DNA of 64,000 nt from an uncultured Candidatus Saccharibacteria bacterium. Its GTDB lineage: Bacteria > Patescibacteriota > Minisyncoccia > UBA6257. How positions within the stretch are numbered: the first letter of the stretch is position 1; the number at the start of each line of letters is the position of its first letter. Location of the stretch: positions 1 through 64,000 of the forward strand of contig CAYZJA010000002.1 of assembly GCA_964479005.1 (NCBI GenBank). The letters are read 5' to 3'. The notes beneath the pieces are model-generated. The model did no database searches, was not told the DNA's origin, and was given only the letters and a program-made list of their open reading frames with translations. The position numbers and the translations under genes are program-made. Of this stretch, positions 1 through 64,000 are shown one piece after another.

Positions 1-386
1 TCTTTTTCATGATTTTCAACTTTACTTAAATCTTCCATTCTTGTTTTTGCCACTTCCAAACGAACAACTGGTTTTGTATTTTCAGAAGCAAGATAAATCT
101 TGGTATTCTGAGTCAAAGTTTTTATTGGATATAAAACACTGCCCGGTAAAGTTGTCTGAGCAAAGGCAAAAGAAGAAACTAAAAAGAAAACTAATAAGGA
201 AGGGATGGCTACTTTTTGATACTTAGAAATAAAAGAAAAAACCGCCAGTTTGATTTTTGGCTTATCATATAAGCCGCTTTGCGGTTTGGTCTGTAAAATA
301 TGAGCTTTAAGCCAAAAAGCCCAATCTTGATCGGACTTTATTTGTTTTAAATCTTGTAATTTTTGAATAATGTCTTTTTCCTGCAT
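1..386 (-). CDS. Anti-sigma-factor-like membrane protein with DUF5667-like extracytoplasmic domain (partial; runs off window start)
   Basis: ATG at 386 (RC). Own translation MQEKDIIQKLQDLKQIKSDQDWAFWLKAHIL...KLAVFSFISKYQKVAIPSLLVFFLVSSFAFAQTTLPGSVLYPIKTL... is continuous to position 1. One TM helix, then an LPxS..YP.K motif like the DUF5667 protein at 4388..5371. Lies just downstream of the ECF sigma gene on the same strand. Not in the ORF track because there is no stop inside the window. Confidence 0.5.
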   Translation of the reverse strand, partial: MQEKDIIQKLQDLKQIKSDQDWAFWLKAHILQTKPQSGLYDKPKIKLAVFSFISKYQKVAIPSLLVFFLVSSFAFAQTTLPGSVLYPIKTLTQNTKIYLASENTKPVVRLEVAKTRMEDLSKVENHEK

Positions 387-426
387 AATTTCTTCTACTA
401 CACAAGACGCAGAAAACAAGGATTTG

Positions 427-933
427 TTACACTTCTAATTGTTCTCTAAGCGCTTGCAACGCTCGATGAATTATTACTCTTACATTATTTTCTTTCTTTT
501 TGAGTATTTGAGCAATCTCCTTACTTGATAAATCGTCCACATAATGCCAAATAATGACATCCGCATAAACAGGCTTTATATTATGAAGAACTTTTTTAAT
601 TCTCTCCATTTCCAAAGTTAATTCAATTTTCTGGGAAAAAGTGGGTTGAGCTACTTGAAAATCAGCTATTTCCCCAACCTTATCTAAAGAAATAGGCTTT
701 TTACTTTTTGCGCGATAAAAATCAATAATCTGATTCCTTGCTATTCTATAAAGGAAGGCGGTAGGATTAAAAATTTCAGAAGATTGTCTTTTCCACAACT
801 TTAAAAAAGCCAAAGAAGTTAAGTCTTGGGCTGTTTCTGTAGTATCTACACGAAGATAGACAAAACGGAAGACTTTATCTATATTTTTATTATAAAACTC
901 TGAAAATTCCTGCTTATCCATAATTAATATCAA
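427..933 (-). CDS. RNA polymerase sigma-70 family ECF sigma factor
   Basis: 168 aa with region 2 (FLYRIARNQIIDFYR) and region 4 HTH (LSSKEIAQILKKKENNVRVIIHRALQALRE). Confidence 0.85.
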   Translation of the reverse strand: MILIMDKQEFSEFYNKNIDKVFRFVYLRVDTTETAQDLTSLAFLKLWKRQSSEIFNPTAFLYRIARNQIIDFYRAKSKKPISLDKVGEIADFQVAQPTFSQKIELTLEMERIKKVLHNIKPVYADVIIWHYVDDLSSKEIAQILKKKENNVRVIIHRALQALREQLEV

Positions 934-947
934 CTAACAAATAACAA

Positions 948-1898
948 TTAACAATGAAGCTTTGAAATTACTTTAGCCAGTTTCTTTGGGTCGTGGCGGA
1001 GCAATGGCCCTTGCCTTAATAGACGAGTAAAAATCACTTTTGGTTTTTTCCAGGAACTTAGCAATTTTTTATCATATTTAACTGGTCCTGCCTTTTCTTT
1101 ATTATATTTGCCTAAATAATACTTTTTCGGTTTTTCAATATTAACAAGGAAATAGTCAATCATTCCTTTTCCAAGATATTTCTCTAATGTAGCAAAAAAA
1201 TCCTCTGCTGTAAACTTATTTGTCTCCCCATATTTTGTCATAGTATTACAGACATAAACTTTCTTTGCCCGCGATTTCTTTATTGCTTCTTTAATTCCTT
1301 TTACTAAAAAATTGGGAATAATGCTCGTATAAAGGTCGCCAGGCCCGGCAATAATAATATCCGCTTCTTTAATAGCTTTAATAGCTTCTTTATTAGCTTT
1401 AGGCTCTGGATTTAAAAAAACTTCTTCTATAAATAAACTTCCATCATGTTTTGGAACATCAATATTTGATTCTCCCACTACAATAAAATCATTTTCCAAA
1501 CGGGCAAAAAGCCGCGTATAATCCAAAGTTACGGGAATAACTTTTCCTTTAATTCCCAAAATCTTTGACGCTTCTTTAATAGCTTGATTAAAATCGCCTG
1601 TTATTCTTTCTAAAGCAGTAAGAAAAAGATTGCCAAAACTATGGCCTTTTAATCCTGTTCCGTTTTCAAATCTGTAATTAAATAAATTAGCTAAAATCGG
1701 GCTATCAGATGAAAGAGCTACCAATACTCTTCTGATATCTCCTGGTGGTAAGATCCCAAATTCTTCCCGCAAAACTCCTGAAGAACCACCATCATCAGCT
1801 GTTGTGACAATAGCGGTCAAATGAAAGGGATAATCTTTTAAACCAGTTAAAACAGTAAATACACCAGTTCCCCCACCAATAACTACAATTTTTTTCAT
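948..1898 (-). CDS. YvcK/CofD-like gluconeogenesis factor (UPF0052)
   Basis: MKKIVVIGGGTGVFTVLTGLK...TADDGGSSG motif typical of the YvcK/CofD family. Confidence 0.8.
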   Translation of the reverse strand: MKKIVVIGGGTGVFTVLTGLKDYPFHLTAIVTTADDGGSSGVLREEFGILPPGDIRRVLVALSSDSPILANLFNYRFENGTGLKGHSFGNLFLTALERITGDFNQAIKEASKILGIKGKVIPVTLDYTRLFARLENDFIVVGESNIDVPKHDGSLFIEEVFLNPEPKANKEAIKAIKEADIIIAGPGDLYTSIIPNFLVKGIKEAIKKSRAKKVYVCNTMTKYGETNKFTAEDFFATLEKYLGKGMIDYFLVNIEKPKKYYLGKYNKEKAGPVKYDKKLLSSWKKPKVIFTRLLRQGPLLRHDPKKLAKVISKLHC

Positions 1899-4381
1899 AC
1901 TACAAAATTGATGAGTTTGTCTTTAATAAAAATAACTTTTTTTATTTTCTTCTTGCTTAAATATTTTTTTATCAATGAAGAACTTTTTGCTAATTTTTCA
2001 GCTCCTGTTTTATCAACGCCTTTCTTTACTTTTAACTTGGCCCTGATTTTACCATTTATTTGAGCTATTAATATAAAGTTCTTTTCTTCTGTTAAATGGA
2101 ATTTAAAAGTAGGCCATTTTTCCTGTGCAACAGATTTTCGATGTTTTAGATATACATTCCACAACTCCTCAGATAGATGAGGGGCAAATGGGGACAAAAG
2201 CAAAACCAAACTTTCCAAATGTTTCTTATCCACTTTTTCCAAAGGAACCTCATATAACTGATTAACATATTCCATTAAAGAACTAATGGCTGTATTAAAA
2301 TGAAGTTTTTCCAAGTCTTCTGTTACTTTTTTGATGGTTTTATGCCTTGTCTTTTCCAGATTTCTCAAATTCTCTTTTAATTTTCTTTTTGCCTCTGCAG
2401 TCAAAATTAATTTTTTCTTTTCTTTCTTCTTTTTAGATTTTGCACCAATTAATGGATCTTTTTCAGCCACCAAATACCAAACCCGATTAAGAAACCGATA
2501 TATTCCGATAACTCCCTGACTACCCCATGGTTTTGAAAAAGATAAAGGCCCCATAAACATTTCGTACATTCTCAAACTATCAGTTCCATATTTTTTAATA
2601 ATATCATCAGGACTTATTACATTACCCCTTGATTTAGACATCTTTTCTCCGTCTTCACCCAAAATAATGCCTTGATTAATCAAACAAGAAAATGGCTCTA
2701 AAGTAGAAACAACTCCAATATCATAAAGAAATTTATGCCAGAAACGGGCATATAAAAGATGCAAGACCGCATGCTCCACTCCTCCAATATAAATATCAAC
2801 CGGCATCCAGCATTTTTCTTTTTTAATATCAACTAATTTTTTCTTATTCTTTGGATCTAAATAACGCAAAAAATACCATGAAGAGCCTGCCCATTGCGGC
2901 ATTGTATTTACTTCTCTTTTAGCAGGACCTTTACATTTTGGACATTTTACATTTACCCAAGAGGAAATATCCGCTAATGGCGATTCACTCTTTCCACTTG
3001 GTTGATATTTTTTAATTTCAGGCAGTTTTAACGGCAATTCACTCTCCTTTAGAGGCACATTACCGCATTTAGAGCATTTAATTATAGGAATAGGTTCCCC
3101 CCAATATCTCTGACGGGAAAAAATCCAATCTCTTAATTTATAACGGACATTTTTCTTACCTCCAATATAGAGAGCAATTTTTTCCTGGGCTATTTTTGAA
3201 GAAGTACCATTAAACGGCCCGGAATTCATTAATATTCCATCTGATGAAATAACCTCTTTTACTGGCAAACGAAACTGCTCGGCAAATTGAAGGTCCCGTT
3301 CATCATGCGCAGGAACAGCCATTATCGCCCCTGTTCCATAACTCATTAAAACATAGTCAGATACCCAAATCGGCACTCTTTCCCTGTTAGCGGGATTTAT
3401 AGCATACGCTCCAGTAAATACTCCGCTTTTTTCTTTAATTTGAGCTTGCCTTTCAAAATCTGATTTTTGTGAAGCTTGCTCAATATACTTTTTTACTTCA
3501 GAGCTGGAACTTTCTGAAGTAATTTTTTTTATTAAAGGATGCTCTGGCGCTAATACCAAATAAGTAGCCCCAAAAATTGTATCGGTTCTGGTTGTAAAAA
3601 CTTTAATATATTCTTCATGCCCAACAACCTTAAATTCTATATCCACGCCTTCAGAACGGCCAATCCAATTTCTCTGCATTGTTTTTACACGTTCAGGCCA
3701 ATCCAATAGATCCAAATCCTTTAATAATTTATCTGCGTAAGCTGTTATTTTTAAAACCCATTGTTTTAATTTCTTCCTTTCTACTAAAGCACCGCAACGA
3801 TCGCATTTACCTACAACAACTTCTTCATCAGCTAAAACAGTTTTACAAGAAGGACACCAGTTAACAGAAATTTCATCTTCATAAGCTAAGCCGTGTTTAT
3901 AAAGCTGTAAAAATATCCATTGAGTCCATTTATAATAATTAGGATCAGTTGTATTAACTTCTCTCTGCCAATCATAACTAAATCCCATTGCCTGAAGCTG
4001 CTTGCGAAAATATTTAACATTTTTCGCTACTACTTCTTTTGGGTTTTTCTTGGTTTTTATGGCATAATTTTCTGCTGGTAATCCAAAAGCATCCCATCCC
4101 ATTGGGTGTAAAACATCATAACCTTTCATCCGATAATAACGCGACAAAATATCAGAAGCTGTATATCCTTCTATGTGTCCGACATGAAGTCCTTCTCCTG
4201 AAGGATAAGGAAACATATCTAAGATATAGATATGTTTCTTTTTAGGCTTATAAGAACCTTGCTTCGCAAGAACCTTGTTATTCGCCTTTGGCTCATAATC
4301 AGCAGTATGCCAAACTTTATAATTGTTTTTAGCCCAAATATTTTGCCATTTGGGTTCAATTTTATTAGGTTGGTAGGACAT
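1895..4381 (-). CDS. leuS: Leucyl-tRNA synthetase
   Basis: 828 aa with HVGH and KMSKS motifs; PYPSGEGLHVGHIEGYTASD and MGWDAFGLPAENYAIK match class I LeuRS. Confidence 0.95.
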   Translation of the reverse strand: MSYQPNKIEPKWQNIWAKNNYKVWHTADYEPKANNKVLAKQGSYKPKKKHIYILDMFPYPSGEGLHVGHIEGYTASDILSRYYRMKGYDVLHPMGWDAFGLPAENYAIKTKKNPKEVVAKNVKYFRKQLQAMGFSYDWQREVNTTDPNYYKWTQWIFLQLYKHGLAYEDEISVNWCPSCKTVLADEEVVVGKCDRCGALVERKKLKQWVLKITAYADKLLKDLDLLDWPERVKTMQRNWIGRSEGVDIEFKVVGHEEYIKVFTTRTDTIFGATYLVLAPEHPLIKKITSESSSSEVKKYIEQASQKSDFERQAQIKEKSGVFTGAYAINPANRERVPIWVSDYVLMSYGTGAIMAVPAHDERDLQFAEQFRLPVKEVISSDGILMNSGPFNGTSSKIAQEKIALYIGGKKNVRYKLRDWIFSRQRYWGEPIPIIKCSKCGNVPLKESELPLKLPEIKKYQPSGKSESPLADISSWVNVKCPKCKGPAKREVNTMPQWAGSSWYFLRYLDPKNKKKLVDIKKEKCWMPVDIYIGGVEHAVLHLLYARFWHKFLYDIGVVSTLEPFSCLINQGIILGEDGEKMSKSRGNVISPDDIIKKYGTDSLRMYEMFMGPLSFSKPWGSQGVIGIYRFLNRVWYLVAEKDPLIGAKSKKKKEKKKLILTAEAKRKLKENLRNLEKTRHKTIKKVTEDLEKLHFNTAISSLMEYVNQLYEVPLEKVDKKHLESLVLLLSPFAPHLSEELWNVYLKHRKSVAQEKWPTFKFHLTEEKNFILIAQINGKIRAKLKVKKGVDKTGAEKLAKSSSLIKKYLSKKKIKKVIFIKDKLINFVV
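4249..4280 (-). repeat. AGGTTCT direct-repeat element copy, in frame inside leuS
   Basis: ACAAGGTTCTTGCGAAGCAAGGTTCTTAT on the minus strand encodes NKVLAKQGSYK within a lineage-specific insertion in LeuRS. Confidence 0.6.
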
Positions 4382-4387
4382 AAAAAA

Positions 4388-5371
4388 TTAATTGGTAGTT
4401 GTAGCAATTCCTGGCGGTGGTGTTTTTGGTAAACGCCCTTTAGGAATTTTTGGAGTTGGTATTGGTAATACCTTTATAATATTTTCTATAGTGCTAGTAG
4501 CAAAACCCTGTTTTTCCAAAACCTGAACTTTTTGCTGTATCTTATTTTCCAATCTTTCTTTTAACTGTTCTGCTTTAGCCTGAACATGGTCTGAATAATC
4601 TCCTAAATTCGTTTGCTGAAGTTGCTCCTGCATACTATTCATTATTCGTAATTGTCGAAATTCTCCAATCGGCGCAGGTTTTAATGATGGTAATTCTTGC
4701 AATTTGTTCTCCAAACGATTCATAAACTCTTCCTGGTTTTCAAATCTTAAACGAAGAAGAGGCAGAGTTTGATTAATGTTTTGGCGAACTCTTTCAACTT
4801 GAGCAACAGCTTGAGGAACTTTTTCTAAAATCTTATCCAATACCTCTGAATGGCGAATTTCGGCTTCAGTCATTTTATCAAGAAGCTTGTCTATATTCGG
4901 ATTTTCCGAAGTTTCTTTTAATGCCTCCATTCTACCTCTTAATCTGCCCATTGTGTCTGTATAATTATCAAACGCTTTTTCTAAAACTTCTATCTTTGGA
5001 GTTTTTTGAGCCATTACATCTGCCTCAGCTAATTTTTCTGAAAGTATCCGCAGTTGTACTTCGCTCTTTTTTATTGGATCTCTAGTCCACCCTACTTTCA
5101 AACCCCTCCACCATTCTTTCAAAAAATAAAAAGGACTGGTAGGAAGTAATCCTACTCTCTTTAAACCTAATGCTTGAGGTACAGAAAGCTCTTCTTCCTC
5201 TAGCAAAGTCGTTGTGGTTGTATCAATAATCGTAGTGGTCGTAGCATCTCCAACCGTAGTTGTTGTAGCATCAATAACAGTAGTTGTGGTTGTTTCTTCA
5301 GCAAATATCAAATTTGCAGAAACTCCGCTAATTAAACCACAAATTAGCAAACTCAAAATTACTTTCTTCAT
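4388..5371 (-). CDS. Secreted DUF5667-like protein with Thr-run linker
   Basis: Signal peptide, then TTTT repeats (ETTTTTVIDATTTTVGDATTTTIIDTTTTT), then LPTSPFYFLKEW... coiled-coil domain resembling DUF5667. Confidence 0.5.
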   Translation of the reverse strand: MKKVILSLLICGLISGVSANLIFAEETTTTTVIDATTTTVGDATTTTIIDTTTTTLLEEEELSVPQALGLKRVGLLPTSPFYFLKEWWRGLKVGWTRDPIKKSEVQLRILSEKLAEADVMAQKTPKIEVLEKAFDNYTDTMGRLRGRMEALKETSENPNIDKLLDKMTEAEIRHSEVLDKILEKVPQAVAQVERVRQNINQTLPLLRLRFENQEEFMNRLENKLQELPSLKPAPIGEFRQLRIMNSMQEQLQQTNLGDYSDHVQAKAEQLKERLENKIQQKVQVLEKQGFATSTIENIIKVLPIPTPKIPKGRLPKTPPPGIATTTN

Positions 5372-5395
5372 ATTTTTTTTATTTACTATTTTTTA

Positions 5396-7174
5396 TTATT
5401 TTTTAACTTCTTTTAAAATTATATCACAAAATTTAGTAATTGTCATGCTTCCAATATCACCTTTTTTTCTCTTTCTTACCGCAATATTCTTCTTTTTCTC
5501 TTCTTTATCTCCAACCACTAAAATATAAGGAATCTTTTGAATCTCTGCTTGCCTTATTCTTTTAGATAATGTTTCATCTCCAGCCAAAAGCTCAACCCTT
5601 AATTCTTTTTGTTGGAGCGATTGCATAGTCTTTTTGGCATAATCAGTGTTTTCATCTTTTATTGGAAGAATAACAATTTGAACTGGAGCCAACCATAAAG
5701 GAAATGCCCCGGCAAAATTTTCAATAAGTATACCCATAAATCTTTCAATGCTGCCTAAGATAGTTCTGTGCAACATAACAGGTCTTTTTTTGTCTCCATT
5801 TTTATCAATGTAAAAAAGGTTAAATTTTTCTGGCATAATAAAATCCAATTGAATCGTGCCGCATTGCCAGCTTCTACCTAAGCAATCTTTTAAATGAAAA
5901 TCAATTTTTGGCCCATAAAAAGCTCCATCCCCCTCCTTTATAATATAATCCATCTTTTTTTCTTCTAAGGCCTCCCTTAGTCCATTTGTGGCATTTTCCC
6001 ATATCTCATCAGAGCCCATTGCGTTTTCCGGCTTAGTGCTGAGTTCTACATGATAAGAAAATCCAAACTTTTTATATATGCGGTCCGTTAAATCTATCAC
6101 CTTTTTTATTTCATCCTTAATCTGCGCTGGAGTCATATATATATGAGCGTCATCCTGAGTAAAGCACCTTACTCTAAACAGACCTGCCAAAACCCCAGAT
6201 AACTCATGCCTATGGACTAATCCTAATTCCGCCACTTTTAATGGCAAATCCCTATAACTATGTAAAGAATTTTGATAAATTAAAATTCCTCCTGGGCAAT
6301 TCATTGGCTTGATAGCATAATCCTCTTCATCAATCTTTGTGAAATACATATTTTCTTTGTAATGGTCCCAATGGCCCGACTTCACCCATAATGTTTTATT
6401 CAAAAGTATTGGAGTTTTAACTTCAGTATAACCACTTTCTTGATGCTCTTTTTTCCAATAATCCTCTAAAATATTTCGCAGAATCATTCCTTTGTTATGA
6501 AAAAAAGGAAAACCAACTCCTTCGTCGTGAAAACTAAATAAATCCAGTTCTTTACCTAGTTTTCGGTGGTCTCTTTTTTCCGCTTCTTCTAATAGGTATA
6601 GGTATTCTTTTAATTCCTTCTCTTTTGAAAAAGCAATTCCAACAATCCTTTGCAACATTGGATTAGTCTCTTTGCCACGCCAATAAGCGCCGGAAACTTT
6701 ACTAAGCTTGAAACTTAAAGGAAGGTCTTTAGTATTCTTTACATGCGGTCCGCGGCATAAATCTATAAACTCGCCTACTTGATAAATTGATACTGTTTTT
6801 GGAACTTTAATTTTTTCTTTTTTATCTTTAATATTTGATATTTTATTTTGTTCTGTGGTTCCATATTTTTCTAAATCCTTCAAAAGCTCAATTTTGTAAG
6901 ATTGTCCTAATTTTTTAAAAATATCTTTTGCTTCTTTCAAAGAAACATCTTCCTTTTTAAAAGGTATTCCCTGTTTAATAATTTTTTTCATTTCTGCTTC
7001 AATTTTCGGCAAATCTTCCATAGATAAAGTTTTACCAATATCTATATCATAATAAAAACCGTTTTCTATTGTTGGCCCAACACCAAATTTAGCCTTAGAA
7101 TATAAATTCTTTACAGCTAAAGCTAATACGTGAGCCATAGAATGGCGAATAATTTCTAAAGAATCTTGTTTCAT
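5396..7174 (-). CDS. thrS: Threonyl-tRNA synthetase (no N-terminal TGS domain)
   Basis: 592 aa; HSMAHVLALAVKNLY and class II aaRS core; starts at the N2/editing-domain region. Confidence 0.95.
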   Translation of the reverse strand: MKQDSLEIIRHSMAHVLALAVKNLYSKAKFGVGPTIENGFYYDIDIGKTLSMEDLPKIEAEMKKIIKQGIPFKKEDVSLKEAKDIFKKLGQSYKIELLKDLEKYGTTEQNKISNIKDKKEKIKVPKTVSIYQVGEFIDLCRGPHVKNTKDLPLSFKLSKVSGAYWRGKETNPMLQRIVGIAFSKEKELKEYLYLLEEAEKRDHRKLGKELDLFSFHDEGVGFPFFHNKGMILRNILEDYWKKEHQESGYTEVKTPILLNKTLWVKSGHWDHYKENMYFTKIDEEDYAIKPMNCPGGILIYQNSLHSYRDLPLKVAELGLVHRHELSGVLAGLFRVRCFTQDDAHIYMTPAQIKDEIKKVIDLTDRIYKKFGFSYHVELSTKPENAMGSDEIWENATNGLREALEEKKMDYIIKEGDGAFYGPKIDFHLKDCLGRSWQCGTIQLDFIMPEKFNLFYIDKNGDKKRPVMLHRTILGSIERFMGILIENFAGAFPLWLAPVQIVILPIKDENTDYAKKTMQSLQQKELRVELLAGDETLSKRIRQAEIQKIPYILVVGDKEEKKKNIAVRKRKKGDIGSMTITKFCDIILKEVKK

Positions 7175-7234
7175 AATACTGCCTATTTAAAGGTTGTTAA
7201 ATATTATATGTTTTATATTAAAAACTTTCAAGCA

Positions 7235-10200
7235 TCAGCCCTCTATTGGCTCAATTTCTTCCAATCTTTCCCCAATAATCTGATAACTGCCATTTCTTTT
7301 ATCCATCCTGCCTTCAACCAATAATACTTTGTCTTCTCCAAGCACGGCTAAATTATTAGCTAATACTGCTGGATATAAAACGACTTCAATAGAATTATTA
7401 TAATCAGCCAAGCGCGTAAAAACCATTGGTTTTCCCATTTTTGTTCTTACCTTTTGAATGCGTGAAATAAAACCGCAAACCTTAATTTTTCTTCCAAGAT
7501 GACGAGGGTCTAATTGGCTGACTGTAAGAGCTATTTTACCTAAAACATTTTTATAGCTATCCAAAGGATGACCAGTAAGATAAATGCCTAAATATTCTCT
7601 TTCCCAATTCATTCTTTTTGTTTTGTCAGACGGCTTAATTGAATTATTCCTTTTAAAATGTTCAAGTATATCATCGGACTTACCCTCATTGAACAAACTC
7701 ATTTGCTGGTCGTTTTTATGATTATGAAATCGATAAACCCAATCTAAAATTTCTTCTAAATGATCGGCCATTAATTCTCTATCTCCAAAACAATCTAATG
7801 CTCCGGCTTTAATAAGACTCTCCAAACTCTTTTTATTTAGAGCCTGACGCGGCATTCTTTTTAAAAAATCGGTAAGGTTTTTAAAAATGCCGTTACTTTG
7901 CCTTTCTTCCTGAATCATAGTGGCAACTCCCTCACCTACATTTTTTATGGCTGCTAAACTAAAATAAATATTCCCTGTTTTTTTGTCTGTACCAAATTCT
8001 GCAAAAGATTCATTTACAGAGGGGGGCATTACTTCAATGCCTAATCTCTGACATTCAGCTATTTCAATGGCAATTCTGTCTAAATTACCAAAGTCTGAGG
8101 TCAAAAGAGCAGCCATAAAAGCATTTGGATAATGAGCTTTAAGCCAAGCTGTTTGATAAGTGATGCGCGCGTAAGAAGCGCTATGGCTCTTGTTAAAACC
8201 ATAACGCGCAAAAGGTTCTACCCAAGCCCAAATTTTTTCCGCGACTGACTTCTTAATATTATTCTTTATCATCCCTTCTATTAATTTTTCTTTCTGAGCC
8301 CGTAATAATGTTTTAATCTTTTTACCAACAGCTTTTCTAAGAACATCAGCCTCAGCCATAGAAAAACCTCCCAAATCATGCGCTATTTGCATAAGTTGCT
8401 CCTGATAAATACAAATATTATAGGTTTTTTCTAAAATTGGTTTTAATTTAGGATGAAGGTAAATAATTTTTTCTTTTCCCCTCTTTCTATTAATAAAGGA
8501 TGGAATGAATTCCATTGGCCCAGGACGATACAAAGACAACATGGCTATAATATCTTCAAATTTTGTTGGTTTTAATTCCTGAAGATATCTTCGCATACCC
8601 TGTCCTTCCACTTGAAACAGTCCTACTGTATTTCCATCAGAAAGTAATTTGTAAGCTTTTTTATCTTTATACCCTACTTCATCCAAGTCTATTTCATCGC
8701 CATAAACCTTTTTAATAATTCTTAAAGCATTTTTGATAATGGTTAAATTGGCTAATCCTAAAATATCAATTTTAAGCAATCCAATTTTTTCCAAAGAGTA
8801 CATATCATACTGAGTGATTACCTCTTGGTCATTCCTGCTTGAATGTTGTAAAGGGCTATAATTAACTAAAGGTTCACGGGAAATAACCACTCCAGCGGCA
8901 TGAGTGGAGGCATGACGAGCCACACCCTCTAATTGCTGAGCCATATCAATAATGTCTTGGGCGTCGGTATTGGTTTCATATAATTGCCTAAGCTCTGGGA
9001 CTATACTTAATGCTTTTTTAATTGTTATATTTTGCGGAAGAAGTTTGGAAATTTGATCTCCTAAAGCATATGGATGGCCTAATGCTCTGGTAACGTCGCG
9101 AACAGCCAAACGGGACTTCATTATTCCGAAAGTAATAATCTGAGCCACGTGATTCTGCCCATATTTTTCAGTAATATAATTGATTAAATCCGCTCTTCTA
9201 TTATCAGCAATGTCTAAATCTATATCTGGCGGTTGAATCCTTTCTGGGTTTAAAAAACGTTCAAAATAAAGCCCATGCTCTAATGGGTCAACAGATGTAA
9301 TGCCTAAAACATATGCAATCAAACTTCCAGCTGCAGACCCTCTTGTATTAGTCAATATGCCTTTTTCTTTAGTAAAACGAATAAAGTTCTCAATAATCAA
9401 AAAATAATCGGCAAAACCGGTTTCCTTAATAACATCTAATTCATAATCAAACCTATCTTTAGCTTCTTTATTCTTTAAAGAATATACCTTCTTAAAATTT
9501 TCTAAGGATAATTTTTTTAAATATTGGAAAGAATCTTCTTTTTTAGGTGTAGTAAAATGCGGCAAAATTACTTCTCCAATATCAAGCTCCAAATTGCATT
9601 GCTCAACTATTTTCTTGATATTTTCAAATAATTCAGGGTGGTCAGAAAAATCCTTTGTAATCTCTTCTGGCGATTTAAAATACAATTCCATTTTTTTCAT
9701 ACTCAAACGATCTTCATTTTCAATATCAGTCCCTGTTTGAATTGCCAAAAGAACATCTTGAGCTTCTTTATCTTCTTTTTTAATATAATGAAGATCAGTT
9801 GTTACAATTGCCGGAATATTCAATTCTTTGGAAATTTTCAACAACCCATCATTAATCTTTTTCTGATCTGGCAATTCTGGGTGATGTTGTAATTCTAAAT
9901 AAAAATTATCTTTTTCAAAAATTTTCTGATATTCTTTAGCTAATTCTAACGCTTTTTTAAAATCTTCTACCAAAAGCGCTGAGGGAATTTCGCCTTTTGC
10001 GCATGCTGAAAGCGCAATCAATCCGTCACTATGTTTTTTTAAAACTTCCTTGTCTATACGAGGTTTATAATAAAAACCCTCCAGTTCTCCGATAGTAACC
10101 AGTTTTAATAAATTACGATAACCTGTTTTATTTTTCGCCAAAAGTACAAGATGATATAATTTAGCATCAACTTTTGGCGTTTTATCAGTAAGAGAACGCG

Positions 10201-10411
10201 AAGCTAGATAAACTTCGCAACCAATTATTGGTTTAATCCCCATCTTTTTAGCAAGAGAATAAAATTCTATTGCCCCATACATTACCCCGTGGTCAGTCAA
10301 AGCCAACGCATCCAAACCCATTTCCTTTGCCTGCTTTAAAAGCTGCTCTGGACGGGGCAAGCCATCTAATAAAGAATAGTGGCTATGGACATGAAGATGG
10401 GTAAAATACAT
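7235..10411 (-). CDS. dnaE: DNA polymerase III alpha subunit
   Basis: 1058 aa; N-terminal PHP domain HLHVHSHYSLLDG, polymerase core, OB fold. Confidence 0.95.
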   Translation of the reverse strand: MYFTHLHVHSHYSLLDGLPRPEQLLKQAKEMGLDALALTDHGVMYGAIEFYSLAKKMGIKPIIGCEVYLASRSLTDKTPKVDAKLYHLVLLAKNKTGYRNLLKLVTIGELEGFYYKPRIDKEVLKKHSDGLIALSACAKGEIPSALLVEDFKKALELAKEYQKIFEKDNFYLELQHHPELPDQKKINDGLLKISKELNIPAIVTTDLHYIKKEDKEAQDVLLAIQTGTDIENEDRLSMKKMELYFKSPEEITKDFSDHPELFENIKKIVEQCNLELDIGEVILPHFTTPKKEDSFQYLKKLSLENFKKVYSLKNKEAKDRFDYELDVIKETGFADYFLIIENFIRFTKEKGILTNTRGSAAGSLIAYVLGITSVDPLEHGLYFERFLNPERIQPPDIDLDIADNRRADLINYITEKYGQNHVAQIITFGIMKSRLAVRDVTRALGHPYALGDQISKLLPQNITIKKALSIVPELRQLYETNTDAQDIIDMAQQLEGVARHASTHAAGVVISREPLVNYSPLQHSSRNDQEVITQYDMYSLEKIGLLKIDILGLANLTIIKNALRIIKKVYGDEIDLDEVGYKDKKAYKLLSDGNTVGLFQVEGQGMRRYLQELKPTKFEDIIAMLSLYRPGPMEFIPSFINRKRGKEKIIYLHPKLKPILEKTYNICIYQEQLMQIAHDLGGFSMAEADVLRKAVGKKIKTLLRAQKEKLIEGMIKNNIKKSVAEKIWAWVEPFARYGFNKSHSASYARITYQTAWLKAHYPNAFMAALLTSDFGNLDRIAIEIAECQRLGIEVMPPSVNESFAEFGTDKKTGNIYFSLAAIKNVGEGVATMIQEERQSNGIFKNLTDFLKRMPRQALNKKSLESLIKAGALDCFGDRELMADHLEEILDWVYRFHNHKNDQQMSLFNEGKSDDILEHFKRNNSIKPSDKTKRMNWEREYLGIYLTGHPLDSYKNVLGKIALTVSQLDPRHLGRKIKVCGFISRIQKVRTKMGKPMVFTRLADYNNSIEVVLYPAVLANNLAVLGEDKVLLVEGRMDKRNGSYQIIGERLEEIEPIEG

Positions 10412-10474
10412 AATATATAAGTCAAGTAGTTAAAACTAAAAGTATTTTATCACAAGAGACAGAAAAGGCAAAAT

Positions 10475-11116
10475 ATGAATTTACAAAGAGAAAAATATTA
10501 TTGGAAAAAAGGTTATCGAATAATTGCCGGCCTTGATGAAAGTGGGCGGGGACCTTTAGCCGGATCAGTAACAGCAGCGGTAGTTATTGTAAATCCAAAA
10601 TTTAAAATTGAAAACCAAAACTTCAAAAAGATTTTGAGAAGTACAAAAGATTCTAAAAAATTATCAGAAAAACGAAGAGAAAAAATCTTTAAATTGATTC
10701 AAAAGTGCCCATATATAAAATTTACTCATTCATCTGTAAGTGCTAAAACAATTGATAAGATAAATATAGAAAAAGCTACTAAAAAGGCAATGAAGAATTC
10801 CTTAAACAAAATTCTTCCTAGGCATAATTCAAAAAATATTTTAATTTTAATTGACGGCAACAGAATTTTGGATAAAAATCTAAGAATTTCACAAAAAGCT
10901 ATTGTAAAAGGAGATGATAAAATTTTTTCAATTGCTTTAGCTTCTATTATTGCTAAAGTAACGCGAGATAAAAAAATGAGAAAATTATCTTTACAATATC
11001 CCAAATATTATTTTCATCAACATAAAGGATATGGAACAAAGCTACATAGGAAATTAATAAAAAAATACGGACCTTGCAAAATCCATAGGCAAAGTTATCA
11101 CCCAATCAAAAAATGA
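10475..11116 (+). CDS. rnhB: Ribonuclease HII
   Basis: IAGLDESGRGPLAGSV active-site motif. Confidence 0.9.
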   Translation: MNLQREKYYWKKGYRIIAGLDESGRGPLAGSVTAAVVIVNPKFKIENQNFKKILRSTKDSKKLSEKRREKIFKLIQKCPYIKFTHSSVSAKTIDKINIEKATKKAMKNSLNKILPRHNSKNILILIDGNRILDKNLRISQKAIVKGDDKIFSIALASIIAKVTRDKKMRKLSLQYPKYYFHQHKGYGTKLHRKLIKKYGPCKIHRQSYHPIKK

Positions 11117-11982
11117 ATAAATTATTAGTCATACTTGGTCCTACTGCTTCAGGTAAATCTGACTTAGCTATTAAGATAGCTAAACTTTTTAATGGAGAAA
11201 TTATTTCAGCAGATTCACGCCAAATATATAAAGAAATGAATATCGGAACAGCAAAACCAATAAAAGATAATCTGCATCATTTATTAGATCTAATTAATCC
11301 TGACAAACATTTCTCTGCAGCCCAATATAAAGAATTAGCATATAAAACTATAAAAGACATACAAAATAGAAATAAGCTGCCTATTCTATGTGGCGGCACT
11401 GGTCTTTATATTTCATCAATTATTGAAAATTGGCAATTTCCAAAAATTCCCCCTCAAGAAAAACTAAGAAAAGAATTGGAAAAAAAATCGACAGAACAAC
11501 TTTTTGAAATTTACCAAAAAATAGACCCTAATGGAGCAAAATTTATTGATAAAAAAAATAAAAGGAGATTAATCCGCGCAATTGAGGTCTCTAAAGCCAA
11601 TAATAAGCCTTTTTGGCAACAAAGAAGAAAGAACAAGCCCCCTTTCAAGACTTTATTAATTGGTATAAAATTATCAAAAGAAGAATTAAAAAAAAGAATT
11701 GCAAAAAGAACCAAGAAAATGATAAAAATGGGTTTGAAAATAGAAGTAAAAATATTAATCAAAAAATACAGATGGATTCCTTCGCTCCAAACTATTGGAT
11801 ATCAAGAATGGAAACAATATTTTGATAACAAAATCAATAAAAAAGAAGTCCAAAATTTAATTGAACTCCATACTATTCAGTATAGTAAGCGACAAATGAC
11901 GTGGTTTAAAAAAATGAAAAATGTGCAATGGATTAAAAATCCAGAGCAAGCAATAAAATTAACTCAGTTGTTTCTTAAATAA
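11113..11982 (+). CDS. miaA: tRNA dimethylallyltransferase
   Basis: P-loop GPTASGKS and ISADSRQIYKEMNIGTAKP; start overlaps the rnhB stop. Confidence 0.9.
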   Translation: MNKLLVILGPTASGKSDLAIKIAKLFNGEIISADSRQIYKEMNIGTAKPIKDNLHHLLDLINPDKHFSAAQYKELAYKTIKDIQNRNKLPILCGGTGLYISSIIENWQFPKIPPQEKLRKELEKKSTEQLFEIYQKIDPNGAKFIDKKNKRRLIRAIEVSKANNKPFWQQRRKNKPPFKTLLIGIKLSKEELKKRIAKRTKKMIKMGLKIEVKILIKKYRWIPSLQTIGYQEWKQYFDNKINKKEVQNLIELHTIQYSKRQMTWFKKMKNVQWIKNPEQAIKLTQLFLK

Positions 11983-13434
11983 TACCTCTAATAATTTTGG
12001 ATCGGCTGCTCCACGTGTTTTTGCCATTGCTTGACCAATTAAAAATTGAAGCGCGTTTTCCTTGCCTTTTTTATAATCCTCAATTGTTTTGGGATTATTT
12101 TTTATTATTTCTAAAACAATTGGGACTAATTCACTTTCATTACTAATTTTTTCCAATCTCCTTTCTTTGATTAATTTCTCCGGATTCTCCCCTGTCTGAA
12201 TAATTTCTAATAAAATATCTTTTGCTACACGAGAAGAAATTTTATCTTGAACTAAATAAGAAATAATACTGGAAAAATATGCAGGAGAAATTTCTATATC
12301 ATCCCATGTAAGATTCTTTTTTTCTTTGATGCCAAAGATATCGGTAGTCAAGTAGGCACATGATATTGGAGTGCCACTTTTTTTAAGCACTGGGTCTAGT
12401 TTCGTAACAGTATCTTTAAAAAACAATAAAGCCTTATCATCTCGCAATAATAAATTTGCACTTTGGGATGGAATATTATAAGTTTGAATTAAATCTTGTT
12501 TCTTCTTCCAAGGTAACTCGGGTATTTGTTTTTTTATTTCTTCTAAATTAAATAATCCGTCTGATTTGTCTTTTGAATAAATATGTAAACGCGGTAAATC
12601 AGGTTCTGGAAAATAACGATAATCCTGAGCTTCTTCTTTTAGTCTTTGAGAATAAGTAATTTCTTTTTCTGCGTCCCATCCACGAGTTTCCTGAATTACT
12701 TTTTCTCCTTTCTCTAAAATTTTCCTTTGTCTTTGAATTTCAAAATCAATCGATTTTTCCACTGCCCGAAAAGAATTTAGGTTTTTAATTTCTACCTTTG
12801 TCCCTAACTTATCATCTTTAGCCAATGATATATTCACTTCACAACGCATCTGGCCTCTTTCCATGTCTGCCTCTGAAACGCCTAATGTTCTTAAAAGCAA
12901 TTGAAGCCCTTGAGCAAATAATCTTGCTTCTTTTCCACTGTGCATAACAGGTTCTGTTACTAATTCCATTAATGGAACACCTGCGCGATTAAAGTCAATC
13001 AAAGTTGATTCTCTATCTACAGAATGAATAAGCTTTCCTGTGTCTTCTTCCAAATGAACACGGGTAATTTTAATATTTTTTTTAGATTCTTCTAAATCAT
13101 TGCTTAAAAATAAAGATAATTCTCCCCCTTTGCATAAAGGCATATCATATTGGGATATTTGATAACCTTTTGGCAAATCAGGATAAAAATAATTTTTTCT
13201 ATCAAATTTAGAATATTCGGGAATTTCCGAATTTAAAGCCAGACCAACTGTTATAACTTGTCCTAATGCTTTTTTATTAATAACAGGAAGCGTTCCTGGA
13301 TGAGCTAAACAAATTGGACAAATATTCTTATTGGCAATCTTTTCTTCTGGATTATTCAAACAACCGCAAAACATTTTAGTCTTGGTTTTCAGTTCAGTAT
13401 GAATTTCCAGACCTATTGTTGGTTCAAATTCCAT
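11959..13434 (-). CDS. gatB: Asp/Glu-tRNA amidotransferase subunit B
   Basis: MEFEPTIGLEIHTELKTKTKMFCGC N-terminus typical of GatB; 491 aa. Confidence 0.95.
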   Translation of the reverse strand: MEFEPTIGLEIHTELKTKTKMFCGCLNNPEEKIANKNICPICLAHPGTLPVINKKALGQVITVGLALNSEIPEYSKFDRKNYFYPDLPKGYQISQYDMPLCKGGELSLFLSNDLEESKKNIKITRVHLEEDTGKLIHSVDRESTLIDFNRAGVPLMELVTEPVMHSGKEARLFAQGLQLLLRTLGVSEADMERGQMRCEVNISLAKDDKLGTKVEIKNLNSFRAVEKSIDFEIQRQRKILEKGEKVIQETRGWDAEKEITYSQRLKEEAQDYRYFPEPDLPRLHIYSKDKSDGLFNLEEIKKQIPELPWKKKQDLIQTYNIPSQSANLLLRDDKALLFFKDTVTKLDPVLKKSGTPISCAYLTTDIFGIKEKKNLTWDDIEISPAYFSSIISYLVQDKISSRVAKDILLEIIQTGENPEKLIKERRLEKISNESELVPIVLEIIKNNPKTIEDYKKGKENALQFLIGQAMAKTRGAADPKLLEVLFKKQLS

Positions 13435-13451
13435 ATGCTTTAATTATTTTT

Positions 13452-13500
13452 GAACGAAGTGAGAAAACAAGGTTCTTGAGCGAAGCGAGAGGTTCTTATT
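13452..13500 (+). repeat. AGGTTCT direct-repeat element copy
   Basis: GAACGAAGTGAGAAAACAAGGTTCTTGAGCGAAGCGAGAGGTTCTTATT. Confidence 0.7.
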
Positions 13501-13547
13501 AAAGTTATTTTAAGTATACATCAAAAAAAATATCTCGCCAATAATAT

Positions 13548-13582
13548 TAAAAGCCCCGTGAAAACTCACAGGGCTTTTTTAT
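13548..13582. terminator. Bidirectional intrinsic terminator downstream of rplK
   Basis: Hairpin AGCCCCGTG/CACAGGGCT (one mismatch) with an A-run before and a T-run after. Confidence 0.6.
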
Positions 13583-13597
13583 ATTTTTATTATTTAT

Positions 13598-14023
13598 CTA
13601 TTTTTCTATTTCTATACCCATACTCCTTGCTGTTCCTTCCACCATCTTCATAGCCGCTTCTATATCTGTTGTATTTAAATCAGGTAGTTTCCTTTTAGCA
13701 ATTTCTTCTACTTGTTTTTTTGTAATCTTTCCAACTTTTTGTTTTAAAGGATTGCCAGCTCCTTTTTGTATTCCCGCCGCTTTGCGTAATAAATCAGATG
13801 CTGGAGGTTGTTTAAATTTTAAATCAAAACTCCTGTCTTGATAAATTGTAATTTCTACGGGAATAATATCTCCAGCTTGATTCTTTGTCTTTTCATTGAA
13901 TCGCGTGCAAAATTCCTGAATATTTAAACCGTGCTGACCTAAAGCAGGACCAACAGGTGGAGCAGGATTAGCCTGCCCAGCAGGAATTTGTAAAATTAAA
14001 GTTGTTTTTATTACTTTTCCCAT
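13598..14023 (-). CDS. rplK: Ribosomal protein L11
   Basis: [22 protein letters not shown] signature. Confidence 0.95.
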
Positions 14024-14038
14024 ATTTAATTAAAACTT

Positions 14039-14584
14039 TTAATCTTTTTTGACTTGAAGAAAATCTAAATCTACTGGAGTATCCCTTCCAAATAGGGATA
14101 CTAATACCTTAACTCTTCCCCTTTCATGGTCTATTTCATCAACTTTCCCTTGTTTGTCTTTAAAAGGCCCATCAATAATAGTAACTAAATCTCCTTCTGT
14201 AAAATCTATTTTATATTTTGGTTCTTCCTCTCCCGTCTTTTTTAAAATATTCTTTATCTCGTCGTCTTGGACAGGCCGGGGAGTTGTTCCTGCTCCAATA
14301 AAACCTGTCACCATTGGGGTATTCCTTACAACATACCATGAATCATCAGTAACAATCATTTCAACAAAAACATAGCCTGGATATATTTTTTCTTCAACAA
14401 CAGCGCGCTTGCTGTGTTTTATCTTTATTTTTTTTTCTTTTGGCACTAAAACATTAAAAATCTTATCCTGCATCTGTAAAGATTCAACTCTTTGTTTTAA
14501 ACTTCGAGCTACCGCATCTTCATATCCAGAATAAGTATGAATTACATACCAATTTCTTCCTAAATTTATCTGCTGTTTTGGCAT
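14039..14584 (-). CDS. nusG: Transcription termination/antitermination factor NusG
   Basis: NGN domain (WYVIHTYSGYE) plus C-terminal KOW. Confidence 0.9.
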   Translation of the reverse strand: MPKQQINLGRNWYVIHTYSGYEDAVARSLKQRVESLQMQDKIFNVLVPKEKKIKIKHSKRAVVEEKIYPGYVFVEMIVTDDSWYVVRNTPMVTGFIGAGTTPRPVQDDEIKNILKKTGEEEPKYKIDFTEGDLVTIIDGPFKDKQGKVDEIDHERGRVKVLVSLFGRDTPVDLDFLQVKKD

Positions 14585-14634
14585 AAATCAATTAACAATA
14601 AGTAATCAACAATTAACAAAATAATATTTTTGTA

Positions 14635-14865
14635 TTATTTAATAACGGTGCTCATTGATCGAATTAATCCAAAATCAATAAGCCCAAGAACAATAGCAAC
14701 AGCAAAAGAAAGCCCAAGAACACCCAAAGTATAACGTATTGTTTCTTTACGCGTGGGCCAATTTACTTTCTTTAACTCTTGAATAGCTCCTTTAAAATAC
14801 CTCTTTATATTTTCCATTTTTTTCTTTTTAAAAATGCCCCAAAGGGCACTTTTATAGTCTATCAC
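14635..14865 (-). CDS. secE: Preprotein translocase subunit SecE (true start probably the internal Met at about 14817)
   Basis: MENIKRYFKGAIQELKKVNWPTRKE followed by a single TM helix. Confidence 0.8.
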   Translation of the reverse strand: MIDYKSALWGIFKKKKMENIKRYFKGAIQELKKVNWPTRKETIRYTLGVLGLSFAVAIVLGLIDFGLIRSMSTVIK

Positions 14866-15416
14866 AAACCAAGTTTTTTATCAATCTTTTGCATACCTTG
14901 TAAAACTAAATCAACAAATTCTTTTAAGGAAAGCTCTAAGAAAGATTCACATTGTTTGATAATCTCCCGATTAGCCCCCTTAGCAAACCCTTTTTCTTTA
15001 AAGCGATTTAAAATATTATCAGTTGTCACATCTTTTATTTTCTTGGAAGGCAATACTAAAGTAGCAGCCACAATTAAACCTGTTAAAGGATCCACGCAAA
15101 ATAAAGCTTTAGCCATTTTAGTTTCAGGCGCAAAACCATGAATTTCATTATGGGTTTTTACTGCTTCTACAATTTCCTTATCTATGTTTTGTTCCTGCAA
15201 ATACTCTGCTCCCATTAAAGAATGCTGCTCTGGCTTGTCTTTTGTTTCTTCATAATCTATATCGTGAAGCAGTCCAGCTATCTCCCATTTTTCTTCATCT
15301 TCTTTAAAATATTTTGCTAATTCTTTCATAGCAGCTCCACAAGCCAAACAATGCTTAATCAAATTAAGCGTTTTAACTTTATTATTTAACATTGATAAAG
15401 CTTCGTTTTTGTTCAT
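14862..15416 (-). CDS. HD-domain phosphohydrolase
   Basis: H..HD motif (LLHDIDYEE) and overall HD/HDIG fold signature. Confidence 0.7.
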   Translation of the reverse strand: MNKNEALSMLNNKVKTLNLIKHCLACGAAMKELAKYFKEDEEKWEIAGLLHDIDYEETKDKPEQHSLMGAEYLQEQNIDKEIVEAVKTHNEIHGFAPETKMAKALFCVDPLTGLIVAATLVLPSKKIKDVTTDNILNRFKEKGFAKGANREIIKQCESFLELSLKEFVDLVLQGMQKIDKKLGL

Positions 15417-15490
15417 AAAAGATTATTCAGATTATAAAAAATTAATTCTAATAATTATTATAAGATAGAAAAAAATAATGTCAATATAAC

Positions 15491-15524
15491 TTGACAGAAT
15501 AAATATTTAGTGTAAAATAATAGG
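15491..15524 (+). promoter_or_regulatory. Near-consensus sigma-70-type promoter
   Basis: TTGACA, 16-nt spacer, extended -10 gTGtAAAAT, in an AT-rich orphan intergenic region. Confidence 0.4.
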
Positions 15525-15715
15525 TAATCAAGGCGGGTCTTATGCAATTTACTAAATTACTCAATGTGAAGGATATGACCTGTTCGTGAAAAATTATTTA
15601 TCTTCAATTCACCTTGATTGCAATACATCTTCGTATTGAGCTTGAACCTTGAAAAAATTTTAAGAAAGGAGAGGAAAAAAATAAAAGAAATAAAATGAAA
15701 GGATAAAAAGAATTA

Positions 15716-15853
15716 ATGGTAAAAAATGCATTATTGAAAAACCTAAAAAGTGAACGAGCTTCTGCCCAAATAACGATGAAAATACACAGAATGATTAAGA
15801 AAGTAAGAATTGAAAAAGAAAAAGATTTAGAAAAAGAAAGGGAGAAAAAATGA
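15716..15853 (+). CDS. Putative small basic protein (45 aa); stop overlaps the next start as ATGA
   Basis: MVKNALLKNLKSERASAQITMKIHRMIKKVRIEKEKDLEKERGEKK; its TGA overlaps the ATG of the 15850 ORF. AT-rich, so possibly spurious. Confidence 0.2.
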   Translation: MVKNALLKNLKSERASAQITMKIHRMIKKVRIEKEKDLEKEREKK

Positions 15854-16155
15854 AAATGAAAGTTAAGATGGACTGTGAATGTGTTACTAATGGAGGAAAC
15901 TGTATAGCAAGTGAAACAAATAAACCAAAAGAATTTAATAAATGCGTTTTTCAGAAGAATCACATGGATGAAAAGATAATGAAAGAACGCTATATATGTT
16001 GTTTATCAAACCAATGTAGAAAAAGATTAGAATCCTATGGAAAACCGCCAGAGTATTTCTTTGAACATATCTGTCCACAGATTGATCTAAAATTTGAAAA
16101 ATACCTTAAGAGAAAAAATAAATCAAAAAGAAAGAAAGAAAAGATTAGGGTATAA
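15850..16155 (+). CDS. Small Cys-rich protein (101 aa, 8 Cys, basic C-terminus)
   Basis: ORF is followed directly by a strong intrinsic terminator and preceded by a promoter; no similarity recognised. Confidence 0.4.
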   Translation: MKMKVKMDCECVTNGGNCIASETNKPKEFNKCVFQKNHMDEKIMKERYICCLSNQCRKRLESYGKPPEYFFEHICPQIDLKFEKYLKRKNKSKRKKEKIRV

Positions 16156-16188
16156 ATTCTCCTTTAAAAAATGTAATTATGAAAAGTT

Positions 16189-16228
16189 TAGGGAACCATC
16201 CGAACGTCGGAGGTTCCCTATTTTTTTT
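16189..16228 (+). terminator. Intrinsic terminator
   Basis: TAGGGAACC/GGTTCCCTA stem followed by T8. Confidence 0.65.
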
Positions 16229-16269
16229 ATTTAATTTATTTAATTTCTAAAAGCTCAACTTTAAATATA

Positions 16270-17247
16270 TTAAGAAGTTTTTTTATATTTTTGTTTTATT
16301 ACATCCCGTAATATCTTTTCAACGCGCTTTATACTTTCATCATCAAGTATAGAAATTGGAATTGCCTTCTTCCCTATTTTCTTTAGTTGATTAAGTTTTT
16401 CTTTCATTTTATTTTTATCTAATAAGTCAGACTTACTCAAAAAAACATATTCAACCTTATCCAAAAGTTGCTTGCTGTAAGCGCCTAATTCATTTCTGAT
16501 AATCTGATAATCTTTTATTGGGTCAGGTGATTCTGCGGAAATAAAATGAAAAAGTGTTTTTGTTCTATCAATATGGCGTAAAAATTTAATGCCAAGTCCT
16601 TTATTATCAGAAGCGCCTTCAATAATTCCAGGAACATCAGCTAATATCAATTCATAATAAACGCCCAGATTTGGATTAAGTGTTGTAAATGGATAATTAG
16701 CCACCTTGCTTTTAGCGTTAGTCAACTCATTTAACAAACTGGATTTACCTATATTCGGCAAACCAACAAATCCAACATCGGCAATTAGCTTAAGTTCAAG
16801 CCTTAATTCATATTCTTCACCTGGCAAACCTTCTTGAAATTGAGTTGGGCTTGTATTAGTTGACGACCTAAATTTAAAATTACCTTTGCCGCCCTTACCG
16901 CCTTTAACTATTAACAACCGCTGTCCAATAGAGATAATCTCCAAATCTTCGCCAGTAGATAGATTATGAACTAAAGTGCCAATCGGCACTTTTAAAATAA
17001 TATTTTTACCATCTTCCCCGTCATGAAATTGAGGTTTTCCATTTTCACCATCTTCTGCTGCTAATTCTTTTTTACCGCGAAACTGGGAAAGAGCGCCAAT
17101 ATCAGACACGCCTTCTAAATAAATACTGCCTCCTTTGCCGCCATTACCACCAGTTGGTCCAAGACTCATCATTACTTTGTTAAATGCTACTGCGCCGCGA
17201 CCTCCATGACCGGCCTTTACTTTAATCTTTATATCATCAATTAACAT
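16270..17247 (-). CDS. obg: GTPase Obg/CgtA
   Basis: Obg fold N-terminus (KAGHGGRGAVAF) plus G domain GLPNIGKSSLLN. Confidence 0.9.
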   Translation of the reverse strand: MLIDDIKIKVKAGHGGRGAVAFNKVMMSLGPTGGNGGKGGSIYLEGVSDIGALSQFRGKKELAAEDGENGKPQFHDGEDGKNIILKVPIGTLVHNLSTGEDLEIISIGQRLLIVKGGKGGKGNFKFRSSTNTSPTQFQEGLPGEEYELRLELKLIADVGFVGLPNIGKSSLLNELTNAKSKVANYPFTTLNPNLGVYYELILADVPGIIEGASDNKGLGIKFLRHIDRTKTLFHFISAESPDPIKDYQIIRNELGAYSKQLLDKVEYVFLSKSDLLDKNKMKEKLNQLKKIGKKAIPISILDDESIKRVEKILRDVIKQKYKKTS

Positions 17248-17248
17248 A

Positions 17249-18298
17249 TTACTCTCTTTCTAAATTTGTATTGCAAGTAGGACATTTTAAATTTGAACAA
17301 GGAACGCCTAGCTCATGCGCAATCTTATAACCGCATTTAGAACAAATACAATAACCGCTTGGACCCTTGCCAATTGCTTTTTGAATTTCTCCCTTAAACC
17401 TACCTTTTCTCTGCCAACCAAAACTCCTTCCAAGATGAGGCCTATAAAAACCAGTACTTATTTTATGACTTTCAATTTGGATTGCGACATATTGAATACT
17501 TTTAATTTCTTCCATAAGTTTTTTCCTTAATCTATCGGAAATTTTAGTTGCTTCTTCCACACTCAAATCGCTTTGCAGCTTTATAACTAAATTTACTGTT
17601 GTAGCTGAACCCTTTTTTTGGGTTTTTAAAGAAGAAATTTCAATGCTTTGTTCTTTGGCAATATTTTTTATTTTTTCTTCTATATCTTCGCCAGCAGTAA
17701 CATCAAGCAAAGAATCAATCGCTTCTCTTCCTAATGAAAATGATTCTTTAACAATGTATAAACCAATTAATAAAGCTAAAAGAGAATCAGCGTAAATCCA
17801 GTATCTAACAAAAAACAAACCTGTTAAAACTGCTATTGATGTATAAACATCAATCCGTGAATGAACTCCGTCTGAAAGCAGGCTGACAGAACCCTCTTTT
17901 TTACCATAATGAATCTTCAATCTAGCCATAATTTCATTCACAACAGCTGAAAATATCATAACGCCAAAAGCCAGATAACTAATTTGAATTTTTTCAGGAT
18001 TAAGAAAATTTTTATAAGCTTCGTAAATAATGCCGATGCCAGTTGCAAAAACAATAATTGTGATAATTACACCGCTTAAAACTTCAAATTTATAATGGCC
18101 ATAAGGATGTTCTTTATCACTGGGTTTTTTAGAAATTTTAATCCCAATATAACCAATAGCCGAAGAAAATATATCCATAAAAGAATGCAGTCCTTCAGCT
18201 AAAATAGCGGCGGAATTAGAAAAAGCGCCAACAGCGATTTTGCTTCCAGCTAAAACAATATTTGCCAATATTGAAATTATTGCGACTTTCTCTTTCAT
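17249..18298 (-). CDS. Cation diffusion facilitator family transporter with C-terminal Cys-rich zinc-ribbon extension
   Basis: HSFMD and HSRID (H-x3-D) motifs in TM2/TM5; C-terminal CICSKCGYK...CSNLKCPTC. Confidence 0.85.
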   Translation of the reverse strand: MKEKVAIISILANIVLAGSKIAVGAFSNSAAILAEGLHSFMDIFSSAIGYIGIKISKKPSDKEHPYGHYKFEVLSGVIITIIVFATGIGIIYEAYKNFLNPEKIQISYLAFGVMIFSAVVNEIMARLKIHYGKKEGSVSLLSDGVHSRIDVYTSIAVLTGLFFVRYWIYADSLLALLIGLYIVKESFSLGREAIDSLLDVTAGEDIEEKIKNIAKEQSIEISSLKTQKKGSATTVNLVIKLQSDLSVEEATKISDRLRKKLMEEIKSIQYVAIQIESHKISTGFYRPHLGRSFGWQRKGRFKGEIQKAIGKGPSGYCICSKCGYKIAHELGVPCSNLKCPTCNTNLERE

Positions 18299-18388
18299 AT
18301 ACCTTTATTCTACCAAAAAATCTAAATTTTACCCATTTCTGCGAAAAGGGCTAAAAAGTATCAAACCTTCCTAAAAAATTAAAAGTAA

Positions 18389-19471
18389 TTATAAGCTTTG
18401 GGAATCATCTGTGATTCCTCTTTTTTTCTTCTTTTTCAAAAGAAAATAGGCAACTATTCCAAGTATTACAATCAAAGCAATTATACCCAGAATTAATGCC
18501 CAATTTGGACCTTCTTTTTCAACTCCATCACCAGGTACTCTTCCATCTACGCCATCAGGTACTGCTCCATCTACGCCATAATAAGGTAAACCTTCTTCAT
18601 CGTATTCTTCTTCGTCTTCATCAACTATCACTCCTTCTGTTGTAATATTCAAAGTATAATCAACAATGCTATCACTGTAATACTTGCTACAAAGAACACC
18701 AATAAAGAAATTCCCACTTTTTTCAATTGGTATAGAGCTTGTCACAATCGCACTTGGGTTTGGTGCTTCTACACTTTTTAGTCTTTTTCTATCACTATCA
18801 TACATATCTATTTTCATTTTAACATCAACTCCTGGCGTGACTTTGGCAGTTAAAGTCTCTCCTTTCTTTAAAGCTATCTTGTAGAGATCCGTGGTATCCG
18901 TACCTAATTCTCCGGAAAGATAACCTTTGTATTCTCCTGGATTAATCTTTATTGCTTTCTCAAACTTACCGCTATCCCCAGCATCTATCTGAGTCCCAGC
19001 ATCATAATAATCAGTCAACAATATGTCCAAGGAGAGCAACTCTATTGCGTGCCAGGTACATTCTCTCTTTATATAATACTTGTGCAAATCTTTATCTGAA
19101 CCCGGTAGCCAGGAAAATGAAAATAATGTCTGTTCTCCCTTATCCAGACCCTCACCCTCTTTAGCTAATTGTTTTCTATCTTCATTATACAAAATTAGTT
19201 CCTCCTCGCCCCAAGAATCAGAAAAAGCCTTGAATGTGCCTTCCAGTTTAAGCTCTTGCCCCTGTTTTACATTAATATAAAAGTATTCTTTTACACCTTT
19301 CTCTATCAAACCAACCCCTTCATAACTTCCCTGCTTTATTTCAACTGCAGTATCAAAACCATCTCCGCCTTTTGGCAATGCTTCTTGAGCATTAACAATA
19401 CCTATTACTCCAATTAGAAGAATTCCAAAAACGACAGCTATCGTTAAATTTTTAGCATTAAATTTTACCAT
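18389..19471 (-). CDS. Membrane-anchored surface protein with two PPC-like (pre-peptidase C-terminal) domains
   Basis: Signal peptide; two ~100-aa repeats with the G.sFdtA..i..G.Y.G pattern; C-terminal TM plus KKKKK anchor. Confidence 0.45.
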   Translation of the reverse strand: MVKFNAKNLTIAVVFGILLIGVIGIVNAQEALPKGGDGFDTAVEIKQGSYEGVGLIEKGVKEYFYINVKQGQELKLEGTFKAFSDSWGEEELILYNEDRKQLAKEGEGLDKGEQTLFSFSWLPGSDKDLHKYYIKRECTWHAIELLSLDILLTDYYDAGTQIDAGDSGKFEKAIKINPGEYKGYLSGELGTDTTDLYKIALKKGETLTAKVTPGVDVKMKIDMYDSDRKRLKSVEAPNPSAIVTSSIPIEKSGNFFIGVLCSKYYSDSIVDYTLNITTEGVIVDEDEEEYDEEGLPYYGVDGAVPDGVDGRVPGDGVEKEGPNWALILGIIALIVILGIVAYFLLKKKKKRGITDDSQSL

Positions 19472-19507
19472 ATTATTTTTAATTTTATTGTTAATATTTT
19501 TCGACCC

Positions 19508-20164
19508 TTATAAAGCAAATGGTATATCCATTATTTGAACGCTTGCTGGTAATTCGAATATACTATCAGGAATAGTGCTCAGGTCTATATGCTTTAGCTC
19601 CACTATTAAGGTACCATCATCTGTTGTTGATTCAGTTTTAATAGGCAGCCCGTACTTTGTCCATGTCCACATTTTTACCTCTTCTGTTTCAGTAGTGTAT
19701 TTGATGACTAAACAGTTCTTTCCATCTAGAGTTTCAGTGCCAAGAGTTTCTGGGTTATATTGCATAACAAACTCGGATTGTTCAGTTGGGGATTCCCCAA
19801 CACTTTCCTGGACCTCACCTAAATCTATTTTCATAGCCGTGTTTTCTGCTGGAAAATACATATATGCTAACTGGTTATCTACATCCATCAAATAGATTAT
19901 ACTTTGCCCTTCAAAACTTCCTTCCATTCTCATCTTATTTCCTTTTCTCCACATTTTTACTGTTTCTGCTGTTTCTCCGGGAACAGTTGTAATCATATCA
20001 TACTTTAAAGAACTTACATCTTTTGCCTTTCCAAAAATTTCAGTTAACGACAGAGCTGGTTCTTCATCTGGCGCAGCCGCTTTTTTCCCTCCAAGTAAAG
20101 CCCAAGCCCCAAATCCAACCAATAATATCAGTACTATAATAATTATTGTATCTCTTGTTTTCAT
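19508..20164 (-). CDS. Secreted or membrane LolA-like / DUF4412-like hypothetical protein
   Basis: N-terminal TM helix; beta-rich domain with MWRKGNKMRMEG motif. Confidence 0.35.
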   Translation of the reverse strand: MKTRDTIIIIVLILLVGFGAWALLGGKKAAAPDEEPALSLTEIFGKAKDVSSLKYDMITTVPGETAETVKMWRKGNKMRMEGSFEGQSIIYLMDVDNQLAYMYFPAENTAMKIDLGEVQESVGESPTEQSEFVMQYNPETLGTETLDGKNCLVIKYTTETEEVKMWTWTKYGLPIKTESTTDDGTLIVELKHIDLSTIPDSIFELPASVQIMDIPFAL

Positions 20165-20299
20165 ATTATAAATTAAAACAAATTAATATTTAATAAGAAC
20201 ACTCGACCTTTTTAATTATACCATCTTTAAAAATCTAGGGCTATTCTTTCTAGTCCTAATTATTTATTATTTTACCCCCTCGATAAACTCAGGGCAAAC

Positions 20300-20325
20300 A
20301 AAAAATCGCCTCTTTGGCGATTTTG
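20300..20325. terminator. Bidirectional terminator hairpin (near-identical copy at 49185)
   Basis: AAAATCGCC-tctt-GGCGATTTT. Confidence 0.55.
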
Positions 20326-20344
20326 ACATATCTCGATGGAGACT

Positions 20345-20851
20345 TTATAAAACAATTTTTCGTAAAACATCTGCTGCTATTCTACAATCCTCCAAGGCAT
20401 CGTGTAGCCCCCTTGGCTTTGCTCCAAATTCTTTGAAGATTTCTTCTGAGCGCATGCTGCCGCTATATCCCTGTTTTATTAGATAAATATATGCAGCTGG
20501 CCAAATATCAAGAATATGATAATCATACAGTTTAGGATCAATCCCAGCTGCCACAATTATCTTCTCAAAATTTTTAATATCTGATTTTGCAACCCATGAT
20601 CCAATAATTATATCTGTGCCAAATTTTTCAAAAACCATTTGCCCAACTTCAGCTTGGGTGGGCGCGCCTTTCAAGGTCTCTTGAGATATGCCTGAAATAA
20701 TTTTAATTTTATCTTTTAGGTCAGCAAAAATATATGTTGAAAAACTATCTTTCTCATTTAAAGTTTCTTTATCTAAAAGCACGGCTCCAATCTGAACCGG
20801 GTTTTTCAAACCCTCAAAATCAATTATTAAAATATCTTTTTTAAATTTCAT
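20345..20851 (-). CDS. DEDDh 3'-5' exonuclease (DnaQ/epsilon-like)
   Basis: DFEG near the N-terminus and HDALEDC near the C-terminus. Confidence 0.8.
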   Translation of the reverse strand: MKFKKDILIIDFEGLKNPVQIGAVLLDKETLNEKDSFSTYIFADLKDKIKIISGISQETLKGAPTQAEVGQMVFEKFGTDIIIGSWVAKSDIKNFEKIIVAAGIDPKLYDYHILDIWPAAYIYLIKQGYSGSMRSEEIFKEFGAKPRGLHDALEDCRIAADVLRKIVL

Positions 20852-20895
20852 TAGTATTTTATATCATTCTCAGTCCCTCGATAAAAAAACTAGAC

Positions 20896-20968
20896 GGCTG
20901 CGGGACAGGGATTCGAACCCCGATATACAGATCCAAAATCTGTTGTCCTACCATTAGACGATCCCGCA
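20896..20968 (-). tRNA. tRNA-Gln (UUG)
   Basis: Manual fold: acceptor TGCGGGA/TCCCGCA, anticodon loop TTTTGGA, T-arm GGTTCGAATCC. Confidence 0.85.
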
Positions 20969-20972
20969 ATAT

Positions 20973-21881
20973 TTAAACTTTAAGATATTTATTCATTGCC
21001 CAGAAACTGGATACTATTCCTAGGAATATGCCAAATAGTGTTTGGTATAGGAGAATATACCAGAAATGCGACCAGAAATACAAACTCATGCTTATTTCAG
21101 CAATAAAAGATTCTACTCTAGGGCTACCCCACATAACAAGAGGAATTAAGATTAAAATCGCAACAAAAGAGGCGATTATACCCTGAAGCGCTCCTTCTAA
21201 GAGAAACGGGCCACGAATAAACCAATTAGAAGCACCAACTAATTTCATTATTTCAATTTCGCCTTTTAGAGAATAAATTGCCATGCGAATCGTGTTAAAA
21301 CTAATAAGAAGACTCAAAAACGCCGCAATAAGAATAACTAAAATGGAACCTAATTTTATTCCTACTGATAAAGCGTTAATCCTCTCAATCACTCTCTGGT
21401 TTTCCATTAAATCTACTGTGATTAATTTATCTTTAAAAACTGAATTGTCAATTTCATCAATAATTTCTGTATAATATTTTGTATCTTTGGCTTTGATATT
21501 TAGAGAAGCGGCTAAAGGATTTTCCCCTAATTCTTCCAATGCTCTTCTAATAGCCGGGTTTCTGCTGCTTTTTTCTTCAAAAATTTTTAATGCTTCATCC
21601 TGGGATATATATTCAATTTTAGCAATTTTTTCATTGCCTATAAGATCATCGCGGATTCTTAAAATATCTTCTTCTGGAACATCTCTTTTAAAATAAATGC
21701 TAATATCCATCTTTTCTTTCAAAATATTGATAAGGTTATTGCTAGCATTATTAAATATTAAAATCGAACTTAAAATAATCAAACTTATAGTCAGCATTGT
21801 TATACAAGTAAAAGAAAGCCAATTATTTCTAACCAACCCTTGCCAAGCTGTGCGAAAAACTCTTTTTATTACAACAAACAT
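20973..21881 (-). CDS. ftsX: Cell division permease FtsX
   Basis: N-terminal TM, periplasmic domain, three C-terminal TM helices; adjacent to ftsE. Confidence 0.85.
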   Translation of the reverse strand: MFVVIKRVFRTAWQGLVRNNWLSFTCITMLTISLIILSSILIFNNASNNLINILKEKMDISIYFKRDVPEEDILRIRDDLIGNEKIAKIEYISQDEALKIFEEKSSRNPAIRRALEELGENPLAASLNIKAKDTKYYTEIIDEIDNSVFKDKLITVDLMENQRVIERINALSVGIKLGSILVILIAAFLSLLISFNTIRMAIYSLKGEIEIMKLVGASNWFIRGPFLLEGALQGIIASFVAILILIPLVMWGSPRVESFIAEISMSLYFWSHFWYILLYQTLFGIFLGIVSSFWAMNKYLKV

Positions 21882-21893
21882 GTGATTAAATTG

Positions 21894-22577
21894 TTAAATT
21901 AAATATTTTCCTTCTTCTTCATCGCGAATAATCTTCCCTTTATCCAAACTAATAACTCTTTGTCCTAAAGTATTTATTACCTCTTTGTCATGAGTAGCTA
22001 AAATTATAGCTGTGCCAAGTTCATTGATCTTCATTAAAAGCTTTATAATCTCCCATGTATTAATTGGGTCTAAATCCCCTGTAGGCTCATCAGCTAATAT
22101 TATCTCTGGTCTTTGAGCCAAAACGCGGCATATAACCACCCTTTGTTTTTCTCCAGCAGAAAGTTGATGTGGAAAATTATTCGCTTTTCCCTCTAGACTT
22201 ACTAGTTTTAATAATTCAGGAGCGTCTTTTTTTATTGCTTGCTCAGAATAACCAGCCACTTCCATGGCAAAAGCCACATTTTCATAAGCTGTCCTATTGG
22301 CTAATAATCTGAAATCCTGAAATACCATCCCAATCTTGCGTCTAAGAAGAGTTACTTCCCCGGGTTTAAATTTATTAATATCCTTATCGTCAAAAAAAAT
22401 CCTTCCTTTGGTTGGAGGCTCTTCTTTTATCAACATTTTTAAAATTGTCGTTTTTCCTACTCCTGACCTTCCTACTAAAGAAACAAATTCTCCTGATTTT
22501 ACTTCAAAAGTAACATTATCCAAAATTAGAGAACCGTTATAAGCCTTGGAAACATTTTTAAAATAAACTAATGGCAT
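21894..22577 (-). CDS. ftsE: Cell division ATP-binding protein FtsE
   Basis: Walker A GRSGVGKTT and ABC signature LSAGEKQR. Confidence 0.9.
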   Translation of the reverse strand: MPLVYFKNVSKAYNGSLILDNVTFEVKSGEFVSLVGRSGVGKTTILKMLIKEEPPTKGRIFFDDKDINKFKPGEVTLLRRKIGMVFQDFRLLANRTAYENVAFAMEVAGYSEQAIKKDAPELLKLVSLEGKANNFPHQLSAGEKQRVVICRVLAQRPEIILADEPTGDLDPINTWEIIKLLMKINELGTAIILATHDKEVINTLGQRVISLDKGKIIRDEEEGKYLI

Positions 22578-22579
22578 AA

Positions 22580-23332
22580 CTAAGAATTTAAAATTTTATC
22601 TAAATTTCCATCTAATACTTCATCAACATTGCCTATCTTTTTACCAGTACGATGGTTTTTTACTAATTTATATGGATGAAGGACATAGGAACGGATCTGA
22701 TTACCCCATTCAATTTTTATTTTTTCGCCCTTTAATTCTTTCAAAGTTTTTACTTTCTGTTTCTCGGCTAATTGATGAAGTTTAGCCCTTAAAACAGTCA
22801 GAGCTTTTTCTTTATTCTTAAACTGCGATCTTCCCTCCTGACAGCCAACAACTATCCCAGTAGGCTTATGGCGTACCCTTACGGCTGTTTCCACTTTTTG
22901 AACATTTTGCCCGCCTGGACCTGAAGAACGAAAAGTTTCAATTTCTAAATCACTTTCTTCTAATGGAAGTTCTTTCGCCTCAATAATCGGCAAAACCTCC
23001 ACCAAAGCAAAAGATGTGTGGCGAAGTTTAGCAGAAGAAAAAGGAGAAATTCTTACTAAACGATGCACACCATTCTCATTTTTTAAAATTCTATAAACAT
23101 CATCTCCATTTATCTCTACAACAGCATTCTTAATGCCGCCATATTCATTTTCTCTCTTGTCTAATAATGAAAATCTCCAATTTTTTCTCTCTGAATATTT
23201 CTGATACATCTTTAAAAGCATCAATGCCCAATCTTCGGCATCTTGACCACCAGCGCCAGCATATACAGAAAGTGTTATATTATTTCCTCTAGGCATCTTG
23301 AGAATTTTACCAAATTTAGGCCTAAAAAACAA
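22580..23332 (-). CDS. prfB: Peptide chain release factor 2 lacking N-terminal domain 1
   Basis: SPF (RISPFSS) and GGQ (SGPGGQNVQKVETAVR) motifs; aligns to RF2 domains 2-4 from AGAGGQDAEDW onward. Track start is a TTG; likely ATG at 23296. Only 23 nt separate it from the pcm stop. Confidence 0.85.
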   Translation of the reverse strand: MFFRPKFGKILKMPRGNNITLSVYAGAGGQDAEDWALMLLKMYQKYSERKNWRFSLLDKRENEYGGIKNAVVEINGDDVYRILKNENGVHRLVRISPFSSAKLRHTSFALVEVLPIIEAKELPLEESDLEIETFRSSGPGGQNVQKVETAVRVRHKPTGIVVGCQEGRSQFKNKEKALTVLRAKLHQLAEKQKVKTLKELKGEKIKIEWGNQIRSYVLHPYKLVKNHRTGKKIGNVDEVLDGNLDKILNS

Positions 23333-23355
23333 CTTATAAAAATAAATTTTATTCT

Positions 23356-23994
23356 TTATTCTTTATCAGTAATCAAAGGAACAAAGGTAAATCCTTGAAA
23401 ACGCTTTACATCAAATTCATTTTCCGCTTTTTTTATCCAAAGTTGTACTTCTCCATCAAGAGGAGTAACTATTCTTCCACCTGTTTTTAATTGTTTTCGC
23501 CATGCTTGAGGAATTTCTTCTACTGTAGCTGAACAAAGAATTTTGTCAAAAGAAGCTTTTTTTTCATAACCTTTAGAGCCGTCAGCACAAATAAATTCTA
23601 CTACGCCTTTTTCTATAAAACTGTATTTTGCTACGTTGCTTTCTCCAAATTCTTTTAATTTAGGTATCCTTTCTATAGCAATCACTTTTCCTTCAGGATT
23701 TTGACTTACAATGTGAGCTAAAAGAGCAGTTGTCCATCCAGAGCCAGAACCGATATCCAAAATCTTTTCTCCTGCTTGCGGTTGAAGAAGCTCTAATATA
23801 AAAGCCACTGTAAGAGGCTGAGAAATTGTTTGCCCAAAACCAATAGGTAGAGGAATATTTGAATAAGTTTCGTCCCGATACTCTGAAACTACAAAATTCT
23901 TTCTATCAATAGCTAAAAACGCCTCTATAATATGAGAGGATTTTAAATAACCTGAATTAATAATTCCCTGAATAAGATTTTCTTTATCTGACAT
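23356..23994 (-). CDS. pcm: Protein-L-isoaspartate O-methyltransferase
   Basis: SAM-binding ILDIGSGSGW and TISQP motif. Confidence 0.9.
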   Translation of the reverse strand: MSDKENLIQGIINSGYLKSSHIIEAFLAIDRKNFVVSEYRDETYSNIPLPIGFGQTISQPLTVAFILELLQPQAGEKILDIGSGSGWTTALLAHIVSQNPEGKVIAIERIPKLKEFGESNVAKYSFIEKGVVEFICADGSKGYEKKASFDKILCSATVEEIPQAWRKQLKTGGRIVTPLDGEVQLWIKKAENEFDVKRFQGFTFVPLITDKE

Positions 23995-24055
23995 TATTAA
24001 TAATTTTTATAAGTTTTACTAATTATATCATAAAAAATTCTTTAAAATCAGAAAT

Positions 24056-24090
24056 AAAAAACCCTCTACTACTTAAAGCAAAGGGTTTTT
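24056..24090. terminator. Bidirectional terminator
   Basis: AAAAACCCT ... AGGGTTTTT. Confidence 0.55.
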
Positions 24091-24104
24091 CTAAACTTAT
24101 TAAG

Positions 24105-24656
24105 CTATGATGACGAAGAAAGGCGACCTAAAAATCTATACCATCGTATTGGGAGATAGAAAACAATTGCTTCCCTAATTCGATAAAGTGTTTTCCAAAA
24201 ATCAGGAGACACTATAATAGTATTATATTCTACATTAAATTTATGTTTATCTTTTTGAAACATAATCGAAAAATCCCTCTTAATGCGACGTATATTTATA
24301 TCTGAGCTAACCACTACAATATTTTTAATCTTTGGATTAGCCTTCAAATATATCTGAATTTCCTCCCAATACCTAAAAACCATCTCGCTTACTGTTATCA
24401 AATGATTTTTTTCTGAAATTAAAGGCCATGTTCTAACCAAAGCATTTGGAGAACAAATTAGCAAATCACCAATATTCATATTTTCTCTCATTTCAAACCA
24501 AAATTTATGATTAGGAACCAGCAGGCCCTTTTGGTTATAAGGAAATACCACATGTATTGTATCGGCTTTAGCATCAATCACCTTCCTTAAATTTCTTTCA
24601 AAGATTTTGTCATAACAAACAGGATTACATTTCTTATACCCTCCATCCCATTTCAT
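24105..24656 (-). CDS. Hypothetical protein (possibly DUF218/YdcF-like)
   Basis: IVVVSSDINIRRI weakly resembles the DUF218 motif; otherwise unassigned. Confidence 0.35.
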   Translation of the reverse strand: MKWDGGYKKCNPVCYDKIFERNLRKVIDAKADTIHVVFPYNQKGLLVPNHKFWFEMRENMNIGDLLICSPNALVRTWPLISEKNHLITVSEMVFRYWEEIQIYLKANPKIKNIVVVSSDINIRRIKRDFSIMFQKDKHKFNVEYNTIIVSPDFWKTLYRIREAIVFYLPIRWYRFLGRLSSSS

Positions 24657-24693
24657 TCAAATCACTTCCTTTTTTTCTATTTTTTTATTTTTC

Positions 24694-24710
24694 AAGGTTC
24701 TACGAACCTT
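24694..24710. promoter_or_regulatory. Perfect inverted repeat AAGGTTC-tac-GAACCTT upstream of the 24105..24656 gene
   Basis: Palindromic version of the AGGTTCT motif seen in the dispersed element family. Confidence 0.3.
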
Positions 24711-24718
24711 AATTAACT

Positions 24719-24746
24719 TAAAATGTCCTATTATTAGGACATTTTA
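24719..24746. terminator. Bidirectional terminator
   Basis: AAAATGTCCTA-ttat-TAGGACATTTT, 10-bp stem. Confidence 0.55.
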
Positions 24747-24785
24747 ATCATACCATAATATAATATATCAGTCAATAGAAATAAT

Positions 24786-25178
24786 TTACATTGGGAGCAA
24801 TCCTGTGCATCTCCAATTTATTTCTGCTGTTTTTGTTTCTACATTAATTACACAAGCGGGATTACAACCTTCTTTCTCAATATCCAAATCTATCCACCAA
24901 GTTCCAGTAATTTCATTGCATATATAAGTATCTTTAAGTTTATCACTACATTGGCCCTGAATAGCAATCTCTTTAGCTTCTGATAAACTGAGTTTTATAT
25001 CAGTTCCTTTTTTCTGACAAAATTCTTCAGAAGAAATTGTTGTCGTAGTTAATCCAATCGTCGTTGTAGTAACAGAAGGAATATTTATTGTTATAATTCC
25101 TTTTCTCATTAAATAACCACCAATAACCAATAATGCTAATATTATAAAGAAGATTGAAGCTGATCCTTTTTTATTCAT
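24786..25178 (-). CDS. Small secreted Cys-rich protein with Thr-run linker
   Basis: N-terminal TM/signal, TTTTIGLTTTT linker, 6 Cys. Confidence 0.45.
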   Translation of the reverse strand: MNKKGSASIFFIILALLVIGGYLMRKGIITINIPSVTTTTIGLTTTTISSEEFCQKKGTDIKLSLSEAKEIAIQGQCSDKLKDTYICNEITGTWWIDLDIEKEGCNPACVINVETKTAEINWRCTGLLPM

Positions 25179-25203
25179 ATTTTTATATATATTTTAATTA
25201 AGG

Positions 25204-25276
25204 CAGGGGCGGCAGGGCTTGAACCTGCGACCTGCGGTTTTGGAGACCGCCGCTCTCCCAACTGAGCTACGCCCCT
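25204..25276 (-). tRNA. tRNA-Trp (CCA)
   Basis: Manual fold: acceptor AGGGGCG/CGCCCCT, anticodon loop CTCCAAA. Confidence 0.9.
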
Positions 25277-25374
25277 ATAACAAATATCTAATTAATTTTT
25301 AAAAAAAGCGAGGGGATGTTGTTGAGAAAAACTATAGCGATTAGCGTGTTTTTGAAACAATATCCCGAGCTTAG

Positions 25375-25533
25375 TTATTTCTTCATTTCCTTATGAAGCG
25401 TGTGTTTTCTGCACCAAGAACAATATTTTTTTAATTCTAATTTACGCTCAACGGTTTTTTTGTTTCTGCGCGTATAATAATTAATATGTTTGCACTCTGT
25501 ACATTGTAATCTTACAATAAATTCTTTTTTCAT
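25375..25533 (-). CDS. rpmG: Ribosomal protein L33
   Basis: Own translation [52 protein letters not shown] (52 aa; C-x2-C...C-x2-C). Below the ORF-track size cutoff. Confidence 0.85.
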
Positions 25534-25595
25534 AACTAGTATTTATCTCTTGTTAATTGATATTTGTTAATTGTTAGTCGATGTTAGTCGATTTG

Positions 25596-25667
25596 AGCCG
25601 ATGGAGGGAATTGAACCCACGACCCCTTTCTTACCAAGAAAGTGCTCTACCACTGAGCTACATCGGC
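25596..25667 (-). tRNA. tRNA-Thr (GGU)
   Basis: Acceptor GCCGATG/CATCGGC, anticodon loop TTGGTAA. Confidence 0.9.
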
Positions 25668-25675
25668 TGTATTTG

Positions 25676-25758
25676 TGGGCGCGGTAGGACTCGAACCTAC
25701 GTAGGCCTCAGGCCGCGAGATTTACAGTCTCGTGCAATTGCCGCTATGCGACGCGCCC
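25676..25758 (-). tRNA. tRNA-Tyr (GUA), class II with long variable arm
   Basis: Acceptor GGGCGCG/CGCGCCC, anticodon loop CTGTAAA, variable arm GGCCTGAGGCC. Confidence 0.9.
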
Positions 25759-25764
25759 ATAATG

Positions 25765-25836
25765 AGCCGAGGAGAGGACTTGAACCCCCAACCTATGGTT
25801 TACAAAACCATTGCTCTACCATTGAGCTACCTCGGC
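25765..25836 (-). tRNA. tRNA-Thr (UGU)
   Basis: Acceptor GCCGAGG/CCTCGGC, anticodon loop TTTGTAA. Confidence 0.9.
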
Positions 25837-26456
25837 TTTTTTTCATACAATTCTACTAATAAACCCTGAACTACATTATCTTCTTTATCTATCCTATAAG
25901 CCTGAAGTAAAGTCCAACGAGCAGAAGAAAAATCTTCCTGCCAGAGATAAATACGAGCCAGATTTTTAAAAATGGCAATATCATCTGGGTCATTTTCAAG
26001 TCTTTTCAATAATTTCTTCTCTTCTTGTTTTATATCTAAAATATCTGAAAAATCCGTATCATTTTCTATTAATTTTTCTTCCTCAAAAGATTTAATAATG
26101 CCATTCTCTCCATTTCTCGCATCATCATTGTTTTTCCTTTTTCTAATGCTTGCTAAATTTTTAAAAATTGTTCTATCAATTCTTAAAATTATTATTCGTG
26201 AACGAACTAAAGATTTTTCTATAAAAAGAAAAAACTGATTACCGACTTTTTGATAATTCTCTTTATTAAAAATCCCGCGAAACCTTTCTGAAAATTTTTC
26301 TTTTCCTTTTATTATTTCCCCCTCTTCTGCTTCTTCTATAATTTTTTCGTCTTTTTGGCCTTTAAATACAAAAATTAAACCAACTATACCTAAAATAATC
26401 AAAAGGGGCGGAAAGATATTAAACATATTAAATTTTGAAACGAATAAAACGACCAA
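25827..26456 (-). CDS. Hypothetical membrane protein with TPR-like C-terminus
   Basis: TM helix near the N-terminus (true start probably the internal MFNIF...); 3' end overlaps tRNA-Thr by about 10 nt. Confidence 0.45.
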   Translation of the reverse strand: MVVLFVSKFNMFNIFPPLLIILGIVGLIFVFKGQKDEKIIEEAEEGEIIKGKEKFSERFRGIFNKENYQKVGNQFFLFIEKSLVRSRIIILRIDRTIFKNLASIRKRKNNDDARNGENGIIKSFEEEKLIENDTDFSDILDIKQEEKKLLKRLENDPDDIAIFKNLARIYLWQEDFSSARWTLLQAYRIDKEDNVVQGLLVELYEKKPR

Positions 26457-27012
26457 CTTCTATATTCTCGCCAAATTTGGCAACAGCTTCCTGAATTAAT
26501 TGATCAATGTTTTTAGTTTCGTCTTTAATAAAAATCTGTTTATTTAAGCAAATTTGTTGAAATTCCTTTTCAAACTTGCCATCAATTATCTTTTTTATAA
26601 TTTCCGGCGGTTTGTTGCTTTTTTTAAATTCTTCCATATACTCTTTTTTCTTTTCTTTAATTATTCTTTCAGGAATTTCTTTGGAAGAAATGTATTGTGG
26701 ATTTAAAGCTGCTATGTGCATTGCTAAATCATAAGCCAGTTTTTTGAAATCAGGATTATTAGCCACAAAACTAGTTTCGCAACGCAATTCTACTAAAGCG
26801 CCTAATTGATTATTTGAATGGATGTATACTTCTATCATCCCGGATTTTGTGTCATTATCCTGCTTTTTCTCAGCTCGTAATTGCCCCTTTTTCTTTAATA
26901 TTGCATTTGCTTTAGAAATATCCCCCTTTGCTTCTTCCAGGGCTTTTTTACACTCCATTACAGGGGCAAAAGTTTGTTTTCTTAATTTTTGAACATCATC
27001 AATTGGTACCAT
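26428..27012 (-). CDS. tsf: Elongation factor Ts
   Basis: N-terminal UBA-like KLRKQT..PVMECKKAL plus dimerisation core. Confidence 0.9.
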   Translation of the reverse strand: MVPIDDVQKLRKQTFAPVMECKKALEEAKGDISKANAILKKKGQLRAEKKQDNDTKSGMIEVYIHSNNQLGALVELRCETSFVANNPDFKKLAYDLAMHIAALNPQYISSKEIPERIIKEKKKEYMEEFKKSNKPPEIIKKIIDGKFEKEFQQICLNKQIFIKDETKNIDQLIQEAVAKFGENIEVGRFIRFKI

Positions 27013-27035
27013 TGTTATCTGTTAATTGTTAGTTG

Positions 27036-27737
27036 TTATTTGTCTTCCTTTGCCTGCTCCATGGCTTGATCCACTTTATCTAAAATATAATCAATAGAGG
27101 ACTTTGCGCTATCATTAGCAGGAATCGGATAATTTATAGAAGTTGGATCATCATCAGTATCTAATACTGCCACAATCGGAATTTTTATTATACGCGCCTC
27201 TTTTGCCGCAGTATTATGAATTTTAGGATCTATAATAAATAAAGCATCAGGCAACTTAGACGTACCTTTTAAACCGACAAATTGCTCTTCCAATTTAGCC
27301 ATCTCCTCCTCTAGCTTCCTCCTCTCGTGTTTGGTATATTTTTGCCATTCACCAGATTTCTTTTTTTCTTCCAATTCTTTCAAATATTTAATCCTCTCAT
27401 TTAATGTTTTAAAATTTGTTAAAGTTCCGCCTAACCAACGATTAGTAACATAGGGGAAATTATATTTTTTTGCTAATTTTTCAATCCCGTTTTTTGCTCC
27501 TGGTATAGCCCCGACAAAAAGAATTGTACCACCTTTTTTAATTATTTCCTTCATAAAATCCAAAGCCACTTCTAATGCTTTTGCTGTTTCGCCTAAATCA
27601 ATGAAAGATACCTCTGTGTTGGATTTAAGAGTAAAATATGCGGCTTGAGGATGATTGCGGGTCTTCTTATGCCCATAATGCAATCCCGCTTTTTCCATTT
27701 CAACTTCTTCAACTGATTGTTGTTTTTCTTCTGCCAT
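27036..27737 (-). CDS. rpsB: Ribosomal protein S2 (start moved to the internal ATG MAEEKQQ)
   Basis: HYGHKKTRNHPQAAYF and flavodoxin-like S2 core; acidic C-terminal tail. Confidence 0.9.
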   Translation of the reverse strand: MAEEKQQSVEEVEMEKAGLHYGHKKTRNHPQAAYFTLKSNTEVSFIDLGETAKALEVALDFMKEIIKKGGTILFVGAIPGAKNGIEKLAKKYNFPYVTNRWLGGTLTNFKTLNERIKYLKELEEKKKSGEWQKYTKHERRKLEEEMAKLEEQFVGLKGTSKLPDALFIIDPKIHNTAAKEARIIKIPIVAVLDTDDDPTSINYPIPANDSAKSSIDYILDKVDQAMEQAKEDK

Positions 27738-27980
27738 ATTGTTGTGTTTTTCTAATCTACCACAAAAGATGATAGGAATCAAGAAGTTTAAAAACACTAC
27801 GACTGAAAAGCCGTAGTGTTGCAGTGGGACTTGTCCTCAAATACGAGAACATTTATTATATTATCACATTATATAAACTAAAGTCAACCTTTCCCTGTAT
27901 TTTTACCCCCACACCATAATAAACACTCAGTGCTTCGCACTAAAAATACAAAGTATGTGCTCATTTGGTGTGGGGGTTTA

Positions 27981-28009
27981 TTGCTTTTTTAAGCTTTTTT
28001 TGCTACAAT
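27981..28009 (+). promoter_or_regulatory. Candidate promoter for rpmE-prfA
   Basis: TTGCTT, 17 nt, TACAAT, lying 27 nt upstream of the rpmE ATG. Confidence 0.35.
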
Positions 28010-28035
28010 TCTCTTATTCCTGATGATACAAATTT

Positions 28036-28320
28036 ATGAAAAAAGACATCCATCCAAAATACAATACTAAAGCAACTGTGAACTGCGCTTGCGGGGCTAA
28101 ATTTAATGTTGGCTCTACTATTGATAAAATGGAAATTGAAATTTGCTCACGCTGTCATCCTTTTTATACCGGGCAAAAAAAATTGGTAGACACTGCTGGT
28201 CGTGTCCAAAAATTTAAAAATCGACTTGAAAAAACAAAAGGTATCAAAAGTAAAAAACCTATCCTGAGTAAAATTGAGAAAAGAAAGAAAAAAACAAATA
28301 GAAAGGCAAAAACCCGCTAA
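28036..28320 (+). CDS. rpmE: Ribosomal protein L31 with Lys-rich C-terminal extension
   Basis: CACG...[10 protein letters not shown] zinc-ribbon motif. Confidence 0.9.
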
Positions 28321-28339
28321 ATAGCGGAAAAAGAAATAA

Positions 28340-29386
28340 ATGAAATTAGAAAAATTAGAAAAAGAAAAAGAAAATCTTTTTAAGAAACTCGGTAATCCTG
28401 AGTTTCTTTCAAATAAAAAGAATTTTGAAGAAGCTTCCCGTAAATTGAAAAAGATTGAAAGTGAGATAAATTTTCTTAAAATACTCGCAAAAACAGAGAA
28501 AAAGATAAAAGAAGCTGAAGAAATTTTAGTTGAGGCAACTGATGATGAACTTTTGTCTTTGGCAGAAGAAGATTTAAAAAAGAATAAACAATTAAAAGAA
28601 AAAATTTTAGCAGAAAAGGCGAAAAAATTGGAAGAAAACAATGATACATCTGAAATTAAAGGCATCATGGTGGAGATTAGGGCTGGAACTGGAGGAGAAG
28701 AAGCGGCATTATTCGCTCATGACTTATTCAGAATGTATAATCGATATGCTGAAAACAAAGGATGGCCAATTAAAATTATTAATATGAATAAAACGGCATT
28801 AGATGGTTTAAAAGAAGGAGTAATGGAAATAAATAATAAAGAAGCTTTTGAAAACCTAAAATACGAAGCTGGTGTGCATCGAGTTCAAAGAATACCATTT
28901 ACTGAAAAATCTGGACGTATTCACACTTCTACAGCAACGGTAGCTATTCTTCCTCAAGTAAAAAATGTAAAGATAGAAATCAAGGCAGAGGATTTAGAAG
29001 AAACATTTTTCCGTTCTTCAGGTCCAGGCGGACAAAACGTCCAAAAAGTAGAAACAGCAGTGCGTATTGTGCACAAACCTACAGGCATAGTAGTTACCTG
29101 CCAAAGCGAAAGACAGCAAAAACAAAACAGAGAAAAAGCTTTAGAATTCCTAAAAAATAAAGTTTTTAATAAAAAGCAAGGAGAAGCGATAGGAAAAACA
29201 GAAAAAGAAAGACGCGACCAAATAGGTCGCGCCGAGAGATCAGAAAAAATTCGTACTTATAATTTTCCACAGGATCGTATCACTGATCATCGTATTAAAA
29301 AATCCTGGCATAATATTGAACAAGTCCTCAATGGGAATTTAGATGAAATAATTAGAGATATTAAAAAGGAATATCATCAGGAATAA
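28340..29386 (+). CDS. prfA: Peptide chain release factor 1 (full length, domain 1 present)
   Basis: PxT-type motif (RIPFTE) and GGQ; 348 aa. Confidence 0.95.
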   Translation: MKLEKLEKEKENLFKKLGNPEFLSNKKNFEEASRKLKKIESEINFLKILAKTEKKIKEAEEILVEATDDELLSLAEEDLKKNKQLKEKILAEKAKKLEENNDTSEIKGIMVEIRAGTGGEEAALFAHDLFRMYNRYAENKGWPIKIINMNKTALDGLKEGVMEINNKEAFENLKYEAGVHRVQRIPFTEKSGRIHTSTATVAILPQVKNVKIEIKAEDLEETFFRSSGPGGQNVQKVETAVRIVHKPTGIVVTCQSERQQKQNREKALEFLKNKVFNKKQGEAIGKTEKERRDQIGRAERSEKIRTYNFPQDRITDHRIKKSWHNIEQVLNGNLDEIIRDIKKEYHQE

Positions 29387-29807
29387 CTTCCCCTGATTCT
29401 TCTTCCAAAACAGGAAGATCTTCCTTATTTGAATCCGCTTTTTCTGGCGGCATTTTTAATTCTTCTCCTTCTTCTTGCATTCTTCGGGGACCAAAACTAA
29501 TATTTTCAGAAATAATTTCAATCCTGGTTCTTTTTTGTTCATTCGCATCAACCCAACTTCTTGATCTAATTCTTCCTTCCACAAAGACCAAACGACCTTT
29601 AGCAAGATACTGATTGCATGACTCAGCCATTTTTCCCCAAACTACTACATTATGAAATTCTACTTCCTGTTGTTTTTCCCCATTTGCATTTACCCACGCC
29701 CTATTAGTAGCTACCCCAAAATTAGCTACTGATTTACCAGAAGGCGTATTATGAAGCGTAACATCTCTAGTGAGATTACCAATAATAAACACTTTATTTA
29801 AATTCAT
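29361..29807 (-). CDS. ssb: Single-stranded DNA-binding protein
   Basis: OB fold NKVFIIGNLTRD and acidic C-terminal tail ending DDIPF. Confidence 0.9.
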   Translation of the reverse strand: MNLNKVFIIGNLTRDVTLHNTPSGKSVANFGVATNRAWVNANGEKQQEVEFHNVVVWGKMAESCNQYLAKGRLVFVEGRIRSRSWVDANEQKRTRIEIISENISFGPRRMQEEGEELKMPPEKADSNKEDLPVLEEESGEVIPDDIPF

Positions 29808-29865
29808 AATTTTATTTCCGCCAGGTGGCGGATTATCTAATGTTTTCGACCCTGCCCCTCTGTTT

Positions 29866-30354
29866 TTATTCTTCTTTAAGAATTTCGCTAAGTTTTTTAT
29901 CTAATTCCTCAAGACTAATTACCTTTTCTTCTTCTTTGCCCTCCGTAGCTTTTTTATCCACCGAAGCTTTAGCGAAGGTAGAAACAGAAGAAGGCTTCTC
30001 TTGTTTCCTAAAAATAGGCTTCCTGAAAGTAGATCGCGGAACTTTTCGTTTTTCTTCCGGTTTTATACTCAAAACCATAAAGCGAATAAAGTCATTATTT
30101 AACCTGAGTCCTTCTTCTAAACGCACCAAAGGATCTTTAGATAATTTAAATTGAATATAGCCAAAATAAGCATTCCTTTCTTTCTTTACGGGATAAGCCA
30201 ACTGTTTTAATTGAGGCGATTGACTAAAAATTATCAAGGCACCTGATTTTTCTAATTGCTTCAATAAATTATCAAATTTTTGCTCAATTGCTTTTTCTTC
30301 TAACCGAGACGAAAACCAAAAAGATAATTCATAATTATTATTTTTCTGTTCCAT
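29866..30354 (-). CDS. rpsF: Ribosomal protein S6 with C-terminal extension
   Basis: YELSFWF...QLAYPVKK...FIRFMVL aligns to the S6 core; lies upstream of ssb as in the rpsF-ssb-rpsR operon. Confidence 0.8.
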   Translation of the reverse strand: MEQKNNNYELSFWFSSRLEEKAIEQKFDNLLKQLEKSGALIIFSQSPQLKQLAYPVKKERNAYFGYIQFKLSKDPLVRLEEGLRLNNDFIRFMVLSIKPEEKRKVPRSTFRKPIFRKQEKPSSVSTFAKASVDKKATEGKEEEKVISLEELDKKLSEILKEE

Positions 30355-30358
30355 AAAT

Positions 30359-31381
30359 CTATTTTTTTGTAATTTGCTTCAAAAGTTCTTTTCCAATTTT
30401 AGAATTTTCTTTTAAAAACGTTCGCGCTGTTTCAAATCCTGCCCCCAATTTTATCTCACCAAAACTGTAAGTTATTCCTCTTTTCGTAATAATGCCTTCT
30501 TTAACCCCCATATTTAATAAGTCGCCGTGATAAGAAATACCTTCGTTATAAAGAATATCAAATTCTGTTTCCCTGAAAGGCGGAGCAACTTTATTTTTTA
30601 CTACCTTTGCCTTTATGCGCGAACCTATTATTTCATCTCCTTTCTTTATTTGCGCTCTTTTCTTTAATTCTATTCTGACTGACGAATAAAACTTCAGGGC
30701 TTTCCCTCCTGTGGTAGTAACGGGATTACCAAACATCATCATTCCTATTTGCATTCTTGTTTGATTAGTAAAAATAATTGCCGTATTACTTTTATGCGTT
30801 ATGGCGGCTAATTTCCTTAAGGCTCTGCTCATTAATCGAGCTTGTAATCCAATCTGTTGATCGCCCATTTCCCCTTCTATTTCAGCTTTTGGAGTTAATG
30901 CTGCCACTGAATCAACAATGATTAAATCTATTGCTCCTGAACGAACCAAAACTTCTACTATATCCAATGCCTGTTCTCCATTATCAGGTTGAGATATCAA
31001 TAATTCTTTTGTTTTTACTCCAATTTTATTGGCATATTCTGGATCAAGGGCATGCTCTGAATCAACAAAAGCCGCCTTTCCCCCTTTTTTTTGAATTTCA
31101 GCCACAATATGAAGAACTAAAGTAGTTTTTCCAGAAGATTCAGCGCCATAAATCTCGATAACCCTTCCTCGTGGAATACCACCTACTCCTAAAGCCAAAT
31201 CTAATGACGGTGAGCCTGTAGGAATAACATCAATATCAACCTTCCTAACTCCACCGAGCCTCATTATTGTACCTTCACCAAATCTTTCTTGAAGATCACT
31301 CATTACCTGATCTAAAACATCTCCATCTTTTTCAGAAGAATTAGATTTGCCTTTTTTCTCTTTATTTAAAGATTTAACCAT
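30359..31381 (-). CDS. recA: Recombinase RecA (start placed at the internal ATG; the track start is a TTG at 31399)
   Basis: Walker [11 protein letters not shown] plus L1/L2 loop regions. Confidence 0.95.
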
Positions 31382-31397
31382 AGAAGAATCTTTATTC

Positions 31398-31430
31398 AAA
31401 GAACCTGCTCGCTCTGCTCGCAGAACCTTG
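31398..31430 (-). repeat. AGGTTCT direct-repeat element copy immediately upstream of recA
   Basis: Minus strand CAAGGTTCTGCGAGCAGAGCGAGCAGGTTCTTT. Confidence 0.6.
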
Positions 31431-31522
31431 AAATTAAAATATTCTATTTTAATTATAAGCTATATTAACAGTTCTAAAAAGATATCGCAACTCAAAAATT
31501 ATTTATAACTGCTCATATTCAA

Positions 31523-32191
31523 TTATTCAATAACAGCATAAATGATTTGCCGGACTAAAACGGTTTCATATCCTAAAATATTTACTGCTCTAAATTGAAT
31601 ATTATTAATGCCTGGCGCAAGAACAATTTTTTCATCAAATGAACCATCCTTCTCAAAAGAAATTTCCTGATCTTTAATAAAAAATCTTTTCCCGCGAATT
31701 ACTTTTCCAGAAATTAGTAGTTCTGCCTGATTCGTAGTAAAATCACGATCTGGTGAATAAAGAATAACTTTAGCGGGAAGAATAAAAGAACTAGCTTCAT
31801 AGATAAAATAAAATAAAATAAATCCCCAAAAAAAATATTTTAATATTTTTGGAGAAATATTTTTAAAAAAAGAAACAAATTTTGATTGATAAGTTAAAAA
31901 CCTATTTTTAGGAAGTAAATCGTATTTACCAGAAGATAAATCTCTCCCATTGCTTTTTTGATAAAGCCCAAGAACTTTTTCCTTGTCTAATTTTAAAAAA
32001 TTGGCATATTTTTTAATCACGCCCTTCAAATAAACCGGCGGTGGTAAATTCTCATATTCATCATTTTCTAAATCTTTAAGTATGGATAATAAAATTTTTG
32101 TTTCTTCAGAAACTTTTTCTAAAGACCATCCTTTTTCCTGGCGCATTTTTTTTAAAAAAGCGCCGCATAATAAGCTTTCTTTATCGTTCAT
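31523..32191 (-). CDS. RodZ-like HTH membrane protein
   Basis: N-terminal XRE-type HTH, single TM, C-terminal extracytoplasmic domain. Confidence 0.5.
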   Translation of the reverse strand: MNDKESLLCGAFLKKMRQEKGWSLEKVSEETKILLSILKDLENDEYENLPPPVYLKGVIKKYANFLKLDKEKVLGLYQKSNGRDLSSGKYDLLPKNRFLTYQSKFVSFFKNISPKILKYFFWGFILFYFIYEASSFILPAKVILYSPDRDFTTNQAELLISGKVIRGKRFFIKDQEISFEKDGSFDEKIVLAPGINNIQFRAVNILGYETVLVRQIIYAVIE

Positions 32192-32213
32192 AATTTTCTT
32201 TTTTATTAAAAAA

Positions 32214-34331
32214 TTAATTTTTCTTCTCTGCTTTTACAAATACCTCCCTTGGCTTAGCCCCATTAAGCGGTCCAACTATTCCCTTTTCTTCTAAAATATC
32301 TAAAAGCCTGGCAGCTCTTGCATAACCAATTCGCAATCTTCTTTGCAATAAAGAAGCTGATGCTTTTTGAGCTTGTACTACCACATCATAAGCATCTGGA
32401 TACAATTCATCTTCTTCTGTTTGATCTAACCCTCCAAAACCAATGCTTCTAGGAGATGGTGATCCCTCTATAAATTCTTGCAAATCCTCGGACAAACCAT
32501 TTTCTTCTTCTTCAACTCCTGATTCTTCAATAATAAAAGTTACTAATTTATTAACTTCTTGTTCTGAAACATAGGCGCTTTGAATCCTTCGTGGTTTGGA
32601 GGAATCAGGAGCAAGGTAAAGCATATCCCCGCTGCCTAAAAGTTTTTCTGCTCCACCAATATCCAAAATGGTTCGAGAATCTACTTGCGAAGCTACTTGA
32701 AAAGCAATTCGCGCTGTAATATTTGCTTTAATTAAACCAGTAATTACTTCCACTGACGGCCTTTGCGTAGAAACAATAAGATGAATGCCTGTTGCCCGAG
32801 CCATTTGCGAAATTCTAATTATTAAACCTTCCAAATCACGGCCATAACGCGCCATTAAATCAGCTAATTCATCAATAATTATTATTACATATGGCAATGG
32901 CATTTCCTTTTTTGCCAAGGTTTTTAGATTATAATCTTCAATATCACGGCTTTTATATTCAGAAAGCAAATTATACCTTCTTTCCATTTCATTCGTAGCC
33001 CAACGAAGCGCTGGAAGCACTTTTTTATAATCAGTGATAACTGGCGTCAAAAGGTGCGGTATCTCATTGTAGTGAGAAAGTTCAACCCTCTTGGGGTCTA
33101 TCAAAATTAATCTTAACGTTTCTGGAGAATTTTTAAAAAGAAAAGATGAAAGAATACCATGAATGCATACGGATTTCCCCGAACCTGTAGACCCAGCTAT
33201 TAAAAGATGCGGCATTTTGCTCAAATCCGCCAGTAATGCATCGCCTTTTACATTTCTACCTAATGCAAAAGACAATGACGAAGCGACTTTTTGAAAATCG
33301 CTTTCTTTTAATAAACTCCCCAAACGAACTAATGAAATAGATTTATTAGGAACCTCAATCCCAACTAATGATCTTCCAGGAATAGGAGCTTCTATGCGTA
33401 ATGGATGAGCTGCCAAAGCTAAAGCTAAATCATTTTGAAGGGCAGTGACGCTGGAAAGCTTTACGCCTTCAGCCGGCTTAAAAGTATATTGGGTAACTGT
33501 TGGCCCCACATTTACTTCTCCCATTTCCACATCAATTCCAAAGTTTTGAAGAGTTCTTTTAATAATATTGGCATTAGCCCTGATATCACCAACGCGAGGA
33601 CGAATATTTTCAGTTTCCAATAAACCTAACGATGGAAATTTGTAATTACTTTTTGATCTTATAAAAGCGCGCATTTTCTTTTCTGATTTGGCTTCTTTAT
33701 CTTTTTGTTCTTTATCAGTAACCTCTTCAATTATTTTTTCTGGCTCAGAAATTACTTTTTTTTCCACAGATTCTGGAAAAGAAGAAATTTCTACCTCTTC
33801 TTCCTCTTCTTCTTTGCCCTTTCTCAAAAATCTAAGAGGAATATTCAAAACTAATAAAAATCCCGAGATTAAAACAGCTATATATATAATTAAAGTAGGC
33901 CAAAGCCCCAAATAATTTTTTAGCAAAGCGCCTATAGTACCAACTATACCACCCTTGCCATTGGCAAAAATCTCAAGAAGGGAAAGAGTTGAAAATAGTA
34001 TAAAAAAACATCCCTGAAATGTAAAAATAGTAAAATTAATCTTTTCAGATAAAGAGCGGAAAAAAATAAATGATATTAATAAAAAAAGGATTGGTAAAAC
34101 AAAATATCCCCACCCTAAAAGGTAATCAAAAAGCTTAAATACCCCTCTTCCTATAGGACCAGCTAGATTAAAGGAGCTTAATATTAAAATCAAAGCTAAA
34201 CATAAAAAGAGAATCACATAAAGGCTATTCCTAATTTCTGTGCCCAAAGATGCCTCTGGAATTATTCTCCTTAAAATTCCTCTTCCATTTTCCAAAAAAT
34301 TGATTTTTAGTCCTTTCTTCTTTTTACTCAT
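32214..34331 (-). CDS. ftsK: DNA translocase FtsK/SpoIIIE
   Basis: N-terminal TM helices, Walker A GSTGSGKS, C-terminal winged-helix gamma domain. Confidence 0.9.
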   Translation of the reverse strand: MSKKKKGLKINFLENGRGILRRIIPEASLGTEIRNSLYVILFLCLALILILSSFNLAGPIGRGVFKLFDYLLGWGYFVLPILFLLISFIFFRSLSEKINFTIFTFQGCFFILFSTLSLLEIFANGKGGIVGTIGALLKNYLGLWPTLIIYIAVLISGFLLVLNIPLRFLRKGKEEEEEEVEISSFPESVEKKVISEPEKIIEEVTDKEQKDKEAKSEKKMRAFIRSKSNYKFPSLGLLETENIRPRVGDIRANANIIKRTLQNFGIDVEMGEVNVGPTVTQYTFKPAEGVKLSSVTALQNDLALALAAHPLRIEAPIPGRSLVGIEVPNKSISLVRLGSLLKESDFQKVASSLSFALGRNVKGDALLADLSKMPHLLIAGSTGSGKSVCIHGILSSFLFKNSPETLRLILIDPKRVELSHYNEIPHLLTPVITDYKKVLPALRWATNEMERRYNLLSEYKSRDIEDYNLKTLAKKEMPLPYVIIIIDELADLMARYGRDLEGLIIRISQMARATGIHLIVSTQRPSVEVITGLIKANITARIAFQVASQVDSRTILDIGGAEKLLGSGDMLYLAPDSSKPRRIQSAYVSEQEVNKLVTFIIEESGVEEEENGLSEDLQEFIEGSPSPRSIGFGGLDQTEEDELYPDAYDVVVQAQKASASLLQRRLRIGYARAARLLDILEEKGIVGPLNGAKPREVFVKAEKKN

Positions 34332-34376
34332 TGCTTACATTTTAACATAAAAAAGGAGCATTGATAAAGCCCTTTT

Positions 34377-34856
34377 TTAGGTGTATCTATCAGCTACTTT
34401 AGAAGCTCCATAAGATTCAGGCTTAGTCTTGACATTAAAACCAGAACCTCTAACCATGCCAATTATTTCTTGAAGCATCTCCTTTGTTTTTCCTCGAGAA
34501 CCAATGTCTACATGAACCTCAAAATCAAAATTAATATTTCTATCTTGAGATAAATTAAATAAGATTTCTTCGGCTAATTTCAAAGAGATCATTACTTCCT
34601 GATAAATTCTTGCCCTCAAACTATTAATCTTTTTTTGGTTAACTCTTCGCCAAAAGAATCTTCCTCCATGTCCAACGCGATAAACAACAATGGCGCTGAC
34701 AAAATCTGTTGTCCCATGATTAGCAGAATCTGTCCCAATCACAACTTTATATTTTTCCGTAGGGTCAGATTTAATATAAAAAAGAAGCTCTTTCACAAGT
34801 TCCTTATAACTAAATGATTTGCCACTTGGCGAATTAAACCTCTTCTTATTATCCAT
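34377..34856 (-). CDS. YkuK/DUF458 family RNase H-like protein
   Basis: VIGTDSANHG..FVSAIVVYRVGHGGRF matches the YkuK pattern IVGTDSQ..FVTAIVIHRVGKG. Confidence 0.5.
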   Translation of the reverse strand: MDNKKRFNSPSGKSFSYKELVKELLFYIKSDPTEKYKVVIGTDSANHGTTDFVSAIVVYRVGHGGRFFWRRVNQKKINSLRARIYQEVMISLKLAEEILFNLSQDRNINFDFEVHVDIGSRGKTKEMLQEIIGMVRGSGFNVKTKPESYGASKVADRYT

Positions 34857-34865
34857 TGCAAAAAT

Positions 34866-35066
34866 TTAATAGTTAATAAAAGGCAAAAGACCCATTACTC
34901 TGGCCTTTTTTACGGCTTTTTTTAATAAACGCTGGTGCTTAGCGCATAAATTAGTTTTTCTTTGAGGATAAATCTTCATCTGGCTGGAAATAAAGCGCTT
35001 CAAAGTTTCCACATCTTTATAATCTATTTCTTTTTTATTTTGGAGACAAAAATAACATTGAGACAT
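34866..35066 (-). CDS. rpsR: Ribosomal protein S18
   Basis: CYFC...[14 protein letters not shown] signature. Confidence 0.9.
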
Positions 35067-35088
35067 AATAATAACAAATTTTTAATTT

Positions 35089-36630
35089 TTAACGGCTGGC
35101 TAATTCTTTAAGATAAGAAATATCCCTTTCATACCTATCAGCTATCGCCAGTACATTATCTCCGTAAAAACGATAACGTGTATTTGTGGATCCAGAAAAA
35201 TAAATCATCGCCGCGCGCCACTCTGCATCCCTTGTTTGTTTAGCTGCCCCCCATCTGGATAAATATAAAGCAGCGGCAACAAAAGCATCTCTAATATCCC
35301 AAGGATTAGCAGGATTATTACCTGTGATTTTACTCACCTTATCTTTGTAAATCATCCATGTTGAGGGGATAAATTGAGCCGGACCCATTGCTCCGCCCCA
35401 ACCAACCTGTTTTCCACTTCTAAACATTGGGCAGGAGACAGGAGTTGTGTTAGGATCTAATCCCAATTCCCTGCAAACTTGTAAAAATGGTTGTTGATCC
35501 CTGCTTGGTTTCATTATCTCTCTCCAGCTTTTACTCGGAGGATCCCCAGGACGGTTACAAGTTCCTACATTCTGTCCTAAATTAGATTCCTGAGTCAAAA
35601 TTGCTAAAAGAAAAGCTGGCCTTACTCCAGTACGACTACTTACCCAATTGGCTATTTCCAATGCTTCACCAAAAGTAACTTGAGTTTTTACCCCAATTAA
35701 CTGATAAATACGCGCTCTAATCTCATTCGCTTTTTGCCTTGATTCAGACAACATTTGCTGATACTTATCTTCGTTTCCATCAGTAATATGCCAAAGATCA
35801 ACTTTTTCACTCTCTGTTCTATTTAAATCATTTTTCTGGAGCAACTGCATTGCTAATAAGTTTTGAGTTTCATCCTTGTCACTGCTTAATTCTTGATTTT
35901 GCTTATTTAAAGTTAGCTTTAAGGCTTCAAGCTCTTCAATACTTTCTTGAATCCTTTCCTGAATATTATTAAGAGCATTGGAATAATCAAAAAACTCGCT
36001 TATTGTCCCTGACCCCAACAGTATTTCTAAGAGCGACACCTGCTTTAATTGATAAAAAGATTGTAAAGAATTTGTTAAATTTTCTTTTGTTGCCCCTACT
36101 TTATCAATAGTTTTAATAATAGAAGTTGTCGTTTCATCAATTCTTACATCAAGATATTGCAAATTGAGATTGGTAGATTTGATTTGAAGGCTTAATTTTG
36201 ACGCCCTGCTTCTTAATTCATTAATTTTATTTTGAAGGGTCTGCTTTTCCTGTTTTGTCGTAACTATTAATTTTTCATATTCGGCTATTTCTTTTTCAAC
36301 TGATGCTAACTCTTCCTCTAATTTAGCCCGCTCTTCATCATATAGAGCTTCTGCTTCTTTTGATTGAAAAAAGATTGGCGCTGTTACGCTGGATTGAATA
36401 ATGGAAAAAAGAAAAAAAGAAAAAATTAATAACGAAACAAATCTTTGTCTTGTTATTTTCGAACGAAGTGAAAAAACAAGGTTCTGCGGACAGAGTGCGC
36501 AGGTTCTTATTTTTTTCCCTTTAGAAAAAAAGGGTGGAATAAATATTTTTCTCTTGTTTTCTACAATTTCTTTTTTAAAAGGAAAGGAAATATCTTTAAC
36601 CTTCTTTCTAGAAATAGACTTAATAACCAT
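35089..36630 (-). CDS. Membrane-anchored coiled-coil protein with C-terminal MltB/Slt35-like lytic transglycosylase domain
   Basis: TM helix, about 250 aa of coiled coil, then C-terminal ILTQESNLG ... GAMGPAQFIPSTW (the G.MQF.PSTW family motif). Confidence 0.65.
   Translation of the reverse strand: MVIKSISRKKVKDISFPFKKEIVENKRKIFIPPFFSKGKKIRTCALCPQNLVFSLRSKITRQRFVSLLIFSFFLFSIIQSSVTAPIFFQSKEAEALYDEERAKLEEELASVEKEIAEYEKLIVTTKQEKQTLQNKINELRSRASKLSLQIKSTNLNLQYLDVRIDETTTSIIKTIDKVGATKENLTNSLQSFYQLKQVSLLEILLGSGTISEFFDYSNALNNIQERIQESIEELEALKLTLNKQNQELSSDKDETQNLLAMQLLQKNDLNRTESEKVDLWHITDGNEDKYQQMLSESRQKANEIRARIYQLIGVKTQVTFGEALEIANWVSSRTGVRPAFLLAILTQESNLGQNVGTCNRPGDPPSKSWREIMKPSRDQQPFLQVCRELGLDPNTTPVSCPMFRSGKQVGWGGAMGPAQFIPSTWMIYKDKVSKITGNNPANPWDIRDAFVAAALYLSRWGAAKQTRDAEWRAAMIYFSGSTNTRYRFYGDNVLAIADRYERDISYLKELASR
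36461..36512 (+). repeat. AGGTTCT direct-repeat element copy, antisense within the N-terminal coding region of the 35089..36630 gene
   Basis: GAACGAAGTGAAAAAACAAGGTTCTGCGGACAGAGTGCGCAGGTTCTTATT. Confidence 0.7.
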
Positions 36631-36660
36631 TTTGAAGATTTTGTTACTACTTTTTTATCG

Positions 36661-37425
36661 CTACTTTTTTTTAGAATCATCACTTTCAGAAACTTTCTCT
36701 TTCTCTTTTCCTTCTTCTTCCTTTTCCTTGCCCTCCATAACTTTAGCGGAAGATGGTTTCTCTTCTCCGCCTTCTTCCTCTTCTCCTTCTTTCTTCTCGC
36801 CTTCTACCTCTACATCTTCCACAGTTTTAGCTTCTCCAAGTTCTTTTTCAAATTCTTCTTCTGTAATTGGAGCATTTACAGACACAACAGGCGTATTTTC
36901 ATCAATCAAAACCTTTACTTTCGAAGAGAAATTAATGTCTTTGATATAAAGCGTCTGATCAAAATCTGTGAGCGAGGAAATATCAACAATAATTTCGTGA
37001 GGAATATCCATTGGCAAAGCTTCCACTTCTATTTCGCTCGTTGGTTTAACCAGAACTCCACCAAGTTTCACAGCTGGTGATTCGCCAGTAAAATTAACAG
37101 GAATATGGGCTGTTATCAGCTTATCCATTTCCACTTCAAAAAAATCTACATGAAGGAATGAACCATCTAAAAAATGATTGCTAACATTTTGAACTAAAAC
37201 GCTTTTTGTCTGCTTTTTCTTCTCGTTCTCAATTATTAAATTAATTATATCTGTATCTCCAGCTTCTTTATAAACATCCTTAAAATCTTGAGTATTCACC
37301 TGCAGGGAACAAGCTGGAGTTTTTTTTCCATAAAGAACAGCCGGAATAAAACCTTGCTCCCGAAGGAGCTTATTCTGTTTACCAAAAACAGTCCTTTTTT
37401 TTACTTTTAAGGTTAAATTTGTCAT
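36661..37425 (-). CDS. rplY: Ribosomal protein L25/general stress protein Ctc with acidic/Lys-rich tail
   Basis: N-terminal L25 fold (GKQNKLLREQGFIPAVLYGK) plus Ctc beta domain. Confidence 0.85.
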   Translation of the reverse strand: MTNLTLKVKKRTVFGKQNKLLREQGFIPAVLYGKKTPACSLQVNTQDFKDVYKEAGDTDIINLIIENEKKKQTKSVLVQNVSNHFLDGSFLHVDFFEVEMDKLITAHIPVNFTGESPAVKLGGVLVKPTSEIEVEALPMDIPHEIIVDISSLTDFDQTLYIKDINFSSKVKVLIDENTPVVSVNAPITEEEFEKELGEAKTVEDVEVEGEKKEGEEEEGGEEKPSSAKVMEGKEKEEEGKEKEKVSESDDSKKK

Positions 37426-37482
37426 ATTGTCTACCTATTCTAACGAAAAATCCCTAAAAAAGCAAGAATAAATTATCTTTAA

Positions 37483-38127
37483 TTACTTGTCATTTAGGCT
37501 TTCTTTAAAATATGAAATTCTTTCTATGGGGTCTTCTGCTTCAAAAATAGCTGAACCAATTCCTACAAAATCCACACCTGATTTTTTAACTTCTTCTAAA
37601 TTTTCTTCATTTACCCCACCGTCTATCTCGCATAAAACTTTAGGATATTTTGTTTTAAATTCCTGAATTCTATCCAGTACAAACCATTCAAATTTCTGAC
37701 CAGAAGGGCCTGGGGTTACTCCTAACGCGACAACAATATCTATTTTCTTTAAATATTGATCAAGAGCAGTAAATGGAGTTCCTGGATTAATGGCTATGCC
37801 CAATTCTACTCCATTTTTACGGCAAAGCTCGTAGATATAAGAAAAATCTTTTATTGCCTCATAATGAATAATGACTCTCTTAGGAGAAGTTTCCAGCCAG
37901 TAAGGCAAAACCTGCTCAGGGTTAAAAACCATTAAGTGTAATTCAAATTTCCCTTTTATTTTTTTGATTTTTTTTAAAATTTCCGGACTATTCCATGTTT
38001 TCCAGGAAGTAAATTTACCATCAGCTATATCAATCTGAAAAATTCCATCAAAATCTTTTAATAATCTAATTTTTTCTTTAAGTTTTTGTATTGTTTTAGT
38101 ATTAATAACTGGAATGAGTTTAGGCAT
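37483..38127 (-). CDS. rpe: Ribulose-phosphate 3-epimerase-like TIM barrel
   Basis: C-terminal GGVNEENLEEVKKSGVDFVGIGSAIF resembles Rpe; adjacent to rpiB. Confidence 0.65.
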   Translation of the reverse strand: MPKLIPVINTKTIQKLKEKIRLLKDFDGIFQIDIADGKFTSWKTWNSPEILKKIKKIKGKFELHLMVFNPEQVLPYWLETSPKRVIIHYEAIKDFSYIYELCRKNGVELGIAINPGTPFTALDQYLKKIDIVVALGVTPGPSGQKFEWFVLDRIQEFKTKYPKVLCEIDGGVNEENLEEVKKSGVDFVGIGSAIFEAEDPIERISYFKESLNDK

Positions 38128-38164
38128 AATTATAGAACAATTAACAATTAATAAATATTAAATA

Positions 38165-38608
38165 TCAATTTAACAAATTAGCAATCTTCTTTAATCTTCT
38201 TTTGTGGCGTGTTTCATTTTTAAATTTTGACTTCAACCATTCTTTAATAATCTTTTCACTAGTTCCAGCATCAGTAATATCGGCTGCTAAGCATAAAATA
38301 TTAATATCATCTTCTTCTACGGCTCTTTTTGCCATATAGCCAGAAAGACAAAGACCTGCTCTTATTTCTTTAAATTTATTAGCCACAATACTCATTCCAA
38401 TACCTGTTCCGCAAATAAGAATGCCTTTATCTTTTTTTAAATCAGAGGATATTTTCTCTACAACTTTTTTTGCAAAATCAGGATAATCATCTTCTTCGTC
38501 ATATTCCAAATTGCCCAAATCCTGAAATTTGATTTTTTCCTGTTCTAAAAATTTCTTAAGCTCTTTTTTTAAATTATATCCACGGTGATCAGCTCCTAAA
38601 TAAATCAT
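38165..38608 (-). CDS. rpiB: Ribose-5-phosphate isomerase B
   Basis: GADHRG and CGTGIGMSIVANK motifs. Confidence 0.9.
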   Translation of the reverse strand: MIYLGADHRGYNLKKELKKFLEQEKIKFQDLGNLEYDEEDDYPDFAKKVVEKISSDLKKDKGILICGTGIGMSIVANKFKEIRAGLCLSGYMAKRAVEEDDINILCLAADITDAGTSEKIIKEWLKSKFKNETRHKRRLKKIANLLN

Positions 38609-39606
38609 GGTAATTTTTTAATCTGTTGGAGCAATGTCCATGAATAAGCCCATTCATTGTCATACCAAACTAAAATTTTTACTAAATCTTTATCTACCAC
38701 TTTGGTAAAACTTAAATCAACTATCGCAGGAGCAATGGTTTTAATAATATCAGAAGAAACTAATTGTTCATTTGTTGCCTCTACAATACCTTCCCAGTTT
38801 TTTTCTTCTGACGCTTTTTTAAAGATTTTATTAATTTCTTCTGCAGAAGTATCTTTCTCGGAAACAAAAGTAATATCAGCAATAGAACCGCAAACAACCG
38901 GCACTCTCAAGGCTATGCCGTCAAATTTCCCGCCTAAATCTTTCATAACTTTGCCAACGCATTTAGCTGCTCCAGTAGTAGAAGGAACAATGTTTTGACT
39001 AGCTGCTCTTCCTCTCCTCCAGTCTTTTGAATTAGGGCCATCAACTAAGCGTTGAGTAGAAGTATAAGCGTGAATTGTATTAAGAACTGCTTTTTTAATT
39101 CCAATTTTTTCTTGCAAAATTTTCATAATCGGCGCTACAGCATTAGTTGTGCAAGAACCATTAGAAATAATATCGAATTTTGCCAAATCTTCATCATTTA
39201 TTCCTATCAAAACTGTCTTCCCCAGCTTATCTTCCTCTCCTTTTGCAGGAGCAGTAATAATAACTTTTTTTGCGCCAGCTTCTATATGCGCTTTAGCTTT
39301 AACATAGTCACTAAATGCTCCAGTAGCTTCTATAACTAGATCAACTTCTAAATCCCCCCATGGAAGATTTTTTGGGTCTTTTTCCTGAAAAAATGGAATT
39401 TCCTTACCATCAATAACAAGCAACTTTCCTTGCTTTTCAATTTTTTTATCAAATTTTCCGTAGACTGTATCATTTTTCAAAAGATAGGCTAAATTCTCCA
39501 AGTCAGCCAAATCATTAATCGCGACTGTTTGAATTTTAGGTTCTTCAAAAGCCAATCGAAAAAATGCCCTGCCTATCCTTCCAAAACCATTTATACTAAT
39601 ACGCAT
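38605..39606 (-). CDS. gap: Glyceraldehyde-3-phosphate dehydrogenase
   Basis: INGFGRIGR NAD-binding motif and SCTTN catalytic motif. Confidence 0.95.
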   Translation of the reverse strand: MRISINGFGRIGRAFFRLAFEEPKIQTVAINDLADLENLAYLLKNDTVYGKFDKKIEKQGKLLVIDGKEIPFFQEKDPKNLPWGDLEVDLVIEATGAFSDYVKAKAHIEAGAKKVIITAPAKGEEDKLGKTVLIGINDEDLAKFDIISNGSCTTNAVAPIMKILQEKIGIKKAVLNTIHAYTSTQRLVDGPNSKDWRRGRAASQNIVPSTTGAAKCVGKVMKDLGGKFDGIALRVPVVCGSIADITFVSEKDTSAEEINKIFKKASEEKNWEGIVEATNEQLVSSDIIKTIAPAIVDLSFTKVVDKDLVKILVWYDNEWAYSWTLLQQIKKLP

Positions 39607-39633
39607 GTTTTTAAAAATTAAATTACTTAATTA

Positions 39634-40317
39634 CTAATTACTTAGTAATTCTTTAATTGCCTTTCCAAATTCCTCAGCTGCATCTGGGCCATTGGCAGTA
39701 ATAATCTTATTATCAATTACCACTGGGCTATCTTCATATATTGCCCCATTTTCTTCTAAATCTTTTACCAAACTTTTATCCAATGCAGATGACCAAACAG
39801 TCGCTTTTTTATCTTCCAGAATTCCAGCTTTAGCTAAAAAAACTGGCGCAACACAAATTGCGGCCACTATTTTATTATTCTCGTAAAAATCTTTGGCTAA
39901 TTTATGAAACTTCTGATTATCTAATTCATTAGCCATGCCAGATCCCCCACAAAAAACAACTGCTTTATAATTTTCCAAATTAATTTCATCCAACTCAACA
40001 TGAATAACTACTTGGCCTCCTTGAGATCCTACAGCTATTCCTTTTTCAGTGCCAGTTGTATCAATGAAAAAACCAGCTTTTTCTAAAATTTCCTTGGGAA
40101 TAAAATATTCCTCATCTTGAAAATCTTTAAGAGCGACTACCATTAAAATCTTTTTTTCCATAGTAATATTAGTTAATTCATCATGAACATTAGGTTGAGT
40201 TGTTGAAGTTGTAGATGGCACTTTCTGAGGAGCAAAAAGCGTTAAAGGAACGCCCCAGAGAACTAATCCAAGGCCAACTATAATTAAAACTGCCGAATAA
40301 ATAAATCTATTTTTCAT
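39634..40317 (-). CDS. DJ-1/PfpI family protein, membrane-anchored or secreted
   Basis: N-terminal TM; AICVAP nucleophile-elbow motif. Confidence 0.8.
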   Translation of the reverse strand: MKNRFIYSAVLIIVGLGLVLWGVPLTLFAPQKVPSTTSTTQPNVHDELTNITMEKKILMVVALKDFQDEEYFIPKEILEKAGFFIDTTGTEKGIAVGSQGGQVVIHVELDEINLENYKAVVFCGGSGMANELDNQKFHKLAKDFYENNKIVAAICVAPVFLAKAGILEDKKATVWSSALDKSLVKDLEENGAIYEDSPVVIDNKIITANGPDAAEEFGKAIKELLSN

Positions 40318-40365
40318 ACTTCTTAAGCTATTTAATTATACCACAATTAATCTCAGTCATTCAAA

Positions 40366-40397
40366 GAAAAACAGCGCATGTATTAGGCGCTGTTTTT
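40366..40397. terminator. Bidirectional terminator overlapping the glutaredoxin stop codon
   Basis: AAAAACAGCGC ... GCGCTGTTTTT. Confidence 0.55.
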
Positions 40398-40646
40398 CTT
40401 CTCTTCTTCAGTCTTATGAAAGCCCAAGATTTCCTCTAAGACCGGCTTATTAAAACCAATAACAATTTTATCATCAATTTCTATAACTGGTACTCCCATT
40501 TGTCCGCTTTTTTCCATTATTTCCTGAGCAACTTTTTCATCAATGCTTACATCAATATCTTGAAAATCTATATTATGTGATTTAAAAAAATCTTTAGCAA
40601 CATTACACCATGGGCATGCTGGGGTAGAATAAACTTTTATATTCAT
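40383..40646 (-). CDS. Glutaredoxin/NrdH-like redoxin
   Basis: CPWC active site, 87 aa, thioredoxin fold. Confidence 0.8.
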   Translation of the reverse strand: MNIKVYSTPACPWCNVAKDFFKSHNIDFQDIDVSIDEKVAQEIMEKSGQMGVPVIEIDDKIVIGFNKPVLEEILGFHKTEEEKKNSA

Positions 40647-40663
40647 AAATATCTATCTCTAAA

Positions 40664-41644
40664 TTAATTACAACTTGCATTCGCTCCAGCATTACTTTCT
40701 GTAGAACTATACGTAGGAGAAAAACTTGGGTTTGCCGATTCTGTGCTTAATGCTTCATCACAAAAATCTGGTTTATCCTGAAAAGCGCAGCAAACCACAG
40801 TTTTTACTGCTTCTGCTGTTCTTCCACCAAAATCAAATTCACTAATTTTATTTCCATCTAAAATCAAAGTCGGGGAACCTGTCACTCCATATATATTCTG
40901 ATTAGCAAAATCTTTTTCTGCATAAGCTAAGCCGCGATTTCCATCTGCTAAACAACCAGTTAATTTACTAACGTCAATTTGCGCTGCTTGTAAACAAAAA
41001 TCAACATCTCCTTCTTTAATATGGCAATCAATATATGCCCAAAAATTGTCTGATTGTTCTTCTCTCAAACAAATCTGACGTAAATTTTCTTGCGCCTCTT
41101 CATCACCATGCATTGCAGTAATTTTACCTCCCTCAATTGCGCCCATATACTCAACTTTAATATAAGGAGCTATTTGAGGCATATTTTTAACAATCTCATT
41201 TAAAATTCTTTGCATTTGCACGCCAAATGGACATTTACTAACAACAAATGCCTCTAAAACAGGTTCCTTTGTTTTATTAATATCCTCGCAAGTCATCTTC
41301 TCTCCTTCTGCAACTGCAGTATCTTCTTCTGGCTCCAATAAGCTAATTCCACTAGGAAAAAGAATTTTTCCATCTTTAGTCAAATACGAATCAAATTCCT
41401 CTTCATCAATTTTCATTTTAAATTTATAAACTCCACTTTCCTCAGACACAGAAACCAAAACAGCCTCAGCACCATCCAGCATATTTTCACTAACAAAATC
41501 AACAGCTTCTTGAACAGTTTCCTCCGCTTTTTGACTGCCAAAACCTCCAAACAATGCACCATCACTATTCATTTTGCCATACCCAATTAAAAATGCGGCA
41601 ATCATTAAGGTAATTAAAATCCAAGATAAATTTATTTTATTCAT
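40664..41644 (-). CDS. Secreted DsbA-like thioredoxin-fold protein with CPFG (single-Cys) active-site variant
   Basis: Signal/TM; VVSKCPFGVQ where CxxC is expected; cis-Pro loop GVTGSPTLILDGN. Confidence 0.5.
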   Translation of the reverse strand: MNKINLSWILITLMIAAFLIGYGKMNSDGALFGGFGSQKAEETVQEAVDFVSENMLDGAEAVLVSVSEESGVYKFKMKIDEEEFDSYLTKDGKILFPSGISLLEPEEDTAVAEGEKMTCEDINKTKEPVLEAFVVSKCPFGVQMQRILNEIVKNMPQIAPYIKVEYMGAIEGGKITAMHGDEEAQENLRQICLREEQSDNFWAYIDCHIKEGDVDFCLQAAQIDVSKLTGCLADGNRGLAYAEKDFANQNIYGVTGSPTLILDGNKISEFDFGGRTAEAVKTVVCCAFQDKPDFCDEALSTESANPSFSPTYSSTESNAGANASCN

Positions 41645-41726
41645 ATTAAGTTTTAGTTTTTTATTCTTTATTTTTTCGACTTTAAATTCACCTAAATATA
41701 GGTTCTAAAATTCTAACAAATTTTTT

Positions 41727-42986
41727 TTATTTCCACAAGACAAAATAATAACTCTTCTTTCCTTTTTTTGCAACCAAATATTTATCAAAAAAACAATCAG
41801 GTTTTTTCATCATTCGTTGAATATCATCATAAAGGTTGCCATTAATAAATATTATTTTATTTTGAACATCCTCCCTTGCCTGCCTTTTAGATGAACAAAT
41901 TTTTGTTTCAACCAATAAATCCACTAAACTCATTCTGTTTATATCCCGTAAAATAGTCAAAGGGGCGCCTTCAAAAATCATTTGTAATTCTTCTTCAGAA
42001 AAATCTTTTATATCATCGTAAAATAATTTCTGGGATATTTTTTCTGCTATTGCCGCTACCTCATTACCATGAACTAAAGAAGTAACATTATTAGCCAAAG
42101 CTTTTTGGGCTCCTCTCTTTTCTGGATTTTTTTGAACCTCTTTTTCCAAATTCTCAATTTCTTGCTTAGATAAAAAAGTAAAAAATTTTAGATATTGAAT
42201 TACATCCCTGTCATCAGTATTTATCCAAAATTGATAAAACTGGTACGGAGTTGTTTTTTTAGCATCAAGCCAAATTGTTCCAGTTTCTGTCTTGCCAAAC
42301 TTCGCGCCATCAGCCTTTGTTGCTAAAGGAACAGTTAATCCAAATACTTCTTTTTCCAATTTTTTCTTAATTAAATCTATCCCGGCAGTTATATTACCCC
42401 ATTGATCACTTCCTCCAATTTGTAATTTACAATCATATTTTTCAAACAAATTTAAAAAATCATATGCCTGAAGCACCATATAATTAAATTCTGTAAAAGA
42501 AATCCCGCTTTCCAAACGCGCTTTTACCGATTCTTTTGCCAGCATATAAGAAACAGTAAAATATTTGCCAATGTCCCTAAGAAAATCTATTGCTTTAATT
42601 TGACCCAACCAATCATAATTATTAACAATCAAAGCAGAATTATCTTTGTTTTTAAAATCTAAAAATTGTTCTAATTGGGTTCTAAGCGCATTACTCCATT
42701 TTTCCACTATCTTCTGAGGATTAAGCGCTCTTTCGTCTTTTTTGTAACTAGGATCGCCAATTAAACCTGTTCCTCCCCCTACTAAAGCAATAGGCTGGTG
42801 TCCAGTCTCCTGAAAACGCTTTAATGTTAATATGGGCAAAAGATGTCCAATATGCAGACTATCAGCAGTAGGATCAAAACCACAATAAAGAGATATTTTC
42901 CCTTTGTTCATTTCTTTTCTCAATCCTTCTAACCCACTTGCCTGATTTATTAATCCTCTAAATTTTAAATCATCTAAAATATCCAT
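41727..42986 (-). CDS. tyrS: Tyrosyl-tRNA synthetase
   Basis: HIGH variant (SLHIGHLLP), KFGKT variant of KMSKS, C-terminal S4 domain. Confidence 0.95.
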   Translation of the reverse strand: MDILDDLKFRGLINQASGLEGLRKEMNKGKISLYCGFDPTADSLHIGHLLPILTLKRFQETGHQPIALVGGGTGLIGDPSYKKDERALNPQKIVEKWSNALRTQLEQFLDFKNKDNSALIVNNYDWLGQIKAIDFLRDIGKYFTVSYMLAKESVKARLESGISFTEFNYMVLQAYDFLNLFEKYDCKLQIGGSDQWGNITAGIDLIKKKLEKEVFGLTVPLATKADGAKFGKTETGTIWLDAKKTTPYQFYQFWINTDDRDVIQYLKFFTFLSKQEIENLEKEVQKNPEKRGAQKALANNVTSLVHGNEVAAIAEKISQKLFYDDIKDFSEEELQMIFEGAPLTILRDINRMSLVDLLVETKICSSKRQAREDVQNKIIFINGNLYDDIQRMMKKPDCFFDKYLVAKKGKKSYYFVLWK

Positions 42987-43116
42987 AAAAAAAATTGGTA
43001 TAGCTTTATAATACTATACCAAAATATAAAATTCAAATACAAAAACTTCTAAAATATCTACAAAAATTTATATGTTATAATAATAGAAATCCAAAAAGCT
43101 TAATCTCCAAGCAAAT

Positions 43117-43596
43117 ATGAAAAAGATTCTATTAAATACGGCATTAATTACTCTTCTCTTAATATTTTTGGCTCCTTCCTCTATTTTGGCTACTACTGTC
43201 AATGAATTCTTCACTAAAACAGGAGCAATAACTGAAATTCCTCCATCTTCAGGAAGTATTATTGACAAAGAAGGAAATGAGGTGCCAGCAGGGCGCTTTG
43301 TTCTTCAAGAATACGTACCTTGGTATCAAAGAATATTTGAAGAATTGTTGCAAATTCTAAGAATTTCAGAAAAACCAAAACACACATTCTCTATTTGGGC
43401 AGACGATGATTCTACTGATTTTCTAATTCAAGAAGCGGATAATAATTATAAAAAAGCTAGTTTTTCTGACTTAAAAATGAACGATAAAATAATTACTGAA
43501 GTAAGATATTGGACTACATATGGCACTGCTCCGCCACCTAAACATACAAATATACAGCATCACTACTCTGCTGAAAAAATAATAATAATAAAATAA
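43117..43596 (+). CDS. Secreted hypothetical protein
   Basis: Signal peptide MKKILLNTALITLLLIFLAPSSILA; no recognised domain. Confidence 0.5.
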   Translation: MKKILLNTALITLLLIFLAPSSILATTVNEFFTKTGAITEIPPSSGSIIDKEGNEVPAGRFVLQEYVPWYQRIFEELLQILRISEKPKHTFSIWADDDSTDFLIQEADNNYKKASFSDLKMNDKIITEVRYWTTYGTAPPPKHTNIQHHYSAEKIIIIK

Positions 43597-43651
43597 CTTA
43601 TTTTCCCAAAGATATTTTTAATTCCCGATTAAAAACTTGAATAATCTTTAA

Positions 43652-46600
43652 TTATGGAATAGTAGTTGTGGTTACCTCTGGAACAATTGGCGGAATATTT
43701 ATAAAAATTATTTTAGGAATTTCTGATTTTAACCCTTCACTGTCTTGAGCTTTGATACCAAAAAACACATCAAGGGAAACACCAGGTAATCTTTTCTTTT
43801 CTATATAACGTAAATCATCGATAGATACTTGAAGTCGAAGTTTATTTTCTTGAGCATTCAAAGTTGGTTCCCCTAAAACATTTTGAGATTGAGAGTATCT
43901 CCATGATTGTCGTGTTAAATCGTTGTTCTCTGAACCATCTCCTTGTTTGGCAAAAACATAATGAATATCATATTTTAAAATATCTTTTGGATCTTCATCC
44001 GAAGCTGGCGTCCAAGAAAAAATTAAATTATTACAATCTTCATTATCGCATTCCACTTCAAAATTTTTGACATTAGTTGGTTGATGATAATAATTTGAGG
44101 AATAAAAATAAAATTTAGTATCATCATAAGCAATTAATTTCAAATAAGACCGAATATTTTTAGCATATCCATAATAACCAATTGTTATATATTGATCAGG
44201 AGTAAAATTTAAACCTTGACCATGAGTAGTCCCTATAACATCAACAACAAAATGATTATCGCTAGATAATTTGTCTATTCTATAGGATAGTTTTCTCGGA
44301 ACAGCAGAGCCAGCTGCCATTTTTTCATCAGCAGTGAAAATTATACTTCCTACTTTTTGAGTATCACCAACATAATTAGGATAAGATAATAATAATCCAG
44401 GAGTATTGCTATATAATTCCCAGTCATTTTTACCACCTAAATAACCTGTTGGAATGCCAAAATTTGCTGAAGGATCATCAAAATCTGAGTGGAGATAGAA
44501 CACCATCGCCGTAAAAATATTGCTCGTATGATTTGTTGAAGGAATAAAAGGATAAGAATTAATTCTAAAATCAATTACTATTTTGGGAGAATCTTTCTCA
44601 AAAGGATGCCAAGAAAATTCAGTAATATAAGGTATTGTCGGCGCTGCAGGAGTAGTGGTTGTTGGGATGAAACAATCATTAGAAGAAAAACTTTTGGGAC
44701 TGGGACAATTTTGAATTTCAAAATCATCGGCATTATTATCAGAGTCCAAAAAATTACCATCTATATACTTTCTTTGAATGCTTTGACTTGGTTCAGGATT
44801 TATCGCGCAATTAACCTCACAATCATTTGCTTCTCCATAACCAATTTTATCTACTATTTCTCTATTGGGATTCTTTAGAATAATAGTATTATTATTAGTA
44901 AGACTATAATTAGAGACTAAAACATCGGCTATCTCTGTATAAGTACTTGAAGAATGAGTAATCAATAAATATCCAAAGGAACTAATAACTTTTTCTGCTA
45001 ACAAATGAGCTGGTACTAAAGAAGAAAATTCTTGACTATTTTGGGTTTTCTTTTGAATATACCAATCAGTTAAATCTACATCATTATCATTGGGATTATA
45101 AAGTTCTATAAATTCATCTTTTGTAAGAGTTTTTGCCTCAGAGTCCAACCCAGCAATTTTTATCTCATTAATTAGAATTTTAGGAAAAACAATGGGGGGT
45201 AATGTTGTTGTTGTAGTAGTAGTAGTTGTTGTTGTAGTAGTAGTTTGCGAAGATGGAGTTGAACCCCCTCCGCCGCCTGAAGAAATAATCACAGGTTGAC
45301 TATTCTCCCTTTTGGGTGTGCCCAAAATACCATTTTGTTCTACACCACCATAGGTATGCCATGATAAATTATTGCCTCTTTCCATTGTCCGTTTTTGAGA
45401 ATTATTTCCTGCTGACCAATCCAAATCAGCTAAAACTTCATCTTGAAGCTGACAATTACTATCAAATAAACGAAGTCCTTCATCAGCATTATTAAGGACC
45501 CCTGCATAAATATGATCTGCAATCACAAAAGGAATAGAACTATCATCTGTTCTTTCCAAAAGATAAAAACCATGAGCAGCTATTTTACTGCCTTGCTCAA
45601 AAACAATTTTAATTTGTTCTTTTTTATCTATTAGCTGCCAATTAGAAATATCTATTTCATGTGAAGAAATATTTTTTAATTCTATCCACTCGTCATTGGC
45701 ACTATTTTGGGTTCCCATCCAAGCTAGTTCACTAATAATTATTTTATTTCTTAATGTGGCTTGGGTAGTATTAAAAGAACAAAAATTGGGGCTAAGAGTA
45801 GTTGTTGTGGTTAGTTTAGTTGTTGTAGTAGTTGGTTTGGTAGTGGTGACAGTGAGTTTGGTAGTTGTTGTAAATAACTTAGTAGTAGTCGTGGTTTGTT
45901 TAGTAATGGTTGGTGATTTGGTAGTAGAAGGTTGATATTTTATTGTGGTGGTTGTGGTAATTTGGGAAAGAGTAGTCGGAGAAAAAGATAAGCTGGTGTC
46001 TGAAGCATCTGGGGGACTATGTGGAATTTCTGTTTCTTCAATCAAAACATATTCGGGATTTCTTTGAAAAATATCATTAATAAAATCAGAAAGACCACTT
46101 ATCATAGCTGTCAACACATTTTTTTCATTCTTTGATATAAAATCAGGCTTAGATTTTGCCCTTGCAACTTCTTGAAAAAATAAATCAATAACTCCAGCAC
46201 CAGTTAAAACTACCCTTTTAGAAAGCCTTTCCCAGTACTCCTGAAGAACTTGATCATCTTCTAATGAAAAAATCGTGGGGCCGGAAGTTAATCGCCATCC
46301 TATATTATTTTTTAAAATAAGCGCTAAATGAAAAATATTATGGTTTTCGTCTTCTCCTAGTACATAGAAAATTAATTTTCCATTTATTAACTCAGGTACT
46401 TCAGAAAAAACAGGCTGCGGCAATTTATATTTTGAACCCGAAATCGTATCGGGACTATAAAAGTAATTATTAGAATAAAGAGCAATTTCATCAAAATATT
46501 CGTCAAGGTTAACCCTTCTAACAGGTTTCAGATTTTCGATACTCTTTCGTGTTTGTTCGTAAAAATCTTTATTATTTTTAGCTGTATAGGATTCATAAGG

Positions 46601-47164
46601 ACTGCCTGTATTTGGTATAAAAAATATATGGACATTCTGTCTTGTATGCTCTGGCACACTCATATCCTGAATCAAATGTAAAATATGGCCGAGGGCCTTA
46701 AAGGCTTCAACTCGATTTCCTTTTACATACTTATAAATAGCCTGTTGCCAAGTAAAATTAGTCTTGGAAAAAACTGGACTTTTAGCTATTGGACCAATAA
46801 GAACTGAATAAATAGGATCGTAGACAGCTTGAGCAAAAGGGTTCTGCCCCCACTCTTTAGCAGTTAAAACCGGAAAAAGATGTTCTACTCCCCCAAACTG
46901 CCAAGTTTTATTAAAAACTGGATCATAAAAATGATTTACGCTTCTAACACCATCATCCTCATCAATGCTGCCTTGCATTAAAAGTTGTTTTTCTGTTTCA
47001 TTCAAGGCATGATTTAAAAAGTGTTGATTATAAAAGTCAACAGTAATTTCTGTTAAATTTGGATGTGTAGTTTTAGCATCGTAAGCAAGAACAGAAAAAT
47101 TAGGTAAAAAGAATAAACATACAAATAAACATACAAATAAAAAACTGGTGGGGCTTTTTCTCAT
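43652..47164 (-). CDS. Large secreted protein: zinc-dependent phospholipase C / P1-nuclease superfamily domain, Thr-rich linkers, two lamin-tail domains (LTD)
   Basis: Signal peptide. N-terminal domain with ..THPNL.., SVNHFYDP and LGHILHLIQDMSVPEH, which parallel the HFYDPD and LGLSLHYLGDVNQPMH motifs of zinc phospholipase C. TTTTTK and T14 runs. LTD-like blocks ISELAWMGT..DEWIELKN...ISNWQL and INEIKIAG...DEFIELYNPNDNDVDLTDWYI. Confidence 0.7.
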   Translation of the reverse strand: MRKSPTSFLFVCLFVCLFFLPNFSVLAYDAKTTHPNLTEITVDFYNQHFLNHALNETEKQLLMQGSIDEDDGVRSVNHFYDPVFNKTWQFGGVEHLFPVLTAKEWGQNPFAQAVYDPIYSVLIGPIAKSPVFSKTNFTWQQAIYKYVKGNRVEAFKALGHILHLIQDMSVPEHTRQNVHIFFIPNTGSPYESYTAKNNKDFYEQTRKSIENLKPVRRVNLDEYFDEIALYSNNYFYSPDTISGSKYKLPQPVFSEVPELINGKLIFYVLGEDENHNIFHLALILKNNIGWRLTSGPTIFSLEDDQVLQEYWERLSKRVVLTGAGVIDLFFQEVARAKSKPDFISKNEKNVLTAMISGLSDFINDIFQRNPEYVLIEETEIPHSPPDASDTSLSFSPTTLSQITTTTTIKYQPSTTKSPTITKQTTTTTKLFTTTTKLTVTTTKPTTTTTKLTTTTTLSPNFCSFNTTQATLRNKIIISELAWMGTQNSANDEWIELKNISSHEIDISNWQLIDKKEQIKIVFEQGSKIAAHGFYLLERTDDSSIPFVIADHIYAGVLNNADEGLRLFDSNCQLQDEVLADLDWSAGNNSQKRTMERGNNLSWHTYGGVEQNGILGTPKRENSQPVIISSGGGGGSTPSSQTTTTTTTTTTTTTTLPPIVFPKILINEIKIAGLDSEAKTLTKDEFIELYNPNDNDVDLTDWYIQKKTQNSQEFSSLVPAHLLAEKVISSFGYLLITHSSSTYTEIADVLVSNYSLTNNNTIILKNPNREIVDKIGYGEANDCEVNCAINPEPSQSIQRKYIDGNFLDSDNNADDFEIQNCPSPKSFSSNDCFIPTTTTPAAPTIPYITEFSWHPFEKDSPKIVIDFRINSYPFIPSTNHTSNIFTAMVFYLHSDFDDPSANFGIPTGYLGGKNDWELYSNTPGLLLSYPNYVGDTQKVGSIIFTADEKMAAGSAVPRKLSYRIDKLSSDNHFVVDVIGTTHGQGLNFTPDQYITIGYYGYAKNIRSYLKLIAYDDTKFYFYSSNYYHQPTNVKNFEVECDNEDCNNLIFSWTPASDEDPKDILKYDIHYVFAKQGDGSENNDLTRQSWRYSQSQNVLGEPTLNAQENKLRLQVSIDDLRYIEKKRLPGVSLDVFFGIKAQDSEGLKSEIPKIIFINIPPIVPEVTTTTIP

Positions 47165-47212
47165 ATAAATACAGGGAACTTAAAGGTTTAAATAGTTTAA
47201 AGTTTAAAGCTA

Positions 47213-47758
47213 TTAAAATTCTATTATTTTCCAAATATTAGAAATTGGTTCCTTTTCTGCTGCAACAAGGTTCAATGGTATTTTTAAGACAGCCTGAGCA
47301 ATTAGATAATTCTCAGTATTATAGACACGAATAACATATGTGTTATTTTCTTTCATTTCCCCTTCCTGGTTATCAGGATTGAATAAGTCTTCAATCATTT
47401 CATTCCATTTATTATTATTTTTGATATCAGTAAAAAATTGCTTATATTCTTCCTGCTTATCTAAAATAAAATACTTACTCGCCAAACCAATGTCCTCCAT
47501 TTTTAAAGCCTGTAAAAACATTCCGTATGTTTCTTCTGGCGTTTCTCCACCATAAGTATCAGCTGCGTATTCTTCTACCTGTTCTTGAATTTTTCTAGCC
47601 AAAATCTCTGCATCTTTTTTATATTGTCGAGCTTGCCGTACTTCTGCGCTAAAATACCAAACTAACCAACTTGTAGTTAATCCTAAAATTAAAAAAATAA
47701 CAAAAATGGAAATATACCGTGATTTAAAAAATTTTATATTTTTTTTCCTATGTTTCAT
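47213..47758 (-). CDS. Hypothetical membrane-anchored protein
   Basis: Single N-terminal TM; no recognised domain; preceded by a structured leader. Confidence 0.5.
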   Translation of the reverse strand: MKHRKKNIKFFKSRYISIFVIFLILGLTTSWLVWYFSAEVRQARQYKKDAEILARKIQEQVEEYAADTYGGETPEETYGMFLQALKMEDIGLASKYFILDKQEEYKQFFTDIKNNNKWNEMIEDLFNPDNQEGEMKENNTYVIRVYNTENYLIAQAVLKIPLNLVAAEKEPISNIWKIIEF

Positions 47759-48184
47759 TTTTTGTTTTTAAAATTTAAAGACCCTTTTACAGGGCCCTGA
47801 AAAGAAAAAACGGTGGGGCTAAAACTCTTCAGAACCCTGTAAAAAGATCCTTAGAACTATCCCCACCGTTTTAATTTTATTTTCTACAATATATCCTACA
47901 AACAAAATCTTCTTCTGTCAAGATAAATTGTGGATAACTTGAAATAACTATATTATTTAGTTAACCGTTATTTTCTGACGTTAACATATTTTCATTTTCT
48001 TTTAAATATCGCATGTTAATTTCTATTTTTAATAATATTATTATACTTTTATAATATCACTTGCCTTTTCTATATACAAATCTAAGTAGTAAAATTCTGC
48101 TTGCAGATTGGGAGCCTGATTCCAATTACTACAATATTAAAATCTGTTTATAAAATCGATAAATGAAATTAGATTTTAAATATA

Positions 48185-48215
48185 AAACCCCACTTTTTTA
48201 AATGGGGTTTTCTTC
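48185..48215. terminator. Bidirectional terminator
   Basis: AAACCCCA-cttttttaaa-TGGGGTTT then T-rich. Confidence 0.55.
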
Positions 48216-48236
48216 TAAGTTTATGGTTTAATAAAC

Positions 48237-48590
48237 TTAATCTATGGAGCTCCAAAATCCCTGCTCCATATTTTTAAAAGTCTCAATAAAACATTCAACT
48301 AATAAGGCTTTTGGAAAAAACTTCTTCGCTATCTTTCCTAAAATTTCCGCGTACTCATTTCTCACCCGAAGGGTTCGAGATGAATAGTCGAAAAGGCCTT
48401 TAACAAAAATAATAATTTCTTCTCCTAGGCCTTCTTTTAATCTATCTTCCGGAAAGAAAACTGAAACCTGATTAGGTCGCAGTCTTAAACTTGGGTTATC
48501 CTGACCTGCATTTTGGAGTTCTTTCAAAAATTCTTTAAGTTTATCTTTAGGATATCTATCTGGGGTCCCATTAACAAAAATTACCGGCAT
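48237..48590 (-). CDS. MIF/tautomerase-superfamily-like protein (Pro-1)
   Basis: MPVIFVNGTPDR resembles the MIF N-terminus MPMFIVNTNVPR; 117 aa; GGAGGT Shine-Dalgarno 8 nt upstream. Confidence 0.45.
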   Translation of the reverse strand: MPVIFVNGTPDRYPKDKLKEFLKELQNAGQDNPSLRLRPNQVSVFFPEDRLKEGLGEEIIIFVKGLFDYSSRTLRVRNEYAEILGKIAKKFFPKALLVECFIETFKNMEQGFWSSID

Positions 48591-48774
48591 TTTCTATAAC
48601 CTCCTTTTAAAAATCTTTTATTCTTTTTCTCTTTTATCTCTTTATAAACATTCTAAAGAAAAAAGATAAAATTCGTGTAATCCAATCGTCTTTCCGGGCG
48701 TACCTACAACGACTTCCCAAAACTCTGCTTATTCCTGCTGGCATCTTTTTCACTCCTTTCAAATTTTTTATTTT

Positions 48775-48978
48775 TTATCTTTTATCTTTCTTTACACCCT
48801 TATTGATAGACAACAATACTTCAATTAGCAATTCACATAAAATAATAAGTACTAATATGTCTGTCCATTTTTCCCATGCATCAGGAAAAAAACCAAAAAT
48901 ACTTAATGCTATGAATCCTATAGCTAAAATATGCAAAAAAGTAGCTATTGCTAAGAAAATCATATTTAATCTTTTCAT
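48775..48978 (-). CDS. Small two-TM membrane protein (67 aa)
   Basis: Two hydrophobic helices; strong Shine-Dalgarno GGAGGT 7 nt upstream. Confidence 0.45.
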   Translation of the reverse strand: MKRLNMIFLAIATFLHILAIGFIALSIFGFFPDAWEKWTDILVLIILCELLIEVLLSINKGVKKDKR

Positions 48979-49184
48979 ATTTTTACCTCCTTTAATAAAA
49001 TTTTTTAATAATACACACCAGGAAACTAGCCACTAACAAAGATAATAACCAATTTCCTTGTGTGTATCAGAAGGTACTCTTTTCAAAGAACAAAAGATAT
49101 CCTATTACAGGATATCATAAATATAACATATTTTATGTTAAAGGTCAATATCTATCTCTAATTGTTTCGTAAGCTCGCAACAAA

Positions 49185-49210
49185 CAAAAATCGCCTTTTT
49201 GGCGATTTTC
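49185..49210. terminator. Bidirectional terminator hairpin downstream of rpsP (sequence shared with 20300)
   Basis: AAAATCGCC-ttttt-GGCGATTTT. Confidence 0.55.
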
Positions 49211-49242
49211 GTCTTAATCATAAATAAAATAACTTAAAATAA

Positions 49243-49812
49243 TTATTTTTCTGTTTTTTCTTTTGGCGCTTCCTCTTTTTCCGCCTTCTTTTTTATGTCT
49301 TTTTTAGATTTCTCTTTTACTTCCTCTTTCTTCTCTTCGGTTTTAACTCCCTTTTTCTTTTCTTCCTTTTTTCCCTCAACCTTTGTTTCTTCAACAGGTT
49401 TTTCTTCTGCTTTTTCTTCAGGTTTCTTCTTGGGTTTCCCTTCAGTTGGTTTTTCTTCAATTGGCTTTTCTTCAGTTGCTGGCGCTTGCTCTGTTTTCTC
49501 AACAGACCCAGTTTCAGCTTCATCTTTTACTTTTTTCTCTTTCTTTTTCCTAATATTAATAGGCCTTTTCTTACCTTCAATAATTTTTGCTCGTACTAAA
49601 AGATTATAACAAGAATCTGAGGGCTGAGCCCCTTGGCTGATCCAATAAAGAATTCTTTCTTTTTTTAATTCAAATTTATTTATTCGCGGGTCCCACCATC
49701 CTAAAATTTCTTTTGATTTGCCGCTATTAATGGCAACTTTAGAATCAACGGCTATAATCCGAAAAATAAAATCCTTTTTTTTACCTTGTCTTTGAAATCG
49801 TAAAGTTAACAT
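49243..49812 (-). CDS. rpsP: Ribosomal protein S16 with ~110-aa Lys/Glu-rich C-terminal extension
   Basis: MLTLRFQRQGKKKDFIFRIIAVD...WWDP S16 core; KEKE-type tail. Confidence 0.9.
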   Translation of the reverse strand: MLTLRFQRQGKKKDFIFRIIAVDSKVAINSGKSKEILGWWDPRINKFELKKERILYWISQGAQPSDSCYNLLVRAKIIEGKKRPINIRKKKEKKVKDEAETGSVEKTEQAPATEEKPIEEKPTEGKPKKKPEEKAEEKPVEETKVEGKKEEKKKGVKTEEKKEEVKEKSKKDIKKKAEKEEAPKEKTEK

Positions 49813-49852
49813 AGTTTTAATATCCTAATTGAAAATGTTTAAAAAGTCAATT

Positions 49853-51964
49853 TTATATATCCAAATTTCTTACTTTCTGAGCATAAGCTTGAATGAATTT
49901 TTTTCTTGGTAAAACTTCTTTGCCCATTAAAATATCAAATAATCTGTCTGCTTCTTCCGCATCTTCAATAGTAACTTGCTTTAAAACCCTCTGATCAGGA
50001 TCCATTGTTGTATTCCATAATTGATCAGGATTCATTTCTCCTAATCCTTTATATCGTTGAATAGAAATTCCTTTCATTAATTCCTCGTGGCTACCCTCAG
50101 AAATCCCTTCTTTTTCTACAGCCAAAATAGCTTTGCCTTTACCTTCTTCAACTAATTTTAATTTTCGTACCTTAGATTTGGAAGGCTTCTCTTTTTTTTC
50201 TTTTACCTTACCCTGTAATTTCATTAATATCTTTAATGTCTGCAATTTCTCCTCTTTTTCTGATTCTGTATAAGCGTAATGTATTTCTTTTCCTTTTTGA
50301 ATACGATACAGAGGAGGTTGGGCAATATAAAGATAGCCAGCTTCAATAATTGGTCTAAAGTAACGGAAAAATAATGTTAAAAGCAAACTGCGGATATGAG
50401 CGCCGTCGACATCTGCGTCACTAGCGACAATTATTTTATGATAGCGTAATCTATTTATGTTAAAATCCTCGCTTATTGCTGTTCCTAAAGCCACTATTAA
50501 AGCTTTTATCTCTTCAGAAGTCATCATCTTATCAAAACGGCTTTTTTCTACATTCAAAATCTTACCTTTTAAAGGAAGAATCGCTTGCGTATTTCTATCC
50601 CTTCCCATTTTGCTCGAGCCTCCGGCAGAATCGCCCTCAACTATAAATAATTCTGATTCTTCTGCATTTTTTGAAATACAATCAGCTAATTTTCCAGGCA
50701 AAGTCATTCCTTCTAAAACCCCTTTTCTAAGAATATTCTCCCGAGCTTTTTTGGCAGCCTGCCGGGCTCGAGCGCTTAATAAAGATTTCTCAAGAATCCT
50801 TTTAGCGTCTTCCTTATTAGCTTCTAAAAACTCTTTAAAGTTTTCCCCCACAACTTTTTCTACAACAGTTCGCACTTCTGGGTTACCTAATTTTGCTTTT
50901 GTTTGCCCTTCAAATTGAGGTTCTCTTAATTTTACGCTAATCACTACCACTAATCCTTCACGGGTATCTTCACCAGCAAAACCTTTATCTCCATTTTTAA
51001 ATATTCCCTGCTCCTTAGTATAATCATTTAAGGTTCTTGTTAGTGCCGACCTAAAACCAGTCAAATGCATGCCTCCTTCCGGAGTATGAATATTATTAGC
51101 AAAAGCTTTTTCTGTGCTTTCAGAATCATCTGTATAAAGTAAGGCAACCTCAACTAAAATTCCTTCCTTCTCTTGCTTAACATAAAAAACATTATTAGTT
51201 AGGCAATGGGTATCTCTTGCCAAATATTGAACTAAAGTGATAATTCCGCTTTCAAAATAAAAAGTATAAGAGGGAATAAGAGCACCCTCCCTATTATCTT
51301 CAAATTTGATTGTAGTGCCTGGAGTAAGATATGCTTGTTGCCTTAGATGATCAAGAATTTTTTTTGTATCAAATCTAATTTCTTTAAAAATTTCTGGATC
51401 GGGTTCAAAAACAATTTTCGTCCCCGATTTTTCGCATTCCCCTATCTTTTTTATCTTTGCTTTAGTTTTACCCCGACTGTATTCCTGCATATACAAAAGA
51501 CCGTCCCTGCAAACTTCTGCTTGTAAATATTCTGAAAGGGCATTTACAACTGAAACTCCAACACCATGTAATCCACCAGCAACTTTATAAGAACTCCCTC
51601 CAAATTTTCCCCCAGCATGAAGAGTACACATTACTGTTTCTAATGCTGATTTTTTCGTCTTTTTATGGATATCCACAGGAATTCCTCTACCATCATCTGT
51701 TACAGCCACTTTATTTTCTTTTAATATCTGTATTTTAATATTCTTGGCATAACCACCCATTGCTTCATCAATAGAATTATCAACACATTCCCAAATTAAA
51801 TGGTGTAAACCCTCAGGACCAGTAGATCCAATATACATACCAGGTCTTTTTCGAACCGGGTCCAATCCTTCTAAAACATAAATGTCTTTGGCTGTATAAG
51901 AATTCTCCTCTATATTATTGAGGAAGTCTTTAACTTTTTTTGTTTTTTTTACAGATTTAATCAT
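49853..51964 (-). CDS. gyrB: DNA gyrase subunit B
   Basis: GHKL ATPase, Toprim domain; EGDSAGGS and PLKGKILNVEK motifs. Confidence 0.95.
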   Translation of the reverse strand: MIKSVKKTKKVKDFLNNIEENSYTAKDIYVLEGLDPVRKRPGMYIGSTGPEGLHHLIWECVDNSIDEAMGGYAKNIKIQILKENKVAVTDDGRGIPVDIHKKTKKSALETVMCTLHAGGKFGGSSYKVAGGLHGVGVSVVNALSEYLQAEVCRDGLLYMQEYSRGKTKAKIKKIGECEKSGTKIVFEPDPEIFKEIRFDTKKILDHLRQQAYLTPGTTIKFEDNREGALIPSYTFYFESGIITLVQYLARDTHCLTNNVFYVKQEKEGILVEVALLYTDDSESTEKAFANNIHTPEGGMHLTGFRSALTRTLNDYTKEQGIFKNGDKGFAGEDTREGLVVVISVKLREPQFEGQTKAKLGNPEVRTVVEKVVGENFKEFLEANKEDAKRILEKSLLSARARQAAKKARENILRKGVLEGMTLPGKLADCISKNAEESELFIVEGDSAGGSSKMGRDRNTQAILPLKGKILNVEKSRFDKMMTSEEIKALIVALGTAISEDFNINRLRYHKIIVASDADVDGAHIRSLLLTLFFRYFRPIIEAGYLYIAQPPLYRIQKGKEIHYAYTESEKEEKLQTLKILMKLQGKVKEKKEKPSKSKVRKLKLVEEGKGKAILAVEKEGISEGSHEELMKGISIQRYKGLGEMNPDQLWNTTMDPDQRVLKQVTIEDAEEADRLFDILMGKEVLPRKKFIQAYAQKVRNLDI

Positions 51965-51969
51965 ATTAA

Positions 51970-54030
51970 TTATCGTATTTTCGCCCCAATACCCCTCAAT
52001 ACTTTATAAATTTTCTTCATTTCTTTATCAACCTCTTCGTTTTTTAAAGTATGATCATTGGCGCGAAAAGTTAAATGAAAAGACAAACTTTTGGTGTCTG
52101 ATGAAAGACTTTTCCCCGCATATATATCAAACAAATCCACATCTTCAAGGTTGATTGGAGAAGTCTTTTGAATAACACTTAATATTTTATCCACTAAGAT
52201 ATTCTGAGCAATAATAAAAGAAATATCCCTAATAATTGCCGGGTATTTTGGAAGTGGTTGGAATTCTCTTTCTTCTTTAATAATTTCCAATAAAGGCAAA
52301 AGTTTGATTTCCCAAAAAACCGATTTCCCTTCGCAATCATACTTTTTTAATATATCTTTTTTAGGGTTGCCTATGACGCCAATTAACTCTTTGCCTTTAT
52401 AAATAGCGGCTCCTTGTTCTAATAAAAACGAATACCCAGTGCCTTCTAATGATTTAAAACTATAATTATCTCTATCAATACCAAAGCGACTAAATAAATC
52501 TTCAATAATTCCCTTTGCTTGATAAAATATAGAAGAATCATCACATTTTTCTTTTTGAGCTAAAACGCCTGAAAAAACAAAATATTCTTTCAAGTTTTTA
52601 CTCTCTTTAAGATATGTTTTGCCTATTTCAAAGAATCTGATTTTATCAGCAAAACTGAAATTATAATTTATGTTTTTTAGAAAATTGATTAAAAGAGTCG
52701 AGCGTAAATATTTAGTCAAAGCACTGGTTGGATTTTGTATCCCTATAAGTTTCTGTTGCCATTTATTAGGCAAAATATCTTTATCTTTTTCTGATATAAA
52801 TGAATAATTATATACCTCTTCTAAACCATAGTCCTTAAGCCAATCTTTTACTTGTTTTCGGAATTCAAAAAACTCATTTTGCAAAGGAAGAGTTAGTATT
52901 TCCTGTGGAATAATAGAATCTATTTTATCAATCCCATACAAACGGGCTACTTCACCCATTACATCTTCTTTTATTTTTATATCATTTCGAAAAGGTGGCG
53001 GGGAAATTAAAAAATATTTTTTCCTTTCTTGAATAGAAAAGCCTAAAAGAGAAAGATATTGAATAACCTCCTTTTTTTTAATTGGCCATCCCAAAAACTT
53101 TTCCCAGTTTTCCCATTTAATAGGAATTAATATTTTTTCTTCTTTAGAAATCCTTTGCCCTGCTTTTCCTTTTAATATATCTCCCCCAGCTAATTCTTGG
53201 ATTAACTGAGCCAAACGATCAATTGCGTAATCAGCTATTTCCAAGGGAATATTATGTTCAAATCTCCAAGAGGCATCTGTTCTCAATCCTAATTTTTTAG
53301 AAGTTAGCCGAATATTTACCCCGTTAAAGTTAGCGCTTTCTAAAACTATATTTGTTGTATTTTTACTAATTCCGGCAATTTTCCCTCCTTTTATCCCAGC
53401 CAAAGCTAATGGATTTTTATTGTCAGCAATAAGTATTGCGCCCTTATCTAAATCATATGTTTCATCTTCCAAAGTGGTAATTTTTTCATTCTTCTTAGCC
53501 TGCCTTATAATTATTTCCTTTTTAATCTTTTTGTTAGCAACAACTGATTTATCACTAATTTTATCAAAATCAAAAACATGAAGAGGCTGACCTGTTTCCA
53601 GCATTACATAATTAGCAACATCTACAATGTTATTAATGGAACGTACGCCACAATCAGTTAATGCGTCTTTTAACCATTTCGAAGATACTTTTATTCTCAC
53701 TCCTTGAAGCAATCTTGCTAAATAATAATTACAATTTTGATCTTTTATTTTAACATTCAAAAAATCTTTAGCAAATATATCTTTTTCCTTCAAATTAATT
53801 TTAGGATAAATAAATTTTTTTCCTAAAATCGCTCCAATTTCTCTAGCCAAACCTAAATGACCCGACGCTTCAGCAACTTGATTAGATAAAAGTTCCACAT
53901 CTAAAACAGGTCTCCTGCCATGATATTTAACTGTCGTTTCAGCAAAATACATCGTTAAAATATCTGCCAGTTTTTCAGGCGTTTCTTTAAACTTCAATAA
54001 ATCTTTTAACCAATTATATGAAAATTTCAT
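51970..54030 (-). CDS. pheT: Phenylalanyl-tRNA synthetase beta subunit (reduced; no OB-fold tRNA-binding domain)
   Basis: B3/4 and B5 domains plus C-terminal anticodon-binding domain; 686 aa. Confidence 0.9.
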   Translation of the reverse strand: MKFSYNWLKDLLKFKETPEKLADILTMYFAETTVKYHGRRPVLDVELLSNQVAEASGHLGLAREIGAILGKKFIYPKINLKEKDIFAKDFLNVKIKDQNCNYYLARLLQGVRIKVSSKWLKDALTDCGVRSINNIVDVANYVMLETGQPLHVFDFDKISDKSVVANKKIKKEIIIRQAKKNEKITTLEDETYDLDKGAILIADNKNPLALAGIKGGKIAGISKNTTNIVLESANFNGVNIRLTSKKLGLRTDASWRFEHNIPLEIADYAIDRLAQLIQELAGGDILKGKAGQRISKEEKILIPIKWENWEKFLGWPIKKKEVIQYLSLLGFSIQERKKYFLISPPPFRNDIKIKEDVMGEVARLYGIDKIDSIIPQEILTLPLQNEFFEFRKQVKDWLKDYGLEEVYNYSFISEKDKDILPNKWQQKLIGIQNPTSALTKYLRSTLLINFLKNINYNFSFADKIRFFEIGKTYLKESKNLKEYFVFSGVLAQKEKCDDSSIFYQAKGIIEDLFSRFGIDRDNYSFKSLEGTGYSFLLEQGAAIYKGKELIGVIGNPKKDILKKYDCEGKSVFWEIKLLPLLEIIKEEREFQPLPKYPAIIRDISFIIAQNILVDKILSVIQKTSPINLEDVDLFDIYAGKSLSSDTKSLSFHLTFRANDHTLKNEEVDKEMKKIYKVLRGIGAKIR

Positions 54031-54033
54031 AAT

Positions 54034-55032
54034 TTAAAATTGTTCCAAAAATCTTATGTCCGAAGAGAAAAATAATCTAATATCGTCAATATGATATTTA
54101 ATCATGGCAATTCTTTCCACTCCAAGCCCAAAAGCAAAACCCTGCCAGAGATTAGCCTCATATCCCATCCTTTTAAATAAATCTGGATGAACCATACCTG
54201 CACCCATTATTTCCAACCATTCGTTTGTATCTTGTTTTTTGCTTTTTGTTTCTTGCTTGAGCTTTATATCCACTTCAACACCAGGAGATACAAAAGGAAA
54301 ATAACTTGGCCTAAAACGAACTAAAACCTGTTGTTTGAAAATATCTTTTACAGTCTCTTCAATAACAGCTTTAAAATTAGATAGACTAATATTTTCTCCG
54401 ACCATCAACCCCTCTATTTGATGAAATTGAATTTCATGAGAAGCATCAGTCGCTTCATGACGAAAACATTTACCAGGAACAATTATACGAAAAGGCGGTT
54501 GATTAGTTTCCATATAACGAACTTGCATTGGGCTAGTATGCGTCCGCAATAACAATTTTGGCTTTATCCAAAGCGTATCCCACATTTCTCTTGCAGGATG
54601 ACCAGCAGGAATATTCAAGGCATCAAAATTATAATATTCAGTTTCTATTTCAGGCCCTTCTATAATGGAAAAACCCATTTTTTGGAAAGAATCAGTTATA
54701 TCACGTAAAATCAATGTCAAAGGGTGAAGATGCCCTTGGTGGATTTTCTCGCCTGGCTGAGTAATATCAATAAAATCCGAAGGAAAAGAAAAATTAGTTT
54801 CTAAAACTCCCTTCTTCTTCTTATACAGAGAGGAAAAAAATTGACGAAAAGCATTGGCTTTTTGCCCTCGTTTTTTCTTTTCTTTTAATGGTAATCCTAC
54901 CAAAGAATTAAAAAATAAAGAAAGGACGCTTTTCCTCCCTAAATATTTAATACGCCATTTTTCTAAATCTGATGTATTTTTAATTAAAGAAATACTATTT
55001 TCAGCTTCCTTTTTTATTTGTTCTAAATCCAT
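54034..55032 (-). CDS. pheS: Phenylalanyl-tRNA synthetase alpha subunit
   Basis: Class II motifs FRPSYFPFVSPGVEVD and GAGMVHP. Confidence 0.95.
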   Translation of the reverse strand: MDLEQIKKEAENSISLIKNTSDLEKWRIKYLGRKSVLSLFFNSLVGLPLKEKKKRGQKANAFRQFFSSLYKKKKGVLETNFSFPSDFIDITQPGEKIHQGHLHPLTLILRDITDSFQKMGFSIIEGPEIETEYYNFDALNIPAGHPAREMWDTLWIKPKLLLRTHTSPMQVRYMETNQPPFRIIVPGKCFRHEATDASHEIQFHQIEGLMVGENISLSNFKAVIEETVKDIFKQQVLVRFRPSYFPFVSPGVEVDIKLKQETKSKKQDTNEWLEIMGAGMVHPDLFKRMGYEANLWQGFAFGLGVERIAMIKYHIDDIRLFFSSDIRFLEQF

Positions 55033-55185
55033 TGTGCGCTTTTTAATACCTCTATTTTAACGCTTATAGTTAATTTTACTCTAAAATATTGATTTTTTCA
55101 AGCGAAAACTGAGGAAAAAATAGTTCTCCTTGCGAAAAAATGAAAAAAATTATACAATAAAATAGCTAAATTTTTAAATATTATC

Positions 55186-55911
55186 ATGTCAGGACATTCT
55201 AAGTGGTCTAAGGTAAAATACCAAAAAGCTGTTAAAGACCCAAAAAGAGCCAAGGCTTTTTCTAAATTAACAGCCATAATCACTGTAGCGGCAAAAGACG
55301 GTGGAAATATAGATTCCAATTCTAAATTAAAAATGGCTGTTGACAAAGCAAAAGAATTTGGAATGCCTAAAGAAAATATTGAGAGAGCTATAAGTAGGGG
55401 GTCTGGCGAATTAGATGATGGAAAGAAAATTGATGAAATTTTTTGCGAGGCTTATGGTCCAGGGGGCTCAGCTCTTTTAATCCATGCGATTACAGATAAT
55501 AAAAACCGCACCTTAGCTGAACTACGGCATTTACTTCAAGAGCATGGGGCTAAAATGGCAGATACTGGAAGTGTCCGCTGGATGTTTAAAGAATTAGGAA
55601 AAATTATCTTGCCTAAAAAATTTTGGAATGATGATATTTCACTAGAAGCCATTGAAAATGGGGCCGAAGAAATAAAAGAAGAAGATGAAAAAATTATAAT
55701 TTACACTGATCCGCAAAACCTCGCTTCAATTAAAGATTTTCTTGAAAAAAAAATAGGCCAAGATGTTATTAAGGCTGAATTTGATTTTATCAGCCAACAA
55801 CCAATAAAAATTACCGATAAAGGAACAAAAGCAAAGTTGGATAATCTATTCGATGCTTTAGATGAACATGATGATGTAGAAGAAATTTATTGTAACGCTG
55901 ATTTATTGTAA
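55186..55911 (+). CDS. yebC: YebC/PmpR family transcriptional regulator
   Basis: MSGHSKWSKVKYQKAVKD N-terminus. Confidence 0.9.
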   Translation: MSGHSKWSKVKYQKAVKDPKRAKAFSKLTAIITVAAKDGGNIDSNSKLKMAVDKAKEFGMPKENIERAISRGSGELDDGKKIDEIFCEAYGPGGSALLIHAITDNKNRTLAELRHLLQEHGAKMADTGSVRWMFKELGKIILPKKFWNDDISLEAIENGAEEIKEEDEKIIIYTDPQNLASIKDFLEKKIGQDVIKAEFDFISQQPIKITDKGTKAKLDNLFDALDEHDDVEEIYCNADLL

Positions 55912-55918
55912 CAAAACA

Positions 55919-56401
55919 ATGATAATTTTAGGTATTGATCCCGGAACAACTCGAACAGGATGGGCTTTTCTCCGTGTTGGAAGAAAAAATATTAAACCAA
56001 TAGATTATGGGTGTTTGGAGATATCCAAAGAAAGCCAAGGTGAAAGGCTAGAAATAATTGCCAAGGACCTTAATTCATTAATCAAAAAATACAAGCCATC
56101 AATAGTAGCCATAGAAAAAATATTTTTCTTTAAAAACGCTAAAACCGTTATGAGCATTAGCGAAGCCAGAGGCGTTATTCTGTTAGTTGCTCAAAAAAAC
56201 CATTTAAAATGTATTGAATTAACACCGCTTGAAATCAAGCAAAATCTTATAGGTTATGGAAGAGCGAATAAAAAAGATGTCCAAAAAACAATTCAATGTT
56301 TTTTCTCTTTAGAAACAATGCCCAAGCCCGATGATATTGCAGACGCTTTAGCTGTTGCCTTAGCAGGAGTTAATAAATTGGGAATAAAATATTCAAATTA
56401 A
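55919..56401 (+). CDS. ruvC: Holliday junction resolvase RuvC
   Basis: ILGIDPGTTRTGWA start and RNase H-like fold. Confidence 0.9.
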   Translation: MIILGIDPGTTRTGWAFLRVGRKNIKPIDYGCLEISKESQGERLEIIAKDLNSLIKKYKPSIVAIEKIFFFKNAKTVMSISEARGVILLVAQKNHLKCIELTPLEIKQNLIGYGRANKKDVQKTIQCFFSLETMPKPDDIADALAVALAGVNKLGIKYSN

Positions 56402-56408
56402 AACAAAA

Positions 56409-58877
56409 ATGATAAAAAAGACCATTTCATTTTTTCTGCTACTATCCCTTCTAGCTTTAACTCTATTGGGCTTTTTTTTGATTTTTCTCGCTGAAGGATT
56501 GCCAGACCCATCTACATTTGATCAACGAGTTGTTCCAGAATCAACAAAAATTTATGATCGCACAGGAGAAATTTTGCTTTATGAAATACATGGCGGAGAA
56601 AAAAGAACTATTGTAAATTTAGACGAAATATCTCCTTATATTGTAAAAGCCACTTTGGCTGCCGAAGACCATAACTTTTATCAACATCGTGGATTTGTAA
56701 TGAAAAGTATTATTCGCGCCATTGTTCATAATTTACTGCGTCCTGATAGTCTTCAGGGGGGCTCTACAATAACCCAACAATTAGCCCGTAATGCTTTCCT
56801 CACCATTGATAAAACTTTAGTAAGAAAACTAAAAGAAGCGATTTTAACTGTTAAGATTGAACAAACTTACAGTAAAAACCAAATCTTAGAAATGTATTTG
56901 AACCAAATTAATTATGGACATAATGTTTACGGAATTGAATCAGCCAGTAATTTCTACTATAGCAAAGAAGCCAAAAATTTAACCTTAGCTGAGGCGGCTT
57001 ATTTGACAAGTCTAATCAAATCACCTAATTATTTGTCCCCTTTTGGCAATCATCTGGAAAATCTAGAAAATAGAAAAAATTGGATTCTTTCACGAGTAAA
57101 AGGCCTTGATTATTGCTCAAGTGAGGAAGTAGAAAAAGCCCAACAAGAAAAAGTAATTTTTACACCACCAAAGGTTGGCTTTAAAGCGCCTCATTTTGTA
57201 ATGTATGTTCGTAATCTTCTCTATGAAAAATTCAGTGAAGAAGAATTGGAAAAAGGCGGATATACTATTATCACAAGTTTGGATATGCGCCTTCAAAACT
57301 TGGCTGAGAAATTAGTGGAAAAATACGGGAACCTTAATGAGGAAAAAGTAGGAGTAAAAAACCTGAGCCTTTTAGCTGAAGACCCTAAAACCGGCCAAAT
57401 ATTAGCAATGGTAGGATCACGCGATTATTGGAACTTAGAAGCTGAAGGAAATGTAAATACTACTTTGAGTATTCGCCAGCCAGGTTCATCTTTTAAACCA
57501 ATAGTTTATGCCACGGTTTTTAAAAAAGGATTTCTTCCTGAAAGTATTATTTTTGATGTCGCTATAGATGGCAAAATAGCTAATTTTTCCACTGACCCAC
57601 AAAATCCTTATTTAGTCCGAAACTATGATGAAAAAACTAGAGGGCCAGTTACTTTCAAACAAGCCCTTGCTCAATCTTTAAATATTCCATCAGTAAAAAT
57701 CTTATATCTAGCTGGCATAAAAGATTCTATTAAAACAGCCCAGGATTTTGGCATTACAACACTTAATGATCCGCCAGAACATTATGGATTAAGCTTAGTT
57801 CTTGGTGGAGGGGGTGTAAAACTAATTGAAATGGTTCACGCATATACAGTTTTCAATCAAGGGGGAATCTATCACCCACAAATAAGTATTTTAAAAATAA
57901 AAGACAAAAATAATCAAACCATTGAAGAATTCTCTTTAAAAAATAAAGTGGTTTTAGATTCACAAATAGCTCATCTTATTAATAGTATTCTATCAGATAA
58001 TAGCGCGAGGGCCCCTACGTTTGGATGGAATAATCAATTATATTTTCCTGATTTTCAAGCGGCAGCAAAAACTGGAACAGATTCTGAATATCGCGATGCA
58101 TGGACAATCGGCTACACTACATCCCTGGTTAGCGGAGTCTGGGCTGGAAACAACGACAGATCTGTAGTAAGTAGAACAGGAGCGCCAGGATCTATGTTAG
58201 CAGCTCCTTGCTGGCATGAATTTATGGAAAAATCAATAGAATTTTATCCTCCAACAAATTTTATTGAACCACTTCCATATACCAATGACCAAGCAATCAA
58301 AAATTCTATCCCAATGCTTAATGGAAGTTATGTGAACACAAAAGAATATAAGAATATTCAAACTGAAGAAATTATAAGCGTCAATGAAATCCATAACATT
58401 CTTTATTATGTTAATAAAGATAATATTCTTGAATCTCCGCCTACTAACCCACTAGGTAATCCCCAGTTTTGGAATTGGGAAATCCCCGTGCTTTTATGGG
58501 CGCAAAAAAACATTATTAATTTCAGTCAAGAATATAATAAATATTTAGGCGCTAATTATATACCTATTGACACCAATGCCATACAAACAACAATAAATTT
58601 TCCCGATGTTCCTAAAATTGAATTTATTTCACCTCAAAACGGCAGCTTTATTGATGCTGATATGGATTTAATTATTAAAATTAATAGCCCTACTGAAATA
58701 ATGAATACCCAAATTTATCTTAATAAAATATTACTCGGGGAATTGAATAAAATTGATGACAATGTTTATTCTCACAAAGTACATCTGAATGATTTAATCG
58801 ATCAAAATGAAATAAAAATTGAAGCCATTGACGGCTTTAATCAAAAAAGCACAGCGTCAATAATTATATTTAAATAA
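56409..58877 (+). CDS. Class A penicillin-binding protein (glycosyltransferase plus transpeptidase)
   Basis: GT51 motifs EDHNFYQHRG and GGSTITQQL; transpeptidase SSFKP (SxxK). Confidence 0.9.
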   Translation: MIKKTISFFLLLSLLALTLLGFFLIFLAEGLPDPSTFDQRVVPESTKIYDRTGEILLYEIHGGEKRTIVNLDEISPYIVKATLAAEDHNFYQHRGFVMKSIIRAIVHNLLRPDSLQGGSTITQQLARNAFLTIDKTLVRKLKEAILTVKIEQTYSKNQILEMYLNQINYGHNVYGIESASNFYYSKEAKNLTLAEAAYLTSLIKSPNYLSPFGNHLENLENRKNWILSRVKGLDYCSSEEVEKAQQEKVIFTPPKVGFKAPHFVMYVRNLLYEKFSEEELEKGGYTIITSLDMRLQNLAEKLVEKYGNLNEEKVGVKNLSLLAEDPKTGQILAMVGSRDYWNLEAEGNVNTTLSIRQPGSSFKPIVYATVFKKGFLPESIIFDVAIDGKIANFSTDPQNPYLVRNYDEKTRGPVTFKQALAQSLNIPSVKILYLAGIKDSIKTAQDFGITTLNDPPEHYGLSLVLGGGGVKLIEMVHAYTVFNQGGIYHPQISILKIKDKNNQTIEEFSLKNKVVLDSQIAHLINSILSDNSARAPTFGWNNQLYFPDFQAAAKTGTDSEYRDAWTIGYTTSLVSGVWAGNNDRSVVSRTGAPGSMLAAPCWHEFMEKSIEFYPPTNFIEPLPYTNDQAIKNSIPMLNGSYVNTKEYKNIQTEEIISVNEIHNILYYVNKDNILESPPTNPLGNPQFWNWEIPVLLWAQKNIINFSQEYNKYLGANYIPIDTNAIQTTINFPDVPKIEFISPQNGSFIDADMDLIIKINSPTEIMNTQIYLNKILLGELNKIDDNVYSHKVHLNDLIDQNEIKIEAIDGFNQKSTASIIIFK

Positions 58878-58938
58878 CCATATTTAAATAAATTATGTAT
58901 AGATAATTATTTTCAAGTAATTACACCTTTATAATTAT

Positions 58939-59235
58939 TCATCCAATTTTATAAAAAATTTTATTAATTTTCACTTTGGGAATTCTCTTTTTAAGATAAG
59001 CTCTTAATTGCGGTTCCTCTAATCGTAATTCTGATGAAATAACTGCCCTACAACACTTAATTGTTAATATCCCCTGTTTTAAAGAACTGACCCTGACTAT
59101 ATCCAAGGACCAGTTTTTTCTTTTTTTAAAATATTGGTTGATTACGTTAATTGCTTCCTGCCCCTGAAAAAAACTTTTAAATCTTTTGGTGTTTGACCAA
59201 CTGTTTAGTGCTTGTTTGATTGATATAAAAGCCAT
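58939..59235 (-). CDS. DUF721/DciA-like small protein downstream of dnaN
   Basis: GILTIKCCRAVISSELRLEEPQLRAYL...VKINKIFYKIG fits the DUF721 pattern (G.L.V.V.SsawA.eL....l...L...IRFrvG); position matches conserved synteny. Confidence 0.45.
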   Translation of the reverse strand: MAFISIKQALNSWSNTKRFKSFFQGQEAINVINQYFKKRKNWSLDIVRVSSLKQGILTIKCCRAVISSELRLEEPQLRAYLKKRIPKVKINKIFYKIG

Positions 59236-59250
59236 AAGACAAAATACTAT

Positions 59251-59310
59251 GTCAAATTTTAATTGGCATTAAAATATAGCGTCAAATTTTAATTGGCATT
59301 AAAATATAGG
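59251..59310. repeat. Tandem 30-bp direct duplication (29/30 identical) spanning the dnaN stop
   Basis: GTCAAATTTTAATTGGCATTAAAATATAG[C/G] twice; the second copy encodes the dnaN C-terminus ..MPIKI*. Confidence 0.8.
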
Positions 59311-60418
59311 AAAAGCTATCATCAGATTTCCCATGAATCAAGCCGGGATTAATTTCTTTATTTAATTTAATAATAATTTCATCTTCTTTAATTGAATGCA
59401 ATCCATCTAATAAGAAATGATAATTAAAACTAATCTTTAATGGATTTCCACTTATATCTTCGGGGGTAAGAACTGTATGGCTTTTCCCCAAAGAAGGGTC
59501 TTGAGCCTCAATAACAATTTCCTTTTTCGATGAATTAAAATCAAACATAACGTCATTTATCCTCCCGCTAAATAAGCCAATAATTTTAACGGCCTCAATT
59601 AATTTCTTTCTATTTAAAATTGTCTGATTTTCAAAATTAGACGGAATTATTGAAGAATATTTTGGGTATTCAGCATTAATAAGCCTGGATATTAAGCGAA
59701 CATTATTTAATGAAAACTGAATTTGATTAGGTTCTGGAAAAATCTTTACTACACTACTAACTTCCTCCATCTCTTCTTGAATAATTCTTAGAACTTCTTG
59801 CGCTGTTCTTAATGGAATTATTATTTCTAAATTATCTTTTATATTAGTTTTAATTTTTTGGGATAAAATATTCTTTTCTGCCAAACGGAAACTATCAGTG
59901 CCAACTAATTTTAAAACGCTTTTTGAAGTATCGTTTTCTAATTTGAATAAAATACCATTCAATTCTGGTTTTGGAGAAGTATAACCAACACTCGGAATTA
60001 CTTGTTCTAATGCTTCTTCAAGGTCCTTTTTTTCTATTTCTATATATCTTTCTGTTTTTGTTTCTGGAATAATTGGAAATTCATCGGGATTTATTCCTTG
60101 AAAGGTCGTATTATAATTCCCACTTTTTACTGATAGAATATTTTTACTTTCTTCAATTGTAATTTTTTCTTCTGATAAATTATTCAAAAACATAGAAAAA
60201 GTTTTTGCTGGAATGATAAATTTTCCTTCTTTTTCCACTTTTCCTGTGATGATTAATTCAATTCCAATTTCCAAATCAGTGGCCAAAAGATGGAGCTTAT
60301 TTTTATTTGTTTTTAAAAGGATATTACTCAAAATAGGGAGTGTAAGATTTTTCCCTGTAATTTTTTCTGCTAAATTAATAGATTTTTTAAAATTATCGAC
60401 TAAAGTGATAAATTTCAT
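59282..60418 (-). CDS. dnaN: DNA polymerase III beta sliding clamp
   Basis: Three-domain clamp, 378 aa, immediately downstream of dnaA. Confidence 0.9.
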   Translation of the reverse strand: MKFITLVDNFKKSINLAEKITGKNLTLPILSNILLKTNKNKLHLLATDLEIGIELIITGKVEKEGKFIIPAKTFSMFLNNLSEEKITIEESKNILSVKSGNYNTTFQGINPDEFPIIPETKTERYIEIEKKDLEEALEQVIPSVGYTSPKPELNGILFKLENDTSKSVLKLVGTDSFRLAEKNILSQKIKTNIKDNLEIIIPLRTAQEVLRIIQEEMEEVSSVVKIFPEPNQIQFSLNNVRLISRLINAEYPKYSSIIPSNFENQTILNRKKLIEAVKIIGLFSGRINDVMFDFNSSKKEIVIEAQDPSLGKSHTVLTPEDISGNPLKISFNYHFLLDGLHSIKEDEIIIKLNKEINPGLIHGKSDDSFSYILMPIKI

Positions 60419-60672
60419 ATTTTTATACTAATTATTATTTATATATTATATATATTAATATGTTATTATAATTAAGGACGGATATTTTGTGCATAAATGA
60501 TTTTTTAAAGGTAGTATTGGTTATTAATGATTCTTTAAATGGATAACTAGTGAATAATTAATGAATAATTTGGAGAAAACATGGGGATAGTAATTTAATT
60601 TTCGATTTTTAATTTTCAATTCTCAATTTTATCAAGTGTTTACACCTTATTTTATCAACAATATATCCACCA
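60419..60672. other. oriC part 1: AT-rich unwinding region plus DnaA-box-like sites between dnaA and dnaN
   Basis: AT-only stretch 60421..60475; boxes TGTGcATAA, TTATCaACA, aTATCCACc, tGGATAA. Confidence 0.55.
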
Positions 60673-62055
60673 TCATTTATTATACAACATTTCTTTCAAA
60701 ATTGTTATTTCCTGACAAAAAACAGGGTTTTTTTCAATTTCAGAAGATATCTTTTTATATGCATGAATAACGGTGGTATGGTCACGATTACCTAATTTTT
60801 CAGCAATACTGGTATAGGAATAATGCAACTCTTCGCGCAAAAGATACATTACTATTTGCCTTGGTTTTACTAATTCTTTCTTCCTAGAACGACCCAAAAC
60901 ATCGTCTTCTTTAAGGTCATAGAAAGAAACTATTTTTTTAATCACTTCTTTTGGTGAAATATATTTATTTGATTTATTTAAAATGAGTGACAATATTCTT
61001 TTGGTTTCTTCTAAAGAGATTGGACTATTTTTAAGGCGCGCATGCGCGATGACTCTGTTTAATGCTCCCTCTAATTCCCTGATATTCTTTGGGATTGCCT
61101 CAGCTATATACTTAAGAACATCATTGTTTATAAGATGGGATACATCCTGACTTTTGTTTTCTAAAATAGCTAATCTTGTTTCAAAATCAGGATAACCAAT
61201 ATCAGCTATCATACCCCCTTCAAATCTAGACCTTAACCGTTCCTCAATAGACGGAATAGATTTTGGCGGGCGATCAGAGGTAAAAACAATTTGTTTATCT
61301 TTTTCATAGAGCGTATTAAACGTATGGAAAAGTTCTTCTTGTGTTTTATCTTTTCCGGCGACAAACTGGACATCGTCAATTAAAAGAAGATCAAGATTTC
61401 GGAAACTTTTTTTAAACTCTGTCATTTTTTGATTACGGATAGCATTAACTAAATCATCTGTAAATTTTTCCGAGGTAGCGTATAAAATTTTCAATTTCTT
61501 TTTTTTTCTCTTTAGTTCATTACCAATAGCTTGTAGAAGATGTGTTTTTCCTAATCCAACGCCGCCATAGATAAAAAGAGGATTATATTTTTTTCCTAGA
61601 TTTTCTATTACTGCCAAAGATGCTGCATTAGCTAATTCATTATTGGTTCCGACAACAAAGTTTTCAAAAAGGTATTTTGGATTAAGATTAGTTTCAGGGT
61701 CAATATTAAATTCTAATTGTTCATCTAAAACTGACGATTTTGAAATAGTTGAAGAACGTTTTGTTTTTTTAGTCTCTATTTTTTTTAAAGAATCTTTATT
61801 AGTAGTAACCAGATATTCAATCTTTTTAATTTTAGGATTTAAGCTAAAAAGAGCGTGTAGAATTTGTTTATGGTATTTATTTTCAAGCCATTCTTTTGTA
61901 AAACTAGATGGGACACCTATAAAGACCGTTCCTTCTTTAATATCTAAAATAAAAGCATCTTTTAACCATGTTAGGTAATTAGCTTTAGAAATATTCAATT
62001 TAATCTCTCCCAAAGCTGCTTCCCAAAGTTCTTTGATATCCATAATTGAAATCAC
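60673..62055 (-). CDS. dnaA: Chromosomal replication initiator DnaA
   Basis: AAA+ Walker A GGVGLGKTHLL and C-terminal DnaA-box-binding HTH. Confidence 0.95.
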   Translation of the reverse strand: MISIMDIKELWEAALGEIKLNISKANYLTWLKDAFILDIKEGTVFIGVPSSFTKEWLENKYHKQILHALFSLNPKIKKIEYLVTTNKDSLKKIETKKTKRSSTISKSSVLDEQLEFNIDPETNLNPKYLFENFVVGTNNELANAASLAVIENLGKKYNPLFIYGGVGLGKTHLLQAIGNELKRKKKKLKILYATSEKFTDDLVNAIRNQKMTEFKKSFRNLDLLLIDDVQFVAGKDKTQEELFHTFNTLYEKDKQIVFTSDRPPKSIPSIEERLRSRFEGGMIADIGYPDFETRLAILENKSQDVSHLINNDVLKYIAEAIPKNIRELEGALNRVIAHARLKNSPISLEETKRILSLILNKSNKYISPKEVIKKIVSFYDLKEDDVLGRSRKKELVKPRQIVMYLLREELHYSYTSIAEKLGNRDHTTVIHAYKKISSEIEKNPVFCQEITILKEMLYNK

Positions 62056-62261
62056 AATATTTACATTCTATAGTATAACAACCTTTCGTTTTACTCAAGA
62101 ACGTTGAAATTGAAATGTACGCATTTCCATTATAAAAATAAAATTTAGTTTCTGCAAGAAAATCATTCTCTTTTGGGGATAAACTGTTGATAATCAGTGG
62201 GTTTGATATTTAACGTATATTTTGGTATGCTGTTCTAGATTTAAATTTAATATTTATTGCT
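62056..62261. other. oriC part 2 / dnaA-rpmH divergent promoter region with DnaA boxes
   Basis: TGgGGATAA and TGTtGATAA boxes (8/9 each) at about 62175..62194. Confidence 0.5.
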
Positions 62262-62396
62262 ATGTCGATTACTTATCAGCCAAAAAAGAAAAAGAGATCA
62301 CGCGCCCATGGATTTTTAAAAAGAATGTCTTCTAAGGGAGGAAAAAAAGTTATTAGTCAACGGAGGCAAAAAGGAAGAAAAAAATTAACTCCTTAA
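62262..62396 (+). CDS. rpmH: Ribosomal protein L34
   Basis: Own translation [44 protein letters not shown] (44 aa); below the ORF-track cutoff. Confidence 0.85.
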
Positions 62397-62399
62397 GTA

Positions 62400-62735
62400 A
62401 TGCTTAAAAAGAAAAACAGAATTACATCTTCTGTTGCTTTTAAAGAGATTTTTACTAAAGGTAATGTAAAAGAAAACGAGTGTTTTAAAATTATCTTCAA
62501 AAAGAGTGATTTAGACTATCCGAGGTATGGAATTATTGTTAAGGCTCAAAATAGTAAGTCAGCTGTACAAAGGAATGCTTTAAAAAGAAGAATTAGAGAT
62601 ATACTTAGAAATTCTTTGTTGGTTTTTCCAAAAGGATTTGATGTTGTGATTGTTACGAAGAGAAATTGTTTAAATATGAATTTCTCAAAGCTGAAAGAAT
62701 CTCTTGGTGAATTATTATTAAAACTATTTAAATAA
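62400..62735 (+). CDS. rnpA: RNase P protein component
   Basis: Basic RnpA motif ALKRRIRD; sits between rpmH and yidC. Confidence 0.85.
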   Translation: MLKKKNRITSSVAFKEIFTKGNVKENECFKIIFKKSDLDYPRYGIIVKAQNSKSAVQRNALKRRIRDILRNSLLVFPKGFDVVIVTKRNCLNMNFSKLKESLGELLLKLFK

Positions 62736-62741
62736 ATTATT

Positions 62742-63434
62742 ATGAATGTTTTTGAATTATTGATTTTTCAACCGCTATATAATCTTTTAGCCTTACTCTC
62801 CAATCTAACAATGGGTGATTTAGGGTGGGCTGTTTTAATTTTGGCGGCAATAATTCGTTTTATTATTTGGCCTTGGTATAAAAAAGCCATGGGGGATCAA
62901 AGAAAAATGGCAAAATTACAGCCGAAAATTAAAGAAATTCAAAAGAAGTTTAAGAAGGAACCAATAAAGGCCAATCAGGAAGTAATGAAAATTTTTAAGG
63001 AAGAAAAAATCAATCCTGGCAATTCTTTCTTTTTTATCATTTTCCAATTGGCTATTTTTATTTCCCTTTATATATTTTTTAGGCAAGCCATAGTCAATGA
63101 TTGGGCTCCTTATCTTTATAGCTTTGTTAAATTGCCAGAACAAATAAATTATTTATTCCTTGGCATTATTGATCTTAAAGCTCCAAGCCTTGCTCTCGCG
63201 ATTATTTCAGCTTGCTTGAACTCCTTTTTGACTTTTATCCAACCAAGTTCAGGCCAGAACAAAGCAATGTTACTTGGCTTCCCTTTTATAATTTTATTTT
63301 TCTACCAGAGATTTCCCGCGATTGTTATTTTGTATTGGATAGGATTTACTTTAGTAAATCTTTTGCAGGAATATATGACTAAGAAAGAAACCATTCTCCC
63401 AAATCAAGCATCGGAAGTAAAGGCTATCAGTTAA
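62742..63434 (+). CDS. yidC: Membrane protein insertase YidC/Oxa1 (short form)
   Basis: Five-TM YidC core; IRFIIWPWYKK motif. Confidence 0.85.
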   Translation: MNVFELLIFQPLYNLLALLSNLTMGDLGWAVLILAAIIRFIIWPWYKKAMGDQRKMAKLQPKIKEIQKKFKKEPIKANQEVMKIFKEEKINPGNSFFFIIFQLAIFISLYIFFRQAIVNDWAPYLYSFVKLPEQINYLFLGIIDLKAPSLALAIISACLNSFLTFIQPSSGQNKAMLLGFPFIILFFYQRFPAIVILYWIGFTLVNLLQEYMTKKETILPNQASEVKAIS

Positions 63435-63460
63435 TTTTGAGCAAAGCCACGTTTAACGTG

Positions 63461-63508
63461 GCAAAGTGAGAAACAAGGTTCTGTGAACAAAGTAAACAGG
63501 TTCTTATT
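63461..63508 (+). repeat. AGGTTCT direct-repeat element copy ending at the jag ATG
   Basis: GCAAAGTGAGAAACAAGGTTCTGTGAACAAAGTAAACAGGTTCTTATT, preceded by the palindrome GCCACGTTTAACGTGGC. Confidence 0.7.
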
Positions 63509-63982
63509 ATGGAAACATTAAAGGTAAAATCTTTTTTAGAAGAATTGCTTACAATTGTTGGTTTTGTAAATTTTGAGATTAGTACACAAGAAAGTCCCCA
63601 GGACAAACTTGTTCAGTTTTCAATTAAAACTGATTCAGAAATTAATTATAGTGGTCTTTTGATAGGACGTGATGGAGAAAACCTGCAAGCATTAGAATAT
63701 TTATTAAATATCTTTTCAAAAAAATACTCCAATGATTATCCTTGGAGAATTATTTTAGATATTAATAATTATCGGGCAATACAGGAAGAAAAATTAAGAG
63801 AATTTGCTAAAAAAGCGGCTCGTCACGTATCTTTATCAAAAAAAGAAATAGAATTACCGCCCATGAGGGCGCGAGATAGAAGAATTATCCATTTAGAGAT
63901 TGCTTTAAGAAGTGATGTATTCACAGAAAGTGTTGGGGAAAGGAAAGAGAGGCATATTATAATAAAACCGCAAGAAAAATAG
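63509..63982 (+). CDS. jag: Jag/KhpB-like KH plus R3H RNA-binding protein
   Basis: KH (LLIGRDGENLQALEYL) and R3H (MRARDRRIIHLEIA) motifs. Confidence 0.85.
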   Translation: METLKVKSFLEELLTIVGFVNFEISTQESPQDKLVQFSIKTDSEINYSGLLIGRDGENLQALEYLLNIFSKKYSNDYPWRIILDINNYRAIQEEKLREFAKKAARHVSLSKKEIELPPMRARDRRIIHLEIALRSDVFTESVGERKERHIIIKPQEK

Positions 63983-64000
63983 ATTTTCTAATATTTGATT

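Follow-up and report, generated by a model that had tools for sequence, protein, structure and literature searches.

A recent in-frame insertion of a 48-nt two-hairpin element in the leuS gene of a Candidatus Saccharibacteria bacterium

The essential gene leuS of an uncultured Candidatus Saccharibacteria bacterium has almost certainly been hit by a very recent, exact, in-frame insertion of a 48-nt mobile element made of two hairpins. The gene, identified from its open reading frame and translation, occupies positions 1895..4381 on the minus strand of the analyzed stretch of 64,000 nt (hereafter, the window) and encodes a leucyl-tRNA synthetase (LeuRS) of 828 aa. Homologues of its product carry the LeuRS domains PF00133/PF09334/PF13603/PF08264, and its AF2 model reached a pLDDT of 86 and a pTM of 0.82. 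A complete copy of the element lies at 4251..4298 (minus strand; junction ambiguous by +/-1 nt). It encodes 16 aa, YEPKANNKVLAKQGSY, corresponding to LeuRS residues 29-44; residues 30-45 have a pLDDT <50 within the otherwise confident model. As read from the sequence, hairpin 1 of this copy (4278..4298, minus strand) is TTAT-GA-GCC-AAA-GGC-GA-ATAA, i.e., an outer stem, tandem G.A, an inner stem and an AAA loop, and matches the architecture of the family described below. Hairpin 2 (4252..4276, minus strand) is AAGGTTCT-TGC-GAA-GCA-AGGTTCTT, with invariant arms around a GCGAAGC-type mini-hairpin. The leuS copy, itself part of the training set, was the top match of the covariance model (60.9 bits).

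The insert was compared with the corresponding site in related genomes and proteins. Its 16 residues are missing from all 120 of the nearest LeuRS cluster representatives (58-92% identity) and from the other 14 listed members of the protein's own 90% cluster, and the alignment with Thermus LeuRS (1h3n) has 17 gap positions across the insert. At the DNA level, an exact 48-nt gap was found in four relatives (L001-L003 and L137). The closest of them, L137, has a LeuRS of 94.3% aa identity without exactly these 48 nt; its empty site reads ...ACTGCTGA|TAAGCC..., with flanks of 97 and 51 nt that are 100% identical.

The preliminary description had pointed to the motif AACAAGGTTCTTGCGAAGCAAGGTTCTTAT at 4249-4280 (minus strand), read as N-K-V-L-A-K-Q-G-S-Y in a LeuRS loop that seemed longer than in homologues, and had proposed that a miniature element had been inserted in frame into a gene that is essential. 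Both the motif and the extra loop are real, and in the alignment of LeuRS orthologues the close relatives carry neither the residues nor the nucleotide motif. Given this, the empty site of L137 and six other sites at which the same element is present or absent, the proposed reading is the right one. Its extent had to be revised: the flagged motif belongs to the element, but the true unit is the larger one of 48 nt (4251-4298), which adds an upstream hairpin that had been taken for ordinary coding sequence. Nor is this a partial footprint, the copy being complete and canonical.

We infer that the leuS copy is tolerated through its frame and position: its 48 nt keep the frame open, and the added residues would lie in a surface loop that is disordered and precedes strand beta-1 and the HIGH motif. 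Element unit lengths show no preference for multiples of three (lengths mod 3 = 10:18:18), and so selection appears to filter which copies persist in genes.

Architecture and occurrence of the element

The element is ~50 nt long and follows the plan TTAY-GA-GC-GNA-GC-GA-RTAA, then C-AAGGTTCT-(variable stem-loop)-AGGTTCTTA. Hairpin 1 is variable (stem, tandem G.A, short stem, GNA loop). The hairpin 2 module has invariant AGGTTCT arms in direct orientation, an invariance that was imposed by the search pattern among the collection matches. Units usually measure 45-55 nt, with variants of 37-94 nt. AGGTTCT occurs 20 times in the window where 7.6 occurrences would be expected, a count that none of 100 shuffles attained; there are also 15 paired AGGTTCT..AGGTTCT sites (3.4 in shuffles) and three occurrences of CAAGGTTCTT (0.26 expected). 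An inner stem of at least 3 bp is found in hairpin 2 for 75% of spacers vs 5% of shuffles. On a selected alignment, 97% of cells pair and 10 of 18 pairs have double changes, which 0 of 500 shuffles match. Judged from these alignments, compensatory changes preserve the stems, whereas the AGGTTCT arms stay fixed.

The loops are mostly C-GNA-G, a type far more stable in DNA than in RNA (PMC13037366). The AGGTTCT arms pair only under RNA parameters, via G.U/U.U/U.G, and do so strand-specifically (z = -2.4 to -3.0 for several copies); under DNA nearest-neighbour folding, the arms are unpaired, z-scores are non-significant and the two strands are not separated. Rfam 15, applied at gathering score to the window and seven loci, returned tRNAs and an FMN riboswitch only, with no family for the element, and a search with four canonical copies at E<=10 returned nothing relevant. 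Hairpin 1 (GA..stem..GAA) was also considered as a hammerhead, a reading that was rejected, the CUGA core being absent by eye and Rfam also negative. Nor does the element appear to match integron attC core sites, dif/Xer sites or DnaA boxes.

The covariance-model search of the window returned exactly six copies at 27-61 bits, with noise at <=16.6 bits. Besides that in leuS, copy c13 (13447..13498, plus strand, 60.0 bits) is flanked by the L11 gene and gatB and runs antisense to the two genes; its site is empty in the relative L002, with the filled/empty junction AATTA|TT. Copy c31, of 58 nt (31398..31455, minus strand, 27.3 bits), is situated in sense in the recA 5' leader and has a 10-bp hairpin 1 and the 3' end CTTT. 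Its site is empty in the closest relative (locus L138), where a different, oppositely oriented copy is found 50 nt away. Copy c36, of 54 nt (36456..36509, plus strand, 57.4 bits, outside the training set), is a second in-frame coding insertion, antisense in an SLT_2 lytic transglycosylase gene (35089-36630, minus strand), where it adds 18 aa, KIRTCALCPQNLVFSLRS, to the N-terminal tail. These residues are polymorphic: they are present in P0122-P0124 and P0132 and missing from P0125-P0131 and others, with a remnant in P0130 and P0140. A degenerate copy, c62 (62076..62132, minus strand, 30.3 bits), with the arms ACGTTCT / AGGTTGT, lies directly 5' of dnaA in the origin region. The last, c63, of 72 nt (63435..63506, plus strand, 36.4 bits), has a hairpin 1 loop enlarged by 21 nt and takes up the yidC-jag spacer, beginning at the yidC stop codon and stopping 2 nt short of the jag ATG.

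Outside the window, the element was found with the same 19 specified bases in >120 loci of several phyla, including CPR lineages, Clostridia and other bacteria; CAZUBI010000001.1 and CP179887.1 are among the complete genomes with the element. Long ORFs harbor 13 of 105 element sites, and coding copies elsewhere affect PBP1A, MurB, a GTPase and TatD genes; the PBP1A insert (locus L106) is 18 aa long, again a multiple of three with an open frame. In tRNA-Arg(CCU) genes of Clostridia, the element occupies the D-loop region. Copies in Leptospira adleri have long common flanks and belong to a non-coding repeat of 87-94 nt, so their reading as the end of an insertion sequence was rejected. Viral contigs yielded 13 pattern matches, one genuine and 12 due to chance (non-palindromic spacers in coding repeats). 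A blastn search of phages detected no element. In plasmids, the sole matches were partial look-alikes of hairpin 1 at E~1, located in Acinetobacter plasmid DNA that has no annotation. No prior description of the family was found in the literature searched, including those parts of a HUH-superfamily survey reached by a term search.

Insertion site and candidate routes of mobilization

Seven filled/empty comparisons put the point of insertion at T(T/G)A|T, with A on one side of the element and T on the other. Six of the seven junctions are A|T; the exception is c31, with A|G and an element ending in CTTT. The termini are not inverted, and there is no target duplication beyond 1-3 nt of ambiguity; one copy has a 10-nt local duplication adjoining it. 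After insertion, the target is restored by the 3' end of the element itself (CTTA|T), in agreement with the frequent tandem arrays in head-to-tail order. Turnover is high, since copies differ between close relatives: presence/absence differences were recorded at six sites besides leuS, a comparison of ~44 kb from genomes whose LeuRS are 94% identical showed five such differences, and near-identical copies occupy non-orthologous sites in the window and L002. Orientation is unbiased both by gene direction (42:48 over 105 sites) and by GC skew (38:50), each being a proxy for the replication strand.

The surroundings of the copies were searched for a mobilizing enzyme. All-against-all clustering of 1707 ORFs from element loci gave no recurrent neighbour gene, and a Pfam scan of the 149 ORFs <=1.2 kb from copies gave no recurring transposase, integrase or nuclease. 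In the window and next to copies, the search for an HUH or other transposase was negative; no Rep-like ORF (Y2 HUH) was detected near copies, and no TnpA-encoding parent element turned up in the 120 loci or in viral contigs, phage or plasmid sequences. Genes of the Y1_Tnp (RAYT-like) type occur in three of the 120 loci (L004, L018, L045); an association was rejected, as each is flanked by its own, different inverted repeats and none is encoded in the window.

As a tentative best guess, we propose a single-strand, trans-acting HUH-type mobilization. The moving form would be a single DNA strand in its folded state. An HUH-type enzyme (Y1 or Y2), unlinked and acting in trans, would recognize hairpin 2 and its AGGTTCT flanks and would cut and rejoin the strand at TTA|T; the chemistry may resemble that of IS200/IS605 peel-and-paste or rolling-circle elements. 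The account as a whole, joining the recent insertion of a non-autonomous element of ~50 nt to the suggested tolerance and single-strand mechanism, is probably the best explanation of the data.

Several observations were counted against an HUH mechanism: there is no linked HUH gene, the IS608-type lagging-strand bias is absent, and the two hairpins are dissimilar. The arms unpaired in DNA folding, the A|G junction of c31 and the 10-nt duplication were also placed on this side.

Two other routes are unlikely, and about equally so. In the first, a DDE transposase would be responsible and the element would be a classical MITE, the junction ambiguity hiding a 2-bp AT or TA duplication. The leuS, tRNA-Arg and L002 gatB junctions are all compatible with an AT duplication, and MITEs of the IS630/Tc1 and IS5/Harbinger types typically have TA/TTA targets. 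However, the ambiguity allows at most a 2-bp AT duplication, which fails at c31, while a TA duplication fails at leuS. Terminal inverted repeats, moreover, are absent, the 5' end TTAYGAG... not being complementary to the 3' end ...AGGTTCTTA / ...GGTTCTTA. No DDE transposase is found near copies, and a double-stranded element of 45-55 nt would be very short for a DDE synaptic complex.

The second route would pass through RNA, either as an intermediate (reverse splicing or reverse transcription) or with the element acting in transcripts as a structured RNA, i.e., a mini-intron, ribozyme or mRNA-stabilising hairpin. The strand-specific pairing of the arms under RNA parameters is in keeping with this, as are the tandem G.A pairs, a common RNA motif, and the position of four of the six window copies, in sense and just 5' of start codons; an RNA route was also proposed for the duplication-free double-hairpin elements of Allomyces (PMC2800124). 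Against it stand the even orientation relative to genes, with coding copies split into 7 sense and 6 antisense, and the compared coding copies (leuS, 48 nt; c36, 54 nt; L106 PBP1A, 18 aa), which are multiples of three with open frames, properties that splicing would make unnecessary. No Rfam family or ribozyme was matched even at E<=10, and GNA triloops are favoured in DNA, not RNA (PMC13037366).

Slightly less likely again is a REP-type element spread by RAYT (TnpA-REP). Copy number, REP-like size, the imperfect palindrome and the RAYT-like genes in three loci would suit this origin, but the hairpin foot lacks GT[AG]G or CGTC, the feet reading ..TAAC/AAAC/AATC before AAGGTTCT. The element is also conserved across phyla, whereas REPs are species-specific (PMC6006769), its copies sit within genes and tRNAs, and the inverted repeats around the three RAYT genes are different ones.

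It is improbable that no transposition was involved, and that copies arose from other copies by hairpin-driven gene conversion, illegitimate recombination or template switching. The searches found no mobilizing enzyme, one copy adjoins a 10-nt local duplication, and slippage could yield tandem copies; against this, whole units with the same boundaries occur at seven unrelated sites with the same T(T/G)A|T junction, and their flanks have no homology to other copies that could support conversion. Finally, an ordinary lineage-specific LeuRS extension, with a chance motif match or an assembly artefact, has as its one argument the prior that aminoacyl-tRNA synthetase loops vary in length, and is refuted by the empty site with identical flanks in the closest relative, and by the match of the insert to the family model over its full length; the 828-aa protein is also on record from three contigs (NCBI and JGI).

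Relation to other small mobile elements

CPR/Patescibacteria have very small genomes and are usually regarded as poor in mobile DNA. An element of ~50 nt that turns over fast in this group and adds peptides to essential enzymes offers a tangible origin for insertions that are frequent in CPR proteins and have lacked an explanation. Annotation and alignment are at risk from such an element, which is also a ready strain-level marker. With no linked transposase, the mobilizing enzyme becomes a well-posed, testable question, and the occupied D-loop of clostridial tRNA-Arg(CCU) raises a separate one, i.e., whether these tRNAs are dead, tolerated or processed. More speculatively, the element could represent an undescribed cross-phylum family and the smallest known bacterial mobile elements, for which a module of ~30 nt, AAGGTTCT-stem-loop-AGGTTCTTA, might be enough for mobility. 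Having no recognizable dedicated transposase, it may exploit a conserved host enzyme of single-strand DNA, and in CPR, the most reduced of bacterial genomes, it might repeatedly colonize tRNA genes and, in frame, essential protein genes.

The element resembles the Rickettsia palindromic elements (RPE), reportedly the subject of Ogata et al. 2000, in lying in frame in housekeeping genes, including a tRNA synthetase (PheT for RPE), in a reduced genome and with no known transposase. RPE are non-autonomous and both intergenic and protein-coding (PMC1779305). In-frame residence in housekeeping protein genes was found here for LeuRS, the SLT_2 transglycosylase, PBP1A, MurB, the GTPase and TatD. RPE measure 100-150 bp and are confined to Rickettsiales, whereas the present element has 45-55 nt and occurs in CPR, Firmicutes and other phyla, with an apparently different sequence, a two-hairpin plan and invariant direct AGGTTCT arms; the two were set apart by length, host and plan. 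The RPE phenomenon thus gains a second, independent example, from a different lineage of reduced genomes.

REPs are 21-65 nt long, and the 5' foot of their hairpin bears a conserved tetranucleotide, GT[AG]G or CGTC (PMC6006769). REPs and REPINs resemble the element in size, in having an imperfect hairpin, in being present in many copies in each genome and in their presumed HUH chemistry on single strands; the element differs in having no GT[AG]G/CGTC head, in not being species-specific, in flanking no RAYT and in occurring inside genes and tRNAs. Because REP-like repeats are normally species-specific, the cross-phylum invariance of the AGGTTCT arms, subject to the search pattern noted above, is unusual.

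IS200/IS605 ends and PATEs, the non-autonomous elements derived from them, likewise have no inverted termini and no target duplication, insert by a short fixed motif resembling their own 3' end, have subterminal hairpins whose mismatches make them strand-specific, and occur in head-to-tail arrays. The PATE trait of insertion 3' of a fixed tetra-/pentanucleotide without duplication is paralleled here by the T(T/G)A|T found in six of the seven junctions, and TTAT is the target of IS606. Unlike IS200/IS605, whose ends have similar hairpins, the element has dissimilar hairpins 1 and 2, and its cleavage points lie at the hairpin feet, not 10-19 nt away. No TnpA partner with these ends was found, and the proxies show no replication-strand bias, whereas an orientation bias to the lagging-strand template is typical of IS608.

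Mitochondrial hairpin elements, said to be treated in Paquin et al. 2000, are comparable in scale: Allomyces double-hairpin elements (DHE), sponge RHE and yeast GC clusters comprise tens of nt and one or two hairpins, with no known enzyme. They resemble the element in occupying spacers, rRNA genes and, now and then, protein genes, where they lie in frame; they differ in being organellar and lineage-specific, with no common sequence. The Allomyces DHE are mobile and make no target duplications (PMC2800124). The literature searched held no bacterial counterpart of these elements with cross-phylum conservation.

Helitrons and IS91, like the element, insert between A and T without duplication and have asymmetric ends, a hairpin just inside the 3' end and frequent tandem arrays. 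They are of kilobase scale, use a Y2 Rep or Rep/helicase and bear 5'-TC...CTRR-3' or GTTC/CTTG signatures, none of which was found for the element; its ends are TTAY...CTTA, and A|T insertion is the only end/site signature in common.

A repeat unit within leuS and its relatives in the window

The minus-strand sequence AACAAGGTTCTTGCGAAGCAAGGTTCTTAT at 4249-4280 is translated as NKVLAKQGSY within an 828-aa ORF (1895-4381, minus strand), in frame as the preliminary description had stated. The ORF encodes leucyl-tRNA synthetase (LeuRS): PF00133, PF09334, PF13603 and PF08264 occur in its homologues, many of which are named leucine--tRNA ligase and come from Paceibacteria/Parcubacteria (CPR) genomes. 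Sixteen residues, YEPKANNKVLAKQGSY, are missing from all 120 nearest LeuRS cluster representatives (58-92% identity), which read ...WH(T/S)xD|KPKKKHIYILDMFPYPSG at this site. As the homologue database was clustered at 90% identity, the exact window protein and its own cluster were looked up separately. The exact protein on record, P0241, is present on three contigs in NCBI and JGI (longest 551,616 bp); of the 14 further members listed for its 32-member cluster, 13 lack the insert and one, P0243, is a fragment without coverage of the region. The closest LeuRS in the cluster (P0247, 94.3% identical) reads VWHTAD|KPKKKHIYIL.

At the DNA level, exactly 48 nt are missing in four relatives, which supports the proposed in-frame insertion of a repeat element into an essential gene. 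In the closest genome (L137, GCA_964618625.1), the empty site reads ACTGCTGA|TAAGCC, and its flanks are 100% identical to the window over 97 nt on the upstream side and 51 nt on the downstream side. Alignment with Thermus LeuRS (1h3n) places 17 gap positions across the inserted segment, in agreement with the length difference given in the preliminary description. An AlphaFold2 model of the window LeuRS is confident overall (pLDDT 86, pTM 0.82); residues 30-45 are one of only two segments with pLDDT below 50 and are predicted to be a disordered loop that follows the N-terminal helix and precedes strand 50-55, the strand leading into the HIGH motif. Given the four empty relatives, the identical flanks in the closest one and this low-pLDDT loop, the leuS insertion is recent, exact and in frame, and lies where an extra loop is probably tolerated. 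The flagged stretch is indeed a repeat copy, but its extent was underestimated at 30 nt: the 48-nt insert is one intact two-hairpin unit end to end, with hairpin 1 TTAT-GA-GCC-AAA-GGC-GA-ATAA followed by C, and hairpin 2 AAGGTTCT-TGC-GAA-GCA-AGGTTCTT followed by A.

Across the window, AGGTTCT, the direct arm of hairpin 2, occurs 20 times against 7.6 expected, a count reached in 0 of 100 shuffles; direct pairs spaced 16-22 nt form 15 sites against 3.4 in shuffles, and CAAGGTTCTT occurs three times against 0.26 expected. An unfiltered search with a covariance model, built on 26 units from many genomes, recovered exactly six copies (about 1 per 11 kb), the next match scoring 16.6 bits (E 0.27). 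Two of the six belong to the 26 training units: the leuS copy (4248-4301, minus strand, sense within the coding sequence; 60.9 bits) and c13 (13445-13501, plus strand, antisense in the L11 gene-gatB spacer; 60.0 bits). The others are c36 (36453-36512, plus strand, antisense within ORF 35089-36630; 57.4 bits), c63 (63432-63506, plus strand; 36.4 bits), which fills the yidC-jag spacer and ends 2 nt before the jag ATG, the degenerate c62 (62073-62135, minus strand; 30.3 bits), directly 5' of dnaA in the origin region, and c31 (31395-31452, minus strand, sense in the recA leader; 27.3 bits). The replication origin was placed near 62 kb by dnaN, dnaA and an rnpA-like gene (59282-62400) together with a GC-skew sign change.

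A second coding insertion is provided by c36. Its host ORF (35089-36630, minus strand) encodes an SLT_2 lytic transglycosylase; in P0125-P0131 and many other orthologues the sequence runs ...LFLSK|GQKITRQR... without extra residues. The window protein and P0122, P0123, P0124 and P0132 carry 18 additional residues, KIRTCALCPQNLVFSLRS, the in-frame antisense reading of the 54-nt copy (36456-36509) in the N-terminal tail; P0130 and P0140 retain only a 9-aa remnant, QNLVFSLRS. The two insertions therefore differ in age, c36 being common to the window and its closest relative and the leuS copy being absent from that relative.

Folding of the element

Pairing in hairpin 2 was assessed on 104 distinct spacers taken with no structural prefilter. 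The contiguous closing stem averages 3.5 bp against 0.6 in shuffled spacers and reaches at least 3 bp in 75% against 5%, and all four Watson-Crick pair types occur at each of stem positions 1-4. This is a fairer test than the 26-unit alignment, whose units were picked as well formed; there, 97.1% of cells pair, with two-sided changes in 10 of 18 pairs, a level matched by 0 of 500 shuffles, and slid controls reach 33-48%. The outer and inner stems of hairpin 1 are 84-96% paired and covary (TTAT/ATAA, TTAC/GTAA, TTTC/GAAA, TTGT/ACAA, TTCC/GGAA).

The hairpin 2 arms display no covariation and could pair with each other only via G.T/T.T/T.G on the top strand or A.C/A.A/C.A on the other. Under RNA folding parameters the arms pair, several copies giving z about -2.4 to -3.0; under DNA nearest-neighbour parameters they stay unpaired, with non-significant z-scores. 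The hairpin loops are mostly C-GNA-G (CGAAG in 15 spacers, CGCAG in 6, CGTAG in 4). The mini-hairpin d(GCGAAGC) melts at 76.5 C and a related RNA, r(GCGAAAGC), at 39 C (PMC13037366); this higher melting as DNA favours selection acting on the folded DNA.

Target sites and recent movement

Seven junctions could be compared between filled and empty sites. These are leuS, CTGA[TTATGA...CTTA]TAAG; tRNA-Arg(CCU) of an Acutalibacteraceae MAG, TTTATTA[TTACGA...CTTA]TATCC, against an intact neighbouring gene copy; c13, AATTA[TTTTTGA...CTTA]TT, against locus L002; a double copy in L002, ATTA|TTT, empty in the window and L003; c31, GCTTA[TAATT...TTCTTT]GAAT, against L138; an L138 copy 50 nt from the c31 site, in opposite orientation and with an extra 10-nt local duplication, empty in the window; and an L138 copy in the L31-S2 gene spacer, TTCCTTA[ATTTGA...CTTA]TGATAC, where the window reads TTCCTGA|TGATAC. 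At six of the seven, the element sits between A and T of T(T/G)A|T. The recA leader thus described (L138 15060-15240, window 31340-31560) received independent insertions in the two closest genomes, and the duplication following the L138 copy, TAACTGCCTA, lies outside this simple rule. In the relative that carries L002, the double copy (2066-2176) is a tandem within the 3' end of gatB, where it replaces the last codons and supplies a new stop codon; its first copy is nearly identical to c13, yet the two sites are non-orthologous.

With its own 3' end the element regenerates the target motif, in keeping with the many tandem copies arranged head to tail (L002, L014, L045, L070, L071, L079, L091-L093, L105). 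The likeness of element end (...CTTA) and flank (...TTA) leaves junctions ambiguous by 1-3 nt, so that a 2-bp target duplication would be possible and nothing longer fits; duplication of TA is inconsistent with leuS, and duplication of AT with c31.

The comparison with the closest relative covered about 44 kb. It revealed five differing sites, three filled only in the window (leuS, c31, and c13 as judged from its absence in L137) and two only in the relative, and one site common to both. The element was active very recently in this lineage, or still is. The L31/S2 spacer (window ~27880-27960) contains a segment of ~70 nt, with a long inverted repeat (CCCCCACACCA...TGGTGTGGGGG) at its boundaries, that is missing from the closest relative; this segment is perhaps a terminator, perhaps a small insert of another kind.

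Elsewhere, 13 of 105 independent sites lie within ORFs of at least 150 aa, seven in sense and six in antisense. Five of these host proteins were putatively identified by eye from conserved motifs: PBP1A (...MVGSKDYF[GAQAQKQGSAEQSEAGSY]FDK...RQPGSSIKP), MurB, an Era/Der-type GTPase, TatD, and an L026 protein with almost the LeuRS peptide (KNKVLPKAGSYK). Multiples of three are not favoured among unit lengths (45-55 nt; 10:18:18), so the copies of 48 and 54 nt in coding sequence are survivors of selection. At least eight Clostridial species have the same point of the tRNA-Arg(CCU) D-loop occupied, with the element antisense to the tRNA and hairpin 2 stems that are specific to each species. The Acutalibacteraceae MAG (L093, 1-1000) holds tandem genes, one intact (331-402, plus strand); in the others the D-loop is broken by one or two copies at TTTATTA|TATCC. 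Further such loci are L014, L024, L033, L041, L081, L095 and L104.

Distribution and possible mechanism

Scanning species-representative genomes for CAAGGTTCT-N9-17-AGGTTCTTAT returned at least 120 loci. Among the matches listed are Saccharibacteria, Nealson-, Shapiro-, Pacei-, Parcu- and Blackburnbacteria, many Clostridia (Acutalibacteraceae, Ruminococcaceae, Fimenecus), some gammaproteobacterial MAGs, Desantisbacteria and Leptospira adleri; nearly all listed loci have a palindromic spacer and most the hairpin 1 module. The pattern fixed both arms and TTAT, so the invariance of retrieved copies is partly by construction, and copies found outside this selection (c62, L002 copy 1, L138 15120) have single substitutions in the arms. 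As a specificity control, the same pattern matched 13 times in 2.9 million viral contigs, 12 of which look like chance (non-palindromic spacers, coding repeats), indicating that the element is not phage-borne; the annotated phages searched gave no match and the plasmids only marginal look-alikes.

In L. adleri (L023, L110, L119), the hairpin 2 core is part of a longer (87-94 nt) non-coding repeat, and this cultured spirochaete could serve as an experimentally tractable host. A 2.6-kb contig assigned to Candidatus Pacearchaeota, a DPANN archaeon, carries a canonical copy (L017, 248-306) whose hairpin 2 spacer is close to that of c63; this points either to a mis-binned contig or to an element that extends into archaea. 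In Acinetobacter baumannii plasmid pA85-2 (L139, 8455-8600, unannotated), several GAGCG(A/T)AGCGA modules followed by CAAGTTTCT resemble decayed hairpin 1 units and are conserved in ~186 Acinetobacter plasmids.

No Rfam family matches the element, ORF clustering across the listed loci revealed no recurrent neighbour gene, and Pfam assignments for 149 ORFs within 1.2 kb of copies comprised housekeeping families only. Several features tentatively point to single-strand HUH chemistry, whereby the element would be inserted as a single strand by a putative HUH enzyme acting in trans: the target is a short, fixed motif with the same sequence as the element's 3' end, inverted termini and a clear duplication are lacking, the imperfect hairpins are strand-specific and have loops of DNA type, and arrays run head to tail. 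A DDE-type MITE with a 2-bp duplication would suit the ambiguous junctions, but MITEs have inverted termini and this element does not. A RAYT/REP system is close in inferred chemistry, as are IS200/IS605 ends (PMC6006769); however, the element lacks the REP head tetranucleotide, species specificity and REPtron arrangement, and the similar end hairpins, parent element and strand bias of IS200/IS605. No Y1_Tnp is encoded in the window, and the RAYT-like Y1_Tnp proteins of three listed loci are associated with the element only incidentally, each gene being flanked by its own, different inverted repeats. These loci, in a Saccharibacteria (L018, 3841-4734), a Clostridia (L004, 3347-4032) and a Shapirobacteria MAG (L045, 3790-3850 and 4560-4600), with flanking repeats such as AAAATAGGGACGTGCACTTTTT, appear to be true REPtron-like units residing in CPR genomes and have no relation to the AGGTTCT element. 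Orientation is unbiased by gene direction (42:48) or GC skew (38:50), both proxies for replication direction; this argues against an RNA function of the sense strand and, as far as proxies go, removes one hallmark of IS608-type insertion. An RNA route of movement and template switching or conversion are further, less likely alternatives.

The element is a miniature non-autonomous hairpin element able to reside in frame in genes. Its nearest counterparts in behaviour are the Rickettsia palindromic elements, 100-150 bp long and found in intergenic and coding sequence, including PheT (PMC1779305), from which it differs in size and host; in form, they are mitochondrial hairpin and double-hairpin elements (PMC2800124). 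No prior description was found in the literature searched, the coverage of which was incomplete, nor by term search in an HUH survey. Beyond leuS, the interest lies in the family as a whole, which shows conservation between phyla and activity in CPR genomes and inserts into essential genes and tRNAs.

Two further features were recorded. The dnaE gene of the relative with locus L003 (2430-6734, 1434 aa) carries an intein (PF14890 Intein_splicing, NUMOD3), which is absent from the window dnaE (7235-10411, 1058 aa). Plus-strand tandem repeats of the GTAGTTGTTGT type (window 5208-5293 and 45180-45930) encode poly-threonine linkers in a minus-strand DUF5667 protein and a 1170-aa surface protein.

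Follow-up and report, generated by a model that had tools for sequence, protein, structure and literature searches.

A dispersed two-hairpin repeat of about 50 nt, probably a non-autonomous mobile DNA element, in Patescibacteria and gut Clostridia

The window, by which we mean the whole 64,000-nt stretch of DNA that was analysed, has 32% G+C and carries its genes mostly on the minus strand. Among these genes are leuS, gatB, rplK, nusG, recA, ftsK, dnaE, dnaA, dnaN, yidC and jag, as well as one for a DUF5667 protein. The nearest relatives of the encoded proteins are named Pacebacteria, Paceibacterota or Patescibacteria, and GC skew together with dnaA places the replication origin near 62 kb. 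Dispersed between and within the genes is a repeat built on two direct AGGTTCT boxes, of which a sequence-only reading had reported five copies, and all of them were found where it had placed them. The pattern AGGTTCT-N(8-30)-AGGTTCT occurs five times versus 0.01 expected from 100 dinucleotide shuffles of the window, which bears out the claim that the repeat is beyond chance; AGGTTCT alone is also over-represented (20 in the window versus 7.6 expected). The left flank described as common to the copies at 13452 and 36461, GAACGAAGTGAG, was confirmed as well. A covariance model (R1), built from 60 units of other genomes and zero window sequences, recovers the five reported copies, at E values between 3.6e-11 and 6.5e-3, and adds a sixth, degenerate one. 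Three of the six lie on the plus strand and three on the minus strand. The features are the following:

13444..13499, plus strand: flagged copy, complete unit (R1 58.7 bits, E = 3.6e-11)
13449..13465, plus strand: hairpin A of the flagged copy, TTT-GA-AC-GAA-GT-GA-GAA (stem covariation in 60 units of other genomes)
13469..13476, plus strand: 5' core arm of the flagged copy, AAGGTTCT (invariant in five of the six window copies)
13477..13489, plus strand: variable hairpin B insert of the flagged copy, TGAGCGAAGCGAG, read as T-GA-GC-GAA-GC-GA-G (covariation and spacer survey)
13490..13497, plus strand: 3' core arm of the flagged copy, AGGTTCTT (minimum-free-energy folds of the consensus)
4250..4297, minus strand: leuS copy, 48 nt, in frame, sense (R1 56.3 bits, E = 1.3e-10)
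31398..31455, minus strand: copy upstream of recA, 58 nt, sense (R1 matches the hairpin B part, E = 0.0065)
36456..36509, plus strand: copy in the lytic transglycosylase gene, 54 nt, in frame, antisense (R1 56.1 bits)
62072..62139, minus strand: degenerate copy upstream of dnaA, core CAACGTTCT...AGGTTGTT (R1 32.4 bits, E = 4.4e-5)
63449..63507, plus strand: copy between yidC and jag, sense (R1 38.4 bits, E = 1.7e-6)
24694..24710, no strand assigned: perfect palindrome AAGGTTC-TAC-GAACCTT, intergenic, possible relative (seen in the sequence)

The flagged copy is located between rplK and gatB, antisense to both, and its coordinates take in the TTA of the presumed insertion point (13444-13446). 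In its hairpin A, a GAA triloop is closed by an inner 2-bp stem, which a tandem G.A/A.G separates from an outer 3-bp stem. It should be noted that the sequence-only reading had drawn the copies too short; the spacer and the left flank each form a hairpin, and both are part of the unit. The leuS copy is a whole unit of 48 nt, and the recA copy, which had been described as abutting the start, is a 58-nt unit that ends 26 nt before the recA ATG. The latter is complete once its AT-rich first hairpin (AATTAAAATA-GAA-TATTTTAATT) is taken into account, and its 3' end is CTTT instead of CTTA. The boundary of the lytic transglycosylase copy has a 6-nt ambiguity (TATTTT). The copy upstream of jag ends 1 nt before the jag ATG; its hairpin A is partly replaced or truncated, beside a hairpin GCCACGT-TTA-ACGTGGC. 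The palindrome at 24694-24710, proposed earlier as a relative, is indeed present in the sequence and gives no match to R1, so that its membership in the family is uncertain; at one locus (L129) a fully palindromic derivative of the core can adjoin a hairpin A of the family type.

Read along one strand, the unit consists of hairpin A, a short linker (usually AAC), the arm AAGGTTCT, hairpin B, the arm AGGTTCTT and an end A or AT. Hairpin A is variable; its common form is N3/4-GA-stem-GNA loop-stem-GA-N3/4, often with tandem G.A pairs, and a frequent sequence is TTAY-GA-GC-loop-GC-GA-RTAA, immediately 5' of the part formed by the arms and hairpin B. The latter hairpin is perfect and variable, with a length of 9-18 nt, and since the spacer between the arms is this hairpin, the arm spacing varies over the same range. 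Among the 132 distinct units listed, the spacers are mostly stems of 3-6 bp with the loops GAA (47), GCA (16) or GTA (7); GNA triloops closed by C-G predominate and are far commoner than GNRA tetraloops. The arms themselves can pair as A-T, A-T, G-C, G.T, T x T, T.G, C-G and T-A, a stem that is two-fold symmetric because both strands read identically 5' to 3'; in a variant at L129 the 3' arm is fully complementary. The two hairpins together with the arm helix form the minimum-free-energy fold of the consensus. Furthermore, the sense strand gives a more stable fold than the antisense strand does in 116 of 128 units when RNA parameters are used, and in 95 of 128 when DNA parameters are used. DNA hairpins of the d(GCGAAGC) class are exceptionally stable, and the over-represented C-GNA-G triloops and Y-GA-R tandem mismatches agree with stable hairpins in DNA. 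A subfamily has an extended left part and still reaches only about 62 nt.

The covariation analysis, which the sequence-only reading had suggested with an RNA role in mind, was made on an alignment of 60 units from other genomes, with shuffles and slid partners as controls. Standard pairs were found in 94% of the cells, and cells with a double change numbered 126, versus 37 for the shuffles and 8-32 for the slid partners. Double changes were observed at all of the pairs 10-27 and 11-26 (outer stem) and 14-22 and 15-21 (inner stem) of hairpin A. In a spirochaete, local paralogues present compensatory changes of the type TCGAGC..GCTCGA versus TCAAGC..GCTTGA. The stems therefore covary strongly, and the RNA role is retained below as a rival explanation. 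The arms cannot show covariation because the search pattern fixed their sequence; in secondary copies that lie outside the pattern selection, all 16 core positions are intact in 12, and one or two are mismatched in about four.

The comparison of orthologous loci, also suggested by that reading, revealed insertion polymorphism in leuS, in the lytic transglycosylase gene and upstream of recA. In leuS, the insertion encodes 16 extra residues, YEPKANNKVLAKQGSY, that are absent from 17 of 17 LeuS homologues, including one that is 94% identical, and the DNA alignment shows a clean 48-nt insertion with the empty site CCTGAT^AATCCT. In the lytic transglycosylase, homologues of 512-515 residues carry an extra 18 residues, RTCALCPQNLVFSLRSKI or variants of it. 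P0121-P0124 and P0132 have this insertion, while P0125, P0127, P0128, P0131 and P0133 (495 aa, 82-88% identity) lack it; its presence varies among orthologues that are 88-91% identical. The DNA alignment with syntenic contigs delimits a 54-nt block, for which L122 represents the empty site, and the conserved N-terminus MVIKSISRKK indicates that the element lies within real coding sequence. Near recA, a 58-nt block is found in the window only and is absent, at GCTTA^GAAT, from the syntenic relatives L122 and L123. L123, for its part, carries an antisense copy about 60 nt further upstream of recA that is found neither in the window nor in L122, as well as a private 52-nt copy between the genes for L31 and S2, and L144 has a weaker private copy elsewhere. 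The hairpin B of the jag copy, GTGAACAAAGTAAAC, is the same as that of a copy at another locus in L123. In Clostridia, tRNA-Arg(CCU) genes are split in the D arm by 1-5 tandem units, the interrupted copy decaying beside an intact one; at L040, one intact tRNA-Arg(CCU) copy is accompanied by two that are complete but for a 50-nt insertion.

These comparisons show that the unit was inserted as a block at new sites, without terminal inverted repeats or a consistent target duplication. It lands mostly in intergenic regions, and within genes it survives only if its length is a multiple of three, in which case it is translated (16-18 residues). Since the positions of the copies differ between genomes whose neighbouring proteins are 88-94% identical, insertion is recent and ongoing. 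We therefore consider it about 80% likely that the AGGTTCT pairs are the core of a two-hairpin, non-coding, non-autonomous mobile DNA element of 46-62 nt; the earlier suggestion of a miniature mobile or recombinogenic repeat is backed by the polymorphisms between close relatives. Once inserted, the parts of the unit behave differently. Among the transglycosylase copies of four orthologues, none of the 16 sites of the core is variable, and five of the 15 sites of hairpin B are, some of them uncompensated; this hairpin decays without compensation in two lineages, and a fifth lineage carries a truncated copy. Copies within one genome likewise have very different B hairpins and an intact 16-nt core. 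The stable core beside a drifting hairpin B could reflect selection in place for a host function and not simple selfish decay. That copies decay while the core resists leaves room for such an in-place function or for an RNA role.

The five resolved junctions, in which the caret marks the point of insertion, are the following:

tRNA gene: ATTA^T
leuS: CTGA^T (TGA, not TTA)
lytic transglycosylase gene: GTTA^T
L31-S2 intergenic region: CTTA^T
upstream of recA: CTTA^G, with zero ambiguity

All five, a small sample, are compatible with insertion 3' of T(T/G)A, usually before T. Among 106 units, the three bases 5' of the element are TTA in 70-76%, and the base 3' of ...GGTTCTTA is T in 99%. The element itself ends in CTTA, once in CTTT. 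The possible target duplication at the five junctions amounts to 0, 2, 4, 4 and 6 nt, and terminal inverted repeats are absent, as seen when the 5' end (TTAYGAG / TTTCGAAC) is set against the reverse complement of the 3' end (TAAGAACC). Because the element recreates TTA^T at both of its junctions, direct tandem arrays have a simple account. A circle or a tandem junction of units would read AGGTTCTTA followed directly by TTAYGAG. The possibility that hairpin B inserted secondarily and duplicated AGGTTCT as its target was rejected, as no solo AACAAGGTTCTTAT forms were found.

The family was also searched for genome-wide, another check that had been suggested, in a census of one genome per GTDB species with the exact 21-base pattern AACAAGGTTCT-N(9-16)-AGGTTCTTAT. 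It was found in at least 119 contigs. Among the matches listed, these belong mainly to gut Clostridia (Acutalibacteraceae, Ruminococcaceae and relatives) and to many classes of Patescibacteria, with a few Desantisbacteria, one spirochaete and some MAGs labelled Gammaproteobacteria, a cross-phylum picture that is biased by the exact pattern and in which the taxonomic labels of some MAGs are doubtful. The sole 'Pacearchaeota' contig, which encodes prepilins of bacterial type (GFTLIE), is probably misbinned, and presence in archaea was rejected. A phage origin was discarded too, as IMG/VR gave one match and the GenBank phage collection gave none, and so were plasmids, where only the GAGCGAAGCGAG hairpin module matched, partially and marginally, in Acinetobacter plasmids and with the core absent.

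At the loci listed the copies are mostly solitary and dispersed; tandem arrays are also frequent, in direct orientation and with a period of 46-66 nt. The great majority of the copies (147/160) lie outside long ORFs. With respect to the flanking genes, 30 are antisense, 26 are sense, 10 lie between convergent genes and 6 between divergent ones, and GC skew on the element strand is positive at 49 loci and negative at 46, that is, random. All-against-all clustering of 2354 ORFs from 120 loci yielded only housekeeping clusters as neighbours, the largest of them covering 8 loci. Identical 50-mers are found at non-homologous loci of different genomes. In the window genome, a reduced one of about 0.55 Mb, the density is 6 copies per 64 kb.

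The unit might alternatively be a structured RNA (a small RNA, ribozyme-like or protein-binding), whose copies would spread through an RNA intermediate or be kept for a cell function. The covarying stems and the invariant core do resemble a functional RNA, the G.U wobbles, the GNRA and GNA loops and the tandem G.A pairs occur on one strand only, which is the more stable one in 116/128 units with RNA parameters, the core is kept in place while the stems drift, and the spirochaete paralogues have changed in a compensatory manner. Against this, the orientation is random with respect to flanking transcription and the 50-nt unit has no obvious promoter of its own, so that about half of the copies would need one. 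In addition, the GNA triloops far outnumber the GNRA tetraloops, a sense copy sits within the essential leuS mRNA, contrary to self-cleavage, and no association with a reverse transcriptase was seen in the ORF clustering of 120 loci. Nor do known RNAs offer a match. Rfam searches of the window and 15 loci at the gathering score, and of a four-unit array at E <= 10, returned only tRNAs and, elsewhere, an FMN riboswitch; the claim that no described family matches thus holds for Rfam 15 even at E <= 10, and no description of the element by sequence or by concept was found in open-access literature text. A riboswitch in the 5' UTR of Clostridia was rejected since its 'Shine-Dalgarno-like' right flank, ATCCATTTAACTAAGGAGGC, is the reverse complement of the 5' part of tRNA-Arg(CCU), which places the Clostridia array inside a tRNA gene. 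A hammerhead, a K-turn or box C/D, a CsrA site, a T-arm mimic and a LexA box were each dropped, since they misfit the core positions. On balance, we consider an RNA unlikely.

Two further explanations would assign the copies to host proteins. As domesticated, REP-like punctuation they would be sites for gyrase, a nucleoid protein or a resolvase, or structural signals in mRNA or DNA, under selection and with mobility only in their past. The strongly intergenic location (147/160), the high density in a reduced genome, the invariance of the core in copies outside the pattern selection and the two-fold-symmetric stem that the arms would form, judging from their sequence, fit for a dimeric protein, all speak for it. 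We nevertheless give it little credence, since the positions of the copies differ between genomes 88-94% identical in neighbouring proteins, the usefulness of copies in leuS, in the transglycosylase gene and in tRNA genes is hard to explain, and hairpin B of the transglycosylase copies decays uncompensated in two lineages and one lineage has a truncated copy. The sequence-only reading had also suggested a direct-repeat regulator with half-sites about two helical turns apart, that is, a double-stranded operator of recA, jag and other genes. Two copies do lie just upstream of starts in the orientation of the gene (recA and jag), and some phyla have LexA boxes that are direct repeats containing GTTC. 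This is, however, hardly credible: the spacing between the boxes ranges from 9 to 18 nt across the family, which rules out an operator of fixed phase, and the spacer is almost always a covarying hairpin. The recA copy is missing from two close relatives with the same promoter region, and both it and the jag copy are lineage-specific insertions instead of conserved promoter sequence. Moreover, other copies are antisense, within coding sequences or in tRNA genes, the orientation is random, and neither a regulon-like association nor a recurring neighbour gene family was found.

Returning to the mobile DNA element, we suggest that it is recognised as folded single-stranded DNA, because the spacing of the arms follows the length of the hairpin, the sense strand folds better and C-G-closed GNA triloops predominate. 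Folding would join the two identical arms at the foot of hairpin B, whatever the length of that hairpin, in a mismatched stem with two-fold symmetry, and the putative recogniser would be a trans-acting, structure-specific enzyme. By analogy, the nearest known model is an HUH-type single-strand transposase (TnpA of IS200/IS605, or REP with RAYT), since there are no inverted repeats or consistent duplications, the hairpins are sub-terminal and insertion seems to occur 3' of a short motif. Replication-strand bias, which is strong in IS608 and ISDra2, was looked for by GC skew and was not observed here (49 versus 46), which counts against the HUH model. Also against it, the window encodes no transposase or recombinase domains besides RuvC, RecA and FtsK, and a crude motif scan of the surroundings of the copies, about 1 Mb in all, revealed no Y1-transposase-like ORF. 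The loci examined contain no longer, autonomous version of the element.

In comparison with known systems, REP/BIME sequences mobilised by RAYT (Y1 HUH) are similarly short, high-copy, mostly extragenic and read on one strand, without terminal inverted repeats or a coding gene, and they also have a conserved single-stranded flank beside a hairpin with a covarying stem. However, REPs are single imperfect palindromes of 20-40 nt with a 5' GTAG/GGAG, whereas the present unit has two hairpins, the second flanked by the identical arms of its core AAGGTTCT...AGGTTCTT, and makes block insertions into coding sequences and tRNA genes. REPs are typically found in inverted pairs (BIME/REPIN), while the present arrays are direct tandems and no inverted doublets were seen. 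Furthermore, REPs are specific to one RAYT and one lineage, whereas the 16-nt core is common to Patescibacteria and Clostridia; neither the window nor the motif scan of about 1 Mb of loci yielded a RAYT gene. IS200/IS605 elements and PATEs share with the unit the lack of terminal inverted repeats and of target duplication (in five empty/filled comparisons) and the sub-terminal hairpins at both ends, the right-end hairpin B lying here about 9-10 nt from the end. They insert 3' of a specific tetra- or pentanucleotide, and the junctions presented here, only five in number, fit T(T/G)A^. In contrast, the unit of about 50 nt is shorter than known functional minimal ends, its hairpins are dissimilar, the left one starts directly at the junction, and, unlike in IS200/IS605, there is no replication-strand bias and no TnpA was found nearby.

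Rickettsia palindromic elements are also selfish, in-frame insertions in genes, including essential ones, and are translated, as happens here in leuS (+16 residues) and in the transglycosylase (+18 residues), but they measure 100-150 bp and are found in Rickettsia only, and the unit of 46-62 nt is set apart from them on size alone. MITEs such as Correia, ERIC, BOX and RUP are likewise small, non-autonomous, dispersed and polymorphic between strains; they have terminal inverted repeats and a fixed-length target duplication produced by DDE transposases, neither of which is present in our unit. Integron attC sites have short conserved foot sequences with a variable terminal hairpin between them and resemble the unit in the folded-strand recognition that we propose here. 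Nevertheless, they carry RYYYAAC / GTTRRRY boxes and are associated with cassette ORFs, whereas the arms here are AAGGTTCT and AGGTTCTT and are far shorter, the neighbours are unrelated housekeeping genes, and cassette ORFs and an integrase context are absent. TIGR arrays (PMC12045711) occur in Patescibacteria too, as tandem units made up, in alternation, of two short conserved stretches and two variable ones. Their units of 36 nt have 9-nt non-palindromic spacers, edge and loop repeats of 8-12 nt and UG...CCA repeat ends, and the arrays, which adjoin a tas gene, give rise to guide RNAs by processing (PMC12045711). A TIGR array was rejected here, with a period of 46-66 nt, self-complementary variable parts, mostly solitary copies and no recurring tas-like neighbour. 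The element resembles REP, PATEs, Rickettsia palindromic elements and attC in particulars and lacks defining features of each.

Tentatively, and knowing that it may well prove wrong, we propose that the family represents an undescribed, ultra-small (about 50 nt) mobile class, defined by its structure and a 16-nt core, in which two identical arms would form a two-fold-symmetric G.T/T.T/T.G stem. Its mover would be an enzyme not yet linked to transposition, or a housekeeping enzyme common to Patescibacteria and gut Clostridia, and the class would add peptides to essential proteins and split tRNA genes in bacteria whose genomes are among the smallest. The chemistry of its mobilisation has a real chance of being new.

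If true, the element would be among the shortest mobile elements known in prokaryotes, active in streamlined Patescibacteria, which are thought to be transposon-poor, and shared with the distant gut Clostridia. The combination of a near-invariant core with free stems is a precise lead to the enzyme that recognises the element, which may represent a new structure-specific activity on DNA or RNA. Since genomes with flanking genes about 90% identical differ in their insertions, the element could be used as a strain-level marker. Annotation pipelines will misread the short in-frame insertions in conserved proteins and the pseudo-tRNA genes, and the element is a likely cause of breaks in metagenome assemblies.

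Tandem tRNA-Arg(CCU) genes were observed in gut Clostridia at locus L040 (positions 160-940) and also at L015, L041, L099, L104, L114 and L070. At these loci the D arm of one or two of the tRNA-Arg(CCU) copies is interrupted by one to five units of the element, which in every case lie antisense to the tRNA. In several of these genomes the interrupted gene is reduced to a 5' fragment of 20-40 nt that adjoins an intact gene.

The lytic transglycosylase gene of the window carries in its 5' coding part, directly adjoining the inserted element, a hairpin CCCTTT-AGAAAA-AAAGGG (36516-36540), which is kept in relatives both with and without the element. A perfect hairpin, AAGGTTC-TAC-GAACCTT, is intergenic (24694-24710) and composed of the core 7-mer of the family; a second, terminator-like hairpin adjoins it at about 24720-24746. 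The palindrome at 24694-24710 gave no match to the family model. In another compared locus (L129, 2214-2270), a core derivative that is palindromic throughout stands beside a hairpin A of the family type.

Two modules, CGAGCGAAGCGAG / TGAGCGAAGCGAAT, lie side by side upstream of repM in the Acinetobacter plasmid NZ_CP094543.1 (L142, 400-450). They share their GA-GC-GAA-GC-GA hairpin with hairpin A of the element but lack the AAGGTTCT core, and this module is common to six Acinetobacter plasmids. In an Oceanispirochaeta contig (L049, 4113-5040), four element copies are found within 900 nt as parts of a larger local repeat, about 105 nt long. The stems of their hairpin B show compensatory differences among copies (CTGAGC..GCTCAG, TCGAGC..GCTCGA and TCAAGC..GCTTGA).

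The replication-origin neighbourhood of the window (58939-63982), where the sign of the GC skew switches, holds two element copies (62072-62139 and 63449-63507) and the following genes:

Minus strand: DciA, dnaN and dnaA
Plus strand: rnpA, yidC and jag

Elsewhere in the window, a release-factor ORF of 250 residues (22580-23332, minus strand) begins at PCRF profile position 100, which suggests that the gene is either split or an RF2 gene carrying the programmed +1 frameshift usual for RF2. The window has a second release-factor gene (28340-29386), and this one is full-length.

The 2.6-kb contig L007 is labelled Candidatus Pacearchaeota, and the N-termini of its ORFs are those of bacterial type IV prepilins (GFTLIE); it is probably a misbinned Patescibacteria fragment and not archaeal DNA. 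Among the element copies called inside ORFs, 11 of 13 are in sense orientation. Three copies lie within long ORFs of Patescibacteria-like contigs:

L087, 3810-3837: element copy within a long ORF
L066, 6520-6547: element copy within a long ORF
L002, 1472-1497: element copy within a long ORF

One of these host ORFs encodes an RsmG-like methyltransferase. The three copies probably represent additional in-frame coding insertions of the element.

Follow-up and report, generated by a model that had tools for sequence, protein, structure and literature searches.

Between an HD-domain gene and obg, both encoded on the minus strand, the stretch of DNA analysed here (64,000 nucleotides, the window) carries an AT-rich island across which GC and AT skews turn positive, as expected for a plus-strand gene. 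The island is a self-contained two-gene unit restricted to a narrow group of ultra-small CPR/Paceibacteria, and constitutes an autonomous transcription unit running opposite to its neighbours, with its own promoter, a long leader, two coupled open reading frames (ORF45 and ORF101) and a terminator (Table 1). Such a unit had been proposed in the initial annotation of the sequence, and all of the features listed there were located in their proper places. More importantly, a structured, covarying 5' leader and a hypervariable coding part, which form the main point of the present analysis, had been overlooked.

Table 1. Features of the cassette and its surroundings, in order of position
Feature	Position	Strand	Description
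Island	15417–16269		GC 24–30%; AT-rich (by composition)
Divergent promoter	15484→15457	minus	Perfect; back to back with the cassette promoter
Cassette promoter	15491–15518	+	Sigma-70-type, TTGACA-16 nt-TAAAAT; 11/12 consensus match
Leader hairpin	15524–15621	+	5'-terminal; ~100 nt; from fold and covariation
P1 closing helix	15524–15537 with 15608–15621		Encloses a variable, irregular stem
Second small hairpin	15621–15638	+	CAAUAC-AUCUUC-GUAUUG; only in the leader subtype of the window, L018 and L114
Single-stranded motif	15641–15657	+	UUGAAC(C/U)UUGAAAAA; kept in nearly all cassettes
SD1	15664–15674	+	Shine-Dalgarno-like box GAAAGGAG(A)GG; ~175 nt upstream of the main start codon
Mini-ORF	15695–15706	+	AUG AAA GGA UAA, encoding MKG; AAAGGA doubles as the ORF45 ribosome-binding site
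ORF45	15716–15853	+	45 codons; basic, hydrophilic; pI 10.2; UGA overlaps the ORF101 AUG
SD2	15838–15844	+	AAGGGAG, ORF101 ribosome-binding site; inside the ORF45 3' end, A6-UGA run next
ORF101	15850–16155	+	101 codons; 8 Cys; basic, pI 9.5; ATGA in common with the ORF45 stop
Terminator	16189–16228	+	Intrinsic; 9-bp outer stem, one bulged A, 5-bp inner stem (14 bp), T8

Promoter, terminator and structured leader

Described initially as near-consensus, the cassette promoter lives up to this in its consensus score (which ignores the extended -10 TG) and recurs nearly unchanged at homologous loci, designated here by L numbers. Its 28-mer, TTGACARAATARRTATTTNGTGTARAAT, for which no chance matches are expected in the window, is found with 0–2 mismatches at all related cassettes but one (L112, with five), whether these loci were located via protein or via DNA. 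An exact scan of 185,579 GTDB species genomes for the promoter returned no matches; the promoters of the closest relatives, recovered later via Obg, differ by 1–2 bases. Promoter-like sites are not enriched across the region (8 found vs 10.4 expected). At the other end of the unit, the terminator is as strong as had been claimed (fold z = -5.0, with none of 200 shuffles equally stable), although the bulge in its stem caused a simple terminator scan to miss it. It is probably bidirectional, serving the convergent obg gene as well, and a homologous hairpin preceded by the kept sequence GTAATTAT.AAAAGTTT occurs in L029, L031, L108, L110, L112, L114 and L115. Promoter, leader, ribosome-binding sites and terminator are all more strongly conserved than the coding sequence.

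The distance from the predicted transcription start, near 15524–15526, to the ATG of ORF45 is ~191 nt, in agreement with the leader of ~190 nt noted earlier. The transcript is predicted to open with a long hairpin (~80–170 nt across cassettes) whose closing helix, P1, is kept by compensatory changes while its interior varies. In all cassettes P1 begins 5–10 nt past the -10 hexamer, where transcription should start. The window hairpin folds with z = -4.05 (none of 200 shuffles equally stable), and the leaders of five cassettes gave z-scores of -2.8 to -6.0. A whole-leader MAFFT alignment combined with RNAalifold misaligned P1, and its strands were therefore extracted by hand ahead of counting, a procedure that favours the structure; counted in this manner over 14 cassettes, 91.8% of cells are paired, 11 of the 14 pairs show compensatory changes, and covariation reaches 0.609 as compared with 0.316 in shuffles (0/500) and ≤0.16 when the strands are slid. 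G.U pairs far exceed A.C pairs, which points to an RNA of the plus strand. In the window itself, P1 contains one C.A mismatch, and the interior is degenerate in its 3' half relative to L018.

Inside P1 the picture is one of replacement. At least five different interiors are found among the cassettes, wholly different ones in L112, L110 and L009 and duplicated ones in L016 and L108, and in L110 an additional hairpin sits 5' of P1, a pattern expected of a structure-only element. Two-sided compensatory changes are confined to P1, and the inner hairpins recognised by eye, CUUUAC/GUGAAG and GUGAGGAAA/UUUUCUCGC, are invariant or change on one side only. The variable stem carries a loop motif, ACUUUACUYAAU.GUGARG, that is kept in most leader variants and absent in L112, L110 and L009, and a second GAACUUU copy following the hairpin is likewise kept in most variants. 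In an element acting purely as a stabiliser, the kept loop motif would be unneeded. At the gathering threshold, Rfam models detected only tRNAs in the window and 16 related loci, and a permissive search of the island (E ≤ 10) gave no plus-strand match in the leader; this hairpin is an RNA structure absent from current libraries. The leader is always found upstream of one gene family, that of the Cys protein encoded by ORF101, yet leader subtype and protein subtype assort independently. An integron attC site or a MITE was considered and dropped, as the element occurs only in front of this family.

Beyond the hairpin lies an A-rich segment with several translation signals. Its single-stranded motif resembles, by eye only, the ‘epsilon’ element of the T7 gene-10 leader followed by an A-rich spacer. 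SD1 is present in every cassette, including those without ORF45, so that each cassette has a GAAAGGAGG box or near variant ~45–175 nt upstream of the Cys-protein ATG. Its core is identical to that of the cry3A STAB-SD class (PMC4113751), suggesting that SD1 acts as a STAB-SD-like box; in the long-form cassettes an AUG follows SD1, which there may simply be an ordinary ribosome-binding site. The mini-ORF recurs in L010, L018, L025, L028, L029 (twice), L031, L110 and L014, and as variants in L009, L017, L019 and L112. Finally, SD2 is likewise conserved, AAAAGGAGAAAAAAUG being kept ahead of every Cys-protein gene.

Two protein families at a polymorphic site

ORF101 encodes a protein with four invariant cysteines (C9, C18, C32, C56) together with N14 and F34 in its N-terminal half, and two predicted helices ending in a Lys/Arg tail in its C-terminal half. 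Its family is a tiny orphan one: 5.8 billion proteins contain 23 clusters of it, and a set of 1.84 billion contains 14 representatives. It consists of homologues at 52–100% identity and three divergent subtypes sharing the same six residues; dN/dS is 0.12–0.30 in 14 pairs. Structure prediction with AlphaFold2 from a 22-sequence alignment gave an overall pLDDT of 56, with helices at residues 46–62 and 67–100 and an unreliable, in effect unmodelled, Cys-rich half (residues 1–39 at pLDDT <50). Profile searches of both proteins against Pfam, PHROGs, PADLOC, NCBIfam and PDB returned sub-threshold noise only, in keeping with the earlier impression that neither is recognisable, and literature searches yielded nothing pertinent on small cysteine-rich proteins of CPR bacteria or on leader RNAs of Parcubacteria. 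ORF101 and ORF45 thus represent two protein families absent from current libraries. Neither contains a hydrophobic segment, and the product of ORF101 is most likely an abundant, cytoplasmic, metal-binding (Cys4) and nucleic-acid-binding factor, where binding of metal and of nucleic acid are guesses.

The concern that the shorter frame might be spurious has been answered, since ORF45 belongs to a conserved peptide family of 16 clusters with a common N-terminus, MVKxxLLKNLKS. Eight independent cassettes contain a frame of 38–49 codons that ends at the main start, with P ≤ 0.03 in every case when compared with dinucleotide shuffles, and the ATGA overlap at 15850–15853, also noted initially, recurs in L009, L031, L110 and L114. 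At least six cassettes that are intact in other respects have no ORF45 (L006, L016, L019, L021, L024, L108). It is degraded in L010 and L029, in L018 and L115 it continues in frame into the Cys protein as a fusion, and in L112 and L014 a single in-frame stop (TAA-ATG) separates the two ORFs. As judged from these comparisons, both ORFs are conserved genes under purifying selection, with ORF45 a real but optional gene that usually overlaps the main start.

Could the island nevertheless hold mere chance open frames in an AT-rich spacer, with the hairpin and terminator only serving the neighbouring genes? Its composition and a terminator probably common to obg would suit such a view, but it is already contradicted by the ORF101 alignments and the ORF45 frame test, by conservation at the protein level with dN/dS well below 1, by independent prediction of the gene in many metagenomes, and by strand-specific skews appropriate to a plus-strand gene, and we give it practically no weight.

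In close Paceibacterota relatives the cassette occupies one syntenic site, HD-[cassette]-obg. Identity to the window proteins at this site is 90–99% for NusG, 84–94% for Obg and 73–92% for HD, as against 24–66% for the Cys protein where it is detectable at all. This divergence is abrupt: L025 and L019 are 98–100% identical in their DNA flanks and 35–48% in the cassette, and L011 and L031 are 90–100% and 37–60% identical, respectively. An Obg identity matrix shows allele type to be discordant with Obg relatedness, so that L025 (type 1b) and L019 (type 3) have Obg proteins that are 99% identical, while L029 and L031 share type 4 at an Obg identity of 86%. Nearly identical flanks surrounding unrelated alleles in L025 and L019 indicate that whole cassettes are replaced by recombination; L025 and L019/L022 derive from consecutively numbered samples and presumably from the same population. 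There are no further copies of the leader or of either protein in the 64-kb window, and none were found in 77 more distant obg loci. A diversity-generating retroelement was considered and dropped, there being no reverse transcriptase and no template repeat nearby.

Interpretation and alternatives

Taken together, we consider it on balance probable that this is a lineage-specific high-expression cassette, in which a 5'-terminal stabiliser hairpin and a STAB-SD-like box serve a small basic four-Cys protein at a recombination-prone, polymorphic site of the core genome in a narrow Paceibacterota (CPR) clade. High expression and mRNA stabilisation are predictions from the sequence, and would come about as follows. 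The consensus promoter would fire strongly, and the hairpin at the extreme 5' end, along with a ribosome held at the GAAAGGAGG box or mini-ORF, would shield the mRNA from 5'-end-dependent decay, as in the aprE, cry3A STAB-SD and hbs leaders. Ribosomes could next be handed on, first from the mini-ORF to ORF45 and then across the AUGA overlap to ORF101, or load directly at SD2 in short-form cassettes. ORF45 would be a detachable N-terminal partner of the Cys protein, as suggested by the natural fusions in L018 and L115, and allelic diversity of the Cys protein would be maintained by selection. Leaders of this kind keep their pairing while the inside sequence is free, and carry, within the 5' UTR, an SD-like box at a distance from the main start; both traits are seen here, in the compensatory changes at 11/14 P1 pairs with at least five interiors, and in a box ~45–175 nt upstream. 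Precedents are STAB-SD and RNase J1 (PMC4113751), the aprE 5' stem-loop (a work cited in PMC3997798), and the hbs mRNA, which combines a structured 5' UTR with a strong SD and encodes a small, basic, abundant protein (PMC5737220). Among 10 scanned of the window's 11 long ORFs (≥430 aa) there was no RNase J or RNase Y, and the 64-kb window contains no rRNA.

Several alternatives assign the same elements other functions. The leader hairpin might have a regulatory function, as a new riboswitch or as a protein-binding site, for example for feedback by the encoded basic protein or for a global RNA-binding protein, and control translation or decay rather than stabilise passively. In favour of regulation are the structure of the 5' UTR with its covarying closing helix, the loop motif and second GAACUUU copy kept in most variants, the invariable presence of the leader before one gene family, and the basic nature of the encoded proteins. 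Nonetheless we regard this as rather unlikely, since the interior is not kept in L112, L110 and L009 and is duplicated in L016 and L108, only P1 exhibits two-sided compensatory changes, Rfam offers no match, and the predicted folds reveal no expression platform, with neither a terminator or U-tract after P1 nor a helix covering SD1 or SD2. The independent shuffling of leader and protein subtypes further argues against specific protein–RNA co-evolution. A second proposal views ORF45 and ORF101 as halves of one protein: a fraction of ribosomes, stimulated by the upstream AGGGAG, would shift by -1 at the A6 stretch that precedes the UGA (A AAA AAA UGA to the AUG frame) and join the two, and the cassette would yield short and N-terminally extended forms. 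This is compatible with the high-expression cassette, and draws on the offset of the main frame, which in the window, L009 and L031 lies at -1 to ORF45 where a run of A precedes UGA, on similar overlaps in L110 and L114, on the SD-like GGGAG/GGAG directly upstream, and on the cassettes in which the ORFs are fused (L018, L115) or parted by one in-frame stop alone (L112, L014). Termination-reinitiation at the AUGA accounts for the layout without slippage, however, the A-run is lost in L110 (AAAAATATGA), L114 (AAAAAGAAATGA) and L025, many cassettes are without ORF45, and the spacing between SD-like box and slip site is unlike the known dnaX or prfB arrangements, leaving only a small chance that such a slip operates.

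The initial annotation likened the pair to a toxin-antitoxin or regulator-effector module; on such a reading, one product would neutralise or control its partner and the promoter would be autoregulated. What recalls these modules is the pairing of two small genes in the same orientation, whose stop and start overlap by 4 nt, within a unit that has a promoter and a terminator to itself and a palindrome, AAATATTT, in the promoter spacer. The reading is not supported, however, and we find it very improbable. The two genes do not always occur together, ORF45 being absent from at least six intact cassettes, degraded in two and fused in two; the spacer palindrome is not kept in L112; searches of Pfam, NCBIfam, PADLOC and PHROG matched no toxin, antitoxin or defence family; neither product has membrane-toxin character, the two being hydrophilic and basic; the unit is present as a single copy in 64 kb, at one syntenic site of one narrow clade, rather than scattered or mobile; and a long structured leader with very strong translation signals is atypical of these modules. 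Type I and type III toxin systems were also considered and dropped, with no hydrophobic peptide and no repeat-RNA-plus-nuclease arrangement.

CPR/Patescibacteria, a large and uncultured section of the diversity of bacteria, carry lineage-specific genes most of which await characterisation. The cassette is a compact, well-delimited example of what appears to be a CPR maximal-expression unit, in which small coupled ORFs follow a consensus promoter, a 5' hairpin and an upstream SD box, and its leader and promoter could provide expression parts for low-GC hosts. It also forms a sharp recombination island, ~0.8–1.3 kb being swapped between flanks that are 98–100% identical, within the conserved secE-nusG-rplK / obg neighbourhood. 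Islands of this sort are usually a sign of frequency-dependent selection exerted on their genes by phages, hosts or competitors, making the locus a possible entry point to CPR ecology as well as useful for marking strains. A bolder reading, put forward tentatively and with a minor though appreciable chance of being correct, is that of an undescribed strain-specificity or conflict locus in CPR, whose very strongly expressed, basic, cytoplasmic Cys4 protein, with its optional detachable N-terminal peptide, would exist as deeply divergent alleles under balancing selection, swapped as whole cassettes between near-identical genomes and driven by a new conserved 5'-UTR RNA element doing more than stabilise. 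If so, it might, for instance, be a determinant of phage resistance or of interaction with hosts.

Relation to known systems

Among known proteins, ORF101 is reminiscent of the WhiB-like family of small 4-Cys Fe-S proteins in its length of ~100 aa, four invariant cysteines and basic C-terminal tail. This is resemblance only, as the organism is not an actinobacterium, and ORF101 departs from both WhiB-like and zinc-ribbon Cys4 proteins in its spacing (C-x8-C-x13-C-x23-C, with no CxxC) and in having no Pfam or PDB sequence match. Type II toxin-antitoxin operons similarly comprise two small genes with a 4-nt overlap and their own promoter, but the cassette differs from them in a dispensable or fused upstream gene, lack of a family match, lack of mobility or multiplicity, and a long, structured leader. 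Riboswitches and ribosomal-protein autoregulatory leaders share with it a structured 5' UTR, a covarying closing helix and association with one gene family, whereas the cassette leader has no invariant core, expression platform or Rfam match, and its subtypes are shuffled independently of those of the protein.

Polymorphic allele-replacement loci, such as pherotype, bacteriocin/immunity and surface-antigen loci, hold divergent allele classes between core genes. The cassette resembles them in its near-identical flanks, unalignable alleles, allele types discordant with genome relatedness, and purifying selection inside each allele class, and differs in its product, a small basic Cys4 protein that looks cytoplasmic and lacks a signal peptide, and in having neither a partner receptor nor an immunity gene.

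With respect to its leader, the closest parallels are the 5' mRNA stabilisers of Gram-positive bacteria in aprE, cry3A STAB-SD and hbs. They combine a stable stem-loop at the 5' end or close by, as is predicted here, with a strong SD-like GAAAGGAGG far upstream of the main start, as is seen here; the helix rather than its interior sequence matters, and the genes that follow are very strongly expressed, as is proposed for the cassette; hbs, too, encodes a small basic protein. These leaders have no sequence homology to the cassette, for which start site and mRNA stabilisation are predicted, and its hairpin is much longer (~80–170 nt), mostly keeps an internal sequence motif, and is often accompanied by a 3-codon mini-ORF after the SD-like box. 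The T7 gene-10 leader, with its 5' hairpin, ‘epsilon’ UUAACUUUAA, A-rich spacer and strong SD (PMC9590205), provides a further analogy; while the cassette motif differs from ‘epsilon’ at 2–3 positions and is alike by eye only, the order of elements is common to both, a promoter followed by a 5' hairpin, a UUGAACUUUGA-like motif, an A-rich spacer and GGAGG.

The island between the HD-domain gene and obg

The HD-domain gene and obg are separated by an 853-bp spacer that contains every feature listed in the initial annotation, namely a TTGACA-type promoter, a 45-codon ORF (ORF45) whose TGA lies within the ATGA shared with the next start, a 101-codon ORF with eight Cys (ORF101, the Cys protein), and a strong terminator, for which none of 200 shuffles was as stable. 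GC content falls to 24–30% along the island, and GC skew and AT skew both flip sign across it, the pattern expected of a gene on the opposite strand.

Features of the cassette and its surroundings in the window
Feature	Position	Strand	Remark
HD-domain gene	14862-15416	-	left flank
Divergent promoter TTGACA-16 nt-TATAAT	15457-15484	-	perfect consensus
Cassette promoter TTGACA-16 nt-TAAAAT	15491-15518	+	sequence match, conservation
P1, closing helix of leader hairpin	15524-15537 with 15608-15621	+	
Second small hairpin	15621-15638	+	limited to the window's leader subtype
Single-stranded motif UUGAAC(C/U)UUGAAAAA	15641-15657	+	conserved
SD1 (remote Shine-Dalgarno-like box) GAAAGGAGAGG	15664-15674	+	present in every cassette
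Mini-ORF AUG AAA GGA UAA	15695-15706	+	three codons; AAAGGA doubles as ORF45 ribosome-binding site
ORF45	15716-15853	+	
SD2 (ORF101 ribosome-binding site) AAGGGAG	15838-15844	+	near ORF45 3' end; present in every cassette
ORF101	15850-16155	+	
Terminator hairpin and T8	16189-16228	+	fold z = -5.0
obg	16270-17247	-	right flank
CDF cation-efflux transporter gene	17249-18298	-	adjoins obg
dnaA	60673-62055	-	

The region as a whole shows no excess of promoter-like sites (8 found, 10.4 expected), so that the case for the cassette promoter rests on conservation. Its 28-nt sequence TTGACARAATARRTATTTNGTGTARAAT is unique within the window (expected chance matches, 0), and aligned upstream regions share it across loci with differing genomic contexts and a protein identity of only ~50%. 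It was found in 11 metagenome stretches, with a Cys-protein family member in each that extends far enough downstream, and loci recovered by protein similarity hold it with 0–5 mismatches. The 3' flank GTAATTAT.AAAAGTTT and the terminator, which a simple scan missed because its 14 bp are interrupted by one bulged A, are conserved among cassettes. Within the cassette, an autonomous unit with two conserved ORFs, conservation is highest in the non-coding parts. Judged by its sequence, the promoter would be strong. Since an A-tract precedes the terminator stem and a T-tract trails it, the arrangement suggests a bidirectional terminator used jointly with convergent obg. A divergent promoter, conserved in syntenic loci, adjoins the cassette promoter back to back, the two -35 boxes being 6 nt apart; it presumably drives the HD-secE-nusG-rplK genes.

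Leader hairpin and translation signals

A hairpin of ~80–170 nt lies directly 3' of the -10 box, and P1 starts 5–10 nt past this box in all cassettes. The P1 strands of 14 distinct cassettes, misaligned by MAFFT, were picked by hand and their pairs counted, giving 91.8% of cells paired, two-sided changes in 11 of 14 pairs, and a covariation score of 0.609, as against 0.316 in shuffles (none of 500 reached 0.609) and at most 0.16 with the partner strand slid. G·U occupies 18 cells, far above A·C, which argues that the helix forms in plus-strand RNA rather than in DNA. The P1-enclosed element is far more stable than its shuffles in the window (z = -4.05) and in the related loci L018 (-5.5), L010 (-3.9) and L006 (-6.0). 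Within it, ACUUUACUYAAU.GUGARG is kept in most variants, while the interiors of L112, L110 and L009 are unrelated, and those of L016 (129–298) and L108 (upstream of 3001) contain the segment ACUUAAUGUGAAG...CGAGUCAUU twice in tandem, an internal duplication of ~45 nt. L110 has an additional long hairpin between promoter and P1 (upstream of 2420). No Rfam match was found for the leaders of the window and 16 related loci, and by its pairing pattern the element is a predicted, previously undescribed 5'-UTR hairpin.

We propose that transcription would start at the foot of P1, 6–8 nt past the -10 box, and that the 5'-terminal helix, together with a ribosome at SD1 or the mini-ORF, would protect the mRNA from 5'-end-dependent decay. 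Translation would probably be relayed from the mini-ORF, which goes together with the long-linker form of the cassette, to ORF45 and on to ORF101 via AUGA coupling; in short-form cassettes ribosomes would load straight at SD2. This stabiliser logic would account for conserved pairing around an interior that is subject to drift, duplication or replacement, and for the further 5'-end hairpin of L110. Such shielding by 5' helix and ribosome is established for the Bacillus subtilis aprE leader, by the account in PMC3997798 (citing Hambraeus et al. 2002), the STAB-SD of cry3A blocks RNase J1 (PMC4113751), and the hbs leader has an established protection from 5'-end-dependent decay (PMC5737220). Short-linker cassettes L006, L016, L021 and L024 have a conserved segment, GAATTATTTCTGTAATTAAATGTAATTAA, in place of the mini-ORF/ORF45 module; it includes an AT palindrome of 5 bp and what may be an 8-codon ORF starting at AUU (IISVIKCN*).

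Two unannotated protein families

ORF101 has nine close homologues (52–100% identity), and a profile including divergent members recovered 23 clusters among 5.8 billion proteins; an exhaustive HMM search gave 14 representatives among 1.84 billion. An ORF45 profile recovered 16 clusters (38–53 aa). Both ORFs are genuine genes. Neither protein had been recognised in the initial annotation, and neither has a significant match in Pfam, PHROG, PADLOC, NCBIfam or PDB sequences; the two constitute unannotated families. Members of the ORF101 family, all 85–141 aa and all from metagenomes or MAGs, contain no Pfam domain. Common to four subtypes are the invariant cysteines C9, C18, C32 and C56 (C-x8-C-x13-C-x23-C) along with N14 and F34, and dN/dS within subtypes (0.12–0.30) indicates purifying selection. 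The AlphaFold2 model is poor (pLDDT 56, residues 1–39 unmodelled), with helices predicted at 46–62 and 67–100. Four invariant Cys, basic charge (pI 9.5, hydrophilic, no hydrophobic segment) and the expression signals are all that point to what is probably an abundant cytoplasmic Cys4 metal-binding, nucleic-acid-binding factor, the weakest step of our interpretation. The neighbouring CDF transporter carries an additional C-terminal Cys-rich tail, CICSKCGYKIAHELGVPCSNLKCPTCN, zinc ribbon-like in look.

ORF45, which AT-richness had left suspect as possibly spurious, proves to be a conserved frame. Eight independent cassettes (window, L009, L014, L025, L031, L110, L112, L114) have an ORF of 38–49 codons that stops at the main start or overlaps it. 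Each of these ORFs is improbable against dinucleotide shuffles of its own A-rich linker (P = 0–0.03), and their peptides can be aligned, with MV(K/S)xxLLKN(L/A)K(S/N) as the N-terminus. The peptide has a pI of 10.2, is hydrophilic and lacks a hydrophobic segment. It is optional, in that six short-linker cassettes are without it and two more have it in decayed form. L018 and L115 encode it as an in-frame fusion with the Cys protein, and these two natural fusions indicate that it may partner the Cys protein or serve as its N-terminal extension. A run A6-UGA overlaps the ORF101 AUG, and a -1 slip there could possibly yield a fused ORF45-ORF101 product. The resemblance to toxin-antitoxin modules noted earlier holds for the stop/start overlap, a conserved trait, but obligate pairing, family homology and mobility were not found, and such a module is not supported. 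In L029 (~215–300 nt from the promoter) an A10 run interrupts the ORF45 homologue, the cause being a frameshift mutation, misassembly or a sequence prone to slippage, and L015 (169–294 nt from the promoter) has an unrelated 41-aa Cys-rich upstream ORF (MEKRATNVCPYIYLYKYCLCCLCIKKDCGLKDIYEIVKKKK) where ORF45 would be.

Allele replacement and relation to known systems

The genes around the cassette identify the genome as Patescibacteria/Paceibacterota (Parcubacteria). The window Obg shares 94% identity with its counterpart in MAG CAYTXM01 and 56–92% with those of 79 other species representatives. Only three of 80 obg loci (L028, L029 and L031, with Obg identity of at least 87% and no rearrangement) have the cassette, which limits the family to a clade of about genus or family rank. 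In L028 (CAYTXM010000005.1, the closest species representative) the expected Cys-protein stretch, ~290–388 nt past the promoter, is masked as N. L030 lacks the cassette and has, downstream of FKBP (2616–3014), an incomplete second copy of the obg 3' end joined to unrelated sequence, suggesting local rearrangement or misassembly at the site. Most contigs share the order HD-(rubredoxin-like)-[cassette]-(FKBP)-obg, the cassette running antiparallel to its neighbours; the context differs in a few. At the syntenic site, identity to the window proteins is 90–99% for NusG, 84–94% for Obg and 73–92% for HD, and that of the Cys protein is 24–66% or undetectable.

Allele class does not track flank relatedness. 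Obg is 99% identical between L025 (subtype 1b) and L019 (subtype 3) and 95% between L011 (1b) and L031 (4), and just 86% between L029 and L031, both of subtype 4. In a sliding-window DNA comparison, L025 and L019 are 98–100% identical over 1.5 kb of left flank and >1 kb of right flank, as against 35–48% over the cassette coding part, with the left breakpoint immediately 5' of the promoter and an 80–93% zone in the FKBP gene on the right. These near-identical flanks around divergent coding parts show that whole cassettes are swapped by recombination, and the independent sorting of leader and protein subtypes shows exchange inside the cassette too. The minus strand carries ten of the 11 window ORFs that reach 430 aa or more, GC skew stays below zero from 12 to 20 kb, and the right end of the window has dnaA and gyrB. 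The cassette would therefore be one of few genes head-on to the inferred direction of replication. This orientation is unusual for a gene with expression signals as strong.

Among known systems, the cassette leader shares with riboswitches a covarying closing helix, but lacks their invariant core, expression platform and Rfam match. It appears, as far as sequence tells, to work like 5' stabiliser and STAB-SD leaders, but is homologous to none. By eye, the order of hairpin, UUGAACUUUGA, A-rich spacer and GGAGG resembles the T7 gene-10 leader (PMC9590205), in which epsilon is UUAACUUUAA. Common ground between the Cys protein and WhiB-like proteins is limited to size, four Cys and a basic tail. 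The evolutionary pattern fits polymorphic allele-replacement loci, although a small, basic product without signal peptide is unusual for these. The most fitting description of the unit is a new expression cassette restricted to one clade, at a core-genome recombination island of a Paceibacterota lineage. It is a variation on known kinds of element and embodies no new principle. Allele swapping and the loop motif, conserved but unexplained, allow for a more interesting interpretation.

Follow-up and report, generated by a model that had tools for sequence, protein, structure and literature searches.

The gene at 22580..23296 on the minus strand of the window (the whole 64-kb stretch of DNA that was analysed) is most likely the ordinary prfB of the organism, a member of a Paceibacteria/Parcubacteria lineage, encoding a genuine release factor 2 (RF2) without domain 1, without the C-terminal helix and without the programmed +1 frameshift. 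To our knowledge almost no bacterial RF1 or RF2 protein lacks domain 1, and a sole RF2 without this domain is not a trivial expectation. A truncated but genuine RF2 was also the reading favoured when the DNA was first inspected by eye (the sequence-only reading), and it has been strengthened. The protein scores highest against RF2 by sequence as well as by fold, its motifs are kept, the gene is under strong purifying selection and sits in the prfB slot, and UGA is in use as a stop codon. The features concerned are the following.

22580..23296, minus strand: prfB without domain 1, a 238-amino-acid RF2 with domains 2-4; stop codon TAG at 22580..22582; product identical to database protein P0001.
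23297..23332, minus strand: 36 nt added by the mechanical open reading frame (ORF) from TTG; probably not coding; part of a conserved 33-nt block.
23039..23047, minus strand: SPF 'anticodon' tripeptide (S84-P85-F86), which recognises the stop codon and is specific to RF2, read from the sequence.
22907..22915, minus strand: GGQ catalytic motif (G128-G129-Q130), read from the sequence.
23356..23994, minus strand: pcm, protein-L-isoaspartate O-methyltransferase (PF01135, E 8.5e-57), the upstream neighbour of prfB.
21894..22577, minus strand: ftsE (ABC_tran), starting 2 nt past the prfB stop.
20973..21881, minus strand: ftsX (FtsX_ECD and FtsX), third gene of the prfB-ftsE-ftsX block.
28340..29386, plus strand: prfA, encoding a full-length RF1 that includes domain 1 (PCRF profile positions 2-194 of 194; NF001859 405.6 bits, cutoff 400).
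28036..28320, ahead of prfA: rpmE (L31).

The mechanical ORF 22580..23332 (minus strand) was confirmed and comprises 250 amino acids when counted from its TTG codon. The true start of prfB, however, is probably the ATG at 23296, and it is the 238-amino-acid product counted from this ATG that is identical to P0001. The start was moved because an ortholog with 93% identity (L008) carries an in-frame TGA between TTG and ATG, and because the 36 nt between these codons are conserved as DNA and not as codons, being retained base for base even in L009, which has a different upstream gene. Measured from the ATG, prfB lies 59 nt from the pcm stop, and measured from the TTG 23 nt; neither gap leaves space for the ~120 codons of domain 1 or for a frameshift window. 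The sequence-only reading, which had started the gene at TTG, was thus right about the existence of the ORF and about a gap too small for domain 1, while the start probably lies 36 nt further downstream and the gap is 59 instead of 23 nt. Its statement that RF1 in the same window keeps domain 1 is borne out by the almost complete PCRF match of prfA.

That the short gene could be an artefact, or else a pseudogene in decay, is scarcely conceivable; this would make it a 5'-truncated remnant or the product of an assembly or gene-calling error. Such errors would be in line with the frequent mis-annotation of prfB owing to its frameshift, and with the TTG start of the mechanical ORF, which has no obvious ribosome-binding site. 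However, the identical 238-amino-acid protein is encoded on 8 independent contigs from several different samples, with the same neighbours. Equally short orthologs, showing 64-97% identity, were found at all 19 uncut loci among the GTDB species representatives (L007-L026 minus L020, which is cut at a contig end). At most of these loci another ORF ends 18-137 nt upstream of prfB, and no similarity to domain 1 was detected in any frame at the 19 loci. More than 80 database clusters (90% identity) of 234-258 amino acids, spanning 100% to ~59% identity, share the short form as well; the named ones are labelled Paceibacteria, Parcubacteria or Minisyncoccia 'PCRF domain-containing protein'. Clustering at 50% identity merges the short clade with a 348-amino-acid full-length representative, so that the clade cannot be sized at that level, at which ~10 of 150 representatives begin no more than 20 residues from the core. 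Comparison of the prfB of the window with L007-L009 gave dN/dS values of 0.05-0.08 at dS 0.28-0.64, indicative of strong purifying selection. None of the catalytic or decoding residues has been lost. Upstream of the gene no frame shows domain-1 similarity and no CTTTGA motif is present; 59 nt lie between the end of pcm and the ATG.

Profile searches place the protein among the RF2s. The best NCBIfam match is prfB (TIGR00020) with 338.1 bits, compared to 237.8 bits for prfA and 106.6 bits for PrfH. The match covers profile positions 116-349 of 353, the part that alone can be matched, and the score remains under the curated cutoff of 370 bits, a shortfall explained by the third of the profile that has no counterpart in the protein. 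Of the Pfam domains, PCRF (PF03462) is matched over its last half alone (profile positions 100-194 of 194) and RF-1 (PF00472) is complete (E 3.8e-37, positions 5-116 of 116). Scores against PDB chains follow the same order, with 200-233 bits for RF2, 146-188 for RF1 and 55-71 for PrfH, and the identity to solved RF2 structures amounts to 42-47%. An AlphaFold model of the short RF2 (pLDDT 82) superimposes on ribosome-bound RF2 with TMq values of 0.80-0.86. In the alignments with solved RF2s, residue 9 corresponds to residue 130 of E. coli RF2 and residue 5 to residue 125 of B. subtilis RF2, and the protein starts 5 residues ahead of strand beta1 of domain 2. Missing are ~120 N-terminal residues, which is all of domain 1. 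Alignment with full-length relatives revealed that the C-terminal 'FIEAxLK' helix (~8-15 residues) is absent too.

The short RF2 retains the domain 2/4 superdomain with its stop-codon reading elements, and domain 3 bearing the GGQ motif. The GGQ of RF2 domain 3 reaches the peptidyl-transferase centre. The motifs AGAGGQDAEDW and RISPFSS are both found in the ORF, and the GG-x-D tip of helix alpha5, SPF, RHTS and GGQ are all intact. In an alignment of 27 short and full-length RF2s, residues G16, G17, S84, R92, H93, T94 and S95 as well as the GGQ are invariant, W197 is invariant or nearly so, and conservation reaches 90% or more at P85 and F86. The assignment of the ORF to RF2 domains 2-4 with SPF and GGQ, made earlier from the letters, agrees with these data. 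Compared to canonical RF2 (PrfB; E. coli 1GQE, B. subtilis 9FY1, T. thermophilus 4V67), the protein has the same domain 2/4 superdomain, domain 3 and motifs, and its gene has the same neighbourhood as the full-length prfB of sister lineages. It differs by the absence of residues corresponding to E. coli ~1-121, of the FIEAxLK helix and of the +1 frameshift, and by a more basic core.

Domain 1 is also absent from PrfH, and the sequence-only reading had left a PrfH-like rescue factor as an option. Under this explanation the short gene would be an extra, specialised paralog (PrfH-like, or another rescue or quality-control factor) beside a full-length prfB located outside the window, which represents 64 kb of a ~0.55-Mb genome. 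We regard this as improbable, and an identity as PrfH is rejected. PrfH/RFH (TIGR03072), which acts in RtcB-linked rescue of damaged ribosomes, shares with the short RF2 a codon-recognition-like domain and a GGQ in addition to the lack of domain 1 (PMC1586002, PMC6514570), and a weak match to its profile was indeed obtained. The 106.6 bits of this match, however, are far under the PrfH cutoff of 166.65 bits and under the RF2 score of 338 bits, and the best PrfH chain in the PDB reaches 71 bits against 233 for RF2. In PrfH the tripeptide and the helix tip are altered (e.g. G138 to P) and an Arg follows the 'anticodon' (PMC1586002), whereas the RF2 of the window has a canonical SPF and GG tip, with Ser as the residue after SPF. 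PrfH is encoded directly downstream of a gene for an rtcB-family RNA ligase; here the upstream gene is pcm, and among the window ORFs of at least 90 amino acids with a Pfam scan or an annotation via L001 none was an rtcB or carried an RtcB domain. In phylogeny and position the gene is a prfB, situated in the ancestral prfB-ftsE-ftsX slot. Some of the scanned Patescibacteria genomes do combine a short class-I factor with a long one, yet each such pair consists of one RF1-type and one RF2-type factor, and a genome of ~0.55 Mb would be unlikely to hold two RF2 genes.

A GGQ domain is common to the rescue factors ArfB, ICT1 and mtRF-R as well. These proteins, which end in a basic C-terminal tail, have no domain for codon recognition. 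Of the short RF2, residues 120-155 alone are matched by the ArfB profile, at 50.8 bits where the cutoff is 100, and unlike ArfB the protein retains the decoding domains 2 and 4.

A genuine RF2 is also what the stop codon usage of the window calls for. Under the standard code 90% of the window is coding, with long ORFs under table 11. The stops of 61 long ORFs are TAA (43), TGA (10) and TAG (8); several of the TGA stops are part of ATGA overlaps, and all are located at protein ends consistent with Pfam coverage. The only tRNA-Trp in the window has the anticodon CCA. From the use of UGA as a stop and this tRNA-Trp it follows that RF2 activity is needed. Recoding of UGA was considered and is ruled out by the long table-11 ORFs, the position of TGA at natural protein ends and the CCA anticodon. 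In contrast to the window, in-frame TGA codons are present at the RF1 loci L075 and L081-L083, which belong to recoded lineages.

The 2-nt spacing between prfB and ftsE suggests that both genes belong to one operon. The order prfB-ftsE-ftsX was found in 17 of the 19 loci of the main short clade; the exceptions are L015, with ftsE only before the contig ends, and the 2.4-kb L012, with neither ftsE nor ftsX. The same order is present at the separately truncated L039 and at the full-length L027, and on the short contig of the full-length L028 ftsE alone follows prfB. Upstream of prfB, pcm is found in the closest relatives only and the neighbouring gene differs among the others, so there is no conserved partner to stand in for domain 1.

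The programmed +1 frameshift (CUU UGA C) early in prfB is common in bacteria, although not universal. At the prfB of the window the DNA contains no upstream ORF0 and no CTTTGA motif, in agreement with the missing frameshift site noticed earlier. The nearest full-length relatives, L027 and L028, show 60-62% identity to the short RF2 and do retain the site. Their prfB opens with a 22-codon ORF0 ending in ...ADRL, followed by CTT-TGA-A or CTT-TGA-C, after which domain 1 resumes in the +1 frame, as in the canonical RF2 frameshift. A neighbour-joining tree of the core shows the short clade as a monophyletic sister group of L027/L028, nested among RF2 and apart from RF1; as this is a distance tree of ~230 positions, the number of independent losses that it indicates is approximate. 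The simplest history would be a 5' deletion in an ancestral prfB that took out ORF0, the frameshift site and domain 1 together.

A deletion need not mean that domain 1 is gone from the genome. As a helical module the domain is flexible and its attachment loose (PMC1586002), and a split gene, with domain 1 made elsewhere as a separate small protein that joins the core in trans, could be imagined in the remainder of the ~0.55-Mb genome, of which 64 kb were covered by the search for domain 1. Such an arrangement is very improbable. A domain-1 profile of 6 full-length Patescibacteria RF2s was used to search the window in every reading frame, with tblastn as well as with hmmsearch --max, and gave chance matches and a weak similarity to the N-terminus of RF1 only. 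With the same profile nothing was found in the flanks, which extended to at most 6 kb and were shorter on small contigs, at 19 main-clade loci and 4 other truncated RF2 loci, and the upstream neighbour differs between relatives. The earlier statement that the locus has no room for domain 1 stands accordingly, and no domain-1 segment turned up in the window or in the flanks of related loci. The two conditions named in that reading as refuting it, a domain-1 gene elsewhere and a second full-length prfB, were checked within the 64-kb window and in flanks (6-10 kb) of ~25 related loci. A weak 'SPDFWK' match in a 183-amino-acid ORF at 24105..24656 was judged to be due to chance. A search with a domain-1 alignment against 5.8 billion proteins returned 5 matches, all contig-end fragments of ordinary RF2, and the word index of this search evidently fails on the K/E-rich coiled coil.

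With the short prfB taken as the gene for a genuine RF2, termination would proceed without domain 1. The protein is predicted, from its conserved motifs, to bind the A site, to read UGA and UAA and to hydrolyse peptidyl-tRNA as canonical RF2 does, while the contact of domain 1 with the uL11/bL12 stalk would be missing. In E. coli the C-terminal domain of bL12 bridges domain I of RF1 to uL11, and removal of bL12 slows RF1 binding 150-fold (PMC6076264). Domain 1 is also required to stimulate nucleotide exchange on RF3 (Mora et al. 2003, as cited in PMC1586002). Domain-1-dependent stimulation of RF3, and recycling dependent on RF3, would then be lacking. No RF3-type translational GTPase was found within the 64-kb window, and a literature search yielded no paper that ties prfC or RF3 to Patescibacteria. 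Binding would probably be slower and departure from the ribosome spontaneous; a bacterium that grows slowly and has a ~0.55-Mb genome could tolerate this.

The nearest functional precedent is the engineered E. coli RF1 and RF2 truncations (Mora, Zavialov, Ehrenberg & Buckingham 2003, Mol Microbiol 50:1467), which share the architecture of domains 2-4. As this work is cited in PMC1586002, removal of domain 1 from E. coli RF1 and RF2 leaves codon specificity unchanged and release in vitro persists, and RF1 truncated of domain 1 functions in vivo. Those variants are laboratory deletions with a fitness cost, slow growth being reported by a reviewer in PMC1586002. Unlike them, the truncation in the window is fixed, old and clade-wide, and is accompanied by further sequence changes.

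One of these changes concerns the charge of the core: domains 2-4 tend to be more basic, which may make up in part for the lost stalk contact. The net charge of the core is +8.8 in the main short RF2 clade, +10.8 in four other short RF2s and +9.0 in short RF1s, compared to +1.8 in full-length Patescibacteria RF2 and +3 in the sister full-length RF2s (L027/L028). With locus GC as covariate the effect of truncation on core charge is ~+8, in samples that are phylogenetically dependent. The full-length RF1 of the window itself has an equally basic core (+9). The trend hints at charge compensation in truncated factors and is confounded by phylogeny.

The loss of the frameshift raises the matter of how RF2 levels are set. 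Upstream of the ATG a 33-nt block, TTGTTTTTTAGGCCTAAATTTGGTAAAATT, is invariant in the window, L007, L008 and L009, even though L009 carries a different upstream gene. The block holds an extended -10-like element, TGGTAAAAT, that ends 7 nt ahead of the ATG. It might be a promoter for a leaderless prfB mRNA; the observations behind this idea are the conservation of the DNA and the match to TGGTAAAAT, and a scan for consensus promoters did not call the block. RF2 expression would in that case be set by a short upstream element of its own and no longer by frameshifting that senses RF2.

The truncation is not confined to the clade of the window. Four further short RF2 genes (L029, L031, L035 and L039) are interleaved with full-length ones in the tree, and three of the four still have the C-terminal helix. 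RF1 is affected as well. Six short RF1 loci were found in other Parcubacteria and in WWE3 (L076-L079, L084 and L085), with a P-x-T motif and only 3-23 residues ahead of domain 2, and the RF1 of L080 has an internal deletion of ~50 residues within domain 1. Both factors could be seen in five genomes besides that of the window. Three of these combine a short RF2 with a full RF1, as in the window (L017, L025 and the 21H_023.bin.67 assembly), a WWE3 assembly has a full RF2 and a short RF1, and one genome has a short RF2 and a partly eroded RF1. Domain-1 loss thus recurs in Patescibacteria and hits either factor, in at least three lineages for RF2 and at least three for RF1. A natural RF1 or RF2 truncation in CPR/Patescibacteria was not found described in a literature search, and neither the release-factor survey of Burroughs & Aravind 2019 nor a 2024 PNAS perspective was found to contain truncated RF1 or RF2 of this kind.

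It is tempting to regard domain-1 loss as a recurrent adaptive trait of Patescibacteria, having occurred independently at least three times in each of the two factors, RF2 and RF1, while one further RF1 is partly eroded, usually in one factor per genome and with a convergent gain of ~+8 in core charge. This reading is put forward tentatively, and we stop a little short of favouring it. If true, termination in these bacteria would do without recruitment through the bL12/uL11 stalk and domain 1, probably also without RF3, and would make use of electrostatic affinity for rRNA instead. The short proteins would then be naturally evolved minimal termination factors, near to a tRNA-shaped ancestral release factor.

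The short form also has practical consequences. Since short RF2s score under the prfB cutoff and go by the GenBank name 'PCRF domain-containing protein', marker sets and completeness estimates based on TIGR00020 may miscount them. Being compact, the protein could also be put to use as a minimal RF2 scaffold, in translation in vitro or in engineering of the genetic code. Should no other factor read UGA in the host, this large clade would provide a natural test of what domain 1 is for, and would bear on the way in which translation is terminated by Candidate Phyla Radiation ribosomes, which are reduced, and on the control of RF2 levels without autoregulation by frameshifting.

Loss of domain 1 is not confined to RF2. 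Other Patescibacteria (Parcubacteria, WWE3) encode an RF1 without this domain, carrying the P-x-T motif RVQRIPKTEK, in which domain 2 is preceded by just 3-23 residues. The RF1 domain-1 profile found no match upstream of these genes:

L076:2083-2862, forward strand, short RF1
L077:353-1111, forward strand, short RF1 (WWE3 genome)
L078:5974-6720, forward strand, short RF1
L079:2140-2853, forward strand, short RF1
L084:5920-6723, forward strand, short RF1
L085:3702-4427, forward strand, short RF1

The WWE3 genome harbours a full-length, frameshift-type RF2 (L050) alongside its short RF1, and in the RF1 of another locus (L080:5785-6708) ~50 residues are deleted inside domain 1. Domain 1 is retained in the RF1 of four loci (L075, L081, L082 and L083; about 5650-6750, forward strand) whose genes contain 1-4 in-frame TGA codons each and no other in-frame stops, a pattern consistent with lineages in which UGA is recoded (code 25-like).

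L027 and L028, the full-length relatives closest to the short RF2 clade, retain the canonical frameshift site of RF2 3' of a 22-codon ORF0; it reads CTT TGA A in L027 (1023-1029) and CTT TGA C in L028 (322-328). The signatures SPFSAAKL and GGQNVQK of the short clade are already present in both. Among the database proteins, five 50%-identity cluster representatives (P0181, P0182, P0189, P0191, P0250; 313-524 aa) combine a short N-terminus, with the RF2 core beginning at residues 2-18, with long C-terminal extensions; these could be fusions or gene-calling errors.

The core regions (domains 2-4) of all release factor loci (L007-L086) and of the window prfB (22580-23296) were compared for net charge. 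Truncated factors were ~8 more positive, with values of +8.8, +10.8 and +9.0 for the truncated groups versus +1.8 and -1.1 for the full-length groups, and the gap remained with GC as covariate. However, the core of the window's own full-length RF1 likewise carries +9, and the link between positive core charge and truncation is therefore suggestive only.

Immediately 5' of the prfB ATG lies a 33-nt block, TTGTTTTTTAGGCCTAAATTTGGTAAAATT (window 23297-23332, reverse strand), which is identical in four species and unchanged even with a different upstream gene. It contains an extended -10-like sequence, TGGTAAAAT, ending 7 nt from the ATG, and no Shine-Dalgarno sequence. The prfB transcript may be leaderless.

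Elsewhere in the window, two reverse-strand ORFs of 183 aa (24105-24656) and 130 aa (24786-25178) had no Pfam match; the former is conserved in relatives, where it lies 5' of either pcm or prfB, with 77% identity to the L008 ORF and 51% to that of L010. A 1170-aa protein (43652-47164, reverse strand), with two Lamin Tail Domain (LTD) stretches as sole Pfam matches, is probably a large surface protein. Region 58939-63982 looks like a replication-origin neighbourhood:

60673..62055, reverse strand, dnaA
59282..60418, reverse strand, dnaN
within 58939-63982, reverse strand, DciA-like gene
within 58939-63982, forward strand, rnpA, yidC and KH/R3H (Jag-like) gene

At 11959-14584 (reverse strand) nusG and rplK are followed directly by gatB:

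14039..14584, reverse strand, nusG
13598..14023, reverse strand, rplK/uL11
11959..13434, reverse strand, gatB

The genes rplA-rplJ-rplL (L1, L10, L7/L12) were found neither in their usual place after rplK nor elsewhere in the 64-kb window. L1 is reportedly missing in some Parcubacteria (Brown et al. 2015). The gene arrangement may matter, as domain 1 of release factors contacts the ribosome through uL11 and bL12.
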